A stretch of DNA of 35,274 nucleotides from an uncultured Ruminococcus sp. (GTDB taxonomy: Bacteria; Bacillota; Clostridia; Oscillospirales; CAG-272). Shown here one piece after another: positions 1-35,274 of this stretch (positions within the stretch are counted from its first letter, which is position 1; each line of letters starts with the position of its first letter). A program made the position numbers and the translations under genes. The DNA is taken from the NCBI GenBank assembly GCA_902793915.1, contig CADBFJ010000005.1, positions 1 to 35,274 of the forward strand, in the 5' to 3' direction. The notes beneath the pieces were generated by a model. That model had not been told where the DNA came from and searched no databases. It saw nothing but the letters and a program-made list of their open reading frames with translations.

Positions 1-1
1 G

Positions 2-421
2 GTCGATCAGAGACTTCGCGACGAAGGTATCCGCAACCACGTTTCTCTCGTGGTCGGAGGCTCGATCCACAGTGCCGCCGACGTGGTCAAAGCGGTCGCG
101 CTCGGCGCCGACGCCTGCTACATTGCCACCGCCGCACTGCTTGCGCTCGGCTGTCACCTCTGCCGCACCTGCCAGAGCGGAACCTGCAACTGGGGCATCG
201 CCACACAGCGGCCCGATCTCGTCAAACGTCTCAACCCCGACATCGGCTCGGAGCGGCTCTGCAACCTCATGCACGCATGGAGGCACGAGATCATGGAGAT
301 CATGGGCGGCATGGGAATCAACTCGATTGAAGCCCTGCGCGGCAACCGACTCATGCTGCGTGGCGTGGGACTTAACGAAACGGAACTCGGGATCCTTGGG
401 GTCTCGCACGCAGGAGAATAA
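2..421 (+). CDS. glutamate synthase-related FMN-binding subunit (GltB domain-2 type), C-terminal part; 5' end lies outside the window
   Basis: The frame is open from the window edge. The tail GGSIHSAADVVKAVALGADACYIATAALLALGC.LCRTCQSG.C.WGIATQ is typical of the GltB/archaeal-type GOGAT FMN barrel. Confidence 0.8.
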   Translation, partial: VDQRLRDEGIRNHVSLVVGGSIHSAADVVKAVALGADACYIATAALLALGCHLCRTCQSGTCNWGIATQRPDLVKRLNPDIGSERLCNLMHAWRHEIMEIMGGMGINSIEALRGNRLMLRGVGLNETELGILGVSHAGE

Positions 422-423
422 CG

Positions 424-864
424 ATGAAACGAATTTACGTCAATGAAAAGTGGTGCCTCGGGTGCCACCTTTGCGAATATAACTGCGCCTTTGCCAATTC
501 GGGTATGAAGGATATGGTGCTGGCGCTCAAAGACAAAAAGATCTTCCCGCGCATCCACATCGAAGGCGACGAGAGGATCACCTTTGCCGTCTCCTGTCGC
601 CACTGCACCGACCCGCTCTGTGTCAAAAGCTGTATTGCCGGAGCGATCTCAAAGGTTGACGGCGTGGTGAAAATTGATAAGACCAAATGCGTCGGGTGCC
701 TTACCTGCGTGCTGGTCTGCCCACACGGCGCGCTTTCACTCGGCGAGGACGGGGTGATGCAGAAATGCGAACTCTGCCTCGAAAACGCCTGCGGAAAACC
801 CGCCTGCGTGACCGGTTGTCCGAATCGCGCCATCGTCTACGAAGAGCGAGGTGACAAGGCATGA
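424..864 (+). CDS. 4Fe-4S dicluster ferredoxin-domain protein
   Basis: Cys clusters CLGCHLCEYNC and CVGCLTCVLVCP plus further Cys motifs. It starts 2 nt after the upstream stop, and its stop overlaps the next start (ATGA at 861-864). Confidence 0.8.
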   Translation: MKRIYVNEKWCLGCHLCEYNCAFANSGMKDMVLALKDKKIFPRIHIEGDERITFAVSCRHCTDPLCVKSCIAGAISKVDGVVKIDKTKCVGCLTCVLVCPHGALSLGEDGVMQKCELCLENACGKPACVTGCPNRAIVYEERGDKA

Positions 865-2093
865 AAAAATACGTCATCATCGGAAATGGGACTGCCGCCG
901 TCGGGTGTGTCGAAGGCATCCGCTCGGTCGACAAGAAAAGCAAAATCACCATCATTTCCGAAGAGAAGCACGCGGTTTACAGCCGTCCACTCATCTCCTA
1001 CTACCTCGAAGGCAAAACCGACCTCCACCGGATGAAATATCGCGGCGACTCCTTCTGCGAGGACAACGACTGCCGCGTACTTTACGGAACGAGAGCCGTT
1101 TCAATCGACCCCGAAAAGAAACTGGTTGCCTTGAACGACGGAGCAAAGCTTGATTACGACGCGCTCTGCGTCGCGACCGGATCTCGCCCGTTCGTACCGC
1201 CCTTTGAAGGATTGGAAACGGTCGAAAAGAAATTTTCCTTTATGAAACTCGACGACGCGCTCGCCCTTGAAGGGACGCTGACGAAAGTCGCGCGCGTCCT
1301 TATCGTAGGAGCCGGACTCATCGGCCTCAAATGCGCCGAAGGAATCCGCGACCGCGTGGGAGAGATCACCGTCTGCGATCTTGCTGACCGGGTGCTCTCG
1401 AGTATTCTTGACGCCGACTGCGCCAAGATCGTGCAAGAGCGCCTCGAAGCAAACGGGCTGCATTTTTTGCTCGGCGACACGGCGGTTCGTTTTGAGAAAA
1501 GCAAAGCCGTTATGAAAAGCGGCAAGACGGTTGAGTTTGACGTCCTCGTGCTTGCCGTCGGCGTCCGGGCGAATACCGAACTCGTCAAAGAAGCGGGCGG
1601 CAACGTAAACCGCGGAATCGTGGTTGATGAAAAACTGCAAACCACTTTACCCTGCGTTTTCGCCGCGGGCGACTGCGCCGAGGGCTTTGACGCGTCAATC
1701 GGCGCAAACCGCGTGCTCGCCATTCTGCCGAACGCCTATCTGCAGGGACATGCGGCGGGCGTCAATATGGCGGGCGGCAAGGCCTGCTTTGACAACGCCA
1801 TCCCGATGAACTCGATCGGCTTTTTCGGCTATCATATCATGACCGCCGGCGCTTACGACGGAGAAATGATCGAAGAGAAAACCGGATCGGGCGTCAAGAG
1901 ATTCTTCATCGGCGAGAACCGGCTCAAGGGCTATATTCTGCTCGGGGAGGTCGAGCGCGCCGGAATCTACACCTCGCTGATCCGCGAGAGGACGCCGCTT
2001 GACACGATCGACTTTGATCTGATGAAAAAAGTTGCCACCAATATGATTTATTCCGAAAAAGAACGTAGAAAAACTTTTGGAGACGTGGTATAA
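861..2093 (+). CDS. NAD(P)/FAD-dependent (pyridine nucleotide-disulfide family) oxidoreductase
   Basis: Two Rossmann motifs (VIIGNGTAAVG and LIVGAGLIGLKCAE) and a late AAGDCA motif. It is translationally coupled to its neighbours. Confidence 0.8.
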   Translation: MKKYVIIGNGTAAVGCVEGIRSVDKKSKITIISEEKHAVYSRPLISYYLEGKTDLHRMKYRGDSFCEDNDCRVLYGTRAVSIDPEKKLVALNDGAKLDYDALCVATGSRPFVPPFEGLETVEKKFSFMKLDDALALEGTLTKVARVLIVGAGLIGLKCAEGIRDRVGEITVCDLADRVLSSILDADCAKIVQERLEANGLHFLLGDTAVRFEKSKAVMKSGKTVEFDVLVLAVGVRANTELVKEAGGNVNRGIVVDEKLQTTLPCVFAAGDCAEGFDASIGANRVLAILPNAYLQGHAAGVNMAGGKACFDNAIPMNSIGFFGYHIMTAGAYDGEMIEEKTGSGVKRFFIGENRLKGYILLGEVERAGIYTSLIRERTPLDTIDFDLMKKVATNMIYSEKERRKTFGDVV

Positions 2094-2094
2094 T

Positions 2095-2811
2095 ATGGTT
2101 ATCAACGTACAAAATCTCGATTTTCGCGCCATCAACGAGGCGATCCGACAGTCTGGCAACAAGGCAACGCTGACCGGCTGTATGGGGCAGCGTTTCATCG
2201 GCGCGGGGATGTCTTCGGTCGATCTGACCATCGACGGCGTACCCGGCAACGCGCTCGGCGCTTATCTCAACGGTGCAAAAATCACCGTGCGCGGAAATGC
2301 ACAGGACGCCGTGGGAGACACTATGAACGACGGGAGAATCGTCGTGGACGGCAACATCGGCGACGCCGCGGGATATGCGATGCGCGGCGGCTCGATCTTT
2401 GTTCACGGCAACGCCGGGTATCGTGCCGGCATCCACATGAAGGCCTACAAGGACAAGATCCCTCTCATGGTCATCGGCGGATGCGCCGGGAGCTTTCTCG
2501 GCGAGTATCAAGCCGGCGGCGTGATCGTCGTGCTGGGTCTTACAAAAGGTCGCCGCATCGTCAGCAACTTCCCCTGCACCGGAATGCACGGCGGCAAAAT
2601 GATCCTTCGCTCGAACTGCTCCGACGTGATCTTTCCCGATCAGGTCACGGCTCGCCCGGCAAACGCCGAAGATCTGGAAGAGATCAAAGCCTATGTTTCG
2701 GAGTTTTGCGCCCTGTTTGGCGAGGATGAGAAAGCCATTCTGGATGCGCCCTTTACGGTCGTGACTCCGGACAACAAAAACCCTTATCAACAACTCTACG
2801 TTGCAAATTAA
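2095..2811 (+). CDS. GXGXG-motif protein (GltB C-terminal domain-3 type glutamate synthase subunit)
   Basis: Repeated beta-helix glycine motifs (GNALGAYLNGAKITVRGNAQDAVGDTMNDGRIVVDGNIGDAAGYAMRGGSIFVHGNAG). The ORF-track TTG at 2077 overlaps the upstream gene, whereas ATG 2095 lies 1 nt after its stop. Confidence 0.8.
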   Translation: MVINVQNLDFRAINEAIRQSGNKATLTGCMGQRFIGAGMSSVDLTIDGVPGNALGAYLNGAKITVRGNAQDAVGDTMNDGRIVVDGNIGDAAGYAMRGGSIFVHGNAGYRAGIHMKAYKDKIPLMVIGGCAGSFLGEYQAGGVIVVLGLTKGRRIVSNFPCTGMHGGKMILRSNCSDVIFPDQVTARPANAEDLEEIKAYVSEFCALFGEDEKAILDAPFTVVTPDNKNPYQQLYVAN

Positions 2812-2822
2812 AGGAGGCTATC

Positions 2823-4028
2823 ATGAAATATTCCAAAGAAGAGGTACTGCAATACGTTGCCGAGGAGGACGTCAAGTTCGTCCGCTTGGTCTTTTGCGAC
2901 GTGTTCGGCAGGCAGAAGAATATTTCGATCATGCCGGACGAGCTGAACCGTGCCTTTACGCACGGCATCGCCTTTGACGCCTCGGCCATCGCCGGCTTTG
3001 GCGACGAGGCGCACTCGGATCTCTTTTTGCATCCCGATCCCGAAACGCTCGCTTGGCTCCCCTGGAGGCCCGAGCATGGCAAGGTCGTGCGGATGTTCTG
3101 CTCGATCACATATCCCGACGGAACGCCCTTTGAGTGCGATACGAGAAGTCTTTTGAAGTCTGCTGTCGAGGACGCAAAAAAGGCAGGATACAGCTTCTAC
3201 TTTGGCGCCGAGCAGGAGTTTTACCTCTTTGAGCTCGACGAAAAGGGACTTCCGACCAAAATTCCCTACGACAATGCCGGATACATGGATATTGCCCCCG
3301 AGGATCGCGGCGAAAACGTGCGCCGTGAGATTTGTCTCACGCTCGAGCAAATGGGCATCTATCCCGAAAGCTCGCATCACGAAGAAGGCCCCGGGCAAAA
3401 CGAGATCGACTTCCGCTATTCGGATGCTCTCTCGGCCGCCGACGACTTTATGACCTTCCAGACGGTGGTCAAGACGATCGCCCGCCGCAACGGGCTCTGT
3501 GCCGACTTTTCGCCCAAACCGCTGGAGAAGGCTCCCGGCAACGGATTCCATATCAACTGCTCGGCAAAACCGAATTCGCAGGTCGTGGAAGATCAAATGG
3601 TAGCGGGGATTCTCGAAAAGATCGCCCAGATGACGCTCTTCCTGAATTCCACCGAGCAATCCTACAAGCGGCTCGGGCAGATGAAGGCGCCCAAGTATAT
3701 TTCCTGGTCGAAAGAAAACCGCTCGCAGCTCGTGCGGATCCCGGCGGCTGCGGATGAATATAAGCGTGTCGAGCTGCGCTCGGCCGATCCGCTGTCAAAT
3801 CCCTACCTTGCCTTTGCACTCATGATCCGTGCCTGCCTCTTGGGGATCGAGAACAAGCTGCCGCTCCCTGCTCCGGTCAATCTCAATCTCTTCTCAACCG
3901 AAAAGTTGAAGGCACCCGGACTCGAAAAGCTGCCCGATTCTTTGCAGGCGGCAAAAGAGATTGCGAAAAAAGACGACTGGCTCAAAAACAATCTTCCGGC
4001 AAGAATTTTGGAGATCTATTGCAAATAA
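2823..4028 (+). CDS. glnA: glutamine synthetase (short type I-like)
   Basis: GS motifs FGAEQEFYLF, HHEEGPGQNEIDF, KPL..APGNGFHIN, QSYKRL and VELRSADPLSNPYLAFA. An SD AAAGGAGG lies upstream. Confidence 0.85.
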   Translation: MKYSKEEVLQYVAEEDVKFVRLVFCDVFGRQKNISIMPDELNRAFTHGIAFDASAIAGFGDEAHSDLFLHPDPETLAWLPWRPEHGKVVRMFCSITYPDGTPFECDTRSLLKSAVEDAKKAGYSFYFGAEQEFYLFELDEKGLPTKIPYDNAGYMDIAPEDRGENVRREICLTLEQMGIYPESSHHEEGPGQNEIDFRYSDALSAADDFMTFQTVVKTIARRNGLCADFSPKPLEKAPGNGFHINCSAKPNSQVVEDQMVAGILEKIAQMTLFLNSTEQSYKRLGQMKAPKYISWSKENRSQLVRIPAAADEYKRVELRSADPLSNPYLAFALMIRACLLGIENKLPLPAPVNLNLFSTEKLKAPGLEKLPDSLQAAKEIAKKDDWLKNNLPARILEIYCK

Positions 4029-4063
4029 CAAAAAAAGGATTTCGGTGAAAGGAGGGACAACCC

Positions 4064-4648
4064 ATGGCAGAGAGAGAACAAACCTATCGTGTCCTCATCG
4101 TCTCGGCATCCGAGGCATTTGCAAAAGAACTCTCCGGCCTTCTTCCCCTCCCCACCTTCTCGCCGATCCAAACGGTGCCTGCAATCAGCCTTGCAAAACG
4201 GGAACTCTCCGAGCGGGATTTTGATTTTGTCATCATCAACTCTCCGCTCCGCGACGATCCGGGTACGCACTTTGCAATTGACGCCGCCGATGCCTCCGGC
4301 ACGGTTGTCCTCTTCCTTGCACGTACCGAACAGTACGACGAGGCCTATGACACGCTCGCCGGTCACGGGGTGTTCCTGCTGCAAAAGCCGATCTCCCGCT
4401 CGCTCTTCTCGGTTGCGGCCGATTGGCTGGTCAGCGCCCGGGAGGGACTGCGCAAAACCCAGAAAAAGACCATGTCCATCGAGGAAAAGATGAACGAAAT
4501 TCGCCTTGTCAACCGTGCCAAATGGCTGCTCATCAGCGAGCTCAAAATGACCGAGTCCGACGCCCACCGCTACATCGAAAAACAAGCCATGGATCGCTGC
4601 GTCCCCAAAAAGCAGGTTGCGGAAGAGATTATCAAGTTGTATAGTTAA
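4064..4648 (+). CDS. ANTAR-domain RNA-binding regulator with a receiver-like N-terminus
   Basis: The C-terminal segment EEKMNEIRLVNRAKWLLISELKMTESDAHRYIEKQAMDRCVPKKQVAEEI is ANTAR-like. The N-terminal receiver-like fold reads FDFVIIN where the phospho-acceptor Asp is expected. SD GAAAGGAGGG. Confidence 0.75.
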   Translation: MAEREQTYRVLIVSASEAFAKELSGLLPLPTFSPIQTVPAISLAKRELSERDFDFVIINSPLRDDPGTHFAIDAADASGTVVLFLARTEQYDEAYDTLAGHGVFLLQKPISRSLFSVAADWLVSAREGLRKTQKKTMSIEEKMNEIRLVNRAKWLLISELKMTESDAHRYIEKQAMDRCVPKKQVAEEIIKLYS

Positions 4649-4667
4649 AAAAGCACCCCGATCGGGG

Positions 4668-4711
4668 CAAAACAAAAGAAACGGCTATTCTATCAAAATA
4701 GTCGTTTCTTT
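4668..4711. repeat. R1-A: conserved terminator-like hairpin (GAAACGGCTATT / AATAGTCGTTTC) with an A-run before it and a T-run after it; copy 1 of 3
   Basis: The same ~44-nt sequence caaaacaaaagaaacggctattctatcaaaatagtcgtttcttt also occurs at 8793-8839 and 11521-11566. It lies directly after the ANTAR gene stop. Confidence 0.85.
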
Positions 4712-4766
4712 TTGTGTTGCGTGGGAGATATTGATAGAATCCACGCGAGGGGGGTAAGAGGTTACC
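4712..4766. repeat. R2-A: 55-nt conserved element, copy 1 of 2
   Basis: ttgtgttgcgtgggagatattgatagaatccacgcgaggggggtaagaggttacc aligns with 9048-9103 with about 6 differences. It contains the small hairpins CGTGG..CCACG and GGGGTAAG..CTTACCCC. Confidence 0.8.
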
Positions 4767-4797
4767 TTACCCCTCCGCTCTCAAAAGAAACAATGCC

Positions 4798-4813
4798 GTC
4801 CCAAATTTGGGAC
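4798..4813. promoter_or_regulatory. O1: perfect 16-bp palindrome GTCCCAAATTTGGGAC (candidate operator)
   Basis: Read directly from the sequence. It sits 12 nt upstream of the extended -10 TGtTATACT (4822-4830), and related dyads occur at 5690-5705 and 8451-8466. Confidence 0.7.
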
Positions 4814-4821
4814 ATCGGTTT

Positions 4822-4830
4822 TGTTATACT
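4822..4830 (+). promoter_or_regulatory. extended -10 element (TGtTATACT) for the 4884-5677 operon
   Basis: TG at 4822-4823 and TATACT at 4825-4830. No good -35 is present; the -35 region is occupied by palindrome O1. Confidence 0.45.
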
Positions 4831-4883
4831 CCTTTTGCAAGGCGGTGATGAGTGCCGCAAAATAAAGCAAAAGGAGAACAAAA

Positions 4884-5138
4884 ATGGACACCAAAAGTAT
4901 TTTCAACCAGATGGAGCAGGTTCGCCGGGAGATGGCGACGATCGACCGAAACATGGAGACCGAGAAGCGGTCGCTTGATGGTTACGAGCGGCAGATTCAG
5001 GCAATTCAAAGGAGCGCCGAGCCGCACCGTCGCCGCATTTCCGAACTGGAACGCAAAAAGAGAGATCTGCAACGAAAGTTGGACACCCTCGGCCGCGATT
5101 ATCGCCGCGTATTGGAGTCGGAGAAAAAACGCAGATGA
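4884..5138 (+). CDS. small highly charged coiled-coil-like protein (84 aa), unknown function
   Basis: SD AAAGGAGAA lies 5 nt before the ATG. The composition is heptad-rich and Arg/Glu/Lys-rich, and the stop overlaps the next start (ATGA at 5135-5138). Confidence 0.6.
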   Translation: MDTKSIFNQMEQVRREMATIDRNMETEKRSLDGYERQIQAIQRSAEPHRRRISELERKKRDLQRKLDTLGRDYRRVLESEKKRR

Positions 5139-5677
5139 GCACATTTCCGATGTTAGAAGCGGCATTGGGCGGCGGATTTTGCCACGGTTCTCTCTTGTTG
5201 GTGGCGAGCAGGCCGGGCGTTGGGAAAAGTACATTATTGCGGCAGATCGCAGACGATTCCAACGGCATTTATCTCTGCAACGAACTCGACGCCGCCGGTG
5301 TGGAAAATGTGGCAAGGAGTGCGCACGGCAGGATTCTTTGTTTGGATTTTGACACCGCCGCACAAAGCATCACGGGAGAAACTCTAAAGCGGCTTGCGCA
5401 AAAATACGAAATCCCCATTCTGGTAGCGACAGGTGTATCCCGGAATTGCGAAGGGCGAGAAGATAAGCGCCCACGCCTTGCGGATCTGGATCAAAATCTG
5501 GTCGCCGCAGCCGACGTGGTTCTCGTGCTCTATCGGGAATCCTATTATCATTGCGGCATTTCCATAGAGCCGAACGACGACGAATTCATCCTTCGCAAAA
5601 ACGCACATGGGGAGATCTGCACCATTCCTGCCACCCTGCATCTCCCGGAACGTCTTTGGTCGGAACGGAAAAATTAG
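5135..5677 (+). CDS. truncated DnaB C-terminal-like (RecA-fold) P-loop protein, 180 aa
   Basis: GGGFCHGSLLLVASRPGVGKSTLL (Walker A in DnaB context) and LKRLAQKYEIPILVATGVSRNCEGREDKRPRLADLDQNLVAAADVVLVLYRESYY (DnaB H3/H4-like). It lacks the DnaB N-terminal domain and part of the core. Confidence 0.65.
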   Translation: MSTFPMLEAALGGGFCHGSLLLVASRPGVGKSTLLRQIADDSNGIYLCNELDAAGVENVARSAHGRILCLDFDTAAQSITGETLKRLAQKYEIPILVATGVSRNCEGREDKRPRLADLDQNLVAAADVVLVLYRESYYHCGISIEPNDDEFILRKNAHGEICTIPATLHLPERLWSERKN

Positions 5678-5679
5678 CC

Positions 5680-5708
5680 TTGCATTCCTGTCCCGAATAT
5701 GGTACAAT
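5680..5708 (+). promoter_or_regulatory. sigma-A-type promoter TTGCAT-17-TACAAT (with TGg extension) overlapped by dyad O2, GTCCCGAATATGGTAC (5690-5705)
   Basis: -35 at 5680-5685 and -10 at 5703-5708. O2 matches O1 at 13/16 positions, and its last 3 nt are the first 3 nt of the -10. Confidence 0.65.
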
Positions 5709-5739
5709 AGGATCAACCGGAATGAGAAAGGATGATCCT

Positions 5740-6729
5740 ATGGATACTCTGGAACCGAAAAAGTTAGCGCTCTTGCGGGTTTTGCAAATTCTCTGGAAGG
5801 AGAGCGACGCCGACCATCCGCTCCACCAAGGACAGATCGCATCGCTTTTGGAGCGAGAATACGGTATCGTGGTCGAGCGCAAGGCGATCGGGCGCAACCT
5901 CTCGCTCTTGCAGGAGGCAGGGTTTGAGATTGAAAACAACGGAGGCGGGTTTTATCTGAATTCCCGCCTTTTTGAGGATTCCGAGCTTCAACTTTTGATC
6001 GACGGCGTGCTGGCAAGTCGGCACATCTCGCTCCCGCACTCAAAGGAATTGATCGGCAAGCTCTGCCGGCTCTCCAATCGCTATTTTCCTCGCCACGTCT
6101 CGAACATTCATTCGGTCGGCGAGTGGAACAAGACCGAAAACAAAACGCTTTTCTATCACATTGAGCTTGTGGACGAGGCGATCGAAAGCGGGAAAATGGT
6201 GGAGTACGACTACAACAAATACGGTGTTGACAAGAAACTCCACAAAAGCTCCTTTCAGCGCATCAGCCCCTACCAGTTGATCTTACACAACCAGCGCTAT
6301 TATCTCATGGGGTACAGCTCCTATTGGAAACACATGGTCTATCACCGCATGGATCGCATCACAAACATGGTCATCTCGGAGCAGCCGCTTGTCCCGATCC
6401 GTACGATCGAGGGCTATTCCGACGGGATCAATTACCGCAACCTTTCCACCGCCATGCCCTATATGTTCGCCGAGCCGCCCGAGCGCATCACGCTCCGCAC
6501 CGGCGAGGGCATGATGGATCAACTTGTGGACTGGTTCGGCAAGGAGGTCATGGTGCAAAAGATCGAGGACGGCACCATCGAGGTCAGCCTCCACGCCGCA
6601 CCGACTGCCATGCTCTATTGGGCGCTCCAATACGCCGACGCCGTGGAAATTCTCAAGCCGCAGGGGTTAAGGGAGCGGATTTGCAAGGTGCTGGACGAGG
6701 CAAAGGGAAAATATCAACAAGGAAAGTGA
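5740..6729 (+). CDS. HTH-WYL-WCX family transcriptional regulator (BrxR/CapW/PafBC-like architecture)
   Basis: N-terminal wHTH (LALLRVLQILWKESDADHPLHQGQIASLL), WYL core (YQLILHNQRYYLMGYSSYWKHMVYHRMDRI) and a C-terminal extension. ATG 5740 has SD GAAAGGA. The ORF-track start at 5551 and ATG 5722 lie upstream of or too close to the predicted promoter. Confidence 0.75.
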   Translation: MDTLEPKKLALLRVLQILWKESDADHPLHQGQIASLLEREYGIVVERKAIGRNLSLLQEAGFEIENNGGGFYLNSRLFEDSELQLLIDGVLASRHISLPHSKELIGKLCRLSNRYFPRHVSNIHSVGEWNKTENKTLFYHIELVDEAIESGKMVEYDYNKYGVDKKLHKSSFQRISPYQLILHNQRYYLMGYSSYWKHMVYHRMDRITNMVISEQPLVPIRTIEGYSDGINYRNLSTAMPYMFAEPPERITLRTGEGMMDQLVDWFGKEVMVQKIEDGTIEVSLHAAPTAMLYWALQYADAVEILKPQGLRERICKVLDEAKGKYQQGK

Positions 6730-6739
6730 CGGTAGCAAA

Positions 6740-7876
6740 ATGGAAAAATTAAAAAATTTGTTCGACTATGCCACAAGCGAACTTTCACAGGATGCTTTTC
6801 TCTGTTGGCTTCTTGAAAACTACAACTGCGAGAATCCAGTCGTCAGCAGAGCCGCACTTGATCTACTTGGCAAAATGACAGATTTGGATTGCTCCAAGCC
6901 CGGTGCTGTAACCGAGTTAAAGACCGATCGACAAGAGACCGAGAACTATCCCAATCCCGAACCCAAAAAGGACGAGAAGAAGTCCATCCACTGCGTTTTT
7001 GATATTATTGTAACCTTTCGGTATCGTGAAGAAAAACACATGCTTTTGATTGAAGATAAAATCTTTTCTTCGCCAAGCAATAAACAAATCGGTTTTTACC
7101 CGCAAGCATTCAAAAAATATGCAGAAAGACATTGCATTCCGAAGGATAATCTATACCGTGTAATTTATAAGACGGATATTGATCTTTATGGATACAAGGA
7201 AAAATCTCCGGGATGGAATAAGTCTTTTTATCTTGACAACATTTATTCTTTTTTTGAAAAGCAACAACACTCCGGTTGTCTGATTTTTGACCAGTACCGC
7301 AAGCACATTTGCGAATTGCATGAAAAGACAACCAAACTTCCTGACAAACCTATGGCGGAATGGAAAGACCTCATCCTTTTCAGAACCTATATTCAGCAAA
7401 AGATACTCCCATTCGTCAACTCCAATTATGGCGATGTTCTAGAAGCAAGTCCTTCCGGGTGGATTTCTTATTCTGCAATTTGGATCGAACGCAAAGACAA
7501 TGACAACATCACAAAAGATAAAAAAGTAAGGTTTTCTCTTGAAATCAGTTTTTGGCGTCACACTCCCTCGGCGCGTATCACCTTGCGCGGCGGAAAAATG
7601 GAGGTAAAGAATAAGGATCTTTTTGCTAGTAAAAAGTTCAGGGAGTGGGCAGAAAGCAACTTGATTCGGGGAAGCAAAGGGTTTAGAGTTTATAGGCGCG
7701 ATTATTGTGTTGGACACAACAAAAAAGAATTTCTTTCTTATGAAAGCGGCATTGAAAAAGTAACGCAGGATTGCAAAGAATTGATTGAAGATTTTGCCAA
7801 AATGTGCCGTGAGATGAATAAAGAACTCCCCCAGCACCCCGACTGGCGGATTTTCTTGACAGAACGAGAAAAGTAA
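6740..7876 (+). CDS. PD-(D/E)xK nuclease-superfamily protein (PDDEXK_4-like N-terminus) with an unknown ~230-aa C-terminal region
   Basis: SELSQDAFLCWLLEN... then FDIIV...HMLLIEDKIFS...KQIGFY fits the E..D..(D/E)xK layout. It starts 11 nt after the WYL stop. The gene is AT-rich (19/60 GC at 7141-7200), unlike the WYL gene. Confidence 0.6.
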   Translation: MEKLKNLFDYATSELSQDAFLCWLLENYNCENPVVSRAALDLLGKMTDLDCSKPGAVTELKTDRQETENYPNPEPKKDEKKSIHCVFDIIVTFRYREEKHMLLIEDKIFSSPSNKQIGFYPQAFKKYAERHCIPKDNLYRVIYKTDIDLYGYKEKSPGWNKSFYLDNIYSFFEKQQHSGCLIFDQYRKHICELHEKTTKLPDKPMAEWKDLILFRTYIQQKILPFVNSNYGDVLEASPSGWISYSAIWIERKDNDNITKDKKVRFSLEISFWRHTPSARITLRGGKMEVKNKDLFASKKFREWAESNLIRGSKGFRVYRRDYCVGHNKKEFLSYESGIEKVTQDCKELIEDFAKMCREMNKELPQHPDWRIFLTEREK

Positions 7877-7906
7877 AGCAAAACCCCTCAATAAAACCGG
7901 GCTTTC

Positions 7907-7926
7907 GGGCGGTGTGTTTACCGCCC
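7907..7926. terminator. hairpin GGGCGGT-gtgttt-ACCGCCC between convergent genes
   Basis: A 7-bp GC stem lies between the nuclease-like gene (+) and the 146-aa gene (-). The U-tracts are weak. Confidence 0.4.
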
Positions 7927-7951
7927 TGTTCCAAGAGCTTTTATGCTTTTT

Positions 7952-8392
7952 TCAATCAAAAAGCACGTCCATCTTTTGTTGAAGAAAAGGAATACATTCA
8001 TTTACTGTTTTGGGTAAGTGTTCCCTCTGCATATGAATTTCGGCAAATGGTTTTTCGTCAGAATCATGCGGGATGCATACACGGATCATTTCCGAATATC
8101 CAAGCCCTTTTAATTGATCAACGGTTTCAAAGAACTCTTGATTTTGATAGATCATGTCCCATAAGATCAAGGTTTTAAGCACCGAAAGATCCGGATTGGG
8201 ATGGTATATGTCTTGAAAAGCAAAATCCGCAAAGCCGGAACAAATTGCATTGCATAAATCTTCGGCATAATACCCGAACTTTTCAATTCTCTCAATAATT
8301 TTACCCTCCACTTTTCCTTCCGTTTTTTTGACAAGCGCAATGATTTCATTGTTCCGATTTATTTCAAGCGAAATCAACATCAAAAAATCCAT
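7952..8392 (-). CDS. hypothetical protein, 146 aa, no recognisable motif
   Basis: Clean AT-rich ORF convergent with the nuclease-like gene. It has its own promoter carrying dyad O3. Confidence 0.55.
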   Translation of the reverse strand: MDFLMLISLEINRNNEIIALVKKTEGKVEGKIIERIEKFGYYAEDLCNAICSGFADFAFQDIYHPNPDLSVLKTLILWDMIYQNQEFFETVDQLKGLGYSEMIRVCIPHDSDEKPFAEIHMQREHLPKTVNECIPFLQQKMDVLFD

Positions 8393-8447
8393 CCTTTCTA
8401 TTTACCCTGTCCGGTTTCAATCTTGCTATAGAAATGATAGCATAGTA

Positions 8448-8476
8448 ATTGTACCAAATAGGGGACGAATTCCTAA
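8448..8476 (-). promoter_or_regulatory. promoter TTAGGA-17-TACAAT (TGg extension) overlapped by dyad O3 (minus-strand GTCCCCTATTTGGTAC, 8451-8466)
   Basis: -10 at 8448-8453 and -35 at 8471-8476 (plus-strand coordinates). O3 has the same geometry relative to the -10 as O2. Confidence 0.6.
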
Positions 8477-8638
8477 TTTAATAGATATAAATACTCGTGT
8501 GCCTTGCCCAATCCACCCCTTTGAATTTGCCAATTTCGCACACGGGCACCCGCGCCGCTGTCCGTGAGCGAAAGCCCCGGAGATCATGCCGCCCCCTGGG
8601 GTAACTCATGGTTTACTCCTCTACCCCGCCGCTTCGAC

Positions 8639-8674
8639 CCATAATCCAACGATTACCCATAATCCAACGATTAC
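8639..8674. repeat. tandem 18-nt direct repeat ccataatccaacgattac x2
   Basis: Two exact adjacent copies; a single copy occurs at 11384-11401. It marks the left edge of the ~400-nt duplicated module. Confidence 0.85.
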
Positions 8675-8703
8675 TGTTTGAAATAAGCCAAAAAAGCAAA
8701 AAA

Positions 8704-8742
8704 GCAACCGTTACAGACCTGTTTTTGATCTGTATCGGTTGC
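8704..8742. terminator. bidirectional terminator-like hairpin (GCAACCGTTACAGA / TCTGTATCGGTTGC) flanked by A- and T-runs
   Basis: 14-bp stem with one mismatch. The homologous hairpin at 11430-11470 has a different outer stem sequence (GGCAGCC/GGCTGCC) but keeps the pairing. Confidence 0.6.
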
Positions 8743-8792
8743 CTTTTATTTGTTCAAAAACTCGAAAAAGCCCTTATTTCAAGCACTTTTTG

Positions 8793-8839
8793 GGCAAAAC
8801 AAAAGAAACGGCTATTCTATCAAAATAGTCGTTTCTTTA
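8793..8839. repeat. R1-B: second copy of the R1 hairpin
   Basis: Near-identical to 4668-4711 and 11521-11566. Confidence 0.85.
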
Positions 8840-9017
8840 TGGCACGGCATGAGGGATTCAGAACCAAACTGCGGCGAAAGGGGGGCTTTTCGTGCTCGTT
8901 CCTCTCTTCCTTGTTTTCGCCTCCGTGCACCGTTTTCTCGTCGGCTGAACGCCTCCGTTTTGCTTGCGGCAAAAACCGAAAACGGCAGGGGGTTGTTCAT
9001 TGCCCCCATCTCGCGCC
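8840..9017. repeat. X1: ~178-nt unit beginning with a degenerate copy of the tRNA-Arg 3' end (T-loop to CCA), then a 33-nt variable segment and a 78-nt block identical to X2
   Basis: 8840-8866 tggcacggcatgagggattcagaacc resembles the tRNA-Arg 3' end at 11776-11802. 8840-8880 matches 11567-11607 at 39/41. 8914-8991 is identical to 11641-11718. 8881-8913 is unrelated to 11608-11640 but has the same length. Confidence 0.8.
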
Positions 9018-9022
9018 AAAAA

Positions 9023-9044
9023 GGCGGATGCTGTTGCATCCGCC
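9023..9044 (-). terminator. intrinsic terminator on the minus strand (GGCGGATGC-aaca-GCATCCGCC followed by TTTTT)
   Basis: 9-bp GC-rich stem with a T5 tract on the minus strand (9018-9022). Confidence 0.65.
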
Positions 9045-9047
9045 TCG

Positions 9048-9103
9048 TTGTGTTGCGTAGTAGATATTGATAGAATCCACGAGAGGGGGGATAAGTGGTT
9101 ACC
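9048..9103. repeat. R2-B: second copy of the 55-nt R2 element
   Basis: ttgtgttgcgtagtagatattgatagaatccacgagaggggggataagtggttacc aligns with 4712-4766. Confidence 0.8.
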
Positions 9104-9196
9104 CTCTAACACGGAAACTACTGTATATCTGCCAGTTGAATCTCTCGCCCAGTTGAGAATACCTATCAAAAACGAATAGTCATCTCTATTTCCTCT

Positions 9197-9226
9197 ATTA
9201 TAACATTCTTTATGTATCTGCACCAA
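9197..9226 (-). promoter_or_regulatory. candidate minus-strand promoter TTGGTG-18-TATAAT with a TGt extension, downstream of the SIR2-like gene
   Basis: ATTATAACA at 9197-9205 is TGTTATAAT on the minus strand. It forms an inverted repeat with TGTTATAAT at 9232-9240 on the plus strand. Confidence 0.45.
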
Positions 9227-9270
9227 ACGATTGTTATAATGCGCCCCCCGGGCATAATTCTTGCATCCAG

Positions 9271-10218
9271 TTATAGATATGGATTTATTGGAAATGTTTT
9301 TTCTTCCTTCGCCCATTTTTCACTTTGAATCAACGGGTTAACCAATAATGAAATATCATTGAAATCCATACTGTTTTTAAAGCCTTTACTCCCATCTAAA
9401 AATCTACAATTCATCAATCTATCAAATGTTGCCTCACAACTTCGCCGCGGGTATCTCCCAAGTGTGGTGTCAAAAAAATCATTATGATAGGAATAATGAT
9501 GCGTATAAATAAACTCTTGCCATGACTCAAAGACCTCTTCTTCTGGACGTAAATCTACTATCTCGATTTCTTCCATTGTTCTATCCGTAACATTCCCCCA
9601 TGCATTTTTTAACATGGATACAGCTTCGACATCGCTTTTAGGTGCACTGTATCCAAAGATGGTTATCATATACGCTACTTCAAGTGCATTTTGTAATGCT
9701 TCCCATGATTTAGAAATGGCAGGATTTTTTTGATAATTCTTATTTTTTATTGGATATAGTAGCCCTATACCCTGTAGTGGTTCACCACATTTGCATTTAC
9801 CGCCGATATTACCAATGACATTATCTTTTTCACAATATCCTATTGCAACATTGCCATGAAGAAATGCAAGTGAGGTTAAACTCAAAATAAGAAAATCATA
9901 TACCGTCGGATTGTCGGGTATAGTATATTCCGATATATACTCATATATCTTCGTCTCAAGTTCCAATTTTGCTTTTTCATAAATACTACCGGGAGTACTT
10001 TTTTCTGAAATCTCCATATAGATATCTTCTAAATTATCCGAAGTAGTATCCAATGACAAAGACGAAATGATATTTTTTAGACCAAGTTTTTCTATAAACC
10101 CCTTCATTGCAGAAATCTTTTTCCCATTTTTATCACCGTTGGGTATTGCTGCACAACTCGCACCAGCACCAAGAATTACAACATGGGGGCGCCATTTCAT
10201 TTGTTCTTCATATGTCAT
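9271..10218 (-). CDS. compact SIR2/sirtuin-like NAD-binding protein (315 aa)
   Basis: VVILGAGASCAAIP (GAGxS...IP), AFLHGNV (catalytic-His-like HG) followed by a Cys cluster (C-x12-CKCGEPL), and ITIFGYSAPKSD (second Rossmann strand). AT-rich, and last gene of a 3-gene operon. Confidence 0.6.
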   Translation of the reverse strand: MTYEEQMKWRPHVVILGAGASCAAIPNGDKNGKKISAMKGFIEKLGLKNIISSLSLDTTSDNLEDIYMEISEKSTPGSIYEKAKLELETKIYEYISEYTIPDNPTVYDFLILSLTSLAFLHGNVAIGYCEKDNVIGNIGGKCKCGEPLQGIGLLYPIKNKNYQKNPAISKSWEALQNALEVAYMITIFGYSAPKSDVEAVSMLKNAWGNVTDRTMEEIEIVDLRPEEEVFESWQEFIYTHHYSYHNDFFDTTLGRYPRRSCEATFDRLMNCRFLDGSKGFKNSMDFNDISLLVNPLIQSEKWAKEEKTFPINPYL

Positions 10219-10223
10219 TCCTA

Positions 10224-10415
10224 TTATTTACCGCCAATCTCACAGCATATATCTTCAAAATCTCCATCTGGAATTTCTCGACCGATTTCATTTGACAAAA
10301 TGGTTGCCAGCATATTGGTCTTCACTCTTTTATTCGGGTACAAATCATTTTGAAGTAAGCGAAAGAAATTCTCGTCGCTTAAGCATTTTTGAAATAAAGT
10401 ATTTAAATCAATCAT
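10224..10415 (-). CDS. small protein (63 aa) paralogous to the N-terminal domain of the 283-aa protein
   Basis: MIDLNTLFQKCLSDENFFRLLQNDLYPNKRVKTNMLATILSNEIGREI aligns with MIDLKTLFQKHPDCISNENRFRALMNELYPNERAKTNVLATILSTGIGREI. ATG 10415 has SD GGTGAG; the ORF-track start at 10439 overlaps the upstream stop. Confidence 0.55.
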   Translation of the reverse strand: MIDLNTLFQKCLSDENFFRLLQNDLYPNKRVKTNMLATILSNEIGREIPDGDFEDICCEIGGK

Positions 10416-10435
10416 ACGCCCAATCTCACCACATA

Positions 10436-11287
10436 TCAATCCAAGCTAATCCACATCGCTGGGCGGACTGCCTTGGAATAGTCAACATTGTAGCCATAGT
10501 ACTCGACAGAGCCATCACGGTTGACATAAGCAGCGTTGCTAGATTGCATACCGGGTGACCGTAGCCACCAACGTGCCTCATTAACAAACCAACCCTCACA
10601 TTTCCTCGCTTCATCAGAACTAAAATATTTGTTTGCCTCTAGTATGCTCAATAGAAATACTTTATCGTTTGTTTTTTTACCAGGAGAAATCCTATAAGAC
10701 GGATTCTTATCAGCAGTAACGGTTGTACTTTGGATCTTTCTCTGTTCCTCTGCGCTGAATGCACAATTAAGAAAATCGTTGTTCAGCCACTTGCGCAATG
10801 AACAAGCTTCCCATGTTGTGGAAACAGAATACCCCGGCGGATCATGATACGGCTTGATAGTCAGCAAAATTTTGCTAATGATAAATGCTTTCCTATCCTT
10901 TTCGTCCAATATGAGCCATTCGATTGGAGCAGGTTCACCATACGCAGACTGTGGATAGCGCCCGAAGGTGATAATACCTCCATGTGCTACTGTTAAGTTG
11001 TTAGAATCTGCAAAACCGTCAGCAGTCGGCCACAGTTGCAAGCATTTCTCACACAAATCGCTTGCAAAGCCATATTCATTTTCCAGCCACTTCGCAAAGT
11101 TGCTTAAAGATAAATAGTCGCTTTTCCCGTTTTGAATCTCTCGACCGATTCCAGTCGACAAAATGGTCGCCAGCACATTTGTCTTCGCTCTTTCATTCGG
11201 GTACAATTCGTTCATCAGCGCGCGAAAGCGATTCTCGTTGCTTATGCAGTCAGGATGCTTTTGAAATAAGGTTTTTAAATCAATCAT
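10436..11287 (-). CDS. two-domain protein: unknown ~85-aa N-terminal domain plus a DUF6273-like C-terminal domain
   Basis: The C-terminal motifs RKWLNNDFLNCAFSAEEQ, DKVFLLSILEA, WWLRSPG and VRPAMWI match my memory of the DUF6273 family. There is no signal peptide. Confidence 0.55.
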   Translation of the reverse strand: MIDLKTLFQKHPDCISNENRFRALMNELYPNERAKTNVLATILSTGIGREIQNGKSDYLSLSNFAKWLENEYGFASDLCEKCLQLWPTADGFADSNNLTVAHGGIITFGRYPQSAYGEPAPIEWLILDEKDRKAFIISKILLTIKPYHDPPGYSVSTTWEACSLRKWLNNDFLNCAFSAEEQRKIQSTTVTADKNPSYRISPGKKTNDKVFLLSILEANKYFSSDEARKCEGWFVNEARWWLRSPGMQSSNAAYVNRDGSVEYYGYNVDYSKAVRPAMWISLD

Positions 11288-11325
11288 ATTGCTTTGCCCT
11301 CACAAAATCCGTTTCAATTTAGAAT

Positions 11326-11354
11326 ATTATATCACAAAGCCTTCTTAATTTCTA
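11326..11354 (-). promoter_or_regulatory. promoter for the 283-aa/63-aa/SIR2 operon: extended -10 TGaTATAAT with a weak -35 TAGAAA
   Basis: ATTATATCA at 11326-11334 on the plus strand. The -35 (11349-11354) lies inside one arm of the inverted repeat at 11350-11378. Confidence 0.55.
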
Positions 11355-11378
11355 CACTTTCAGCGAAAAAGTGTAGAA
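11350..11378. promoter_or_regulatory. inverted repeat TTCTACACTTT-N7-AAAGTGTAGAA (candidate operator)
   Basis: Perfect 11-bp arms overlapping the -35 of the operon promoter, with no flanking U-tract. Confidence 0.5.
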
Positions 11379-11383
11379 ACGCC

Positions 11384-11401
11384 CCATAATCCAACGATTA
11401 C
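11384..11401. repeat. single copy of the 18-nt repeat ccataatccaacgattac; left edge of duplicated module copy 2
   Basis: Identical to the units at 8639-8674. The homology continues rightward through 11742. Confidence 0.8.
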
Positions 11402-11429
11402 TCTTTGAAACGAGCCGAAAAACAAAAAA

Positions 11430-11470
11430 GGCAGCCTTTACAGACCTGTTTTTGATCTGCATCGGCTGCC
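11430..11470. terminator. bidirectional terminator-like hairpin (GGCAGCCTTTACAGA / TCTGCATCGGCTGCC)
   Basis: Homolog of 8704-8742 with stem-preserving substitutions. Confidence 0.55.
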
Positions 11471-11520
11471 TTATATTGATTCAAAAACTCGAAAAAGCCC
11501 TTATTTCAAGCACTTCCGGG

Positions 11521-11566
11521 GTAAAACAAAAGAAACGGCTATTCTATCAAAATAGTCGTTTCTTTT
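11521..11566. repeat. R1-C: third copy of the R1 hairpin
   Basis: Near-identical to R1-A and R1-B. Confidence 0.85.
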
Positions 11567-11742
11567 TGGCGCGGCATGAGGGATTCAGAACCCAACTGCG
11601 GCGAAAGTGATTGTATCCTACGCGCGCCGTCACTTTTCTCTTTTCGCCTCCGTGCACCGTTTTCTCGTCGGCTGAACGCCTCCGTTTTGCTTGCGGCAAA
11701 AACCGAAAACGGCAGGGGCTTCTCGTCCTCTCGTACGGCACC
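11567..11742. repeat. X2: second copy of the tRNA-Arg-3'-end-derived unit
   Basis: 11567-11593 tggcgcggcatgagggattcagaaccc matches the tRNA 3' end at 26 of 27 positions (one extra base). It carries the identical 78-nt block and a divergent 33-nt segment. Confidence 0.8.
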
Positions 11743-11748
11743 AAAAAA

Positions 11749-11770
11749 CGGGATGGTAAAAACCATCCCG
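11749..11770. terminator. terminator of tRNA-Arg (CGGGATGG-loop-CCATCCCG, with an A6 run on one side and a T6 run on the other)
   Basis: 8-bp stem immediately 3' of the tRNA on the minus strand, followed there by TTTTTT. Confidence 0.7.
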
Positions 11771-11775
11771 TTTTT

Positions 11776-11852
11776 TGGCGCGGCATGAGGGATTCGAACC
11801 CCCGACCTACTGGTTCGTAGCCAGGCACTCTATCCGGCTGAGCTAATGCCGC
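11776..11852 (-). tRNA. tRNA-Arg (anticodon ACG), CCA encoded
   Basis: The minus strand reads GCGGCAT TA GCTC AGCCGGATA GAGT G CCTGG CTACGAA CCAGT AGGTC GGGGG TTCGAAT CCCTC ATGCCGC G CCA. It is 77 nt and close to E. coli tRNA-Arg(ACG). Confidence 0.92.
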
Positions 11853-11873
11853 ATATTCGTTTCGTACCCGGTC

Positions 11874-11902
11874 ATTATACCCCATTCTGCTCTCTTTGTC
11901 AA
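11874..11902 (-). promoter_or_regulatory. consensus promoter TTGACA-17-TATAAT for tRNA-Arg
   Basis: -10 at 11874-11879 and -35 at 11897-11902 (plus-strand coordinates). Confidence 0.75.
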
Positions 11903-11940
11903 GTCTTTTTGGGGAAAAGTTTTTGAAAAAAGATTTTTTG

Positions 11941-12783
11941 TCAAGACGCCAAAAATTCTTCCAGGGTCATCCCGCGAAAATAGATGGCGGTTGCGACTTC
12001 CCTACCGACAAAGCGGTAGTGCCAGGGCTCGTAGCTATATCCCGTGACCTCTTCTTTTGTTTCGGGATAGCGGAGAATAAAACCGAAGCGATAAGCGTTC
12101 TCCGAAAGCCATGCAAACGCCTCGCTTGTTTCAAAGCTACGGTCGAGCGTGCTCATGGTCGAGGTGATAAAATCCACGCAAAGGCCTGTCTGGTGTTCGC
12201 TGTACCCCGCCTCCGCCGAATAGGATTTTACCACGACCGTGGCGTCGGTTTTGTTCAGTTTGGTAAGCCCTTTTTGGGTATAGTTCTTTGCAATATAGTC
12301 CTCGCCAAAATAGGCATAGGCCTCGGTCGAGATTCCGCTCATCTCACTTGCAAGATAATTTGCAAAAAGCCGCTGCTGATAGGTATAGGATCGGTAGCCG
12401 CTGGTAACGAACAGATCCGAAATGCCATCGGCTTCCATTTCCCGCGTCATAGAGAGAACCGCCTGTGCTACGCGCGCTTCGAGCATGACCTCTTTCTCGT
12501 AGTAGGTCTTGCCCGAATACTCGACCAAATTCTCGGGAACATGATCTTTTGAGAGCGGATGCTCCTTGTTGGCAAGGATCAGATACTCCCCGGCACCCGC
12601 GGTCAAAAGGATATCCTCGTCCACTTCGGTATGATAAGTATAGGTCACGTCAGGATCCTCGGGGATGTCAACGTCGGGGGTTTCGGGGCGCGGATCCACC
12701 TTGCGGCACGCCGAAAAAAGACACGTAAGGACCAGTGCCGCCGCGAGAAGTTTTACAAATTGGCGATTGTTTTTCGGCATCAT
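11941..12783 (-). CDS. D-alanyl-D-alanine carboxypeptidase, VanY/M15B family lipoprotein
   Basis: Lipobox LTCLFSAC and motifs SGYRSYTYQQ, SEHQTGLCVDF and EPWHYRFVG. Confidence 0.85.
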   Translation of the reverse strand: MMPKNNRQFVKLLAAALVLTCLFSACRKVDPRPETPDVDIPEDPDVTYTYHTEVDEDILLTAGAGEYLILANKEHPLSKDHVPENLVEYSGKTYYEKEVMLEARVAQAVLSMTREMEADGISDLFVTSGYRSYTYQQRLFANYLASEMSGISTEAYAYFGEDYIAKNYTQKGLTKLNKTDATVVVKSYSAEAGYSEHQTGLCVDFITSTMSTLDRSFETSEAFAWLSENAYRFGFILRYPETKEEVTGYSYEPWHYRFVGREVATAIYFRGMTLEEFLAS

Positions 12784-13331
12784 TTCGATTCGATCATGAA
12801 AAAGTAGGGAGAGGTGGGAGAGTTGACCAGTTTCACTTTGGTGGCGCAGATCTTCCAGCGTGGCAGCGTGGAAAGGTACTCCTCAATGAGTTTGCCTTCG
12901 GCATCGCCTTCCTCGTGTCCCGGATAGACCGCGACATTGAGAATGGCATCTTTATCGAGCAGGTCGATCGCGTCCTTGATGGCAGGCATCGTCGTCTCGC
13001 GCATGGTGGTAATCGACTTATCGCCGTGCGGGAGCCAGCCGAGGTTAAACATCCCGGCTTTGATCGGTCCCTCGACGTACTGCTTGACCCTGTGATGCGA
13101 GTCCTCAATGAGGGTATAGTTGTTCGGGCAGCCTTCTGCGACAAGGCGCGCGGAAGTCGAGGCAAGCGCCTGTGCCTGAATATCAAAGGCAAAAACACGC
13201 CCGCTCTCCCCAACAGCCTTGGAGAGGAAAACCGTGTCGTATCCGTTGCCCATGGTGAAATCGACGACCGTGTCGCCCGGGCGAATATGCTTTAAGATAA
13301 AGAACTTGTGCAGTTCGAGAAGATCGATCAT
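12780..13331 (-). CDS. mnmM: class I SAM-dependent methyltransferase, YtqB/MnmM-like
   Basis: VVDFTMGNGYDTVFLSKAVGESGRVFAFDIQ and FNLGWLPHGDKSITT closely parallel B. subtilis YtqB as I recall it. Confidence 0.7.
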   Translation of the reverse strand: MIDLLELHKFFILKHIRPGDTVVDFTMGNGYDTVFLSKAVGESGRVFAFDIQAQALASTSARLVAEGCPNNYTLIEDSHHRVKQYVEGPIKAGMFNLGWLPHGDKSITTMRETTMPAIKDAIDLLDKDAILNVAVYPGHEEGDAEGKLIEEYLSTLPRWKICATKVKLVNSPTSPYFFMIESK

Positions 13332-13349
13332 AGTCTGCCTCGATTAAGA

Positions 13350-14036
13350 TTATTTATGTAGATCCGAGCGAAGAAATTTGAATGCCCGCTCAACCGCGTC
13401 TTTGGAATCGTACCAGGGTTCTTCCTCGTAGCGATAATCAAACTTTTTGCAGAACCAACTGACGTCGTTTTGCAGTTTTTTAAGATACGCGTCCTCGATT
13501 TTAGCAAGGGTGTCGGCAAATTCAAAGAGGTCGCGCTTGCCGAGCCGTTTTTGCCCATAAGCAAGGAGCTTTTTATAGTGCGGCAGGCAGAAAAAGGGCT
13601 GTTTTTTAAGGCTCTCCCGAAACTCCTCTTCCTTTGCCCAAAGGTAAACGGCGGTGTCGGTCATATGCTCAAAATTTTCCTCGACCCGGCGGCAAACATA
13701 GCAGGTGGATTCGAGCTTTTCAATGCGTTTTTTGGGGCGGTTTCCCTGCGCGTCGCTTTTGAGATCTTTTTCCAGTTCGGCAAGGTGGCTCTCGAGTGTG
13801 AGCGCCATGCCCAGGCGGTTTTTGCGGACGAACATCCTATCGTAATGCGTGCGGCAAAAGCCCTCTTCATTGGTTTTGATGCGAATATCGGGTTCCATCA
13901 TCGAGGCGCCGAGAATGAGGTCAAGTTCGTCCTCTTCAAGTTTTTGATAAAGGCGGCAGAGCGGACAGCCGAGCGCGTGATCGGCGGCACAGGCATCAAA
14001 CGCCTCGTGCACCGGAATGGTAAAGTTCATACCCAT
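13350..14036 (-). CDS. conserved Cys-containing hypothetical protein (DUF6062-like, from memory)
   Basis: CPLC...C..H and C.VC motifs. ATG 14036 has SD GGAGGG; the ORF-track start at 14081 is an upstream alternative. Confidence 0.5.
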   Translation of the reverse strand: MGMNFTIPVHEAFDACAADHALGCPLCRLYQKLEEDELDLILGASMMEPDIRIKTNEEGFCRTHYDRMFVRKNRLGMALTLESHLAELEKDLKSDAQGNRPKKRIEKLESTCYVCRRVEENFEHMTDTAVYLWAKEEEFRESLKKQPFFCLPHYKKLLAYGQKRLGKRDLFEFADTLAKIEDAYLKKLQNDVSWFCKKFDYRYEEEPWYDSKDAVERAFKFLRSDLHK

Positions 14037-14142
14037 TATTTCGCCCTCCCCTCTTGTTTTTCGCCTGAAAGAATGGTACAATCAGTATAGCATACAAATC
14101 GACTTCTTGCAAGGGACTTTTCATAAAAAAGTGAGGGCTTCC

Positions 14143-14793
14143 ATGAAATACAGCGCCATTCTCTTCGATCTTGACGGCACGATTCACGACTCGCGCGAGA
14201 GCATTTTTTCGTCGCTTCGCCACGCCTACAGGACGCTCGGTCTTGAAGTCCCCGGCGATGACTTCCTCAACCGCTATCTCGGTCCGCCGCTCCTCGACGG
14301 CTTTATGGAGAACGCGCAGCTTGACGAAAAGCACGCTGCCGAGGCCTGCCGCATCTTCCGCGCCTACTATCGCGCGGGCGCGATGTACGAGTGCAGCACT
14401 TACGACGGGATGATTGACCTACTCAAGCACTTGAAACAGGCAAAAATCCCCGCGGCGATCGCTTCCTGTAAGCTTGATCCCTTTGTCAAAGCGATTGCAG
14501 AAAAAAAGGGATATAACCCCTATTTTGCGGTAACCGTCGGTGCGAGCGAGGACGGGCGCGTCTCCACCAAGGCAGAGGTCATCGGGCAGGCGCTCGCAGA
14601 ACTTGGACTGGCGCCCGAAAACGTCCTTATGGTAGGAGACAGAAGAGACGACATCCTCGGCGCAAAAGAGGTAGGACTTGCCTCCGCAGGCGCCCTCTGG
14701 GGATTTTCGCTCCCCGGGGAACTGAAAGAAGCCGGCGCCGACTTTTTGTTCGAGACGCCAAAGGCGTTGGAGGCGTTTTTGTTTATGAAATAA
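14143..14793 (+). CDS. HAD-IA family hydrolase (phosphoglycolate phosphatase-like)
   Basis: ILFDLDGTIHDS (the DxDGT motif) and VGDRRDDILGA. ATG 14143 follows SD GTGAGGG. Confidence 0.8.
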   Translation: MKYSAILFDLDGTIHDSRESIFSSLRHAYRTLGLEVPGDDFLNRYLGPPLLDGFMENAQLDEKHAAEACRIFRAYYRAGAMYECSTYDGMIDLLKHLKQAKIPAAIASCKLDPFVKAIAEKKGYNPYFAVTVGASEDGRVSTKAEVIGQALAELGLAPENVLMVGDRRDDILGAKEVGLASAGALWGFSLPGELKEAGADFLFETPKALEAFLFMK

Positions 14794-14798
14794 GAAAT

Positions 14799-14834
14799 GC
14801 GGAGAGAACTTTTTGGAAAAAAAGTTCTCTCCGC
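14799..14834. terminator. bidirectional terminator hairpin GCGGAGAGAACTTTTT / AAAAAGTTCTCTCCGC
   Basis: Long perfect stem between convergent genes. Confidence 0.7.
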
Positions 14835-14963
14835 ACCTCTTTCAAAAACCTTTATCAGATTTTTTTGACGCACGCCTGGAAGAAAACAAAATGATTTGAT
14901 AAAGTTTTTCAAGGGGGTGCGGGGGTGCGCTTTTTTCAAAAAGGCACCCCCGCATCTTCTTTT

Positions 14964-15278
14964 TTACAAATAATTCTCCTCCGATGTTTCCTCGTCGATT
15001 TCGACGGCGGGGCGTTCCTCGGGACAAAGATCCCACGCGCCGCCCATCTGGAGTGCATCTTCCTCTTTGACAAGGTCGGTGGAAGAGAGTGTCCGAAAGG
15101 CTTTGATGCGGGGTTCTGCGGCAAGGGCGGCTCCGAGGAGCATCCCGCCCACGCCGGCAAGCAGAAATCCGAGCGCCGCAGATTCTTCGCGGCGTTTTTT
15201 CACGACGTATTCGGTCAAGGCAACTGCGGAAAGAGCGGCGACCGCGGCTCCCGCGATGGTAAGCGTCTTTTTATCCAT
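14964..15278 (-). CDS. small membrane protein (two predicted TM segments), unknown function
   Basis: Hydrophobic stretches LTIAGAAVAALSAVALTEYVV and LGFLLAGVGGMLLGAALAA, with SD AAAGGAGAA. Confidence 0.55.
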   Translation of the reverse strand: MDKKTLTIAGAAVAALSAVALTEYVVKKRREESAALGFLLAGVGGMLLGAALAAEPRIKAFRTLSSTDLVKEEDALQMGGAWDLCPEERPAVEIDEETSEENYL

Positions 15279-15313
15279 GGAAGTTCTCCTTTTTCCAAAT
15301 CTTCGGTGTTCTG

Positions 15314-16420
15314 TTATTTTGCGATCATCTTGAGGTAGGCGTTGATAAACCCATCGAGGTCGCCGTCCATGACCGCCTGAATGTTGCCGGTCTCATATCC
15401 CGTTCGGGTATCCTTGACGAGCGTGTAGGGCATGAACACGTAGGAACGGATCTGTGCGCCCCACTCGATGTTGGTCTTGTTGCCCTGAATCTCCTCAATG
15501 GTGTCAAGCCGCTCCTTGAGTTTGATCTCCATGAGTTTTGCCTTGAGCATATGGAGCGCGGTCTCCTTGTTCTGGAGCTGGGAGCGCTCGGTCTGGCAAC
15601 CGACCACAATGCCGGTCGGCTTGTGCAGAATGCGGATCGCCGAGTCGGTCTTGTTGATGTGCTGACCGCCGGCACCCGACGAACGGTGCGCGGTGATTTC
15701 CAAATCCTCGTCACGGAGCACAACCTTATCCACGTCCTCAAACTCAGGCATGACTTCGATCGAGGCAAACGAGGTCTGGCGTCTGCCCGCCGCGTCAAAG
15801 GGAGAGACGCGCACCAAGCGATGCACGCCGTTTTCGCTTTTGAGGTAGCCGTAGGCGTTGGGACCCGAGACCAGAATGGTTGCGCTCTTGATGCCGGCGC
15901 CGTCACCGTCGAGCCAATCGGTCAGTTTGACGTCAAAGCCGCTCTTCTCTGCCCAGCGGGTGATCATGCGGTAGAGCATTTGTGCCCAATCCTGCGCCTC
16001 GGTGCCGCCGGCACCCGGGTGGAAGGAAACGATGGCATTGCTCTTGTCGTATTCGCCCGAAAGGAGAACTTCGATTCTTCTGTGCTCCTCTTCGGCGACA
16101 ATCGCGGCAAGCTCGGTCTGCACTTCTTCCACGACCGATTCATCATTTTCCTCAATGCCCATTTCGCAAAGGGCGATGGCGTCCTCCAGACGAGCAACGA
16201 GTTTTTCGTAGCCCGAAACTTTGTCCTGCGCCTGTTTGATGACCTGGAGCTTTTTGCTCGATTCCTCGGCGTTGTTCCAAAAATCGGGCGCCTGCGTCTG
16301 GGCTTCCAGATCGACTAAATTTTCTTTGGTTTCTTCAATTCGTAAAGCAAGACCCAGCTCCACAAGATCTTTGCGGAGCGCGTAAAGTTTTGCTTTTGCT
16401 TCTTCCAATGCGACGATCAA
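15314..16420 (-). CDS. prfB: peptide chain release factor 2, encoded in a single frame
   Basis: RF2 motifs SPFDAAGRRQTSFASIEV and GAGGQHINKTDSAIRI. A TTG start follows AAGGAGGAA, and no internal UGA shift site is seen. Confidence 0.9.
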   Translation of the reverse strand: MIVALEEAKAKLYALRKDLVELGLALRIEETKENLVDLEAQTQAPDFWNNAEESSKKLQVIKQAQDKVSGYEKLVARLEDAIALCEMGIEENDESVVEEVQTELAAIVAEEEHRRIEVLLSGEYDKSNAIVSFHPGAGGTEAQDWAQMLYRMITRWAEKSGFDVKLTDWLDGDGAGIKSATILVSGPNAYGYLKSENGVHRLVRVSPFDAAGRRQTSFASIEVMPEFEDVDKVVLRDEDLEITAHRSSGAGGQHINKTDSAIRILHKPTGIVVGCQTERSQLQNKETALHMLKAKLMEIKLKERLDTIEEIQGNKTNIEWGAQIRSYVFMPYTLVKDTRTGYETGNIQAVMDGDLDGFINAYLKMIAK

Positions 16421-16460
16421 GGTAAAAATTCCTCCTTGTGCTTTGCAGCTTCTACTCTGT

Positions 16461-16490
16461 ATTGTACCACAAAAAGAGGTTGCCTTGCAA
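16461..16490 (-). promoter_or_regulatory. promoter TTGCAA-18-TACAAT (TGg extension) for prfB, overlapping the rlmH terminator hairpin
   Basis: ATTGTA at 16461-16466 and TTGCAA at 16485-16490. Confidence 0.55.
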
Positions 16491-16504
16491 CCCCTTTTTG
16501 CGAA

Positions 16505-16984
16505 TTATTTGTGATATTTCCCACCCCGCAGGATCTGAAAACTGCGGTAGAGAATTTCCAAGAGGAGCACGCGCATCAGTTGGTGGGGAAAGGTCATCTC
16601 CGACACCGAAAGCCGCAGGTCGCAGGCGGCTTTTACGTCGTCCGACAGTCCATGCGAAGAACCGATCACGAGTGCGACTTCCCCGCCCTTTGCAAAAACT
16701 TCGCCGAGTCGCTCTGCAAAGGCGGGCGAGGAAAACTGTTTGCCCTCCACGCAAAGCGCGATCTTGTAGGCTCTTTGCGGCAGTGCGGCAAGGATTTCTT
16801 TCCCTTCTGCCGAGAGAGCCGAGGCGATCTCTTTTTCCGAAGGATCGTCGGGGAGCTTCTGCTCTTTCAGTTGCACTTGGGTAAGACGGCAAAAGGCGGA
16901 AAGCCTTTTTTCATATTCTGCCGCGGCTTCGCGGAGATAGCTCTCTTTGAGTCCTCCGACCGATAGGATCGTCAGCTGGATCAT
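16505..16984 (-). CDS. rlmH: 23S rRNA (pseudouridine1915-N3)-methyltransferase
   Basis: Full-length match to the SPOUT RlmH pattern (VIGSSHGLS..., MTFPHQLMRVLLLEILYRSF). Confidence 0.88.
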   Translation of the reverse strand: MIQLTILSVGGLKESYLREAAAEYEKRLSAFCRLTQVQLKEQKLPDDPSEKEIASALSAEGKEILAALPQRAYKIALCVEGKQFSSPAFAERLGEVFAKGGEVALVIGSSHGLSDDVKAACDLRLSVSEMTFPHQLMRVLLLEILYRSFQILRGGKYHK

Positions 16985-17778
16985 GCGTCAAATTCCTCCT
17001 TCCATTCCACCGGGCGTTCGGGATCGGCGACGAGAACGGTCGCCCGATCGCCCACGGCAGAGAGGCAAGCGCCATACGCCAGTTCCGGGTGGTTGTTCTG
17101 GCGGCTTAAGTGGGCGAGAAAAAGCACTTTCGTGCCCTGTTCGACAAGCTCTGCCGCAAAGTTCGCGCTCTCCTCGTTGGAAAGGTGCCCGTAAAGCGAG
17201 TGGATCCGCCGTTTCAGATAATAGGGGTAGGGACCATCCATAAGCATTTCGGTATCATGATTGCTTTCGAGTACCACGGCGTCGCAACCGAGAAGCCCCT
17301 CTCGCACGTCGTCTGTTACGCGACCGAGGTCGGTGGCATATCCGAACGAAAAGGACTTGCCACCGGGAAGCGGGATCTCAATGCGGTAGCCGACTGAACC
17401 GTGGCTATCGTGGAGTGTCGGAAAAGAGCGGATCACGATGCCGCCCGGAAGCGTTTCCGAAAAGCAGGGCGGTTCGGGATGTAACAGTGGAACGAGCGCT
17501 TCCGCCTCGGCAAAAACATACGCCGAGCGCTCGGGCAGATAGAGAGGCATCGGGTGCTTTCCGAGAAAAACCGGGAGTGCCGTGACGTGGTCGTTGTGCT
17601 CGTGCGTCAACAGGAGTGCCGTAAGGTCTTCGGGGCAAACCCCAACCTCTTTCAGAGCGCTCGTTAGCCGCCTGGCACTCTTGCCGCCGTCGATGAGCAG
17701 GTTCCCCGCGGGAGAGAGCAGAAGAAAAGCATTGCCCGAGGAGCCCGAATAGAGTGAAATCAAACGAATGCAGTCCAT
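16981..17778 (-). CDS. MBL-fold metallo-hydrolase (YycJ/WalJ-like)
   Basis: THEHNDH motif. The stop overlaps the rlmH start (ATGA). Confidence 0.8.
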   Translation of the reverse strand: MDCIRLISLYSGSSGNAFLLLSPAGNLLIDGGKSARRLTSALKEVGVCPEDLTALLLTHEHNDHVTALPVFLGKHPMPLYLPERSAYVFAEAEALVPLLHPEPPCFSETLPGGIVIRSFPTLHDSHGSVGYRIEIPLPGGKSFSFGYATDLGRVTDDVREGLLGCDAVVLESNHDTEMLMDGPYPYYLKRRIHSLYGHLSNEESANFAAELVEQGTKVLFLAHLSRQNNHPELAYGACLSAVGDRATVLVADPERPVEWKEEFDA

Positions 17779-17820
17779 TTTATCCTCAAAAGGCGGGGAG
17801 AAAAGCTCTCCCCGCTCATT

Positions 17821-19119
17821 TCAAATTTTGGTGCAACCCTCTTGACGGATCGAAAGCACCATACAATGCCCTTCCCCGAAGAGGTCGTCCATCGCTTTGC
17901 GGAAAACAGGGATCATGCGCTCGGGGACAAACGCCTGGATCGTCCCGGCAAAGCCGCCGCCGTGCACGCGCCACGCCGCTTCGGTATCCGAGAGGATCGT
18001 GTCCGCAAGGCAGAGCGCAAGAGAAAGCCCCTGCTCTTCCACGTTTTTGGTGGTATAAACATTCTGCAAATAGCAGAAAGAAGAGCGACCAGAAGCAAGA
18101 ACAAGCTGCAAAAAGTCTTGCAAGCGTTTCTCTTTGAGCGCCTTGACCTGCGCCTCGACGCGGCGGTTTTCAGCATAGAAATGCTGTGCGCGTAAGATCG
18201 CTCTATCGCCGACCTTTTTTCGCAGATCGGGCAGTGCGTTCATAAAGTCGCTCTCGGGGACGTCGCGTAGGACGCTTTTGCCGAAGCAATTTGCCACCGC
18301 TTTCATTTCATTGGGGACGGCAGCATAGTCGGGCGTGAGATCGGCATGGTTGCCGCCGGTATTCACAATGCAAAGACGATAGCCCGCCGCCGTAAAATCA
18401 AAGGGGATCCGCTCGATCACGGGAGATGCGGGGTCACAGAAGTCAATCGTCACGATTCCGCCCGCGGCGCAAGCGATTTGATCCATAAGCCCGCAAGGCT
18501 TGCCGAAGTAGAGGTTCTCCGCGCGTTGCGAAAGCTTCGCGATCGTCACGAAATCCACCTTGCCGTCGTTGTAAAAATGGTTCAAGATCGTGCCAACAAG
18601 GTCTTCAAATGCGGCAGAGGACGAAAGTCCAGAGCCTTTCAGCACGTTGGAGGTCGTGTAGGCGTCAAAACCGCCGATCGCAAAGCCCGAGGCGACGAAC
18701 CCCTCCGCCATGCCGGCGATAATGGCTGGCGAATCGCCGAAAAAGGCAGGATCGGGCGACGAAAAGATTGCGGGGTCGACCACGTCCTCGTCGTGCCCCT
18801 CGCTTTTAATGCGAATCACACCGTCCGCGCGAGGCGATGCAACGGCAATCACATCGAGATCGATCGAAGCGGCGATCACCCGCCCATGGTTGTGGTCGGT
18901 ATGGTTCCCCGAAAGCTCACTTCTGCCGGGAACCGAAAACAAGGTCACCTCGCGGTCGTCGCCGTAGCGCGCGGCAAATTCGTCGAGTGCCGTCTTGTAG
19001 CGTTCCTTTTGTGCGGTGGACGCGTCGGCGCCGTAAAGCCCGGCAAGGCGTGTATCGAGGCGCCCTTCGTCGAGCGCCGCTTTCCAGTCATTGACTCTCA
19101 TTTGATCTCTATCTGCCAT
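17821..19119 (-). CDS. galactokinase-family GHMP kinase (long, atypical N-terminal motif)
   Basis: PGRSELSGNHTDHNHG (compare galactokinase GRVNLIGEHTDY) and the GHMP motif GSGLSSSAAFE. Confidence 0.7.
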   Translation of the reverse strand: MADRDQMRVNDWKAALDEGRLDTRLAGLYGADASTAQKERYKTALDEFAARYGDDREVTLFSVPGRSELSGNHTDHNHGRVIAASIDLDVIAVASPRADGVIRIKSEGHDEDVVDPAIFSSPDPAFFGDSPAIIAGMAEGFVASGFAIGGFDAYTTSNVLKGSGLSSSAAFEDLVGTILNHFYNDGKVDFVTIAKLSQRAENLYFGKPCGLMDQIACAAGGIVTIDFCDPASPVIERIPFDFTAAGYRLCIVNTGGNHADLTPDYAAVPNEMKAVANCFGKSVLRDVPESDFMNALPDLRKKVGDRAILRAQHFYAENRRVEAQVKALKEKRLQDFLQLVLASGRSSFCYLQNVYTTKNVEEQGLSLALCLADTILSDTEAAWRVHGGGFAGTIQAFVPERMIPVFRKAMDDLFGEGHCMVLSIRQEGCTKI

Positions 19120-19142
19120 CCTTTCGGAAGTTTTCCTCCCCT

Positions 19143-19171
19143 ATTGTATCATAGGACTTGCCGACTTGCAA
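19143..19171 (-). promoter_or_regulatory. promoter TTGCAA-17-TACAAT upstream of the kinase gene
   Basis: ATTGTA at 19143-19148 and TTGCAA at 19166-19171. Confidence 0.55.
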
Positions 19172-19194
19172 GAGGCAGAGCGAAAAAAGAAAAA

Positions 19195-19220
19195 CGAGCA
19201 AGGCGATTTTGCCTTGCTCG
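19195..19220. terminator. bidirectional terminator CGAGCAAGGC-gatttt-GCCTTGCTCG
   Basis: 10-bp stem flanked by A-rich and T-rich runs, immediately downstream of the DUF1667 gene. Confidence 0.7.
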
Positions 19221-19233
19221 TTTGTTTGTGCTT

Positions 19234-19608
19234 TTATTTTGCCTCGACACTACCGGAGGCAATGAGGTCAACGCCGGTACCGAGGAAGTTCTCCACGATC
19301 ACGTCGCCGCATTCGACCTTGCCCTTGAGGGTGATCTTGCGGATCTCCTCCATGCCCTTAAAGAGAAGCTCTTTCGGGATGGCGGTACGGGTTCTCACAG
19401 GCACAAGCGGCGCCGACGCGCCCTCGACCTTGACCGAGGAGGTCAGGATGCGAAGCGGGTGAATGAACTCGTTTTCGGCATAATTTTTGCCGCGCTTGCA
19501 GGTAAAACCTTCGATCGATTCGATCTCGCCCTTGTCAAGATCGCCTTTGACCGTGATGTTACAGCCCTGGGGGCAGATGATGCAGATGATTTTCTTTTCG
19601 GTCGTCAT
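19234..19608 (-). CDS. DUF1667 domain protein
   Basis: CIICPQGCNITV...FTCKRGKNYAENE is typical of DUF1667 proteins that partner GlpA-like oxidoreductases. Confidence 0.8.
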   Translation of the reverse strand: MTTEKKIICIICPQGCNITVKGDLDKGEIESIEGFTCKRGKNYAENEFIHPLRILTSSVKVEGASAPLVPVRTRTAIPKELLFKGMEEIRKITLKGKVECGDVIVENFLGTGVDLIASGSVEAK

Positions 19609-19624
19609 GATTCAAACGCCTCCT

Positions 19625-20866
19625 TTACTGAATTACCTGAATGGTAACGGCTTCGGCGCCCTCGAGTTGTTCGGGCTTGACTTCGACCTTTTCCATTTCA
19701 CCCGGATTGATCTTGATGAGCTTGCGAGAGGAAAGCTCCTTGTCTTTCGCAAAGACCTTGACGGTCACATTCTTCTGCGGCATAGCGGCGCGGAAGAAGA
19801 GGGTTGCGGGTTCCGCGGGATTGATCCTCTGCGGGCAAATATAACGGACGTTGTTGCCGGGGATCGTCGGAATCTCTTTGCCCGCGGGCAGTTTGCCCTC
19901 GGCATAGAGCGCGGCGTACTTTCCGGCACGCTCGCTTTCTTCCGAGACGTTGTCGGCAAGGTCGTTGACGTGAACGACGTTCCCGCAGGCAAAGACCGAC
20001 GGGATGTTGGTCTGCATGAACTGGTTGACTTCGGGGCCCGAGGTCGTGCGGTTGAGTTTGATGCCCGCCTTTTTGCTCAACTCGTTTTCGGGGATCAGCC
20101 CGCAGGAGAGGAGCAGGGTGTCACATTCGTAAAGTTTTTCGGTTCCCGCGATCGGCTTTTTGGTGGCGGGATCGACTTCTGCGATCACAACGCCTTCCAC
20201 TCTCTTGTTGCCCTTGATCTCAACGATCGTGTGGGAAAGAAGGAGCGGAATGCCGAAGTCTTCGAGACACTGCACGCGGTTACGGGTCAGACCCGCGGTG
20301 TAATCCATGAGCTCTGCGACGGCAAGCACCTTTGCGCCTTCGAGCGTCATGCGGCGCGCCATGATCATACCAATATCGCCCGAGCCGAGGATGACGACCT
20401 TTTTGCCAACCATCATGTTCTGACGGTTGACGAGACGCTGTGCCGCGCCTGCGGTGTAAACGCCGGCGGGACGGGTACCGGGAGTCATGATCGCACCTCT
20501 GGTGCGCTCTCTGCAACCCATGGCAAGAACGATGCTCTTGCCCTGTGCCACGAACAGACCGTCTTTCGAGTTGATGCCGGTAACGGTGTCTTTGCCGACT
20601 TCAAGAACCATGGTGTCGAGCTTGTACTCTACGCCGAGGTCAAGCACTTTTTTGATGTAACGACGAGCATATTCGGGACCGGTCAGCTCCTCGCCAAAGG
20701 TCTTAAGACCAAATCCGGGGTGGATGCACTGTTCGAGAATACCGCCAAGCGTCGAGTCGCGCTCCACGATGAGAACGTCTTTTGCGCCGGCATTCTTGGC
20801 GCCGACAGCCGCGGCAAGACCTGCGGGGCCGCCGCCGACAATGATTACGTCATAAATTTTGCTCAT
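19625..20866 (-). CDS. NAD(P)/FAD-dependent oxidoreductase
   Basis: YDVIIVGGGPAGLAAA and VVILGSGDIGMIMA Rossmann motifs. ATG 20866 follows GGAGGAA. Confidence 0.8.
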   Translation of the reverse strand: MSKIYDVIIVGGGPAGLAAAVGAKNAGAKDVLIVERDSTLGGILEQCIHPGFGLKTFGEELTGPEYARRYIKKVLDLGVEYKLDTMVLEVGKDTVTGINSKDGLFVAQGKSIVLAMGCRERTRGAIMTPGTRPAGVYTAGAAQRLVNRQNMMVGKKVVILGSGDIGMIMARRMTLEGAKVLAVAELMDYTAGLTRNRVQCLEDFGIPLLLSHTIVEIKGNKRVEGVVIAEVDPATKKPIAGTEKLYECDTLLLSCGLIPENELSKKAGIKLNRTTSGPEVNQFMQTNIPSVFACGNVVHVNDLADNVSEESERAGKYAALYAEGKLPAGKEIPTIPGNNVRYICPQRINPAEPATLFFRAAMPQKNVTVKVFAKDKELSSRKLIKINPGEMEKVEVKPEQLEGAEAVTIQVIQ

Positions 20867-20887
20867 GATGTTTTCCTCCATCAATCT

Positions 20888-22327
20888 TTATCTGGCTTTT
20901 TCGACCAGCATCTCGGAACCCGGATCGTTCTTGCGGACTTCCTCGGGGGAAATGCCGAGCTCTCTTGCCAAAATCTCAATCACGCGGGGACCGCAGAAAC
21001 CGCCCTGGCAACGTCCCATCCCTGCGCGCAGACGGCGTTTGACGCCGTCGACCGAGCGGGCGCCGAGCGTACGATGAATCGCGTCGCAAATCTGTCCCTC
21101 TGTGACCGTTTCGCAACGGCAAACAATATTGCCGTAGCGCGGATCCTTCGCAATGAGCGCCGCCCGTTCCTCGGCAGAAAGTTCTGCAAAGCGGGGCGTT
21201 CCTTTGCGGATCGGGTTAAAGTCGGACTTAAACTCCGTCTGAAGACCGTTTTCGAGCATCAGGTCGACCACGTATTTTGCGATCGAGACGGATGCGGTAA
21301 GTCCGGTGGAACGGACACCCGAAAGATTGACATAACCCTTGAGGTCGTCGTAAACGTCAATATTAAGTCCCTCGGGGTTGCGCTGTGCGCGAAGTCCCGC
21401 ATATTGAGTAATGGTATCGCGGAGATTGACGCCCGGGATCATCTTCCGCACGTCGGCGGCGATACTCTCGAGCCCCTCGACGTTGGTGCTCTTGTCCTCT
21501 TTGTCGAGAAGATCCTCGGCGGTGGGACCGACGAGCATATTGCCGTGAATGGTCGGACACATCAGTTTACCCTTGGTAACTTTTGTCGGGATCGGCAAAA
21601 TGATCATGCCGACCTTGCAGGAAGTATTTTTATCAAGAATGTAAAACTGACCTTTTCTTGGGTTGACGTAATAATCGTTTTTGCCGACGAAAGACGCCAC
21701 TTCGTCGCAGTAAAGTCCTGCGGCGTTAATGACATATTTGGTCGCGATGTCGCCAGCCGTTGTGTTCACGGTCGTGACGGCACCTTCCTCGACCTTGATG
21801 CCGGTGCATTTGGTGCCGAGCAGGAACTCGACGCCGTTGTCTGCCGCGTTCTCGGCAAGACCAATGCAAAGGAGGAAAGGATCAATGATGCTCTCGCGCG
21901 GGATGTAAAGGCCGCCCTTGACATCAGGATTCAAGCTCGGCTCCATCGCAAGCAGTTGTTCACCGGTTTTGTACTCAATATCATAGACCCGGTTCATCAT
22001 TGCCTTGTGTTTGAGCGCGGGCAGCTGCGCAAACTGCTCATCGGTAAAGGCAGGCAGGAGCGCGCCGATGCGGGCAAAAGGAACATCAAGGTCTGCCGCG
22101 ATTTTGTCATACATGGGATTTGCAGCAACCACAAGTTGGCTTTCGAGCGTACCGGGCTTTGCGTCGTACCCGGTGTGGATGATGGCACTGTTTGACTTGG
22201 AACTGTCGCCGCCCAAGTCCTCGTTCTTTTCCACAACGATTACTTTGAGCTTGTACTTGGACAATTCACGTGCAAGAGCGCTTCCGACCGCACCCGCACC
22301 TACAATGACAATGTCTGCTTGTTTCAT
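20888..22327 (-). CDS. FAD-dependent oxidoreductase, GlpA/glycerol-3-phosphate dehydrogenase-like, with a BFD-like [2Fe-2S] domain
   Basis: ADIVIVGAGAVGSALA and a C-terminal CRCETVTEGQI...GMGRCQGGFC. ATG 22327 follows GGAGGAG. Confidence 0.8.
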   Translation of the reverse strand: MKQADIVIVGAGAVGSALARELSKYKLKVIVVEKNEDLGGDSSKSNSAIIHTGYDAKPGTLESQLVVAANPMYDKIAADLDVPFARIGALLPAFTDEQFAQLPALKHKAMMNRVYDIEYKTGEQLLAMEPSLNPDVKGGLYIPRESIIDPFLLCIGLAENAADNGVEFLLGTKCTGIKVEEGAVTTVNTTAGDIATKYVINAAGLYCDEVASFVGKNDYYVNPRKGQFYILDKNTSCKVGMIILPIPTKVTKGKLMCPTIHGNMLVGPTAEDLLDKEDKSTNVEGLESIAADVRKMIPGVNLRDTITQYAGLRAQRNPEGLNIDVYDDLKGYVNLSGVRSTGLTASVSIAKYVVDLMLENGLQTEFKSDFNPIRKGTPRFAELSAEERAALIAKDPRYGNIVCRCETVTEGQICDAIHRTLGARSVDGVKRRLRAGMGRCQGGFCGPRVIEILARELGISPEEVRKNDPGSEMLVEKAR

Positions 22328-22370
22328 TTTCAGCTCCTCCATATAATTGTACAATAGAATTTTAGATTCG

Positions 22371-23180
22371 TCAAGAAGTTTTCGGTTCAAGCGCCGCGAT
22401 TCTGCAGACTCGCTCGTATGCGATCTTCAAAAACTCGGGCGCGGAAAGCGTCCGATATTGGTATTCGTTGACCAGTTCAAGGGTGAGCGCACCTTTGTAA
22501 GAGGTTTTATGGAGACGCTCCATCATGTCGGCATAATCGATATTGCCGTCAAATGGCATGAGGTGCTCGTCGCCGTCCGCCCAAATGTCTTTCGGATCTC
22601 TTCCGTGGTTGTCGTGCAAATGCGTGCAAAGCAGGCGATCGCCGTAAAGATCGGTGTAATGCACAGACCCCGTGTAGCAATGCTCGTGACCGCAATCGTA
22701 ACAAAAACCGACGTAGGGTTCTTTCTCATAGCGCTTCATAATCACGTCGAGATAGTCGTCGCGGCGGAGATTTTCAAAAGCGACTGTGACACCCCTTTCG
22801 GAAGCGAAGTTCACAAGCTCGTCAAAGCGGGCAAGCCCCTCGTCGCAGATCTGAGGCGGAAACCATCCCGAGGAAACGTGGCAGACCGCGACAGGCACCT
22901 GTGCGCGCTCGCAGCCGATGATGCTGTCCTTAATCCCCTGCCAAAGCGGCAGATAGGCGTCACCCTCGACCCAAAAATCATTGACGCCGCGGTAAGGCGC
23001 GTGTACAAAATCGAGGAAAAGACCGAGCTGATCGCACTTTTCTTTCATGCGGCAGATCATATCGGGATCGCTTGTTTCCGCAAAAACCATATCAAAGCCG
23101 GCGTCCTTAATCAAAGGAAGCGCGTCAAGTTCCGAGATTCCGGGAAGACAAGCTGCCGTGATGCCAAGATTTCTGCTCAT
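22371..23180 (-). CDS. sugar phosphate isomerase/epimerase (xylose isomerase-like TIM barrel)
   Basis: Pattern FENL...CYDCGHEH...HLHDN typical of AP-endonuclease-2/TIM-barrel family proteins. SD AAGGAGAG. Confidence 0.7.
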   Translation of the reverse strand: MSRNLGITAACLPGISELDALPLIKDAGFDMVFAETSDPDMICRMKEKCDQLGLFLDFVHAPYRGVNDFWVEGDAYLPLWQGIKDSIIGCERAQVPVAVCHVSSGWFPPQICDEGLARFDELVNFASERGVTVAFENLRRDDYLDVIMKRYEKEPYVGFCYDCGHEHCYTGSVHYTDLYGDRLLCTHLHDNHGRDPKDIWADGDEHLMPFDGNIDYADMMERLHKTSYKGALTLELVNEYQYRTLSAPEFLKIAYERVCRIAALEPKTS

Positions 23181-23350
23181 CGAAAACTCTCCTTTTTCGC
23201 ATAGCGGTAGCGCAAAGTCGGTTGATCAAACATTGCCTATACCCCTTCATATTTGTTGTAACACAAAACTCTTTTGATGTCAAGAATTGTTCGTTGTTTT
23301 GTAAATTGAACAAAAATGAACAAAATTTAGCAAAAAAAGCAATGAAAAAC

Positions 23351-23379
23351 TTGCTTTTTTGTTCATTTTGTGATATTCT
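23351..23379 (+). promoter_or_regulatory. candidate promoter TTGCTT-17-TATTCT for the DeoR gene, with TGAACAAAA-type repeats nearby
   Basis: TGAACAAAA at 23307-23315 and 23317-23325, and the inverted copy TTTTGTTCA at 23357-23365 inside the spacer. Confidence 0.45.
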
Positions 23380-23409
23380 AAAACAAGATCAAAAAAGGAG
23401 AAGTTTAAT

Positions 23410-24102
23410 ATGAACCTGAACAACCGTCAAAAAAAGATCTTGCAAATTGTCAACAGCACAGGAGGGGCAAAAGTCTCAGACCTTTCAAAATCCCTGTATT
23501 TCAGCGGAATGACCATTCGCCGCGACCTGCAAATGATGGAAAATGAGGGGCTCCTCAAACGGGTACATGGAGGAGCCATAGTAAACGACTCCGATTTCCA
23601 GTATCCCATATGGTATCGCATGGAGATCAACAAAGAGCAAAAGAAGAAACTGGCGCAGCGCGCCGCCAAACATCTGCGAGACGGGCAGGTCATTTTTTTC
23701 AACACTTCCTCCACGCTCGCTTATCTTCTCCCCTATCTGCAACAGTATAAGAATTTACAAATCATCACAAATTCGGTGCACCTGTTGTTTATGATCTCCA
23801 AAATGCACATTCCATGTTTCCTCACCGGCGGACGATATAACGAAGTGGAAGGAAGCATCTCGGGTCGGCAAGCCGAAGCCTTTTTGCGCGGGATCAATCC
23901 CGACATTGCTTTTCTCTCCTGCGAAGCGCTCTCTCCCGACGGTTGTGTCAGCAACAGCAACGAGGATCTTGCGGAGATAGACCGAATCGCCATTGAACAA
24001 TCCAAAACCGCAGTACTGTTAATGGATCAATCCAAACTCGGGGAACGATGCACCTATACCGTTTGCCATACCGACCGACTGGCAGATGTAATCTTGCTTT
24101 GA
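23410..24102 (+). CDS. DeoR/GlpR family transcriptional regulator
   Basis: N-terminal HTH RQKKILQIVNSTGGAKVSDLSKSLYFSGMTIRRDLQMMENEGLLKRVHGGA and a sugar-binding C-terminal domain. Confidence 0.85.
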   Translation: MNLNNRQKKILQIVNSTGGAKVSDLSKSLYFSGMTIRRDLQMMENEGLLKRVHGGAIVNDSDFQYPIWYRMEINKEQKKKLAQRAAKHLRDGQVIFFNTSSTLAYLLPYLQQYKNLQIITNSVHLLFMISKMHIPCFLTGGRYNEVEGSISGRQAEAFLRGINPDIAFLSCEALSPDGCVSNSNEDLAEIDRIAIEQSKTAVLLMDQSKLGERCTYTVCHTDRLADVILL

Positions 24103-24118
24103 ACACAAACACAAAAAA

Positions 24119-24144
24119 AGCGGTGATTCCTTTGAATCACCGCT
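24119..24144. terminator. bidirectional terminator AGCGGTGATTC-cttt-GAATCACCGCT
   Basis: 11-bp stem between convergent genes, with A- and T-runs on the flanks. Confidence 0.75.
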
Positions 24145-24152
24145 TTTACCGT

Positions 24153-25145
24153 TCAATCGTTCTTTTTGCCAAACACCTGCGCGATCCCAAAGACCACACC
24201 GTAGGCAACGCCTGCGACAGGCCAGACGATCCAGCTTCTTCCCCAGTCGTTTGTCAAAAAGCTGTAGAGCAGATATCCGGCTGTAACGACGCTCCAATAG
24301 ATCCCGGCAATCGGCGCAAATTTCTTTTGATTCTTTTTGGATTCTCGGCTGTAATCGCCCTCTTCGAGAAGTTGGGCAAAAGAATCCCAAATGATTGCGG
24401 AATGGACAATTAAAAGCGCGCCGACCGCGACCAAAGCAAGCAGCGCACCAACCGCGAGAACATCAAAGAAGGTATCCTCTTCCCCGCCGAGCAGAATACT
24501 CAAAAAAAGCAGGATCGGGGACAGTACACAAAAAATGATCCCAAGCGTCATCCCGCAGACATAAGTGGGACGAAAGCGCTCTCTCTTCTCTTTTGTCATG
24601 CCGCTCACGCCGTAGAGCGTCTCGATCGGTTCTTTTTCGAGATAATCAAACTTGCTTCTCCGCAAGCCGCCGGTCACAAAAAGCGCCACAGCGCCCCCGA
24701 CCAAAAGGAGAAGAACCGTGAGCCCGAGTCCAACCGACTGATTTTCAGTCAAAGAGAGGACGCCGCACGCCGAGGCGCCGGACAAAAGGATCAGGCAAAT
24801 CGGCGACAAGATGCAAAGCAGAACGCCGAGCGCGATCGTTTTCGCGTTTTTCTCTTTGACATGCAAAAATTCATTGGCTTCTTCCATGCCGACGGTACGC
24901 TCTTTCGCAGCGCTTGCCCGGTCTTCCGAAGGTTTTGCGACCGACTCGATCGAATCTTTCAATAAATAATCGGTCGTAACGCCAAACAGTTCGGAAAGCT
25001 GCAGAACTCGCTCCATATCGGGAACCGACTGCGCGCTTTCCCACTTGGAAACCGACTGCCGACTCACACCGAGCTGCTCCGCTAATTCCTCTTGGGACCA
25101 GCCTCTTTTCTTTCTCAAATCAATCAATTTGTCTGCAAGAATCAT
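24153..25145 (-). CDS. XRE-family HTH protein fused to a multi-pass membrane domain
   Basis: [34 protein letters not shown] followed by several hydrophobic segments. ATG 25145 follows AAGGAG. Confidence 0.75.
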
Positions 25146-25260
25146 GATGCACACTCCTTTTTGTTTGTTCCTCATCGGACGCCTTCAGTATAGCGTAAAA
25201 GCCGATTGCAATCAAGAAAGTCTGCTTGGAACTCGCGCAACCGACGGTTGCATTTTGAAA

Positions 25261-25284
25261 AAGCCGCATTTTGGAATGCGGCTT
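25261..25284 (-). terminator. terminator AAGCCGCATT-ttgg-AATGCGGCTT
   Basis: 10-bp stem with a T-run on the minus strand, downstream of the flavoprotein gene. Confidence 0.7.
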
Positions 25285-25306
25285 TTTCTATCCGGAGATC
25301 TCGGAT

Positions 25307-25846
25307 TCAGCGAATCGATCTCCCCATTTCAAAGGCTTTAATCAGCCCGTCTTTCGCGGCGATCTCGCCGACGTCGTTGACGCCGCCGACAAAAAGCTTG
25401 CCGGCAAAATTTGCTTTCTCAAAGCAATCAACCCAGCCCTGCACACCCTTGGCGGCGCCCGCGTCGGTCGCGGGATCGTCGTCTGCGGCACAGGAAAGAA
25501 GATACACGTCACGGAACTTGTAGGGACGCGAGTAGAGCGAGTTGGCGCGATCGATCATGGTCTTCATCTGTCCCGACATCTCGTAGTAGTAGATCGGCGT
25601 CGCCCAGACGACCACGTCGGCGTCGCAGATCTTGTCTGTAATCTCGTTGGCGTCGTCCTTAATAACGCATTTGCCGAGCTTCTGGCAAGCAAAACAGCCG
25701 CGGCAAAAGGCAATACTTTTCTCACGAAGCGAGACGATCTCAACCTCGTTCCCCGCTTCTTTTGCTCCCGCGGCAAACGCCTCGGCAAGCAGTTGCGAGT
25801 TGCCGCCTTTGCGGAGCGTTGCGCTGATGATCACAATCTTTTTCAT
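25307..25846 (-). CDS. flavodoxin-like fold FMN reductase / iron-sulfur flavoprotein family
   Basis: MKKIVIISATLRKGGNSQLL... and CRGCFACQKLGKC. Confidence 0.7.
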   Translation of the reverse strand: MKKIVIISATLRKGGNSQLLAEAFAAGAKEAGNEVEIVSLREKSIAFCRGCFACQKLGKCVIKDDANEITDKICDADVVVWATPIYYYEMSGQMKTMIDRANSLYSRPYKFRDVYLLSCAADDDPATDAGAAKGVQGWVDCFEKANFAGKLFVGGVNDVGEIAAKDGLIKAFEMGRSIR

Positions 25847-25867
25847 AGTTGTCTCCTTTTCAAGCGT

Positions 25868-27001
25868 TCACGGCAGAATTTTTGCCGCTTCCTCGGGCAA
25901 AACCGTCCGGTAAACGAGGTCACGGATGAAATCCTGCCCCTTGTGGGTCATATAATCGTTATCATAGATATGCGCACCGAAATAAATAGCCAAGCGGTTT
26001 TTGCGGTCGATGAGCGCAAAGGACCCCGTGGCGCCGTCCCAACCAAATTCTCCAACCGACGAGGGAGAGGAGGAAACGATTGGATCAACGTGCACTCTGC
26101 CGCAAAGACCCCAGCTGTATCCATAGAGCCTGTTTGGCATAAATTTTTTCAAGATCTCGTCCGAAAGAAGTCCGACTTCCATTTTTGCAACCGTTTCGGT
26201 TTTGAGCAGGCGATACCCCTCTTTGTTCGTTCCACCGAGTGCAAGCGTCGTCATGAGTTTGATCTGATCCTCGGCAGTGGTGTAGAGCCCTGCCCCGCCG
26301 CTGTCGTAGTTGTCGGTGAGTACATAGGGGCAGGCGGGCTCGCGCTCGACGGCGCGGCTGACCCCGTGCCGATAGGAATACTGCTTGGCAAGGCGCAGGC
26401 GTAAATCTTCGGGCAGATGATAGCCGGTATCTTTCATCGACAGCGGATCGAGAATGATCTTTTTGACATAGTCGGAGAAGCGCACGCCCGACACGACCTC
26501 GACCACCGCCGCGAGGACGTCGTGGCAAAGGCTGTACTGGAATTTGGTGCCGGGCTCAAAATCGAGCGGCGACTTTGCAAAGGCATTGACAACTTCGATC
26601 GTCCCTGCCGAGCGGTCGGCGGTTACTTGTGCGATCGGCTCGGCTTTGAGGTTATAGTTCAGCCCGCCCGTCATCGTGAAAAGCTGGCGGATCGTCATAA
26701 CGTTTTGCGCGGGTGTCACGCTGCCGTCCTTTTGTTTGACGGTTAAGTTTGCGTAGGCGGGGAGATACCTTGAAACCGGATCGTCGAGCCCGAGTTTCCC
26801 TTCCTCAACAAGACGCATTGCCGCTACACAGGTGGTAATTTTCGAGATTGAGCATACAAAACCGATGTTGCGCTCTTGTGTCTCTCTGCCCACGGTCTTT
26901 TCATAGACGGTCTTTCCGTCGAGCGTAACAAAAAGCGAACATTGCGGGATGCCGCGCTGCGGCATCTCGTCCAGATAGCGGTCAAGATATTTGGTGTTCA
27001 T
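25868..27001 (-). CDS. serine hydrolase of the beta-lactamase/transpeptidase-like family
   Basis: SxxK motif SISKITT about 60 aa from the N-terminus. The length and pattern resemble class C-related esterases. Confidence 0.65.
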   Translation of the reverse strand: MNTKYLDRYLDEMPQRGIPQCSLFVTLDGKTVYEKTVGRETQERNIGFVCSISKITTCVAAMRLVEEGKLGLDDPVSRYLPAYANLTVKQKDGSVTPAQNVMTIRQLFTMTGGLNYNLKAEPIAQVTADRSAGTIEVVNAFAKSPLDFEPGTKFQYSLCHDVLAAVVEVVSGVRFSDYVKKIILDPLSMKDTGYHLPEDLRLRLAKQYSYRHGVSRAVEREPACPYVLTDNYDSGGAGLYTTAEDQIKLMTTLALGGTNKEGYRLLKTETVAKMEVGLLSDEILKKFMPNRLYGYSWGLCGRVHVDPIVSSSPSSVGEFGWDGATGSFALIDRKNRLAIYFGAHIYDNDYMTHKGQDFIRDLVYRTVLPEEAAKILP

Positions 27002-27013
27002 TCTGCTGCTCCG

Positions 27014-28081
27014 TTAAGATTTGCTTTCTTTCGTCCACTCTTTTTTCCAACGAATGACAGGCTTTTCGCCTTCCCATTCGATCGGAAGCCAGACGTAGCG
27101 CGATTTGGAAGTGTTTTCGGTGTGGCGTTCTTCCTTGCCCGACATGGGAGTGACCTCGCGCGGATCCTTGTTGGGATTATAATCGCGGAAGGCTTTTTCC
27201 ATGTGTGCGAGAAAGGATTTTGTTTTCAGACGATCACGCAATGCGGGCATCCAGCGGTCTGCGCAGGCAATATATTGCTCGGTCCCGGGAAGTTTTATCA
27301 CACTCGTGAACTGTGCGCCGAAGCTCGTGCCGCTCTTGTCTCCGATGCAGGGATCTCCGAGGTCTGTATAGACGCCGTGCGGATCGTCAAAAACGCAGAC
27401 CGACGACGGGTTCGGATAGTAGCCGCCGGTGCCCGACGTGATAAGATAGCGGCGACCGTCCTTTTCAAAATAGGTCGGCGCCTCTCTCGTGTAAGGCGGG
27501 CGCAGATTGTCGTAGTGCACGCTGTATTCGTCGGTGACGGCGGTATAGTCATCGGTCAGCGTGGCGCAGATGAGCTGAAAATGCGGACGCTCGAACCAAA
27601 TATAGGCTTTGCCGTCGGGATCGGCGTGCAGGCAAAAATCGCCGCAGCTCATTTTGAGCGGCTTGTAGAGAAGTTTATCGACCGTGTAAGGTCCCTCAAA
27701 GCGGTCGGCGGTCAGAATACACATCGACTGGTTGTGACCGCTTAACATGATCTTGAGCCACGCGACGTATTTCCCGGTCTTTTTGCAGTAGATGATATGC
27801 GGGCGATCCATGCAGTAGGTCGGGTGAAGCGGTGAGGAGAGATCATCGGGCGTGGGTGGGATGATGATTCCCTTATCCTCCCAGTTGTAGAGATCCTTCG
27901 AGGTGTAACAGCGGACGCCCCAATGCCAGATCGTCCCTTTGCCGTCGGTCTTTTCCTTGTTTTCGCCATACCAGACAAAGCGCTCGTTTTCTTCGTCGTA
28001 AAAAACCGAAAATCCGTGCGCTTGAATGGGTTTTCCGTTCGTATCGAGCCATTTTTTGCCCGGGCGAATGCTGTGATACAT
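27014..28081 (-). CDS. glycoside hydrolase family 43-like protein
   Basis: Beta-propeller-type repeats (WGVRCYTSKDLYNWEDKG, DRPHIIYCKKTGKYVAW, REAPTYFEKDGRRYLITSG). Confidence 0.55.
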   Translation of the reverse strand: MYHSIRPGKKWLDTNGKPIQAHGFSVFYDEENERFVWYGENKEKTDGKGTIWHWGVRCYTSKDLYNWEDKGIIIPPTPDDLSSPLHPTYCMDRPHIIYCKKTGKYVAWLKIMLSGHNQSMCILTADRFEGPYTVDKLLYKPLKMSCGDFCLHADPDGKAYIWFERPHFQLICATLTDDYTAVTDEYSVHYDNLRPPYTREAPTYFEKDGRRYLITSGTGGYYPNPSSVCVFDDPHGVYTDLGDPCIGDKSGTSFGAQFTSVIKLPGTEQYIACADRWMPALRDRLKTKSFLAHMEKAFRDYNPNKDPREVTPMSGKEERHTENTSKSRYVWLPIEWEGEKPVIRWKKEWTKESKS

Positions 28082-28172
28082 AACAAGCCTCCAAAAAGGA
28101 AAATTTCTATCCCTATTTTAGCGGATTTTCCGCAAAAAAGCAAGCAGTTTTGAAAAAAACAAAAAGCGTGTC

Positions 28173-28214
28173 GCAATAAAGATCCACCCAAATAGCGGGT
28201 GGATCTTTATTTGC
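28173..28214 (-). terminator. long hairpin terminator downstream of acpP
   Basis: GCAATAAAGATCCACCC / GGGTGGATCTTTATTTGC, followed by a T-rich run on the minus strand. Confidence 0.7.
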
Positions 28215-28228
28215 GATATTCAAATGAA

Positions 28229-28456
28229 TTATTTTTTAACGCTCTCAAGATAGTTCACGATGTCGCCAACCGTTCTGAACTCGGCAAGGCTCTCATCGGG
28301 GATCGTGATCCCGTAGGTCTCTTCAATGGTCATGAGCAGTTGGAGAATATCGAGCGAATCGGCACCGAGGTCTTCTTTGATTTTCGACGCCGCGGTAATC
28401 TCTTTGTCACCGAGCTTCAGTTGCTTTTTGAGCGCTTCTTTGACTTCTTCAAACAT
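28229..28456 (-). CDS. acpP: acyl carrier protein
   Basis: DLGADSLD phosphopantetheine attachment motif. ATG 28456 follows GGGAGGAA; the ORF-track start at 28498 lies inside plsX. Confidence 0.88.
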   Translation of the reverse strand: MFEEVKEALKKQLKLGDKEITAASKIKEDLGADSLDILQLLMTIEETYGITIPDESLAEFRTVGDIVNYLESVKK

Positions 28457-29456
28457 TGGTTGTTTCCTCCCTTTCGAGATGCTTTTGGATCTTTTCATTC
28501 AAACTACTGCCCGACATATTCAGCGCCTGCTCAATGCACTTGTAAACGGCAGTCGCATCCGAACTTCCATGCCCTTTGACGATGATTTTTTCGGTTCCGA
28601 GCAGGACAGAACCACCATAGTTCTGGTAGTTCATAAAGCGCTTTTCTTCTTCAAACATTTTCTTCATGAAGAGCGCGCCGAGCTTGTAAATTTCTCTGGA
28701 ATAAATATCCTTTTTGATTTTTTTGAGCAGTTCGAGCGCCGTTCCCTCGGTCGATTTGATCAGGACGTTGCCCGAAAAGCCGTCGCAAACCACAAGATCG
28801 TAGTTGCCCGAAAGCAGATCGCGGCTCTCCATGTTGCCGACAAAGTTAATCCCCTCGGCAGCCTTTAAGAGCTTGTGCGCTTCCCGATGCAAATCGTCTC
28901 CCTTTTCCTCTTCGGTGCCGACGTTGAGCAACGCCACGCGGGGGGTAGAGATGTGGAAAGCGGCTTTTAAGTATTCGCTTCCCATAATGGCAAACTGGAG
29001 CAGCATCTCGGGGGAGCACTCCACATTGGCGCCGCTGTCGCAAATGCCGACGATCCCGCCCCTCATCGTGGGAAGGATCGGGCAAAACGCGGGGCGGCGA
29101 ATGCCGTCGATCCTGCCGATCCGCAGTGTTGCGGCGGCAATCAAGACGCCGGTTGGCCCGGTTGAGATGAGCCCGTCGGCGCTCTCGTCCTCGCGCAAGA
29201 TCTTGATTGCTTTGATCATCGAGCTCTCGCGTTTGAGGCGGATCGCGTCGGTCGGTTTATCGTTCCCCGTGACCACGTCGGGCGCGTGGACGATCTCCAC
29301 TCTCGGGAACTCTTCTTTGAGTTCGGCGCGGATTTTCTCCGCGTCACCGACAAGGACGAACGAAAGATCGGGATATTGCCCCAAGGCTTTTTTTGCGGCT
29401 TCGACGCAGGGCGCGCAGCCCTTGTCACCGCCAAAGCAATCCAGGATCAGCTTCAT
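28449..29456 (-). CDS. plsX: phosphate acyltransferase PlsX
   Basis: Full-length PlsX pattern (MKLILDCFGGD..., NVGTEEEKG, DGFSGNVLIK), adjacent to acpP. Confidence 0.88.
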   Translation of the reverse strand: MKLILDCFGGDKGCAPCVEAAKKALGQYPDLSFVLVGDAEKIRAELKEEFPRVEIVHAPDVVTGNDKPTDAIRLKRESSMIKAIKILREDESADGLISTGPTGVLIAAATLRIGRIDGIRRPAFCPILPTMRGGIVGICDSGANVECSPEMLLQFAIMGSEYLKAAFHISTPRVALLNVGTEEEKGDDLHREAHKLLKAAEGINFVGNMESRDLLSGNYDLVVCDGFSGNVLIKSTEGTALELLKKIKKDIYSREIYKLGALFMKKMFEEEKRFMNYQNYGGSVLLGTEKIIVKGHGSSDATAVYKCIEQALNMSGSSLNEKIQKHLEREETTNV

Positions 29457-30589
29457 TGTTCTGCCCCCTTGACGAGCGTTTTGACATAGGATCTGCGGCG
29501 CTTGTGGTTCACTTCGTCAAAGCGTTTCCACATGTTGCGGATGGAGTAATTATCCTCCAGATTGAGGTTGGTCTCGGCATACTCGATCCCGTCCTCTTGG
29601 AGCATCCGAACAAGCTCGGACGCGATGACCGCGCTGACACCTTTATTCAGATACTCGGGGGAAACGGCAATGAGCCCCAGATCGAGCACCGACGGCTTTT
29701 TAATTGCCTTCAGTAGCCTTACAATCGCGCCGGGAGTCAGGCGACCGCCCGATTTTTGCACGGCTTTTGCGATCGACGGGAAGCAAAGCCCGAGGCAAAC
29801 GAGTTTATCGTTTTCGTCGAGGATCACGGCAACGTATTTGAGGTCGATGATGAGTTTGAAGTTATCGACCATCATTTTTTTCATACCGTCAGTGAACGGG
29901 ACCGTGCCGTAGAGCTTGTCATAACCAACGTCGAGTAGTTCAAAGAATCCGTCCACGTACTTTTTGAGAAAATCATTGACGTTCTTCGCGGGACCGAAGT
30001 GCAGATGATAGCGCTGCATAATGAAATCCGCCATTTTTTTGAGAGATCCGTCGTCCTCTTTGGGGGCATAGAGCTTGGATTCAAGCCAGTCAACCTCTTT
30101 TTCGTAGCCGAGGGACTCGATATGGTGCTGATAATATTCGGCGTTGTACTGCTCTTCAAAGGTCGAGAGCTGATCAAACCCCTCGACAAGCAGCCCCTCG
30201 CGTTCGAGATCCGAATACCCAAGCGGGCCGCACATGGTGTCCATGCCCTTTTCGCGCGCCCAATTTTCGAGCGCACCGAAAAGTGCCGATGAAACTTCGG
30301 GCTTGTCGATCGCGTCAAAGCGGGTAAAGCGGCAACGCTTTTCGCCGTTTTTTTCGTTGGCGGCGCGCTGGATGATACCCTCGATCCTGCCAACGACTTT
30401 TTCCTCCTCGTAAGCGAGAAAAAAGACCGAGTCGCAGGTATCGCTATAGACGTAATCGGAGCGGAAGATCTTTTTCTCATCGCCATAGAGCGGGGGGACA
30501 AAATAGGGGTTGTCCTTGTAAAGTCCCAGCGGAAAGTTGAGAAACTCTTTCTGCTGTTTTTTGGTTTTGACTTCTTCGATTCTGATCAT
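29453..30589 (-). CDS. GNAT-fold-like protein of unknown specificity
   Basis: Weak acyl-CoA N-acyltransferase-like pattern in two halves. ATG 30589 follows AGGTGA; the ORF-track GTG at 30598 overlaps the degV stop. Confidence 0.4.
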   Translation of the reverse strand: MIRIEEVKTKKQQKEFLNFPLGLYKDNPYFVPPLYGDEKKIFRSDYVYSDTCDSVFFLAYEEEKVVGRIEGIIQRAANEKNGEKRCRFTRFDAIDKPEVSSALFGALENWAREKGMDTMCGPLGYSDLEREGLLVEGFDQLSTFEEQYNAEYYQHHIESLGYEKEVDWLESKLYAPKEDDGSLKKMADFIMQRYHLHFGPAKNVNDFLKKYVDGFFELLDVGYDKLYGTVPFTDGMKKMMVDNFKLIIDLKYVAVILDENDKLVCLGLCFPSIAKAVQKSGGRLTPGAIVRLLKAIKKPSVLDLGLIAVSPEYLNKGVSAVIASELVRMLQEDGIEYAETNLNLEDNYSIRNMWKRFDEVNHKRRRSYVKTLVKGAEQ

Positions 30590-30594
30590 AGCGC

Positions 30595-31464
30595 TCACCT
30601 ATGGGTCGCGTGAAAGCAGACGCCAACGGTATCGGGACCGCAATGGCTGCCCGCAGTTGGGTTGACGTCCGCCAGGACGATGTTTAGCTTCTCACCGTAC
30701 TTTTCTTTCAGGGCAGAAACGATCTTTTCGGCGATCTGCGGCGCGTCGGCATGCCCGACGATCACGCGATGGTTATAAAGGTCGTCGCCGAGTTCATCGA
30801 CGTAGGAGAGCAGTCTTTTAATGGCGTTGTTGCGCCCGGTCTCCTTGCCGACGCTGACCATTTTGCCCTCCTCGTTCATGTAAATGATCGGGCGAATTCC
30901 GAGGATCGAGCCCATGGCGCCGGCAATTCCGCTGACGCGGCCGCTCTTGGCAAAGAATTTAAGATCGTCCGCAAAGAAATAGACGGCAAAACGATCGACC
31001 TCGGTCTTTGCCCATTCGAGGACTTCTTCGGGCGTTTTGCCGGAGAGGAACAAGTCGCCGATCGCAAGAACGATATTGAGACTTATGATCGTGATGCCCT
31101 TGGTATCGACCTCGTAAAACTTTCTTTCGGGATATTTTTCCTTGAGCTCTTTCACCGCGAGATCCATCGCGTCAAAGGTGGCGGTCATCGCGCGCGAGAA
31201 ATGCACGTAGAAGATATCGTTGCCCGCTGCAAATTCGGGTTCAAAATACTCGATGTATTTTTCTTTGCTGATCGCGCTCGTCGAAGGGAGCGTCCCGGCG
31301 CGGAGCATCGAATAAAAAGCGTGCGCGTCAAAGTTCTCAAAGCTCTCGTATGGAAATACGGTTTCTCCGTTCGCGCTGTAAGGCATACTGATGAGTCTGT
31401 AGCCGTATTTTTCCGCCTGCACCGGGGTGATGTCGGTATCGGTGTCGGTAAAAAGTTTTAACAT
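30595..31464 (-). CDS. DegV family fatty-acid-binding protein
   Basis: MLKLFTDTDTDITP..., LPSTSAIS, and typical DegV length and pattern. Confidence 0.8.
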   Translation of the reverse strand: MLKLFTDTDTDITPVQAEKYGYRLISMPYSANGETVFPYESFENFDAHAFYSMLRAGTLPSTSAISKEKYIEYFEPEFAAGNDIFYVHFSRAMTATFDAMDLAVKELKEKYPERKFYEVDTKGITIISLNIVLAIGDLFLSGKTPEEVLEWAKTEVDRFAVYFFADDLKFFAKSGRVSGIAGAMGSILGIRPIIYMNEEGKMVSVGKETGRNNAIKRLLSYVDELGDDLYNHRVIVGHADAPQIAEKIVSALKEKYGEKLNIVLADVNPTAGSHCGPDTVGVCFHATHR

Positions 31465-31474
31465 GGTGGTCTCC

Positions 31475-33067
31475 TTATTGAATAATAAATGTATAGGGAT
31501 AGATCGGCTGACCGCCGTTTACGAGGATCCATTCGGTATCCGGGAAGCGCTCTTCCAATGCACTTGCGAGCGCCGCGGCGTCTTCCGCGCTCTCGTCCTC
31601 GCCAAAAAGGAGGATCACGGCGTCGGGAGCATCGCACTCCTCAAACAGCTTGAGGATCGCTTCTCTTTTCTCTTTTTCGGCAACGAGGATGCGGTCGTGG
31701 TCAAAGCAAATCCAGTTACCGCTTTGCACCACAAGATCGCCCTCGGTGCAGGAGCGGATTGCCCGCGCGACCTGAACGGTTTTGCCAAACTCTTTTGCCG
31801 AGGCAAAGAGAGCCGATAGTTCATCGGTTGAAAGCGAGGGATCAAAGGATGCGATCGCGTGATAGCAGGAGCCGACGTCCTCGGAATCCACAACGATGAC
31901 TTCGCAAAAATCGCACATTTCTTTGGCTTGATTTGCCGCAAGCAAAACGTTTTTGTGGTTGGGGAAAACGAACACCGTATCAGCATTCGCTTCTCTTATC
32001 CCCTCGAGAATATCCTGCGCCGACGGATTCATGCTCTTGCCACCGTCCACGACCTTGCAGCCGCCGTCCGCAAGCATCTGTTTGACGCCCGCGCCGCACG
32101 CAACGGCAACAAGCGCGTATTTACTTTTTTGCATCGGAATTTCAAACTCGTTCTCCACGGTCGATTCGCTGTGCATCACCGTCATGTTTTCGATCTTCAA
32201 AGTCAAAAACTCGCCGTACTGGTGCGCGGCACGCAAAACCTCTTCGGGACGGAAGGTGTGGACATGAACTTTCACGATGTTGTCGTTCCGAAACGCGACG
32301 ACCGAGTTGCCGATTGAGGTGAGGAAGGCTTTGAACTCTTCAAGCGAAAAGTTCTCCTTGCGCATCAGTTGCAAAATGAATTCGGTGCAGTAGCCGAGCA
32401 TCTCGTCATCGCCTGTCAGTTCCCGAACCGTCGCCTTGGAGGAGGTTACGGTGTAGGTTGAGCCGCTCTCCAAAGCGCTCTTCATCCCCTCGAGAATGCA
32501 AAGGAATCCCGCGCCGCCAGAATCGACCACGCCGGCGTTTTTGAGCACTTCAAGCTGCTCGGGCGTCTTTTTGAGCGATTCCGCGGCGGCACTGTGCGCC
32601 ACGCGGAAGAGCGTTTCAAAATCGGTTGGATTGCTCTTTTTGACCGCATCGGTCGTCTCGCGCATGACCGTTAGGATCGTGCCCTCTTTGGGGCTTGAAA
32701 CCGCGGCGTAGGCCTCGGAAACGCCCTTTTCGAGCCCTGCGATAAACGCGCGTGTCGTGAGTGCTTCACAGCCCGAAAGATAGCCGTTGACGCCGTAGAA
32801 AAACCTGGATAGGATCACGCCCGAGTTTCCGCGTGCGCCGTAAAGCATCCCTTTGGAAAGCGCGTCACAAAGCAGGTTCAGATCCCCGTCTGCAATCGTT
32901 TCGGCAAGACCGCTTTGCAGTGTCAGGAGCATATTGTCGCCGGTATCGCCGTCCGGCACGGGAAAGACGTTCAGCTTGTTGATCTGATCACATTTTTCTT
33001 CCAGCCGCCGAAGTCCTCCCGACAGGAGCACTCTGTATTTTTGACTGGTGATTGTTTCGGTTGACAT
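31475..33067 (-). CDS. DAK2 domain-containing protein (YloV-like)
   Basis: NVFPVPDGDTGDNM and GARGNSGVILS DAK2 motifs, followed by the YloV-type C-terminal domain. Confidence 0.85.
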   Translation of the reverse strand: MSTETITSQKYRVLLSGGLRRLEEKCDQINKLNVFPVPDGDTGDNMLLTLQSGLAETIADGDLNLLCDALSKGMLYGARGNSGVILSRFFYGVNGYLSGCEALTTRAFIAGLEKGVSEAYAAVSSPKEGTILTVMRETTDAVKKSNPTDFETLFRVAHSAAAESLKKTPEQLEVLKNAGVVDSGGAGFLCILEGMKSALESGSTYTVTSSKATVRELTGDDEMLGYCTEFILQLMRKENFSLEEFKAFLTSIGNSVVAFRNDNIVKVHVHTFRPEEVLRAAHQYGEFLTLKIENMTVMHSESTVENEFEIPMQKSKYALVAVACGAGVKQMLADGGCKVVDGGKSMNPSAQDILEGIREANADTVFVFPNHKNVLLAANQAKEMCDFCEVIVVDSEDVGSCYHAIASFDPSLSTDELSALFASAKEFGKTVQVARAIRSCTEGDLVVQSGNWICFDHDRILVAEKEKREAILKLFEECDAPDAVILLFGEDESAEDAAALASALEERFPDTEWILVNGGQPIYPYTFIIQ

Positions 33068-33104
33068 TCGAACTTTCTTCCTCTCTTGTCGTACTTAAAG
33101 GGGG

Positions 33105-33344
33105 TCAGGTTTGGTTTTTGAGCGCGATCGGTCGTTCTTTGCTTTCCTGCACGAACTCCACAATGTTTCCAATGTCGGTGCCGAGCGCTTCGCAGATCCG
33201 CCCGATCACGGCAAGCGACACTTCCTTGCCCTTAATAAGCTTGGTCATCGTGTTGGGCGAAATTTTGATTCTGCGGCGGAGCTCCGCCCGGCTCATTTTG
33301 CGGTCGATGAGTAGTTTCCAAAGTTTGTTGTAGGATACTGCCAT
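33105..33344 (-). CDS. small XRE-family HTH transcriptional regulator (79 aa)
   Basis: LWKLLIDRKMSRAELRRRIKISPNTMTKLIKGKEVSLAVIGRICEAL. ATG 33344 follows AAGGAGA. Confidence 0.75.
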   Translation of the reverse strand: MAVSYNKLWKLLIDRKMSRAELRRRIKISPNTMTKLIKGKEVSLAVIGRICEALGTDIGNIVEFVQESKERPIALKNQT

Positions 33345-33390
33345 TTTGCCATCTCCTTTCGGCTCTTTCAAAATCAAAGCCACCTTCGAC

Positions 33391-33419
33391 ATTTTACCAC
33401 AATTTTTCGTTTTTTGCAA
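33391..33419 (-). promoter_or_regulatory. promoter TTGCAA-17-TAAAAT (TGg extension) for the small HTH gene
   Basis: ATTTTA at 33391-33396 and TTGCAA at 33414-33419. Confidence 0.6.
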
Positions 33420-33426
33420 CAAAAAA

Positions 33427-33444
33427 ATCGCAGTTTCTTGCGAT
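33427..33444. terminator. bidirectional terminator ATCGCA-gtttct-TGCGAT flanked by A7 and T6
   Basis: Short stem with strong flanking runs. It closes the ~260-nt unassigned region on the minus strand. Confidence 0.5.
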
Positions 33445-33711
33445 TTTTTAACAAAGATGTGAGGCTGTTTTTGGCTTTGAAAACCGGATACTCTACCTCA
33501 TAAAAGGAGATACCCTCCTTACAGGTTTCCCGGTAAGGAGGGTACAAAAGCCGAGCCGCTTTTCGGAGGACACCCGTCAAGGGGTATCGGTGGGGTATAT
33601 CTCCTGCGCGCCGATCAAGGTACACTACGGCGACGACGGAGAAGAAACCGAGGAAGGAGGATAAAACCCACCCCAACAAGCCTATCGGCTTGCCGGGGAC
33701 CCCGAAAAAAA

Positions 33712-33731
33712 GGAGCAGGCGAGCCTGCTCC
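33712..33731 (-). terminator. terminator of the transporter gene (GGAGCAGGC..GCCTGCTCC followed by T7 on the minus strand)
   Basis: GC-rich stem 17 nt after the stop, with a T-run on the minus strand. Confidence 0.75.
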
Positions 33732-33747
33732 GGTACATAGGATCAAA

Positions 33748-35070
33748 TCATTCAACTCTCAGGATGTTGTACTTGTTTTTCTTGAGGAAATACCCGTAGG
33801 CGACGGCGGAAACGACGCTATCAAAGGCGTTACCGATACCGAACATCAAAGCGATGCCGAGGAGGGTCGGCGTCCATACGCCGGTCAGATACAGAATGAA
33901 GAACGTTCCGTAATAGACCGTGTTGGTGACGACCGATTCGAACAGCATGAAGCTTGTCTTGCCTCTGCCGTAAAACGTGCAGTCAAACACGTTCTGAAAG
34001 GCGTAAAGGACGTAAAAGCCGAACAGGACCATCACCAGTTCAAACAGCTTGTCCACGTCAGAATAGCCGAGAACGTACTGCATGAACGGCTTGTAGGTCG
34101 GGATCAGCGCCGCCCACAGTACGCAGACGATCGCGGTGATCGAAAAATACCCGAGAGAGTTTCGCTGCACCGCCTTTTCGTCGGTGGCGGTCTCCTGCTT
34201 GATCAGCTCGCCGAGCTGGATCACCGGCAGGAGCATCCAGCCCCAGATGAAATTGTTGGCGACCCAGTAAGTCCCTTGCTCGCCCACCATATTGACCATG
34301 CGCGAGACCATCAGCATATAGGCGATATTGCGCACGAAGGATTCCAGTCCCGAGATACCGCCGATCTTCGCAAAATCCTTTGCCCAAGCAAACGAGAGCT
34401 TTCCACGGCTGAAAACGCGGCAGCCCTGCTTTGCCAGGATCAGGATCGCGGTGACGAACAGCAAAGCGTTCACGATGATGTTGGAAACGCCGATGCCGTT
34501 CACGCCGAGGTTCAGCGAAGCGGGCAGGGTGGAAACGAGGAAGGTATCCGAAATAACGCAAAGAACGAGTTTCACGCCGGTCAGTATGTAGACGAAGCGG
34601 TCTTTGCCGAGGGTGACGAGCGCAACGGAAACGAAGCTGAACAGGATCCCGAAGATATTGGCGACCGCTTCAATGCGGATATAGGCTGCGGATTCCTTGA
34701 TGATGTCAGGCGACGCCGCCATAGCCGAAAGCAGCGGCTCCGCGAATATCAGGATCATCGCCGACAGCACAGAGTAAACGCCCAGCGAGATCAGAAGCCC
34801 GGTCTTAATGCGGTTGGTGAACTCCTTTTTGTCGGAAACGACCTTTCCGATAAAGAAGAACAGCGGCAGAATGATCGCCTCGTTCACGATCTCGTAGATC
34901 AGATTGACCCAGCTGAGCTGCCCCGCGATGGAATAAGACCATTCGCCCGGAAGCTGACCGAGAAAGAAGGTGCGCAGCGTCGTATAGATCGCCGGGCAGA
35001 GCCCGAGAACCAGCAGCGCGAGATACAGCCGGAGGTTGATCCGGCGGAGTGATTTGATGACCTTGTTCAT
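33748..35070 (-). CDS. MATE/MOP-superfamily polytopic membrane transporter
   Basis: About 12 hydrophobic segments with MATE-like length and pattern. The start is uncertain (ATG 35070 or GTG 35085). Confidence 0.55.
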   Translation of the reverse strand: MNKVIKSLRRINLRLYLALLVLGLCPAIYTTLRTFFLGQLPGEWSYSIAGQLSWVNLIYEIVNEAIILPLFFFIGKVVSDKKEFTNRIKTGLLISLGVYSVLSAMILIFAEPLLSAMAASPDIIKESAAYIRIEAVANIFGILFSFVSVALVTLGKDRFVYILTGVKLVLCVISDTFLVSTLPASLNLGVNGIGVSNIIVNALLFVTAILILAKQGCRVFSRGKLSFAWAKDFAKIGGISGLESFVRNIAYMLMVSRMVNMVGEQGTYWVANNFIWGWMLLPVIQLGELIKQETATDEKAVQRNSLGYFSITAIVCVLWAALIPTYKPFMQYVLGYSDVDKLFELVMVLFGFYVLYAFQNVFDCTFYGRGKTSFMLFESVVTNTVYYGTFFILYLTGVWTPTLLGIALMFGIGNAFDSVVSAVAYGYFLKKNKYNILRVE

Positions 35071-35137
35071 GTTTGACCGTCCCACACATTTATTATCATG
35101 TAAATGATATCACAAAGTAAATGAAAAAGAAAAATAC

Positions 35138-35171
35138 GAGTGGTCATAACTCGAATCCGTTATGACCACTC
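35138..35171 (-). terminator. terminator of tRNA-fMet (13-bp stem GAGTGGTCATAAC / GTTATGACCACTC)
   Basis: Perfect stem 4 nt after the tRNA 3' end, followed by a T-rich run on the minus strand. Confidence 0.75.
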
Positions 35172-35175
35172 TAAA

Positions 35176-35253
<78 letters not shown>

Positions 35254-35274
35254 ATATAAAACGATATGAAATTG

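Follow-up and report, generated by a model that had tools for sequence, protein, structure and literature searches.

The interval between an ANTAR regulator gene and a tRNA-Arg gene in an uncultured rumen Clostridia bacterium holds two unrelated sets of cargo genes, both bordered by copies of the same boundary sequences (Table 1; the window, that is, the whole stretch of DNA analysed, is 35,274 nt long). On the left, the ANTAR gene is the core flank and closes a glutamate-synthase/glnA cluster; on the right, a VanY gene lies beyond the tRNA-Arg gene. Within the interval, the R1 terminator hairpin and an 18-nt repeat each occur three times, whereas R2, a ~400-nt module and a copy of the tRNA-Arg 3' end each occur twice. 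The initial annotation had placed all of these elements exactly or to within a few bases, none of them being expected by chance, and had correctly counted five genes in cargo 1 and three in cargo 2.

Table 1. Features of the ANTAR/tRNA-Arg interval (positions in the window)
Feature	Position	Strand	Basis or remark
ANTAR regulator gene	4064..4648	+	Pfam ANTAR 1.9e-15; synteny with L001-L004
R1-A, bidirectional terminator hairpin with A-run and T-run	4663..4714		stem 4674-4689 / 4697-4712
R2-A	4712..4766	+	begins at R1 T-run; extended -10-like TGATAGAAT, then short hairpin
Cargo-1 own promoter/operator region	4793..4883	+	palindrome GTCCCAAATTTGGGAC at 4798-4813; TGTTATACT
Cargo-1 operon, four genes	4884..7876	+	Pfam, PADLOC, NCBIfam
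84-aa coiled-coil protein and 180-aa mini DnaB_C-like ATPase, cargo 1	within 4884..7876	+	Pfam, PADLOC, NCBIfam
WYL/WCX regulator, cargo 1	5740-6729	+	Pfam, PADLOC, NCBIfam
PD-(D/E)XK_4 nuclease, cargo 1	6740-7876	+	Pfam, PADLOC, NCBIfam
Cargo-1 fifth gene, 146 aa, AT-rich	7952..8392	-	ORF call
18-nt unit CCCATAATCCAACGATTA(C), two tandem copies	8638..8674		start of module B
Terminator-like hairpin, module B	8704..8742		alignment
R1-B	8790..8841		repeat copy
tRNA-Arg 3'-end fragment B	8836..8866	-	CCA end to T-stem; 1 extra T-loop base
X1, structured block	8867..9002	+	includes 78-nt stretch 8914-8991 identical to X2
hp2 terminator hairpin	9022..9045		occupies position of tRNA terminator in module C
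R2-B, second R2 copy	9048..9103	+	abuts hp2; tandem junction
Cargo 2, three genes	9271..11287	-	promoter at 11354-11326
18-nt unit, single copy	11383..11401		start of module C
Terminator-like hairpin, module C	11430..11470		alignment
R1-C	11517..11568		repeat copy
tRNA-Arg 3'-end fragment C	11563..11593	-	same extra T-loop base as fragment B
X2	11594..11729	+	alignment/folds
tRNA-Arg bidirectional terminator	11730..11789		inverted repeat; folds
Intact tRNA-Arg(ACG)	11776..11852	-	perfect sigma-70-type promoter at 11902-11874

Identity among the 52-nt copies of R1 is 92-98%; they share a 37-nt core, identical at 4675, 8802 and 11529, for which shuffled sequences gave 0 expected matches. The R2 copies at 4712 and 9048 show 2 mismatches in 34 (51/56 aligned positions agree), and the 18/19-nt unit CCCATAATCCAACGATTAC starts at 8638, 8656 and 11383. 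A third R2 copy, R2-D, adjoins pyrG in L001, a contig of the same arrangement that is near-identical to the window contig. Every junction falls at a terminator T-run (R1-A to R2-A, hp2 to R2-B, terminator to tRNA and, in L001, terminator to R2-D), and these runs offer 5-7 nt of microhomology. The left arm of the tRNA-Arg terminator continues into a copy of the tRNA acceptor end that is inverted and imperfect.

The two modules (8639-9046 and 11384-11775) align over their entire length, as had been proposed, although their overall identity is 79% and not roughly 85%. The alignment is a mosaic: the first 225 nt are 91% identical, the R1 core and the 78-nt block (11641-11718 in module C) are 100% identical, and the remainder is at about 88-91%, apart from a stretch of ~33 nt without any similarity. 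Loop and hairpin sequences are unrelated, and the hairpin stems differ by compensatory changes (GCAACCG/CGGTTGC versus GCAGCC/GGCTGC). The repetition of the tRNA 3' end within the island was borne out by fragments B and C, both of which carry one extra A in the T-loop; in the fragment of the sister species (contig L004), that position holds an extra T. This shared extra base implies an old insertion and makes fragments B and C duplicates of each other. The variable parts of X in L004 are closer to X1 than to X2, which, together with the mosaic similarity, fits allelic divergence plus gene conversion.

The first three genes of cargo 1 recur in contig L093 beside a different nuclease, and the cargo-1 core is found in two other genomic contexts, at 85-93% nucleotide identity, where R1, R2, X and the 18-nt repeat are all missing; this counts for the boundaries being flanks of the locus and not cassette ends. 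The cargo-1 promoter region is conserved with contig L094 from window position 4795 on, and partly with L003; family searches with the fifth gene gave no match. In cargo 2, the first gene encodes a 315-aa protein (344 aa in other strains) with distant DNA matches on Stenotrophomonas and Enterococcus plasmids, and the others are a 71-aa ORF and a gene for a DUF6273 protein (10436-11287). The cargo had been described as AT-rich, which holds for cargo 2 and the right half of cargo 1 (G+C 0.39-0.40, against 0.53-0.56 in the flanks) but not for the left half of cargo 1 (0.54). The two sets, each equipped with promoters and terminators of its own but not self-mobile, were acquired horizontally and are probably anti-phage genes; we infer a role in defence.

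Integrase, transposase and recombinase domains are absent from the scanned ORFs of the island and from the major ORFs between 11.9 and 35.1 kb, in agreement with the initial reading. To the left of the ANTAR gene, precomputed Pfam matches on L001 comprise glutamate-synthase and glutamine-synthetase genes only. No recombinase is listed in the precomputed gene tables for contigs of the same species, and the scan of L004 covered four genes. The ~400-nt module had no match among viral contigs, and R2 had none beyond one chance match in JGI metagenomes and viral contigs.

Comparison with other strains supported the view that this stretch is accessory, its content varying between strains and species. 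Different cargo was indeed found in the same slot: L003 carries other genes after R2, and in L085 a different gene directly follows R1 and the tRNA, the tRNA being joined directly to R1'. Contig L098 terminates at the tRNA 3' end. In the sister species, the order is ANTAR-R1a-R2', an Exo_endo_phos gene, a DUF4147/MOFRL (glycerate-kinase-family) gene, and R1c-fragment-X-terminator-tRNA-Arg-VanY; both slot genes are housekeeping-like, and the 18-nt/hairpin arm is missing. R1 follows the ANTAR gene in L003 as well as in L004, with an equivalent of R2-A in the same place. Because the ANTAR-R1-R2 junction and the R1-fragment-X-terminator-tRNA block each occur as a single copy around other genes in L004, they are properties of the locus, that is, native flanks of a variable slot. 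Neither an empty site nor a single-allele strain was found among the assemblies compared, so the donor and recipient states are reconstructed; since the locus turned up in no more than about five samples and a single sister species, the slot variation is poorly sampled.

These observations do not support the proposal of trans-mobilised cassettes with R1, R2 and X as their ends. Besides the native flanks of L004 and the cargo-1 core that lacks boundaries elsewhere, the derived 1-nt insertion marks the two tRNA fragments as mutual duplicates and not as two independent integration footprints. The cargo breakpoint in L003 lies inside the cargo-1 promoter rather than at R2. Convergent genes turn their 3' end towards R2-B, which therefore cannot be the cargo-2 promoter and is a retained flank. 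Moreover, the two-unit array is fixed across four samples, namely three others and one from which L085 was also obtained. The suggested PCR for an X-R2 circle junction would be uninformative, because this junction is already chromosomal at 9046/9048.

How might the two units have arisen? We favour the reading that two alleles of a single tRNA-side hotspot were stacked in tandem, the left junction arising through a terminator T-run and the fossil fragment and X dating from an earlier integration aimed at the tRNA; we give it about an even chance. The interval is a variable slot with native flanks. On the left these are the ANTAR gene, the R1 terminator and R2; on the right, an R1 terminator and the fossil fragment are followed by X, a terminator hairpin and then the intact tRNA. 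The fragment and X would be the remnant of an integration by a tRNA-targeting element that presumably predates the split from the sister species. Each unit would represent one allele, running from R2 through cargo, 18-nt repeat and hairpin, R1, fragment and X to a terminator; repetition of the complete flank set in the same order is as expected of tandem alleles. Most likely, the DNA of cargo 2 came from a related strain and recombined homologously on the tRNA/VanY side, the other side being joined illegitimately through the short T-run that follows each terminator hairpin (homology-facilitated illegitimate recombination), with the hp2/R2-B junction as the outcome; a microhomology-mediated tandem duplication followed by cargo replacement would be equivalent. 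Gene conversion may afterwards have homogenised R1 and the 78-nt block of X. Homology-facilitated illegitimate recombination is known to build arrays (PMC5361080, PMC3240628), and some defence hotspots show no detectable mobile elements (PMC10121019, PMC10250203).

Besides the missing single-allele strains and empty sites and the sparse sampling, two observations weigh against such stacking of alleles. Three different hairpins (R1-A, hp2 and the terminator beside R2-D) are joined to exactly the same left edge of R2, a precision that usually exceeds that of illegitimate recombination unless the T-run always guides the joining; and L001 and L085, from one sample, resemble the two reciprocal products of an exchange at a T-run, which would be the signature of a conservative site-specific recombinase. 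We considered a trans-acting system of an undescribed kind, with a recombinase elsewhere, for example encoded by the host, that inserts and excises integrase-less units (from R2 to a terminator hairpin) at the junction of the terminator T-run (overlap TTTTTTG) with the tRNA-Arg 3' end or R2. All four expected junction types are present: R1 to R2 at 4711/4712 and in L003 and L004; hairpin to tRNA at 11775/11776; hairpin to R2 at 9046/9048, with terminator to R2-D in L001; and R1 to the tRNA 3' end in L085, and at R1-B and R1-C with their fragments. Neither L001 nor L085, which belong to one assembly, breaks at its junction, suggesting both reciprocal products in one genome. However, the argument depends on two contigs whose strains of origin may differ, the 'inserted' DNA beside R2-D holds the housekeeping genes pyrG and asnB, no common half-site motif can be discerned around the T-runs, there is no known candidate for the recombinase, R2 is all but missing from the metagenomic and viral sequences, and slippage at a hairpin plus T-run can yield the same joints. 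We consider this system improbable. Less credible still, to the point of being negligible, is a mis-joining of two strains' versions of the locus during assembly. Metagenome assemblies do break or mis-join at repeats, and several short contigs stop within R1 or at the tRNA, but assemblies of three further samples, built with different assemblers, reproduce the order at 99.7-100% identity, contigs span every internal junction (L092, 4403-8991; L088, 8905-11727; L002, the whole island and both flanks), and modules B and C are distinguishable (79-91% identity).

A decayed tandem accretion resembling the CIMEs of Streptococcus thermophilus, which are related to ICESt1/ICESt3 and accrete at the 3' end of their target gene (PMC5704250), is a stronger candidate, though in our judgement still unlikely. 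Elements carrying a tRNA-Arg 3' end and a terminator would have integrated successively at the T-loop/3' end of tRNA-Arg and then lost their integrases, and units could still move in cis, or in trans by the integrase of a related element; the module would be a hybrid attP-like junction with a P arm (18-nt arm-type repeats, hairpin, R1), a core (tRNA fragment) and a P' arm (X). As in CIMEs, integrase-less units with accessory cargo lie in tandem at a tRNA 3' end, with direct repeats of that end between them. The three direct copies of the tRNA 3' end span the CCA end through the T-stem, as is classical for a T-loop crossover; two of them bracket 8867-11562; the distance of the 18-nt direct repeats from the core, ~170-200 nt, resembles that of arm-type sites; and polymorphism begins exactly at the tRNA 3' end in L085 and L098. 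The concept and its steps are described (PMC5704250), as are partial tRNAs between stacked elements (bioRxiv 10.1101/2020.12.28.424599). Unlike in CIMEs, no co-resident ICE/IME or integrase was seen in the scanned ORFs and same-species gene tables, both fragments share a derived insertion in the presumed crossover region that the live tRNA lacks, the left edge of cargo 1 has no att copy (neither fragment nor X), and the repeated block of ~400 nt is partly native to the locus in the sister species. The rightmost 'element' would be just 180 nt, yet conserved in that species, where the 18-nt/hairpin arm is missing, and viral contigs do not match the module.

The locus has parallels in other systems. 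Tycheposon islands of Prochlorococcus contain stacked elements and scattered partial tRNAs beside a tRNA (bioRxiv 10.1101/2020.12.28.424599) and share with this locus a variable tRNA-side island, internal partial tRNAs, degenerate remnants and newer insertions displacing older ones from the tRNA; some genomes there carry intact integrase-bearing elements with demonstrated excision, whereas no contig here does. Core defence hotspots without detectable mobile-element genes, such as the cDHS of P. aeruginosa (PMC10250203) and hotspot 37 of E. coli (PMC10121019), likewise have conserved flanks, strain-variable content, cargo rich in nucleases and regulators, and often no mobility genes, but a tandem repeat of the whole flank set, as seen here, is not among their described features, and the defence role of the cargo is presumptive. 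In the T6SS orphan immunity arrays of V. cholerae (PMC5361080, which also cites Rhs orphan arrays; mechanism in PMC3240628), one end of the new allele pairs by homology and the other joins illegitimately, which displaces the old allele and leaves a tandem with a repeated boundary. Those arrays repeat coding 5' or 3' regions, whereas the repeats here are non-coding (terminators, tRNA fragment, X) and the mechanism is a proposal. Integron cassette arrays and CALINs, which are clusters of attC sites lacking an integrase, are also recombinase-less arrays of units that each end in a hairpin; we rejected this identity because the units here are multi-gene, with their own promoters and in both orientations, and because on inspection their hairpins are plain A-run/stem/T-run terminators without attC architecture. 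The ANTAR/tRNA-Arg locus thus looks like an ordinary, recombination-prone tRNA-side hotspot with old integration scars, and not like a novel type of mobile cassette.

How might two sets of accessory genes have come to lie side by side, each bounded by the same repeats, between the ANTAR gene and tRNA-Arg? We consider the simplest account to be that two alleles of a single tRNA-side locus were placed in tandem, a reading to which we give roughly even odds. The repeats listed in the initial annotation (three copies of the R1 terminator hairpin, two of the R2 block, three of an 18-nt unit, CCCATAATCCAACGATTAC, two modules of ~400 nt and copies of the tRNA end) proved correct, and all of them fall between the ANTAR gene and tRNA-Arg; R1, R2, the 18-nt unit and block X, which follows the tRNA fragment in each module, have no copy outside the island in the 35-kb window. 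The 37-nt core of R1 occurs three times free of mismatches, where shuffled sequences gave an expectation of 0. The left edge of R2 is exactly the same base after three hairpins, namely R1-A, hp2 at the right end of module B, and the tRNA terminator, the last in the near-identical contig L001. The two modules align from end to end at 79% identity overall, and this identity is strongly mosaic: it is 91% in the first 225 nt and 100% in R1 and a 78-nt block, and it falls to zero similarity in a stretch of ~33 nt and in the right-end hairpins. R2 was rejected as a degenerate tRNA end and as a canonical sigma-70 promoter, having an extended -10-like motif only. Module B is separated from the AT-rich 146-aa gene by a G+C-rich, apparently non-coding spacer of 245 nt, for which no similarity was found among the DNA fetched.

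Features of the island and their positions in the window
Feature	Position	Strand	Description
ANTAR gene	ends 4648		
R1-A core	4675-4711		37 nt, terminator hairpin
R2-A	4712		block at T-run
Cargo 1	4884-8392		five genes
Cargo 1 cassette	4793-7876		trio and nuclease
Cargo 1 gene			coiled-coil protein, 84 aa
Cargo 1 gene			ATPase, 180 aa; retains only the Walker-A region and C-terminal end of DnaB
Cargo 1 gene			WYL/WCX regulator
Cargo 1 gene			PD-(D/E)XK_4 nuclease
Cargo 1 gene		opposite	unannotated protein, 146 aa, AT-rich
Spacer	8393-8637		
18-nt unit	8638, 8656, 11383		three copies
Module B	8639-9046		
R1-B core	8802-8838		37 nt
tRNA fragment B	8836-8866		
X1	8867-9002		78-nt identical block, 8914-8991
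Between fragments B and C	8867-11562		
hp2	9022-9045		terminator hairpin
R2-B	9048		block at T-run
Cargo 2	9271-11287	-	three genes
Cargo 2 gene 1	9271-10218		315 aa (344 aa elsewhere); weak DNA-level relatives on Stenotrophomonas and Enterococcus plasmids
Cargo 2 ORF	10224-10439		71 aa
Cargo 2 gene			DUF6273 protein
Module C	11384-11775		
R1-C core	11529-11565		37 nt
tRNA fragment C	11563-11593		
X2	11594-11729		78-nt identical block, 11641-11718
Between fragment C and intact tRNA	11594-11775		
tRNA-Arg terminator	11730-11789		
tRNA-Arg(ACG)	11776-11852	-	intact; ARAGORN, Rfam
tRNA-Arg promoter	11902-11874		perfect TTGACA-17-TATAAT; promoter scan

The organism is rare in public data. Exact-protein look-ups recovered it from four further samples, and five contigs (L001, L002, L088, L089 and L092), 99.7-100% identical to the window, jointly span every internal junction; an assembly artefact was ruled out by these independent assemblies. 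Among species genomes, the nearest is that of L004, an uncultured Clostridia MAG from goat rumen, whose ANTAR protein is 96% identical and whose DNA is 90% identical to the window in the left flank and 78% in the right; the glnA-ANTAR and tRNA-Arg-VanY flanks are common to the window, L002 and L004. In L004, each boundary is present as a single copy and in the same order: the ANTAR gene, an R1-type hairpin and an R2-type block right after the T-run, and, on the right side, an R1-type hairpin, a tRNA 3' fragment, X, a differently sequenced terminator, tRNA-Arg and VanY. The slot between them holds genes of host-like composition encoding Exo_endo_phos and DUF4147/MOFRL (glycerate-kinase-family) proteins, and the 18-nt unit and the hairpin after it are missing. 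Because these boundaries are single-copy in L004, we infer that R1|R2 and R1-fragment-X-terminator-tRNA are the native flanks of a species-variable slot. Among the GTDB species genomes, L004 was the one syntenic ANTAR relative; the regions downstream of the next-best ANTAR relatives (55-70% identical) were unrelated in the 18 inspected.

Different cargo in the same slot, for which the initial annotation had proposed to look, was indeed found across strains and species. In addition to L004, the variant contig L003 has ANTAR-R1-R2 and part of the cargo-1 promoter as in the window and diverges at window position 4841, that is, in the promoter and not in R2. In the variant contig L085, an R1-type hairpin comes immediately after VanY and tRNA-Arg, and then a different DnaB_C-like gene, with no terminator-X-fragment insert; the contig ends 45 codons into this cargo gene, and no informative relative of the 45-residue protein start was found. 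A k87 contig, L098, ends exactly at the tRNA 3' end, which is what a branch point of the assembly graph would produce, and an empty ANTAR-R1-tRNA site was found in none of the contigs. The X|R2 joint, put forward in the initial annotation as a circular junction, is already part of the chromosome and is therefore no marker of circles. One sample, ERZ27280413, contains both the L085 junction (8290-8490) and a junction in L001 (17560-17750) at which a third copy of R2 (R2-D) and then pyrG-asnB come after the X2 terminator. The native context of R2-D could not be traced through pyrG, since this protein is too conserved and its best match, L095, belongs to another uncultured organism and lacks R2. 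In L095 (9376-11989), an ANTAR gene lies immediately upstream of pyrG and adjoins a type III glutamine synthetase gene, and a regulatory link of ANTAR with pyrimidine or nitrogen genes is possible there.

The copies of the tRNA-Arg end record an event of a different kind. Each comprises the last ~30 nt of the gene, with a match that starts at the CCA end, takes in the acceptor strand and T-loop and stops within the T-stem, and no such fragment stands to the left of cargo 1. A fragment of this extent would be expected of tRNA-targeting integrases that cross over in the T-loop. A single nucleotide in the presumed crossover loop sets these att-like repeats apart from the live tRNA; an extra A stands at the same position of the T-loop in fragments B and C, where L004 has an extra T. 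Independent integrations would each displace the intact 3' end, and the shared derived insertion therefore argues for the origin of B and C as copies of a single fragment. Judging from these sequences, the older fragment behind B and C appears to predate the split from L004, so that the integration that made it would be ancient. The ~180 nt from fragment to tRNA, comprising X and the terminator, would then be either a remnant of the integrated element or a block with a function of its own.

If two alleles were stacked, how were they joined? Each unit repeats the full set of flanks: R2, cargo, the 18-nt unit with its hairpin, R1, fragment, X and terminator hairpin. The identical boundary architecture ascribed to the two units in the initial annotation is best read as duplicated native hotspot flanks. 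R2-B cannot serve cargo 2, because the cargo-2 genes converge on it. We propose that the incoming cargo-2 allele would have been anchored by homology on the tRNA/VanY side, and that its other side would have been joined through the T-run found after every terminator hairpin, giving hp2|R2-B at 9046/9048. This route would be homology-facilitated illegitimate recombination, which has been proposed for other stacked arrays (PMC5361080; for the mechanism, PMC3240628). Alternatively, microhomology-mediated tandem duplication followed by the replacement of one cargo would have had the same outcome. Stacking of alleles would account for the identical unit architecture, the insertion that the fragments share, a divergence of allelic degree and the missing recombinase, and also for the variable parts, in which X1 is nearer to the X of L004 than X2 is; the perfectly identical tracts would be due to gene conversion. 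The three R1 cores are identical, as against ~91% identity in the surrounding module DNA, and the two R1 copies of L004 differ from each other by compensatory changes. That the cores are identical in the lineage of the window points to gene conversion or to selection acting on the terminator.

An accessory islet at a tRNA gene without an integrase, as described in the initial annotation, was confirmed. No recombinase, integrase or transposase domain was detected in the island ORFs or in the major ORFs scanned from 11.9 to 35.1 kb, no recombinase was listed in the precomputed gene tables of the same-species contigs, which cover the region left of ANTAR, and none was seen among the four genes examined in L004. 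The right flank is housekeeping (VanY, rRNA methylase, RF-1, galactokinase, PlsX and others), and the left flank, according to the precomputed gene table of L001, consists of glutamate synthase and glnA. The island therefore differs from tRNA-targeting integrative elements, in which the integrase lies within or next to the element, and from insertion sequences, MITEs and transposons, as it has neither a transposase nor multi-copy TIRs with short target duplications. In integron arrays and CALINs, attC sites (R''-L''...L'-R', with a GTTRRRY core) end single promoterless ORFs of the same orientation, whereas the island units are multi-gene, have their own promoters and use both strands, and their hairpins are intrinsic terminators by inspection and promoter/terminator scan. 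The locus corresponds to a variable core-flanked hotspot, with conserved flanks in the window, L002 and L004 and differing content in L003, L004 and L085.

Could the two units be successive integrations that have lost their machinery? A decayed, CIME-like tandem accretion (PMC5704250; compare the stacked elements with partial tRNAs in bioRxiv 10.1101/2020.12.28.424599) would fit the repeats of the tRNA end and the place of the 18-nt repeats, and the island, like a CIME, has no integrase, relaxase or transfer genes. However, no related autonomous ICE or IME of the same specificity was seen in the window, L004 or the same-species contigs, an integrase-bearing relative was not found, extra deletions would be required at the left edge and at the tRNA, and the shared fragment insertion would be left unexplained; we regard this accretion as unlikely, though deserving consideration. 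We hold it to be distinctly improbable that the units are integrase-less cassettes, running from R2 to a terminator hairpin, which a recombinase encoded elsewhere exchanges conservatively at the T-run beside the tRNA-Arg 3' end or R2. The four junction classes expected of such an exchange are all present, the constant first base of R2 would agree with it, and the junctions of L001 (X2-terminator|R2-D-pyrG, without the tRNA) and L085 (R1-type hairpin|tRNA-Arg), from one assembly, look reciprocal. Against it, L001 and L085 possibly represent different strains, the DNA adjoining R2-D is housekeeping (pyrG, asnB), and neither a recombinase nor a half-site motif is apparent. If it were true, the conserved and structured X, with its 5' side antisense to the 3' end of the tRNA, would belong to the recognition apparatus or act as a guide-like RNA. 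The suggestion in the initial annotation that the modules are cassette ends mobilised in trans was not supported, and we prefer to read the boundaries as duplicated hotspot flanks that carry an old integration scar. A viral origin was also rejected: IMG/VR scans for exact patterns (18-nt unit, R2, X core and fragment-X junction) and for the DUF6273 protein were empty. The JGI metagenomes gave no match to the X core, a weak negative because the clade seems absent from that collection, and one match to a degenerate R2 pattern, on an unrelated AT-rich contig, which we judged to be due to chance.

The G+C content is 0.53-0.56 in the flanks and drops to 0.39-0.40 in cargo 2 and over the right half of cargo 1. 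The first three genes of cargo 1, encoding the coiled-coil protein, the mini DnaB_C-like ATPase and the WYL/WCX regulator, form a trio with its own promoter and a palindrome, GTCCCAAATTTGGGAC. At 85% DNA identity, this trio recurs in L093 (9734-12572) between a cation ATPase and a STAS/sigma operon, where it is followed by a PvuRts1I_N+SRA nuclease in place of the PD-(D/E)XK_4 nuclease of the window; in L094 (9646-10545) it recurs at 93% DNA identity, after four large unannotated genes. R1, R2, X and the 18-nt unit are absent at both of these sites, which indicates that the cargo travels independently of the frame seen in the window. The two nucleases occupy equivalent positions, and of the known anti-phage systems in PADLOC only the WYL regulator was matched in the island. 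We take the trio for a candidate defence system whose nuclease effector may be swapped, and a defence role for cargo 1 is plausible. In cargo 2, the first gene has an in-frame deletion of 87 nt (~9871) relative to every other assembly of the locus. The 71-aa ORF repeats, at 80% identity, the 5' part of the adjacent DUF6273 gene (11127-11248) and represents a partial tandem duplication within cargo 2. The cargo-2 proteins had no family match that assigned a function, and the 344-aa, 146-aa and 71-aa proteins matched nothing in Pfam, NCBIfam, PHROG, PADLOC or PDB sequences. Searches of phage and plasmid records returned only tRNA matches and weak ones to the first cargo-2 gene; the one context inspected was uninformative.

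Block X, of ~135 nt, contains conserved stem halves that enclose the ~33-nt loop, which is completely different between the two window copies. The RNAalifold consensus of three copies (X1, X2 and that of L004 at 13865-13999), too few sequences for proof, predicts pairing between the tRNA fragment and an acceptor-end copy that is inverted and imperfect, as well as a stem, GGCGAAAG/CTTTTCGCC, around the hypervariable loop. Two compensatory pairs would support one helix (CGTTTTC/GAAAACG in the window versus GATTTTC/GAAAATC in L004), an inner helix would require four G-U pairs, possible on the plus strand only, and five compensatory pairs are predicted in the terminator hairpin. If co-transcribed, the tRNA fragment upstream of X would run antisense to the 3' end of tRNA-Arg. 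With the Rfam covariance models, only the tRNA scored between 4000 and 12600, nothing else reaching E<=1 except a chance miRNA model, and a covariance model of X recovered only its own three training copies when run on a further 1.18 Mb of fetched sequence, for the most part from related Clostridia. X was thus rejected as a generic dispersed repeat, and also as what is left of a second, decayed tRNA: the tRNA homology ends in the T-stem, and ARAGORN and Rfam were blank.

This locus is a natural example, from an uncultured rumen anaerobe, of how accessory and probably defensive gene sets accumulate at a tRNA-side hotspot by stacking and not by replacement, no mobility gene having been seen, and it illustrates that long repeated "boundary modules" can be mere duplicated flanks of a locus. 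The by-products of the analysis, namely a candidate defence module with an exchangeable nuclease and the structured X outside the known RNA families, are perhaps worth more than the architecture of the island. If the precise T-run junctions were made by an enzyme, they would point the way to a trans-acting recombination system in Clostridia.

Follow-up and report, generated by a model that had tools for sequence, protein, structure and literature searches.

A dyad shared by three promoters around a WYL regulator gene, and evidence for a local regulon in a defence-type setting

Genes and promoter elements of the cassette

The window (the whole stretch of DNA analysed, 35,274 nucleotides) contains a five-gene cassette bracketed by a repeat, whose left copy lies at 4665-4766 and whose right copy is split (8792-8841 and 9048-9103). 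The GC content of the cassette is below that of its flanks, with ~0.52 in the first three genes and ~0.39 in the last two. The genes and their promoter elements are the following.

4798-4813: O1, the perfect palindrome GTCCCAAATTTGGGAC, putative type A operator (dyad, 11 nt, -10)
4822-4830, plus strand: extended -10 TGtTATACT (hexamer 4825-4830) of the coiled-coil/DnaB_C-like operon, read from the sequence
4884-5138, plus strand: cc84, an 84-aa coiled-coil protein with weak coiled-coil Pfam matches only
5135-5677, plus strand: 180-aa minimal DnaB_C-like P-loop protein (Pfam DnaB_C, 7.7e-22)
5680-5708, plus strand: WYL promoter, with -35 TTGCAT at 5680-5685, 4 nt, the dyad at 5690-5705 and -10 TACAAT at 5703-5708
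5690-5705: O2, GTCCCGAATATGGTAC, putative type B operator in the WYL gene promoter
5740-6729, plus strand: 329-aa transcription factor with wHTH, helical bundle, WYL and WCX (Pfam WYL and WCX; AF2 model)
6740-7876, plus strand: 378-aa PDDEXK_4 nuclease-like protein (Pfam PDDEXK_4, PF14281, 26.1 bits; gathering cut-off 22.3)
7907-7926: hairpin GGGCGGT-gtgttt-ACCGCCC between the convergent PDDEXK_4 and 146-aa genes, read from the sequence
7952-8392, minus strand: orphan gene, 146 aa, no family match
8434-8466, minus strand: orphan promoter, with the dyad at 8466-8451, 11 nt and TGcTATCAT (-10 at 8439-8434)
8451-8466, minus strand: O3, GTCCCCTATTTGGTAC, in the promoter of the 146-aa orphan gene

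The stop codon of cc84 overlaps the start of the DnaB_C-like gene (ATGA). The DnaB_C-like protein contains a Walker A motif (GVGKST), a probable Walker B motif (ILCLD) and the conserved DnaB C-terminal block, and lacks the DnaB N-domain and ~80 internal residues. A replicative DnaB is composed of an N-terminal domain and a complete RecA-like C-domain of ~255 residues. Identity with this helicase was rejected, given the length of 180 aa, the missing N-domain and an alignment to Geobacillus DnaB limited to two blocks (11-79 with 196-263, 81-165 with 343-428). NCBIfam DnaB models gave at most 66 bits for the protein, with cut-offs of at least 385, and only two close homologues were found among 5.8 billion proteins.

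The 378-aa protein is a putative nuclease of the PDDEXK_4 family, as indicated by both its score and its D...(D/E)xK motif, which reads D...EDK in CVFDIIV...LLIEDK of the translation. Its gene starts 10 nt after the WYL stop and is therefore taken to be co-transcribed from the O2 promoter. The hairpin downstream of it is a possible terminator, and it was not called by the terminator scan. The same scan flagged O1 as a terminator-like hairpin.

The product of the orphan gene is more likely to have 142 aa, since the gene callers and the homologue in a related locus (L096) all start at 8380. No family match was found for it in Pfam, PADLOC, NCBIfam or PHROGs; its known relatives are itself and one homologue of 86%, and its AF2 model was unusable (pLDDT 46). 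The dN/dS values of cc84 (0.04, against L001), the orphan gene (0.18, against L096) and the DnaB_C-like gene (0.25) indicate that these three are real genes.

The first-pass annotation of this DNA had reported the dyad GTCCC-N6-GG(G/T)AC at three places, each on a promoter. Our exact reads agreed with this: the window contains exactly three matches, each on a promoter, against 0 expected, and the pattern GTCCCNNNNNNGGKAC had no fourth match in the window and none in 100 dinucleotide-preserving shuffles. O1 was said to lie just 5' of a -10, and TGtTATACT is indeed found 11 nt downstream of the dyad, in a promoter that has no -35 hexamer upon sequence reading. O2 likewise lies in the spacer and -10 of the WYL promoter as reported, between TTGCAT and TACAAT (spacer 17 nt), with the last TAC of the dyad starting TACAAT. 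The prfB promoter, which had been offered as a control, carries TGGTACAAT at 16461-16469 (minus strand) and no left half-site, just as claimed. TGGTACAAT is over-represented in the window (4 copies vs 0.1 expected), so that a local -10 consensus partly explains the right half of both O2 and O3; the left half-site and the spacing are therefore the discriminating part of these two sites.

For O3, the promoter proposed earlier (TTAGGA-17-TACAAT) is present in the sequence, its TACAAT being a second, overlapping one at 8453-8448 (minus strand). However, neither TTAGGA nor TACAAT is conserved in L096, the only locus homologous to O3, whereas this locus keeps the dyad and, at the same 11-nt distance, TGcTATCAT. 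This suggests that O3 most likely has the type A register of O1 and not that of O2, and the identical geometry once ascribed to O2 and O3 would not be their functional one.

The dyad in related loci

We compared the window with ~90 related loci of Clostridia from gut and rumen, each spanning 7 kb to either side of the WYL gene. The generalised dyad GTNCC-N6-GGNAC was concentrated in the intergenic DNA around the WYL gene: 29 of its 45 exact occurrences in 1.03 Mb fell in the 10% intergenic part. The operator consensus of the family is GT(A/C)CC-(A/T)6-GG(T/G)AC.

Our analysis revealed two registers. In type A, present at target promoters, the dyad is followed after exactly 11 nt by the -10 hexamer, and there is no -35. 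In type B, present at the regulator's own promoter, a -35 is followed by 4 nt and by a dyad whose last TAC starts TACAAT. A -10-like hexamer was found exactly at +11 in 27 of 86 oriented sites, with a background of 2.5% per position. A relaxed scan of 84 non-redundant loci, in which ~12% of the type A matches are expected to be false, gave 92 type A sites and 7-22 at control offsets; at least one type A site was present in 61 of these loci, and type B was present at the WYL promoter in 12. None of 83 type A promoters had a -35 at 4/6 or better (the best match was never above 3/6), and 39 of them had an extended TGn -10.

The type B register was also identified at the WYL promoters of L001, L006, L009, L013, L046, L079 and L093. 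Homologues of cc84 lie 5' of an ATPase gene in five loci (L001, L009, L092, L093 and L095), and the type A register precedes the coiled-coil gene in each of them. With increasing distance from the WYL gene, site density fell from 23.5 to 4.4 per 100 kb (controls 0.5-2), and the density of type A sites was still above control at 5-8 kb. No site was found in the remaining ~30 kb of the window, and some WYL orthologues had no recognisable site in their loci. Very probably, then, the dyad is a genuine cis-element and the operator of the neighbouring WYL transcription factor, whose binding to it is suggested by the co-occurrence of dyad and WYL gene.

The WYL protein and the genes beside it

The WYL protein contains the Pfam domains WYL (141-210) and WCX (246-320). 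Its AF2 model (pLDDT 73) places the wHTH at 6-73 and four helices (80-92, 98-112, 116-124 and 135-150) between the wHTH and WYL domains, so the domain order expected of DriD/PafBC/DdaA-type activators (wHTH, 3HB linker, WYL, WCX) is present. A Foldseek search with the model gave DriD (4.5e-9) and PafBC (4e-8) ahead of CapW (2.6e-4) and BrxR (3.2e-4), and the top 15 matches were all DriD or PafBC. This ranking rests on E-values, the TM-scores being low (~0.25) because the monomer model has its domains arranged differently. By phmmer at E<=10, only DriD chains were matched in the PDB and neither BrxR nor CapW was. Of the DriD residues that contact ssDNA, Y192 and R207 pair with Y188 and R203 in the HMMER alignment, both invariant in A1, while R204 pairs with a non-basic residue; Y168, R176 and R178 are outside the aligned block, R178 possibly pairing with R174. 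Sequence and model comparison thus places the WYL protein nearer the activators DriD and PafBC than BrxR and CapW.

The protein belongs to a large uncharacterised family of Oscillospiraceae, Acutalibacteraceae and other Clostridia, with relatives in at least 559 species, whose members appear to sit in variable defence islands and would control adjacent genes. In PADLOC-DB v2 it matched PDLC01652 (9e-24). The coiled-coil, DnaB_C-like, PDDEXK_4 and 146-aa proteins had no significant match there, in keeping with the earlier remark that the gene combination was not recognised as any named defence system.

The neighbourhood and the chromosomal position of the WYL gene differ between species. Only the coiled-coil gene, an ATPase gene and the WYL gene are kept together across loci, with the ATPase slot taken by a DnaB_C-like protein in some and by an IetA-like AAA-protease in others. 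Of the ~90 related loci, 5 have the coiled-coil gene and 2 the 180-aa DnaB_C-like protein, and in none was the 146-aa gene found next to a WYL gene; its homologue in L096 adjoins an acetyltransferase gene. L001 has the first three genes followed by a PvuRts1I/SRA enzyme and no 146-aa gene, and L009, L093 and L095 have an AAA-M41 protease in the ATPase slot and a GmrSD enzyme or an unknown gene in fourth place. The gene 3' of WYL is thus variable (PDDEXK_4, GmrSD or PvuRts1I-like): a PDDEXK_4 gene directly follows WYL in ~7 of ~90 loci (including L006, L036, L055, L061, L066 and L077), and among the genes 3' of WYL in 58 loci there were 10 GmrSD, 9-10 AAA with AAA_lid_6, at least 5 PDDEXK_4, 4-5 SNF2/ResIII and 1 PvuRts1I-SRA. 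All five genes were found together in two further assemblies (L089 and L090), which are of the same strain (99.7-100% identity). The co-occurrence check therefore went against the earlier view of a co-inherited five-gene system.

Genes for GmrSD, PvuRts1I/SRA, PDDEXK_4, SNF2, IetA-like AAA proteins and a retron RT are prominent in the cargo beside WYL orthologues, which supports the defence-type setting that had been proposed; by gene content, the setting of the WYL gene appears to be a defence island. Behind type A sites we found genes for AAA ATPases, SNF2, DnaB_C-like and UvrD-like proteins, retron RT and orphans. A DNA-repair or cell-cycle regulon (recA, uvrA, ssb) was not among the targets within 7 kb to either side of WYL. 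Homology to related loci breaks off close to the dyads, at 4841 in the comparison with L091 and at 5689 and 5146 in that with L009. No recombinase gene was found in the island. Judged from these comparisons, the five genes are a local regulon built by cassette exchange, with swappable targets, and not a fixed five-component machine. It is a real and uncharacterised local regulon of a known kind.

Proposed regulation and comparison with known systems

We infer that the three dyads would be operators bound by the adjacent 329-aa WYL protein. At O2 (type B), the bound dimer would block RNA polymerase, because the dyad occupies both the spacer and the first bases of the -10 in a promoter with canonical -35 and -10 elements; this would result in negative autoregulation, which would also limit the co-transcribed PDDEXK_4 nuclease. 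The type A targets would be the coiled-coil and DnaB_C-like ATPase genes (O1) and the orphan of 142-146 aa (O3), whose dyads would take the place of the -35, exactly 11 nt 5' of an often TG-extended -10. ssDNA from phage replication or DNA damage may bind the WYL domain and change operator occupancy, and at type A sites the dimer would then most likely recruit RNA polymerase as DriD does. Alternatively, the dimer may occlude the extended -10 promoters until ssDNA releases it, as with CapW and BrxR. In Firmicutes an extended -10 can make a -35 dispensable; since roughly half of the type A promoters have one, simple repression would also be workable.

The explanation as a whole (dyads as WYL operators in two registers, an ssDNA signal and a local regulon, presumably serving defence) seems probable to us, and for the direction of regulation we lean slightly towards activation at type A. 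The sequence covered was the 35 kb of the window and, in the related loci, the 7 kb to the left and right of WYL. The earlier idea that one regulator, the HTH-WYL protein, co-controls the three transcription units and autoregulates through O2 gains support from the sequence comparison.

The first-pass annotation had taken this regulator for a BrxR/CapW-type repressor. In such a model its dimer would occlude all three promoters until ssDNA or DNA damage derepresses the five genes together. We consider this possible, though a clearly weaker candidate. At O2, a bound dimer would occlude the promoter. At O1 and O3, which have extended -10 promoters, the dyad spans -39 to -24, where a dimer would still hinder RNA polymerase; that position fits occlusion and activation alike. 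The cargo includes GmrSD, as for BrxR with BrxU, and repression of defence loci is well established for both BrxR and CapW, the latter being released by ssDNA (PMC9122601, PMC11662680). However, non-orthologous target promoters keep the strict 11-nt register, which pure occlusion would not need, and own and target promoters use two different registers. The Foldseek matches to BrxR and CapW are 4-5 orders of magnitude below those to DriD and PafBC, with no sequence match at E<=10, and the extra helical bundle is typical of activators. With DriD and PafBC nearest and an activator-type geometry at O1 and O3, the repressor assignment is questionable.

A new defence system dedicated to joint action of the five proteins is unlikely, even though their genes are contiguous under one shared operator, are bracketed by direct repeats, have a GC below the flanks and are all present in L089 and L090. 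These two are one strain, the GC differs between the first three and last two genes, and the exchanges in L001, L009, L093 and L095, with the acetyltransferase neighbour in L096, speak against it. From the 35 kb of the window and the 7 kb around WYL in the relatives, we hold it improbable as well that the three sites are the local part of a genome-wide regulon under a global DNA-damage regulator like DriD, DdaA or PafBC. In its favour are the DriD-like fold and promoter geometry, the presence of helicases (UvrD, SNF2) and DnaB_C/RecA-like ATPases among the targets, and a type A density that stays above control even at 5-8 kb; but density falls steeply with distance, the other ~30 kb of the window has no site, the WYL gene changes neighbourhood and position between species, some orthologues lack a recognisable site, and the targets are type IV restriction enzymes, retron RT and IetA-like genes instead of recA, uvrA and ssb. 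A dyad that is a chance palindrome, an intrinsic terminator or a site of cassette-exchange recombination is very improbable. The terminator-like call at O1 and the homology breaks near dyads would fit such a role, but the stems have 5 bp with a variable position 3, the 11 nt to the -10 are fixed in dozens of unrelated promoters, the island has no recombinase gene, and chance is excluded by the window and family-wide statistics. If exchange proceeds through short homology, breaks should fall in conserved promoter sequence anyway, which leaves the operator role unaffected.

Among known systems, DriD of Caulobacter crescentus, a wHTH-3HB-WYL-WCX activator triggered by ssDNA (PMC10853764, PMC13004042), is the best match to the WYL protein by sequence profile and fold. 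The two are similar in length (327 vs 329 aa), and in both a helical bundle links wHTH and WYL. DriD dimers recognise a short palindrome whose centre is AT-rich, as is predicted for the WYL protein. The DriD target site overlaps the -35 position, its distance from the -10 is fixed, and DriD's own promoter carries a site too (PMC10853764, PMC13004042). DriD promoters have no -35 and a constant distance to the -10, and in the didA promoter an "optimised -35" was put inside the dyad spacer (PMC13004042). Here, the -10 is found exactly at +11 in 27 exact and 83-92 relaxed sites. However, identity between the proteins is only ~15%, DriD is from another phylum, and its operator is CGAC-N7-GTCG, not GTNCC-N6-GGNAC. 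DriD also controls a dispersed DNA-damage regulon (didA, recA, recJ, dnaG, bapE), whereas the genes here are adjacent, variable and of defence type, and activation by the WYL protein is predicted.

BrxR and CapW, the experimentally studied defence-associated WYL regulators, are repressors (PMC9122601, PMC11662680), and the ligand of CapW is ssDNA (PMC11662680). Like the protein here, they are wHTH-WYL-WCX regulators heading or inside variable defence loci, including those with GmrSD-type enzymes; their operators are inverted repeats, of which an island has more than one, and they autoregulate (PMC9122601). They differ in their poorer structural match (E 1e-4 vs 1e-9) and missing sequence match, and both are without the helical-bundle linker and the two-register architecture. 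The BrxR box, moreover, consists of 11 bp, a 5-bp spacer and 11 bp and lies downstream of the -10.

In the nearest relatives (L009, L093, L095 and L006), the ATPase slot resembles IetAS in having an AAA-ATPase fused to Peptidase_M41 (PADLOC IetA, 9e-18), but the DnaB_C-like protein of the window has no IetA match in PADLOC. IetS is a separate serine protease.

SiwR of Mycobacterium smegmatis is a WYL activator reported to control adjacent genes (PMC10693628), and the WYL protein is likened to it by that description. DdaA of Moraxellaceae, also likened by description, is a WYL activator with a 3HB domain and the palindrome CGWCA-N5-TGWCG (PMC12392091). It is a genome-wide SOS replacement, whereas no repair genes are among the targets here. 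It activates defence loci (CRISPR-Cas, RM, Zorya) along with DNA-repair genes, and is therefore a precedent for WYL activators controlling defence genes (PMC12392091).

The WYL regulator and the cluster around it

Our analysis showed that the WYL protein represents an uncharacterised, putatively DriD/PafBC-like regulator family with a candidate operator and a two-register promoter logic, and that it is predicted to control defence-type genes nearby, which form a swappable set. More than 3,400 relatives of it are in the protein collection, and at least 559 species-level genomes, almost exclusively Clostridia MAGs from gut or rumen, encode one. A phage origin was rejected, as there were just two close relatives among 2.9 million viral contigs; the relatives in GenBank phages showed 31% identity at most. 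Among solved structures, DriD chains were the sole sequence relatives. The AF2 model (28 homologues, pLDDT 73) comprises a wHTH (residues 6-73), a helical region (80-150), a WYL domain (152-216) and a WCX domain (248-327). Upon Foldseek search, DriD (4.5e-9) and PafBC (4e-8) ranked far above CapW (2.6e-4) and BrxR (3.2e-4), with low TM-scores for all of them. Y192 and R207 of DriD align with the invariant Y188 and R203, but other contact residues are unaligned. From the family, we infer that ssDNA may be the signal.

The five ORFs of the cluster agree with their first-pass annotation. From sequence comparison, they are real genes under purifying selection; dN/dS was 0.04, 0.25 and 0.13 against L001, a related locus; for the orphan it was 0.18, measured against L096, the locus with its sole homologue.

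Genes of the cluster
4884-5138, coiled-coil protein, 84 aa
5135-5677, DnaB_C-like P-loop protein, 180 aa (Pfam 7.7e-22)
5740-6729, WYL and WCX protein, 329 aa
6740-7876, PDDEXK_4 protein, 378 aa
7952-8392, minus strand, orphan without family, 146 aa

Among the five, PADLOC matched the WYL protein alone, which agrees with the earlier view that this combination is not recognisable as a named defence system. Of 5.8 billion proteins, just two were close homologues of the DnaB_C-like protein, and in a profile alignment with ATPases of 229-249 aa from other loci its C-terminal half alone was covered. HMMER places its ILCLDFD on a DnaB helix, not on the Walker B strand, so ILCLD is at most a putative Walker B. 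Word-indexed and exhaustive HMMER searches with the 146-aa protein returned only itself and one 86% homologue; its single-sequence AF2 model had a pLDDT of 46. Neither this orphan nor its 315-aa neighbour matched anything in PADLOC, NCBIfam or PHROGs.

The dyad was found at the three places where it had been described:

Dyad sites in the window
4798-4813, O1, coiled-coil/DnaB_C-like operon, GTCCCAAATTTGGGAC
5690-5705, O2, WYL gene, GTCCCGAATATGGTAC
8451-8466, minus strand, O3, 146-aa gene, GTCCCCTATTTGGTAC

The pattern GTCCCNNNNNNGGKAC had zero further matches across the 35,274-base window, which appears to be a complete contig, and zero in 100 shuffles, and a scan of the window allowing one mismatch gave the same three places and nothing extra. 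In the window, Rfam and tRNA searches identified two tRNAs only, with no RNA element at the dyads. Four copies of TGGTACAAT are present in the window, against 0.1 expected. This sequence seems to be an extended -10 that the organism prefers, and at O2 and O3 it shares bases with the right half-site of the operator.

Copies of TGGTACAAT in the window
5700-5708
8448-8456, minus strand
14074-14082
16461-16469, minus strand

A candidate operator in two promoter registers

In 1.03 Mb of related loci, the generalised dyad GTNCC-N6-GGNAC was found 45 times, 29 of them within the intergenic 10%. The sites follow two strict registers. In type B, a -35 (TTGnnn) is followed by 4 nt and the dyad, whose last three bases open the -10 TACAAT; the promoter of the WYL gene itself has this layout in the window (O2) as well as in L001, L006, L009, L013, L046, L079 and L093. 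In type A, a -10 hexamer comes after the dyad at a spacing of exactly 11 nt. A -10-like hexamer stood at +11 in 27 of the 86 oriented exact sites (background 2.5% per position), and each of the other offsets from +7 to +15 had four or fewer. When one mismatch was allowed, there were 92 type A sites in a set of 84 non-redundant loci, compared with 7-22 sites at control offsets, and at least one such relaxed site was present in 61 of the 84. The density of these sites was 23.5 per 100 kb up to 500 bp from the WYL gene and dropped to about 4 per 100 kb at distances of 5-8 kb, compared with 0.5-2 per 100 kb for controls; the other ~30 kb of the window had no type A site.

The type A consensus is tttAT-GTACC-AAATTT-GGTAC-A...tTGn-TATAAT. 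An extended TGn -10 was present in 39 of 83 sites, and a -35 match of at least 4/6 was absent from all 83. The genes behind these sites encode mainly ATPases, with AAA proteins in 20 of 53 cases, plus SNF2/ResIII, DnaB_C/KaiC-like and UvrD-like proteins. The operator's single most frequent direct target in other species is a conserved protein of ~670 aa, whose genes (~669-672 aa) lie behind type A sites in L032, L035, L044, L045, L050, L052, L060, L067, L070, L071, L079 and L085. An N-terminal region of ~430 residues without annotation precedes its C-terminal AAA plus AAA_lid_6 module, and its sole PADLOC match was a weak one to IetA.

O1 is in the type A register, as are its equivalents before the coiled-coil gene in L001, L009, L092, L093 and L095. 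O2 and O3 had been read as identical in geometry, and in the window O3 is indeed compatible with both registers. However, L096 keeps only the dyad, the 11-nt spacing and TGcTATCAT of O3, and not TTAGGA and TACAAT, so O3 was classed as putative type A. Taken together, the dyad is strongly supported by sequence as the candidate operator of the WYL family. A co-variation of dyad position 3 with the WYL protein was rejected, because this position varies among the sites of one locus.

Changing partners and cassette exchange

Judged from gene order, the WYL protein is a hub whose partners differ from locus to locus.

Neighbourhoods of the closest WYL relatives, with WYL identity
L001, WYL 87%: coiled-coil, DnaB_C-like, WYL, PvuRts1I/SRA type IV enzyme; different chromosomal site
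L095, WYL 81%: coiled-coil, AAA-Peptidase_M41, WYL, two GmrSD genes
L009, WYL 76%: coiled-coil, AAA-M41, WYL
L093, WYL 72%: coiled-coil, AAA-M41, WYL
L006, WYL 65%: AAA-M41, WYL, PDDEXK_4
L002-5, WYL 64%: WYL alone

Genes directly after the WYL gene, tallied in 58 loci
GmrSD, 10 loci
AAA with AAA_lid_6, 9-10 loci
PDDEXK_4, at least 5 loci
SNF2/ResIII, 4-5 loci
PvuRts1I-SRA, 1 locus

Directly upstream (47 loci) were small DnaB_C/KaiC-like ATPases in 8, AAA-M41 in 6 and DUF2779 in 6, among others. PADLOC matches of the cargo included a methyl-directed REase, GmrSD/HEC-06/SspE, a DrmD-like SNF2 protein and a retron RT, and the AAA-M41 protein matched IetA at 9e-18. In a tblastn search of 88 loci, the window's coiled-coil gene was found in 2, its DnaB_C-like gene in 1, and PDDEXK_4 directly 3' of WYL in 5. 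As the window's own genes are rare and the WYL neighbours varied, the five genes are, by this comparison, not a conserved system. Of the proposed new five-gene system, the local operator-linked gene set holds, and the co-conservation of its families across related loci does not; nor did the expected co-occurrence elsewhere emerge, with the 146-aa homologue not seen beside a WYL gene. L092, which holds the closest relative of the window's ATPase, has three consecutive large genes (813, 768 and 798 aa; positions 1-6614) without Pfam match directly upstream of its coiled-coil and DnaB_C-like pair.

An ANTAR response-regulator gene (4064-4648) flanks the cluster on one side and a tRNA-Arg gene (11776-11852, minus strand) on the other. 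The GC content is ~0.56 in the flanks, ~0.52 in the first three genes and 0.38-0.44 from the PDDEXK_4 gene to ~11,500. Direct repeats surround the cassette (4665-4766 versus 8792-8841 plus 9048-9103), and a 340-bp direct repeat surrounds the next one (8656-8994 versus 11383-11721, 88% identical). Both right-hand repeats hold ~25 nt of the tRNA-Arg 3' end (tggcRcggcatgagggattc...; 8841-8870 and 11568-11600). Each of these tRNA copies falls within one unit of the 340-bp repeat. They look like leftover att sites, the mark of islands inserted one after another at the tRNA; the window has no integrase gene.

The ends of homology between loci adjoin conserved promoter/operator sequences. L091, a 98%-identical relative, diverges at window position 4841, just past the O1 promoter. 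Its 4870-4925 region, compared with window 4790-4841, keeps TGtTATACT and has a degenerate O1 (ATCTCAAATTTTGGGCA, 7-nt centre), and its homology ends completely 10 bp past the -10, so this locus has either no cassette or another one. A 200-bp tract (5361-5560 versus L001 5620-5820) is ~99-100% identical against 65-90% elsewhere, at different chromosomal sites, which suggests recent recombination inside the DnaB_C-like gene. The breakpoints beside operators and this tract point to a probable exchange of cassettes by recombination.

Several other features of the island were observed. A 50-nt hairpin-containing element, GGGCAAAACAAAAGAAACGGCTATTCTATCAAAATAGTCGTTTCTTT, is repeated with 98% identity at the cassette boundaries (4665-4714, 8792-8841 and 11517-11568); it looks like a bidirectional terminator and may also serve as recombination homology. 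The second low-GC cassette (9271-11287, minus strand) has no dyad at its genes. Its 315-aa protein, without family or PDB match, is shorter by an 87-bp in-frame deletion (at 9871) than its 344-aa counterpart in L089 and L090, which are the same strain as the window; a SIR2-like identity was rejected since no search supports it. The cassette also encodes a DUF6273 protein (10436-11287), whose N-terminus is duplicated by a 71-aa ORF at 10224-10439 (repeat 10264-10385 versus 11127-11248, 80%). On the left, a glutamine synthetase gene (glnA type) and the ANTAR gene (2823-4648), followed by two stacked hairpins (4654-4669 and 4674-4712), look like a nitrogen-control unit, which is the conserved left flank in L089-L091.

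Mode of regulation and proposed working

According to published cryo-EM work on DriD, its site overlaps the -35 position at a constant distance from the -10; DriD-regulated promoters lack a -35, and an "optimised -35" was set within the dyad spacer of the didA promoter (PMC13004042). Similarly, a type A -35 at 17-bp spacing would sit on dyad positions 5-10. DriD occupies its own promoter as well (PMC10853764), and a helical-bundle WYL activator, DdaA, shows that such proteins can control defence loci (PMC12392091). Against this stand the defence-associated WYL regulators BrxR and CapW, which are repressors (PMC9122601, PMC11662680), and the extended -10 in half of the type A promoters, which could function without any activator. 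Repression at every site is therefore conceivable, yet we regard it as rather unlikely, given that the Foldseek ranking favours DriD and PafBC over CapW and BrxR, at TM-scores that are low throughout. Weighing the DriD-like fold and promoter geometry against these points, we moderately favour a dual regulator, which would repress itself at type B and activate at type A. Of the BrxR/CapW-type repressor first suggested, this retains self-repression at O2 and departs from it in the closer relation to DriD/PafBC and in activation at type A.

If the WYL protein is such a dual regulator, the O2 promoter would give low, self-limited expression of WYL and the co-transcribed PDDEXK_4 nuclease (10-nt gap). 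Phage replication or DNA damage would produce ssDNA that binds the WYL domain, and the bound protein would turn on the O1 promoter (coiled-coil and minimal DnaB_C-like ATPase, presumably translationally coupled via an ATGA overlap) and the O3 promoter (orphan). No terminator was found between 5677 and 5740, so read-through from the O1 promoter may raise WYL and PDDEXK_4 too. The ATPase slot is interchangeable between a DnaB_C/RecA-like protein and an IetA-like AAA-protease, which suggests an effector or feedback component.

A wider reading, which we hold to be speculative and improbable as it stands, is that the coiled-coil protein, the P-loop ATPase and the WYL factor together make up a portable sensor/switch of three parts, with interchangeable effectors. 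If so, the ATPase would be a minimal DnaB_C/RecA-like protein or an IetA-like AAA-metalloprotease; upon ssDNA, one dimer would close its own canonical promoter and open promoters without a -35; the target ATPase would feed back on the signal, either through ssDNA that it makes or binds or through degradation of the regulator; and type IV restriction or nuclease effectors would be added downstream as exchangeable modules. This would make the WYL protein an integral part of a modular inducible defence architecture, new and widespread in gut Clostridia, and not a mere accessory.

The testable prediction is that one protein acts in two fixed registers, repressing itself in type B and probably activating transcription in type A. 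The operator could be used as a handle to find more inducible defence genes in these genomes, and the uncharacterised candidates already include the minimal DnaB_C-like ATPase with its coiled-coil partner, the PDDEXK_4 nuclease, the ~670-aa AAA protein and the orphan (probably 142 aa). WYL-domain factors are emerging as couplers of DNA damage or phage replication to costly immune-gene expression. To our knowledge, the cases studied are from Proteobacteria and Actinobacteria; here, a candidate operator, a predicted scheme of regulation and a repertoire of cargo genes are set out for a large, hitherto unstudied family from anaerobic Clostridia of gut and rumen.

Follow-up and report, generated by a model that had tools for sequence, protein, structure and literature searches.

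A ~209-nt gene-less unit with a conserved core behind tRNA-Arg(ACG) of a Ruminococcus sp.: a candidate miniature integrative unit without an integrase

Introduction

At the ssrA gene of Dehalococcoides, 20-bp repeats beginning in the T-loop mark the boundaries of tandem islands, some of which carry no integrase (PMC3146451). Integrase-less elements of the CIME type are stacked by accretion (reviewed in PMC5704250). Here we describe a locus that resembles both. The window, i.e. the whole stretch of DNA analyzed, comprises 35,274 nt of contig CADBFJ010000005.1 (assembly GCA_902793915.1) from an uncultured Ruminococcus sp. and contains two copies, X1 and X2, of a unit that we call X. As in tRNA/tmRNA islands (PMC3146451) and CIME (PMC5704250), sequence belonging to the element shows conservation immediately upstream of the repeat, and tandem units stand behind one intact gene, some of them integrase-less and with strain-variable content. 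The X array differs from these systems in being devoid of any integration module or integrase (a recombinase is not required for CIME), in that its smallest unit is only ~209 nt long and is conserved as such across species, in the signs of secondary-structure selection in its interior and, finally, in the tRNA-proximal side of the second unit, which is a promoter-like motif, R, instead of a tRNA-end repeat.

X is also comparable to tmRNA and to the Y RNA YrlA (PMC4201824): its 5′ and 3′ ends pair as a helix of acceptor/T-arm sequence ending in CCA, a large insert takes the place of the rest of the tRNA, and the size is ~180 nt. Unlike tmRNA and YrlA, X is not recognized by ARAGORN or Rfam, its T-loop has 8 nt, its stem is degenerate and the CC of CCA is paired. 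It has no tag reading frame and no rsr/rtcB neighbor, and one of the four copies compared below, X3, lacks the closing helix.

The 3′ETS-leuZ of E. coli is a small RNA cut from a tRNA 3′ external transcribed spacer. Small RNAs of this type lie in the trailer of a strongly transcribed tRNA gene, are promoterless and are released by tRNA-processing nucleases. X likewise lies promoterless in the trailer of a strong tRNA gene and would be freed by tRNA-processing nucleases; however, an apparently efficient terminator separates it from the tRNA, and X is far longer and more structured. ERIC, BOX and Correia-type sequences are small structured intergenic repeats that are dispersed. X shares with them the imperfect palindrome, a length of 130–200 nt, a modular interior, part of which recurs elsewhere as repeats, and a location between terminators at gene ends. 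Unlike them, X is not dispersed, every copy seen belonging to the tRNA-Arg locus. Its ends, moreover, reproduce tRNA sequence.

We propose, with a probability of about one half for the combined reading, that X is a miniature, integrase-less integrative unit with a structured and probably transcribed core, which has been stacked twice by island accretion.

Results

Organization of the locus

The tRNA-Arg(ACG) gene occupies positions 11776..11852 of the minus strand (ARAGORN; Rfam, 63.2 bits). It has a perfect TTGACA-17-TATAAT promoter (11874..11902, minus strand), which is conserved in two other species (L012 and L016, see below) and is the sole promoter upstream of X2 in the tRNA direction. 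The 3′ end of the gene from T-loop to CCA (11776-11802) recurs in X1 and X2. Direct reading of the sequence between tRNA-Arg and X2 identified a terminator, t2, consisting of an A-tract, a hairpin and a T-tract (11743..11775). Together with the tRNA end and the 5′ strand of X2 it makes up a palindrome with 28-nt arms (inverted repeat I3); on the other side of the terminator, t, the 5′ strand of X repeats the genuine tRNA end in inverted orientation. X2 (11567..11742, minus strand) consists of the tRNA-end repeat (11567-11593), a stem (11600-11606/11642-11648), a variable segment (11608-11640), a conserved block (11641-11718) and the 5′ strand (11719-11742). It is followed by copy 3 of a hairpin terminator, T1 (11528..11566, inverted repeat I12), and by copy 2 of a stretch designated D (11380..11527), in which one ATCGTTGGATTAT-type repeat (11380-11401) and a second hairpin terminator (11428-11472, I19) are present and which is 91% identical to 8656-8801.

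Cargo B (9271..11354, minus strand, with a promoter at 11326-11354) lies between the two repeat modules and has ORFs at 10436-11287 (DUF6273), 10224-10439 (71 aa) and 9271-10218 (315 aa). Next to it is R_B (9049..9103, plus strand), the second copy of the promoter-like motif TGTGTTG-N8-ATATTGATAGAAT, which holds beside the X1 module the position that tRNA-Arg holds beside X2. The hairpin terminator t3 (9018..9047) is upstream of X1 in the tRNA direction. X1 itself (8840..9017, minus strand) comprises a tRNA-end repeat (8840-8866), a variable segment (8881-8913), a conserved block (8914-8991) and a 5′ strand (8992-9017), and is followed by T1 copy 2 (8802..8838, inverted repeat I16) and D copy 1 (8635..8801), with two ATCGTTGGATTAT-type repeats at 8635-8674. 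D copy 1 is probably the ancestral flank, as a homologous T1-D-repeat stretch is located directly behind tRNA-Arg in a third species (L032). A unit Y, with a tRNA-His-like end, neighbors the X module.

Cargo A encodes a 146-aa protein, PD-(D/E)XK, WYL and DnaB_C-like proteins and an 84-aa protein. Beyond it, T1 copy 1 (4663-4714; 98% identity over 50–52 nt), which is the terminator of the ANTAR gene, abuts R_A with no X in between (4663..4766, plus strand). This T1-R_A junction is the far boundary of the island. The order on the minus strand is therefore promoter - tRNA-Arg | t2 - X2 | T1 - D - cargo B - R_B, continuing as t3 - X1 | T1 - D - Y - cargo A - R_A | T1 - ANTAR. The GC content falls from 52–58% to 38–45% across ~7000 to 11900. 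Integrase and transposase domains are absent from all eight island ORFs of the window, and no integrase occurs in the precomputed Pfam lists for the genes beside X in L012 and L016.

T1 and R, which abut at 4663-4766, are split at 8802-9103 by X1 and t3, 208 nt in total. The R motif can be read as a putative extended -10 promoter, TTGTGT-17-TAGAAT; a consensus scan did not call it. R also follows the ANTAR terminator, as a T1-R pair, in L006 and in the distant species L016, and is therefore chromosomal and not island-specific. An origin of R from a decayed tRNA end was considered and rejected, since a right-justified comparison gives only 5 matches in 15 positions and the motif is conserved as a putative promoter beside ANTAR in species that have no island.

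Duplication of X

In the preliminary description of this DNA the beginnings of X1 and X2 were taken for near copies of the tRNA end. This is the case: the T-loop-to-CCA segment is copied at 8840-8866 and 11567-11593, X2 differing by one extra T-loop base, and a direct-repeat family (D4) comprises three 31-nt copies at 8836-8866, 11563-11593 and 11772-11802. The agreement of X1 and X2 at 39 of the first 41 nt was reproduced, as was the 100% identity of the 78-nt blocks 8914-8991 and 11641-11718, for which the number of matches expected by chance is 0. Hairpin terminators are present on both sides of X1 and of X2 and no promoter was found for X, as had been reported.

The complete duplication (8635-9017 versus 11380-11742) is larger than was first stated. 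The preliminary description had named a very recent segmental duplication covering the flanks as a possible source of the identity. The duplication does include an extra 205 nt on the left (8635-8839 versus 11380-11566, 91% identity), but it covers that side only. Given the 91% identity of D, the probability of 78 identical bases in a row is ~7e-4, and the block is therefore constrained or was homogenized. The variable and 5′ segments have had a history different from that of the block, which may be patchy gene conversion or allele replacement.

Minus-strand ORFs of 75 aa run across both X copies (8812-9039 and 11539-11766). We rejected them as genes: they start within a terminator hairpin, have no ribosome-binding site and are missing from public gene calls.

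X is an insert between tRNA-Arg and its own terminator

Comparison of strains and species showed that X together with its upstream terminator forms a discrete insert of ~209 nt between tRNA-Arg(ACG) and T1, the tRNA's own terminator. The insert is bounded by a 20–27-nt direct repeat reaching from T-loop to CCA, with the tRNA end on one side and the repeat on the other. Filled alleles, in the order tRNA | t | X | T1, were found in three species, represented by the window, L012/L021 and L016. In empty alleles T1 stands directly 3′ of tRNA-Arg; these are a sister strain, L002, and a third species, L032. Precise deletion between the repeats would leave empty alleles indistinguishable from the never-inserted state.

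Among the close relatives, L001 and L008 correspond to the window except for an 87-nt indel at 9871. L002 is identical to the window up to the tRNA and then has tRNA-Arg, the T1 hairpin directly behind it, and a different gene. In L004/L007, which come from the same sample, the whole array is present, but a third copy of R and pyrG take the place of the tRNA next to X2-t2; identity to the window stops exactly at 11776, the last base of the tRNA. It follows from L002 and L004/L007 that breaks have recurred at one boundary, which has the tRNA end, the X end or R on its left and hairpin t or T1 on its right.

The comparison between species followed VanY, the gene adjoining the tRNA. In L016 (MAG Clostridia, GCA_017450945.1; VanY 63% identical) tRNA-Arg is followed by a terminator, a further X copy (X4), T1 and then an ordinary glycerate-kinase gene, without an island. 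L012/L021 (80%) have a terminator, a 240-nt array of short hairpins, the core of X3 and T1. In L033 (71%) a t3-like hairpin stands directly after tRNA-Arg and the contig then ends. T1 comes directly after the gene in L032 (86%), followed by a D-like stretch, four ATCGTTGGATTAT repeats and Y, and L010 (89%) has a different terminator after tRNA-Arg and no X. At VanY identities of ≤59% tRNA-Arg no longer adjoins, and synteny yields no more X copies. Every copy of X seen is at the tRNA-Arg locus. The repeat of the tRNA end is present in L016; in L012 it is imperfect, having drifted to CCCTCTTTGGCGCCA, away from L012's own tRNA.

A viral contig, L038, contains an exact 31-nt copy of the tRNA-Arg end without the tRNA itself. 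Its neighbor is a 396-aa protein with Arm-DNA-binding and phage-integrase domains, i.e. a tyrosine integrase. Integrases aimed at exactly this tRNA-Arg end therefore exist. L038 shows no X-like arm and no similarity to X beside the att core, and no integrase-bearing or full-length element with an X-like arm was found. On the t3 side of X1 a second tRNA-end repeat is absent and R_B is found instead. An att-site relic of serial integration, one of the origins suggested in the preliminary description, is supported for the tRNA-like end: the direct repeat is contiguous with the native terminator, L002 and L032 provide empty alleles, the cassettes are stacked and L038 provides an integrase.

Conservation and predicted folding of the core

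Four distinct X sequences were available: X1 and X2 from the window, X3 from L012 and X4 from L016. Along the stretch from the methylase gene through VanY and the tRNA to X, the window shares 74% identity with L016 and 82% with L012. X4 as a whole is ~81–83% identical to X1 and X2, and the identity of the X core (manual count, alignment A2) is ~86% for L016 and ~92% for L012. X is conserved as well as or better than its surroundings, and its core is better conserved than the neighboring genes. Across species, alignment is barely possible or impossible for the terminators t and for both the 5′ and the variable segments.

These figures bear on the possibility that X is a non-functional scar, namely the fused arms of an old prophage or island whose interior was lost, and that its conservation comes from recent exchange between lineages and local gene conversion. 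A complete lambda-type attP is close in size to ~209 nt, which suits such an origin, as do the direct repeats with their empty alleles and the location of the 78-nt identity within a 91%-identical duplication. Moreover, variable parts have different closest relatives (the X1 5′ segment in X4, V2 in V3), which implies recombination. However, a scar should not keep a core ~86–92% identical where coding DNA is 74–82% identical and where no recognizable similarity is left in t, the 5′ segment and V. Nor does it fit with substitutions that avoid stems or compensate, or with a core module that recurs in unrelated contexts with its helices kept. We regard this explanation as decidedly unlikely and return to the view of X as an integrative unit with a structured core.

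RNAalifold predicted two arms. In arm 1 a long hairpin encloses two smaller hairpins in a three-way junction, the second inner hairpin having tandem G.A pairs. Arm 2 is the GGCGAAA/UUUCGCC stem with the variable segment on top, as proposed earlier. Compensatory changes were found in two column pairs, 34/87 (two CG, two GC) and 35/86 (three GC, one AU), and the remaining changes are in loops or junctions. Across the four sequences 98.6% of the cells at predicted pairs were paired, versus 42–50% with slid partners. The covariation score was reached by 23 of 500 column shuffles, a test of low power with only four sequences. Folded singly, the sequences give weak z-scores (-0.8 to -1.4). For each of the four, the strand read in the tRNA direction folds better than its complement, by 3.4–13.8 kcal/mol.

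The far ends of X had been described as able to pair with the tRNA-like end, and this pairing exceeds chance: the duplexes of X1 and X2 have energies of -24.2 and -19.8 kcal/mol compared with shuffled means of -14.5 and -12.6 kcal/mol, and an equal or better duplex was obtained in 1 of 500 shuffles for X1, 6 of 500 for X2 and 11 of 500 for X4. The closing helix so formed by the 5′ end and the tRNA-like 3′ end has 12–15 bp and ends in GCCA in X1, X2 and X4; X4 reaches -24.1 kcal/mol, and the other strand gives -15.8, -16.7 and -12.5 kcal/mol for X1, X2 and X4, respectively. Such a bias agrees with an RNA that is read in the tRNA direction and in which G.U pairs are allowed. X3 has no 5′ strand of this helix.

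No Rfam family matched over X at E≤10 in the window or at E≤1 in L012 and L016, and ARAGORN found no tRNA or tmRNA within X. No sigma-70-type promoter precedes X in the window, L012 or L016; there is only the tRNA promoter, with a canonical terminator in between. Two more specific identities were considered for X and discarded. On direct reading, the hairpin with tandem G.A pairs lacks the defining nucleotides of a hammerhead or a kink-turn, and a tmRNA-like tag frame has no in-frame stop in X3 and X4. The earlier suggestion of a structured RNA thus gains from cross-species conservation, two compensatory pairs, loop-confined substitutions and strand bias, and loses from the failure to find a promoter. 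Overall the data are suggestive of a constraint that respects base pairing and make the core a candidate RNA.

Could X simply be a small-RNA gene that is inherited vertically as part of the tRNA-Arg 3′ trailer? The tRNA-like end would then owe nothing to integration and would be acceptor/T-arm mimicry serving processing, CCA handling or protein binding, and the islands would use X incidentally as homology. The same position and order in three species would be explained, together with conservation of the core above the coding baseline, compensatory or loop-confined changes, strand-biased folding and the closing helix with its GCCA end in X1, X2 and X4. Nevertheless, we consider it unlikely. Apart from the lack of a detectable promoter, the strong upstream terminator and the lack of a match to any Rfam family, X occurs patchily among close relatives (it is missing from L002, L032 and L010), and X3 has neither the closing helix nor the end sequence of its own tRNA. 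In addition, the repeat begins in the T-loop with a one-base scar, in the style of integrase products (PMC3146451). An integrative unit, the reading that we prefer, would leave such ends.

The variable segment

Segments 8881-8913 and 11608-11640 are both 33 nt long and, in agreement with the preliminary description, no more alike than shuffled sequences (17/35; 354 of 1000 shuffles as good). The further claim of hypervariability at fixed length did not hold when other species were included. Counted between GGCGAAAA and TTTCGCC, the lengths in the four sequences are 34, 34, 34 and 36 nt, and each window version resembles a version from another species: a similarity as high as that of V2 and V3 was reached in 0 of 1000 shuffles, that of V2 and V4 in 8 and that of V1 and V4 in 32. 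The X1 5′ segment likewise matches that of X4 at 22 of 27 positions (0 of 1000 shuffles). The variable segment is 68–78% purine in the tRNA direction.

A variable specificity loop had also been envisaged, and a search of phage and plasmid collections for the variable segments was called for; it gave no match. A specificity or guide role is unsupported by this result. If X were a guide RNA in the manner of bridge RNA or crRNA, with a variable loop of fixed length that sets a nucleic-acid target, one would expect what is seen of loop length (near-constant at 34, 34, 34 and 36 nt), loop sequence (varying) and stem (conserved). One would not expect a locus with no IS110-type recombinase, Cas or other effector nearby and loops unmatched in phages and plasmids; and the significant likeness of V2 to V3 and V4, with the weak likeness of V1 to V4, implies slow drift and not reprogramming. 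A guide RNA is thus extremely improbable. The variable segment would instead be a weakly constrained, purine-rich hairpin top and not a programmable specificity loop.

Search for related sequences

A pattern common to all four X sequences found a single JGI contig, L022, a partial relative with the same twin hairpin and an entirely different outer helix. BLAST and a looser pattern located the twin-hairpin module in Subdoligranulum variabile OY725847.1, where it forms 126-nt tandem repeats (L035, 14209-14789) and also occurs as dispersed units adjoining a DnaB helicase gene, and in two IMG/VR contigs; the outer helices differ in these places too. X3 and the Subdoligranulum and IMG/VR units have a 25-nt exact run in common. 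The stems covary between module units (GGC/GCC versus GCC/GGC, and UUUUUGC/GCAAAA versus UUUCGC/GCGAAA). As judged from these predicted helices, the twin hairpin is a recurrent structured building block tied to mobile DNA. Rfam at permissive thresholds gave nothing over X, Y, L022 or the Subdoligranulum repeats.

Other searches were negative. Three pieces of the 78-nt block, and the X-type tRNA end with the extra T-loop base, had no matches in viral contigs. BLAST of X1 and X2 gave no match in phages and only the twin-hairpin match in plasmids. One 20-mer of the block and the R motif had 0 matches in 185,579 species genomes, a collection that does not include this organism. Two block pieces, including a 22-mer, had 0 matches in JGI metagenomes, where a shorter motif gave the one partial match.

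The preliminary description had also considered a MITE-like element. X would then be a non-autonomous transposon with terminal inverted repeats that imitate the end of tRNA-Arg, and a transposase would move it next to terminator hairpins. The ends are indeed imperfectly inverted, with 12 of 16 positions complementary in X1 and 12 of 17 in X2 on direct reading, and comparison with T1|R_A at 4663-4766 shows X with t to be neatly inserted between T1 and R_B. Still, neither a transposon-type target-site duplication nor a transposase was found. X3 in L012 has no such complementarity, one inverted end being missing, and copies were seen at this locus only, the above searches of species genomes with the block and R and of metagenomes with block pieces having given 0 matches. 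Transposition is therefore very improbable as the origin of X, and the following discussion is based on integration at the tRNA end.

Discussion

The proposed integrative unit has ~209 nt and no genes, and consists of the terminator t, a structured core of ~150 nt and the tRNA-end repeat. It is an insertion-type unit that lies in the tRNA-Arg(ACG) attachment site, which extends from T-loop to CCA, and it separates the tRNA from the native T1. The repeat would have been made by a tyrosine integrase acting in trans and may still be usable by one. The two copies in the window result from the stacking of a cargo-bearing 2.7-kb segment (T1-D-cargo B-R-t3-X1) behind a first unit in the manner of tandem accretion. 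As to how the stacking proceeded, crossover at the boundary between tRNA or R and a hairpin and crossover within the tRNA-like core fit about equally well.

For the core RNA to be made, transcription from the very strong tRNA-Arg promoter would have to run on through terminator t. The RNA may then be trimmed or released by tRNA-processing enzymes, since the ends of X pair over 12–15 bp in a helix that reproduces the acceptor/T-stem strand and has GCCA at its end. The conserved foldable core may represent an undescribed small RNA and a new RNA motif.

A bolder idea, which we find doubtful, is that X and perhaps Y belong to a class of mobile small RNAs that has not been described before. Such RNAs would travel in a tRNA attachment site, be expressed from the tRNA promoter and mature by means of tRNA-processing enzymes acting on an acceptor/T-arm-like closing helix. 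They would share a protein-binding three-way-junction module with tandem RNA arrays of phage-like Oscillospiraceae elements, and the purine-rich loop would tune the choice of partner.

The presence of X accounts for assembly breaks at tRNA-Arg in this lineage and provides a marker for a variable island that may carry defense-type genes. If our interpretation is true, a unit of only 209 nt occupies a tRNA attachment site without disrupting the tRNA and gives cassettes a second place to dock, while its folded core is expressed from one of the strongest promoters of the cell. X would then be a minimal form of integrative element as well as a candidate new RNA motif, and it would connect the trailers of chromosomal tRNA genes with the repeat arrays that phage-like DNA of gut Clostridia contains.

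Dyad symmetry at the X junction

The promoter-like motif R (TGTGTTG-N8-...) occurs in the window as R_B (9049-9103) and R_A (4714-4766), and again in the strain-level relative L004 (17593-17650). The conserved top of the hairpin terminator T1 reads as the inverted complement of R's core, ATATTGATAGAAT, so that T1 and R together make up a dyad-symmetric site of roughly 54 bp. Its centre is the junction at which X, the ~209-nt unit with terminator t found between tRNA-Arg(ACG) and T1, is inserted. The extra R copies are antisense, directed towards the 3′ end of cargo B (the ORFs between both repeat modules) and, in L004, towards pyrG.

Three relatives, all from a single sample (ERZ27280413), were compared at the tRNA-end/hairpin boundary. 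In L004 and L007 the partner of the array was pyrG/asnB, in place of tRNA-Arg/VanY; in L002 tRNA-Arg was joined to the T1 hairpin and a DnaB_C-like gene. These arrangements are consistent with a reciprocal exchange at that boundary, or with an assembly chimera formed at the repeats.

In another species (L012) an array of 7-8 short hairpins, about 240 nt long (11046-11290), lies between the tRNA-Arg terminator and the core of X3; it is also present in L021 and L013. No two of its stems are alike, and the hairpins are parted by GATTMCATNC-like spacers. The 404-nt L012 region with this array gave a fold z-score of -4.9.

Cargo B

Relative to L001, L004 and L008, the window lacks an in-frame stretch of 87 nt (29 codons) at 9871. 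The ORF affected (9271-10218, minus strand) encodes 315 aa in the window versus 344 aa in those three. Separately, the DUF6273 protein gene (10436-11287) and a 71-aa ORF (10224-10439) have an N-terminal segment in common, with 80% DNA identity (11127-11248 and 10264-10385, respectively), and what is left of a third copy, 15 nt at 9136-9150, lies downstream of the last ORF. The presence of this segment in two ORFs and a remnant suggests serial duplication or decay within the cargo.

Related GC-rich units

The repeat module is adjoined by a second GC-rich unit of about 170 nt, Y, located at 8470-8637 (minus strand) in the window and at 1716-1876 in L032, another species. The L032 copy follows four ATCGTTGGATTAT direct repeats and terminates in a tRNA-His-like 3′ end (GGGTTCGAATCCCGTATCTCACCCCA) able to pair with the 5′ end of Y itself; this T-arm/CCA end has been lost from the window copy. 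Y had no match in Rfam or ARAGORN, and its fold z-score was +0.7.

The twin-hairpin module, the two inner hairpins of the X core, recurs outside X. In Subdoligranulum variabile (OY725847.1; 14209-14789 and 5540-7070) and two IMG/VR contigs (L036, L037) it lies within GC-rich tandem repeats of 126 nt and within dispersed units, adjoined by a gene for a DnaB helicase. The S. variabile entry also has separate tandem repeats of 71-72 nt at 5547-5758 and 9416-9915. Rfam returned no match for any of these repeats or dispersed units. One possibility for the repeats of the three records is an origin region, another is an RNA array. A single copy of the module is present on the gene-poor JGI contig JAEIGA010082460.1 (780-1000, minus strand), where its outer helix differs from that of X and further GC-rich hairpins follow.

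A putative attP

On the viral contig IMGVR_UViG_3300028797_000328 (2908-4260) a tyrosine integrase gene is adjoined by an exact 31-nt copy of the window's tRNA-Arg 3′ end, after which comes a fused methylase/Mrr-type restriction gene. The 31-nt site is likely to be the attP of an element aimed at the same tRNA-Arg.

Follow-up and report, generated by a model that had tools for sequence, protein, structure and literature searches.

A probably lineage-private cargo cassette beside tRNA-Arg carries a deletion allele of a putative compact SIR2-fold protein

Canonical sirtuins share the motif order GAG, N-x-D, H-G, Cys-rich beta-hairpin and G-[TY]-S, and their zinc module sits just after the H-G motif. 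In the antiphage system SIR2-HerA, the catalytic N-x-D...H pattern is formed by N163, D165 and H212 (PMC11472057). DSR2 has the catalytic Asn...His pair N133/H171, and an Asn...His pair also marks the NAD+-binding site of ThsA (PMC11087589). The DUF6273 domain has been described as C-type-lectin-like (PMC10743442; bioRxiv 10.1101/2024.10.15.618418). A preliminary description of the locus studied here had joined these two protein types, proposing a new defence operon with a DUF6273 sensor and a SIR2 effector.

The putative effector, gene C, lies in the window, i.e. the whole stretch of 35,274 bp from an uncultured Ruminococcus sp. that was analysed, and resembles the described systems only in part. 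With the SIR2 subunit of SIR2-HerA (8wld), intact C has in common its best fold match, the N-x-D...H pattern and a similar size (337 aa for the SIR2-HerA subunit), but the PADLOC SIR2 models do not match C, sequence similarity is undetectable, and an ORF and Pfam check of the flanking genes showed no HerA-type neighbour in the window. ThsA of the Thoeris system is likewise among the fold matches (8bto), but C is devoid of the SLOG region; moreover, PADLOC returned neither ThsA nor ThsB, and the scanned genes on both sides of the cassette contain no TIR domain. DSR1 and DSR2 combine an N-terminal SIR2 with a large C-terminal sensor domain (about 1000 aa), in contrast to only 315 or 344 aa in C, for which no PADLOC DSR match was obtained. 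Unlike SIR2-APAZ/pAgo (SPARSA), C has no APAZ and the window no pAgo. In comparison with the sensor-bearing SIR2 NADases as a group, Avs5 and KomC included, C is devoid of any NTPase or large C-terminal sensor domain, and none of the PADLOC models for these systems matches it. What C-family members share with defence SIR2 NADases in general is their occurrence in defence-type neighbourhoods. The canonical sirtuin deacylases (CobB, Sir2Tm, Sir2Af, SIRT1-6) have the Rossmann-type fold and the order of the motifs in common with C, whereas C differs from them by the lack of a Pfam SIR2 match, by only three conserved Cys and by its mobile- or defence-type context.

The features of the locus are as follows (window coordinates).

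8635-8994, no strand: direct repeat, distal copy, with a degenerate tRNA-Arg 3'-end fragment at 8836-8866
9015-9045, minus strand: intrinsic-terminator-like hairpin, GGCGGATGC-AACA-GCATCCGCC followed by TTTTTGG, ~225 nt downstream of gene C
9271-10218, minus strand: gene C, 315 aa, deletion allele (intact form 344 aa)
9870-9871, minus strand: junction of the in-frame 87-bp deletion, from the DNA alignment with the intact contig L002 and from alignments with the other intact contigs and homologues
10224-10415, minus strand: gene B, 63 aa from ATG or 71 aa from an upstream TTG
10436-11287, minus strand: gene A, ORF of 283 aa
11326-11354, minus strand: promoter-like site upstream of gene A, -35 TAGAAA, 17-nt spacer, TG-extended -10 TATAAT
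11380-11721, no strand: direct repeat, tRNA-side copy, with a tRNA-like fragment at 11563-11593
11776-11852, minus strand: tRNA-Arg (ACG), found by ARAGORN and as Rfam tRNA with 63 bits, anchor of the low-GC island

The three ORFs are co-oriented and separated by only 20 nt (A-B) and 5 nt (B-C), with a GC content of 0.36-0.42 in the cassette compared to 0.52-0.58 in the flanks, exactly the tightly spaced, AT-rich arrangement described before. The promoter that had been placed upstream of gene A was recovered by a consensus scan as a candidate site with 10 of 12 consensus matches plus the TG extension, which is a pattern match alone. For the terminator-like hairpin, the scan placed the stem on the plus strand, and the T-run on the minus strand was read from the sequence. 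In addition, a 22-nt repeat precedes the start codons of both B and C. Genes A, B and C are probably co-transcribed, yet they do not form a conserved functional system.

Direct repeats of ~340 nt (families D1, D3, D4 and D5) flank A-B-C on both sides; they are spaced 2727 nt apart and 91-93% identical. Gene C is bordered downstream by a direct repeat and an ORF of 146 aa, and upstream by B and A. Genes for a WYL-WCX and a PD-(D/E)XK protein adjoin the cassette, so that the tRNA-linked island next to a WYL/nuclease module is indeed in place. An Rfam scan of 4.5-12 kb yielded nothing but the tRNA, and a search for a cassette-free (empty) site by means of the adjacent 142-aa gene returned the same four contigs alone. 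The layout supports the view that the cassette is horizontally acquired DNA: the region from 9.0 to 11.4 kb would represent a low-GC cargo of 2.7 kb, located downstream of tRNA-Arg and between the 340-nt direct repeats.

The SIR2-like nature of C was evaluated with the intact allele (P0002, 344 aa), the AlphaFold model of which has a pLDDT of 90.8 and a pTM of 0.91. Its top Foldseek match in the PDB is the SIR2 subunit of SIR2-HerA (8wld_J, E = 3.3e-10, TM 0.52/0.53). Altogether, 120 PDB matches were obtained at E <= 0.001, and the 50 listed among them are overwhelmingly SIR2 proteins or sirtuins, including the canonical CobB, Sir2Tm, Sir2Af and SIRT1/2/5/6; BcThsA was also matched (8bto, E = 5e-6). 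The TM-scores are moderate (0.35-0.53). Since the modelled structure matches the SIR2 of SIR2-HerA, sirtuins and ThsA, a SIR2 fold of the C family is supported. Sequence profiles, in contrast, were negative throughout: Pfam gave no match for window C at E <= 1 and none for P0002 at E <= 0.1, with SIR2 (PF02146) and SIR2_2 (PF13289) both unmatched; NCBIfam and PHROGs scans of C and the intact allele found nothing; the sole PADLOC match for either was a weak and untrusted one to PDC-S32 (E = 0.004-0.005); phmmer and two profile searches against PDB sequences brought up nothing relevant; and hhalign of the C family profile against E. coli CobB reached a probability of 1.3%. Of the earlier assignment of C as SIR2-like, the fold is supported, whereas the sequence profiles of Pfam, NCBIfam, PADLOC and PDB do not bear it out.

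Gene C carries the motifs GAGAS..IP, LHG, a Cys cluster and FGYS..D that had been pointed out before. Two sets of 50 and 146 diverse family members show no or almost no variation in G17-A18-G19, F123-N124-W125-D126, H150-G151 and G218-Y219, the invariant motifs of the family being GAG, N-x-D, H-G and G-Y-S. Equating N124, D126 and H150 with the sirtuin catalytic residues by motif order and secondary structure, not by residue-level superposition, we infer that FNWD is the counterpart of the sirtuin catalytic Asn/Asp. C158, C171 and C173 are nearly invariant as well and represent the only conserved Cys residues; the cluster is located in a beta-hairpin directly after the H-G motif. Compared to canonical sirtuins, the C family has about 60 aa of additional helical sequence at the C-terminus.

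These features also bear on the question whether the C family could be a divergent group of true sirtuins, i.e. NAD-dependent protein deacylases or ADP-ribosyltransferases with a specific target, acting for instance as a mobile-element regulator or toxin, and not immune NADases. Most of the listed Foldseek matches are canonical deacylases, the Cys cluster occupies the position of the zinc module, and GNAT acetyltransferases adjoin C homologues in 4 of 144 neighbour cases. However, the best fold match is an antiphage SIR2, the comparisons with PF02146 and CobB were negative, just three Cys are conserved, and the patchy spread in variable mobile and defence contexts is atypical of housekeeping sirtuins, so that we regard such an identity as unlikely.

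The copy in the window differs from its relatives in length. Every C homologue comprises about 344-350 aa, compared to 315 aa here, and three near-identical contigs (L001-L003), which according to BLAST are otherwise 99.7-100% identical to the window, lack the deletion. The 87 bp correspond to 29 residues (KDLIATFNWDPLLVQAYLRVMQYSDNLPK), residues 117-145 of the intact protein, and, judged by the secondary structure of the intact-allele model, to a core Rossmann beta-strand together with the invariant F123-N124-W125-D126 motif and the helix behind it. The His of LHG is retained, N124 and D126 are lost. Because both the core strand and the N-x-D motif are missing, the C protein of the window is predicted to be catalytically dead. 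While the preliminary description had listed the SIR2 motifs of a 315-aa protein correctly, it had taken a deletion allele for the full gene, and it had itself named missing catalytic residues beforehand as a finding against its proposal.

The deletion might instead be an artefact of assembly or sequencing, or represent a minority variant, with the real gene of the organism being intact: C is intact in three further assemblies from this lineage, the DNA of which is otherwise identical, and the window is one whole contig of 35,274 bp. On the other hand, the deletion is exactly in frame, the imperfect short repeats TTAACCTCAA and TTTACCTAAA lie on either side of it, which is what a real deletion by slippage should show, and clean internal deletions of 87 bp in unique sequence are rarely made by assemblers. 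We give the artefact a low probability. As a real allele, the window copy would be a natural loss-of-function variant, of a kind that costly abortive-infection genes are expected to accumulate.

The C family is large, with 3,761 homologous clusters (at 90% identity) distributed patchily over Bacillota, Pseudomonadota, Verrucomicrobiota, Nitrospirota and others. Family members stand alone in mobile-element and defence-type regions, where the genes next to them vary from case to case. The neighbours include serine recombinases, integrases, AbiJ, Cas1, Mrr, type I and type IIG restriction-modification, TIR, PemK and RES proteins as well as the candidate systems PDC-S32 and PDC-S22; two targeted scans for PDC-S32-matching neighbours of C homologues found none. 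Neighbour clustering revealed no conserved neighbour. It brought up only serine recombinases (12 loci, not at a fixed position) and, at 10 loci, an RlmD-like methyltransferase; the former are read as the recombinase of a mobile element and the latter as an insertion target, not as partners of C. HerA does not rank with the 25 most frequent Pfam families among 144 immediate neighbours, a pAgo-like neighbour was present at only 2 of 80 homologue loci (L075 and L079, both distant homologues), and no conserved TIR or pAgo partner of the family was found. Tandem paralogues of C were likewise not detected; the search for phage carriage gave no matches and that for plasmids only 9 records. The association with defence is a qualitative one, and in combination with these neighbourhoods a stand-alone, single-gene NAD-consuming effector is a plausible role for the family.

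Gene A was correctly recognized as an unknown N-terminal domain joined to a DUF6273-like domain without signal peptide. Its C-terminal part belongs to Pfam DUF6273 (PF19789, aa 133-281, E = 1.9e-28, 99.9 bits compared to a cutoff of 23.5), and the N-terminus, read directly from the sequence, contains no hydrophobic stretch. The protein consists of a helical N-module of ~88 aa (about 11024-11287), a disordered linker (aa 92-98) and the DUF6273 part (aa about 105-281). Its AlphaFold model (pLDDT 88.3) matches the T. ramosa IgA peptidase 9qa6, phage DUF6273 proteins, DUF1566 and C-type lectin in Foldseek, from which the domain is by its modelled structure a C-type-lectin-like binding domain of a known type. 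Gene A resembles other DUF6273 proteins in this clear Pfam membership and in the structural match to phage DUF6273 models and 9qa6, but it differs from them in having neither a signal peptide nor a phage tail context, in carrying the helical N-module instead, and in the absence of a conserved DUF6273 segment of 18 aa.

In 334 representative clusters, the N-module occupies the N-terminus. It is mostly fused to LRR_5, and outside the cassette it heads LRR, RCC1, Sel1 or DUF6273 proteins. The idea of this module as an adaptor has a parallel in the effector-associated adaptor domains that were put forward for other conflict systems. Fusions of DUF6273 to TIR_2 exist as well (proteins P0328 and P0329), so that the domain may have a role in cytoplasmic proteins of the immune type. 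Gene A has two full-length relatives in the cargo of conjugative elements, where C is absent.

Gene B is, as had been stated, a paralog of the N-terminal domain of A, although only of its first half: it matches residues 1-54 of A with 69% identity (BLASTP, E = 4e-23) and consists of A codons 1-54 followed by 9 unrelated residues, i.e. it holds only about 54 of the 88 N-module residues. At the nucleotide level, A and B are 80% identical over 122 nt (repeat D2). The dN/dS of 0.31 over 51 codons hints at selection rather than decay. Profile scans assigned B to no family. Genes A and B were also considered as the target of a diversity-generating retroelement (DGR). The repeat shared by A and B is at the 5' end, and most of its mismatches are G>A and C>T, which is not an adenine-specific pattern. 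As no reverse transcriptase was identified and no template-repeat copy of the A 3' end exists anywhere in the window, an active DGR is dismissed.

The trio A-B-C itself is confined to four near-identical contigs of one species-level lineage. Around 80 diverse C homologues (from 80 genomes, 39-63% identity to C), profile HMMs detected neither DUF6273 nor N-module genes up to a distance of 6 kb, and neither was present within 5 kb in the two closest relatives of C with usable contigs (76% and 66% identity). Moreover, no C-family protein carries an N-module and no N-module protein a C domain. The expected conserved co-occurrence of SIR2 and DUF6273 was therefore not encountered, neither around C homologues nor in the C-free relatives of A, an outcome that the preliminary description had likewise listed as speaking against its proposal, and the missing active-site motif together with the single-lineage arrangement leaves a new three-component SIR2 system with a DUF6273 sensor unsupported.

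A defence system specific to this lineage, with A as lectin-like sensor of a phage component, the N-module shared by A and B as homotypic adaptor and C as NAD-depleting effector, would agree with the tight co-oriented genes behind one promoter-like site and before a terminator, the 22-nt repeat ahead of B and C, the duplication of the A N-module in B under a low dN/dS, the DUF6273-TIR_2 fusions and the SIR2 fold of C. All the same, the genes do not co-occur in the 80 genomes or the nearest relatives, N-module and C domain are never joined in one protein, B has an incomplete module, A misses its conserved segment and window C the N-x-D motif, which makes such a system very improbable. We attach, if anything, slightly less weight to a variant in which the intact cassette would be a newly assembled immune module, with sensor A and effector C coupled through the N-module and B, that was recently inactivated in the window.

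With good though not full confidence, we thus interpret the locus as a lineage-private cargo cassette of 2.7 kb that contains a broken SIR2-fold gene from a family of putative stand-alone effectors, and not as a conserved three-gene system. By comparison with characterised SIR2 effectors, an intact C-family member would most likely bind NAD+ and cleave it or transfer from it; once triggered, it would bring about abortive infection as an NAD-consuming effector made of a single protein. The ORFs, their domains, the fold, the deletion and the lack of conserved linkage come directly from the analysis, while co-transcription, NAD-consuming activity, a defence role and the loss of function in the window copy are what we infer.

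For the classification of defence systems, the proposal of SIR2 plus DUF6273 should not seed a new system class. The C family, in turn, appears to consist of compact stand-alone SIR2-fold proteins that are missed by Pfam, NCBIfam and PADLOC 2.0. If intact C is indeed a single-gene NAD-consuming effector, this would raise the question of what triggers an effector of 345 aa with no obvious sensor domain, and the SIR2 defence repertoire would grow by this family.

The three co-oriented, closely spaced, low-GC open reading frames of the preliminary description are present on the minus strand of the window, with gaps of 20 nt between A and B and 5 nt between B and C. The GC content of this region is 0.36-0.42, compared with 0.52-0.58 in the housekeeping genes at the flanks. 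The cassette comprises the following elements:

11354-11326, minus strand: promoter-like site upstream of A (TAGAAA, 17 nt, TG-extended TATAAT; pattern match)
10436-11287, minus strand: gene A, open reading frame of 283 aa
10224-10415, minus strand: gene B, 63 aa from ATG (71 aa as a mechanical open reading frame from an upstream TTG)
9271-10218, minus strand: gene C, open reading frame of 315 aa
9045-9015, minus strand: hairpin with T-run about 225 nt past C (pattern match)

The single promoter postulated earlier was recovered as the TG-extended TATAAT upstream of A, but since this site and the hairpin are both pattern matches, transcription of A, B and C as one unit is plausible at most. A 22-nt direct repeat (coding strand ATATG-YK-GTGAGATTGG-SS-GTA) is located directly upstream of the start codons of B and C (10415-10436 and 10229-10250); it might have been left by a duplication or might serve both genes as a translation signal.

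Linkage of the three genes across genomes, which had been named as a test of the proposed operon, was not observed. C homologues of 39-63% identity were taken from species-representative genomes, 80 loci in all, and their 6-kb flanks were searched by phmmer with A, either half of A, and B. Matches were obtained only in L001-L003, three metagenome contigs that share the lineage of the window. Profile HMMs for DUF6273 and for the N-module, the helical N-terminal module of A, again detected only these contigs. The N-module was present in none of 240 C-family proteins tested and the C domain in none of 147 N-module proteins, nor was C found beside relatives of A. Of the C relatives on usable contigs, the two closest (76% and 66% identity) have neither DUF6273 nor the N-module within 5 kb; one adjoins DUF6339 and methyltransferase genes, the other lies among PemK, RES, DUF3800 and type I restriction-modification genes. 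The complete trio is confined to four near-identical contigs, and A-B-C is best explained as a lineage-private cargo cassette.

This cassette is a single 2.7-kb module inside a larger island. Two copies of a direct repeat, each about 340 nt long, 91-93% identical and spaced 2727 nt apart, bracket the cassette. Past the distal repeat, four more genes (5135-8392) are located between ANTAR/glutamine-synthetase genes and the cassette. The tRNA, the repeats and these genes are placed as follows:

11776-11852: tRNA-Arg(ACG)
11380-11721: tRNA-side repeat copy, with a degenerate tRNA-Arg 3'-end fragment at 11563-11593
8635-8994: distal repeat copy, with a degenerate tRNA 3'-end fragment at 8836-8866
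7952-8392, minus strand: 146-aa gene, function unassigned
6740-7876: PD-(D/E)XK_4 gene, low GC
5551-6729: WYL-WCX gene
5135-5677: DnaB_C-like fragment

These four genes may represent a separate WYL-regulated nuclease module or a mobile-element remnant. A 52-nt hairpin and a 43-nt block from the repeat junctions have a further copy just past the ANTAR gene (4663-4754). Because of the bracketing repeats with their tRNA fragments, the recurring junction and the further gene modules, the region gives the impression of an island pieced together from modules beside a tRNA, with the same junction sequence recurring where they meet. The tRNA and the WYL and nuclease neighbours described previously are in place. 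In L001, synteny with the window stops exactly at the tRNA-Arg 3' end (L001:4020, window 11776); the tRNA is absent and the island is joined to CTP-synthase and asparagine-synthase genes instead, which could be explained by rearrangement, by insertion at a second site or by chimeric assembly.

Searches with C and its intact 344-aa allele P0002 against Pfam, NCBIfam, PADLOC and PHROGs returned nothing except a weak PDC-S32 match that was judged untrustworthy. Phmmer and two family profiles gave no relevant match among PDB sequences, and hhalign of the family against E. coli CobB was not significant. Family members are annotated in some source databases as "SIR2 family protein" or "SIR2-like domain-containing". 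The AlphaFold model of P0002 (pLDDT 90.8, pTM 0.91; 146-sequence alignment) produced 120 Foldseek matches in the PDB at E <= 0.001. The best was SIR2 of the SIR2-HerA antiphage complex (8wld_J; E = 3.3e-10, with moderate TM-scores of 0.52/0.53), followed by CobB, Sir2Tm, Sir2Af and SIRT1/2/5/6, and BcThsA was also matched. These matches support a SIR2 fold for the modelled intact protein; the sirtuin-like assignment of C thus stands at the level of predicted structure, but every sequence profile search was negative.

Nearly or strictly invariant across diverse alignments of the family are G17-A18-G19, D118, F123-N124-W125-D126, H150-G151, C158, C171, C173, G218-Y219 and D225. In the P0002 model, the FNWD motif follows strand 119-122, and a helix and strand 145-149 come between this motif and H150, an order that agrees with the catalytic N-x-D...H of SIR2-HerA (N163/D165/H212; PMC11472057). 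DSR2 likewise has a catalytic Asn...His pair, and in ThsA such a pair lies at the site of NAD+ binding (PMC11087589). Judged by motif order and secondary structure, the family's N-x-D...H would be equivalent to these SIR2 residues. Every homologue of C is about 344-350 aa long, whereas C of the window lacks 29 residues (KDLIATFNWDPLLVQAYLRVMQYSDNLPK). The gene is intact in contigs L001-L003, whose identity to the window is 99.7-100%; C differs by a single feature, an 87-bp in-frame gap at window position 9870/9871 flanked by two short, imperfect repeats, TTAACCTCAA and TTTACCTAAA. Through this deletion a core strand and the Asn/Asp motif are lost, and we predict that the copy in the window, a natural deletion allele, is inactive. 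An assembly artefact is possible but seems unlikely, since the deletion is clean, in frame and internal.

The family of C comprises 3,761 clusters (E <= 0.001). Species-representative genomes encode at least 296 relatives, this being the number among 599 pattern matches listed, and these are distributed over Bacillota, Pseudomonadota, Verrucomicrobiota, Nitrospirota, Myxococcota and others. Seven longer members (P0016, P0025, P0031, P0045, P0058, P0059, P0063; 437-451 aa) are extended at the N-terminus by about 100 aa, a stretch that has no Pfam match and is unrelated to the N-module of A. A survey of homologue loci revealed no conserved neighbour. Serine recombinases recur at 12 loci and an RlmD-like methyltransferase at 10, which fits C as cargo of recombinase-type elements inserted beside the methyltransferase gene. 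Other immediate neighbours include AbiJ_NTD4, Cas1, Mrr and TIR_2 proteins, integrases, GNAT acetyltransferases, type I and type IIG restriction-modification genes, and the PADLOC candidate systems PDC-S32 and PDC-S22. For two distant members of the family (L075:6991-8667, Sulfuricurvum MAG; L079:4440-5975, Lentisphaeria MAG), the directly adjacent gene is pAgo-like and matches the PADLOC pAgo and SIR2-associated Argonaute models, a hint that a minority of members may belong to split SIR2/pAgo pairs. C was absent from the phage collection and found in only nine plasmid records. Qualitatively, these surroundings support a stand-alone gene of mobile or defence-type contexts, and the best-supported view of the family is one of stand-alone SIR2-fold proteins in defence-type regions for which no sequence model exists.

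Gene A carries the expected DUF6273 domain (aa 133-281; Pfam E = 1.9e-28) behind a distinct N-terminal domain, and its AlphaFold model (pLDDT 88.3; 47-sequence alignment) shows a helical bundle (aa 1-85) joined by a disordered linker to a domain of mixed alpha/beta structure (aa 105-281). By Foldseek, the sole significant PDB match is 9qa6, the Thomasclavelia ramosa IgA peptidase, whose N-terminal domain is annotated as DUF6273 (PMC12402451). A viral library yielded many gut-phage DUF6273 proteins and, more weakly, DUF1566 (E = 1.4e-3) and a C-type lectin (E = 0.04). DUF6273 has been described as a C-type-lectin-like domain (PMC10743442; bioRxiv 10.1101/2024.10.15.618418) and is often targeted by diversity-generating retroelements in gut phages. 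This role was rejected for A, since neither a template-repeat copy of its 3' end nor a reverse transcriptase was identified in the window. After Cys230 (window 10436-10600), A lacks a segment of 18 aa present in all aligned homologues (consensus PTxYAxAxGAY..., including a nearly invariant Thr), and model confidence dips at this point. Full-length relatives (about 41% identity) reside in conjugative-element cargo beside TraG/T4SS-coupling and integrase genes, at times as several paralogues together. A is best regarded as a lectin-like binding protein, one of a kind often met in such cargo. Elsewhere, P0328 and P0329 (L093:5001-6122) fuse an N-terminal TIR_2 to a C-terminal DUF6273, and single-protein immune sensors typically have this kind of architecture; the genomic context of one of them was uninformative.

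The N-module (window 11024-11287, A aa 1-88), for which no Pfam model exists, is strictly N-terminal in 334 representative clusters and may serve as an adaptor or in targeting or secretion. Its fusion partners among 119 proteins scanned were BspA-type LRR_5 (53), LRR_8 (37), DUF6273 (8), RCC1 (4), FNIP (4) and Sel1 (2). B proved to be the anticipated paralogue, with 69% identity to the first 54 residues of A (E = 4e-23), and the underlying DNA repeat (80% identity) starts exactly at the ATG and stops about halfway through the module. The dN/dS of 0.31 hints weakly at constraint on B, as only 51 codons were compared. Beside two A relatives examined, no N-module fragment or other N-module open reading frame was found, and B is best interpreted as a partial duplicate.

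A sensor-adaptor-effector defence system of one lineage, with A sensing and C depleting NAD+, is very improbable: it has no comparative support, and the preliminary description had itself named unlinked genes in other genomes and missing catalytic residues as evidence against it, both of which were found. Intact C would most likely bind and consume NAD+ as a single-protein effector. The family of C is a reasonable candidate for experimental testing, while the proposed three-gene system of SIR2 and DUF6273 proteins is not supported.
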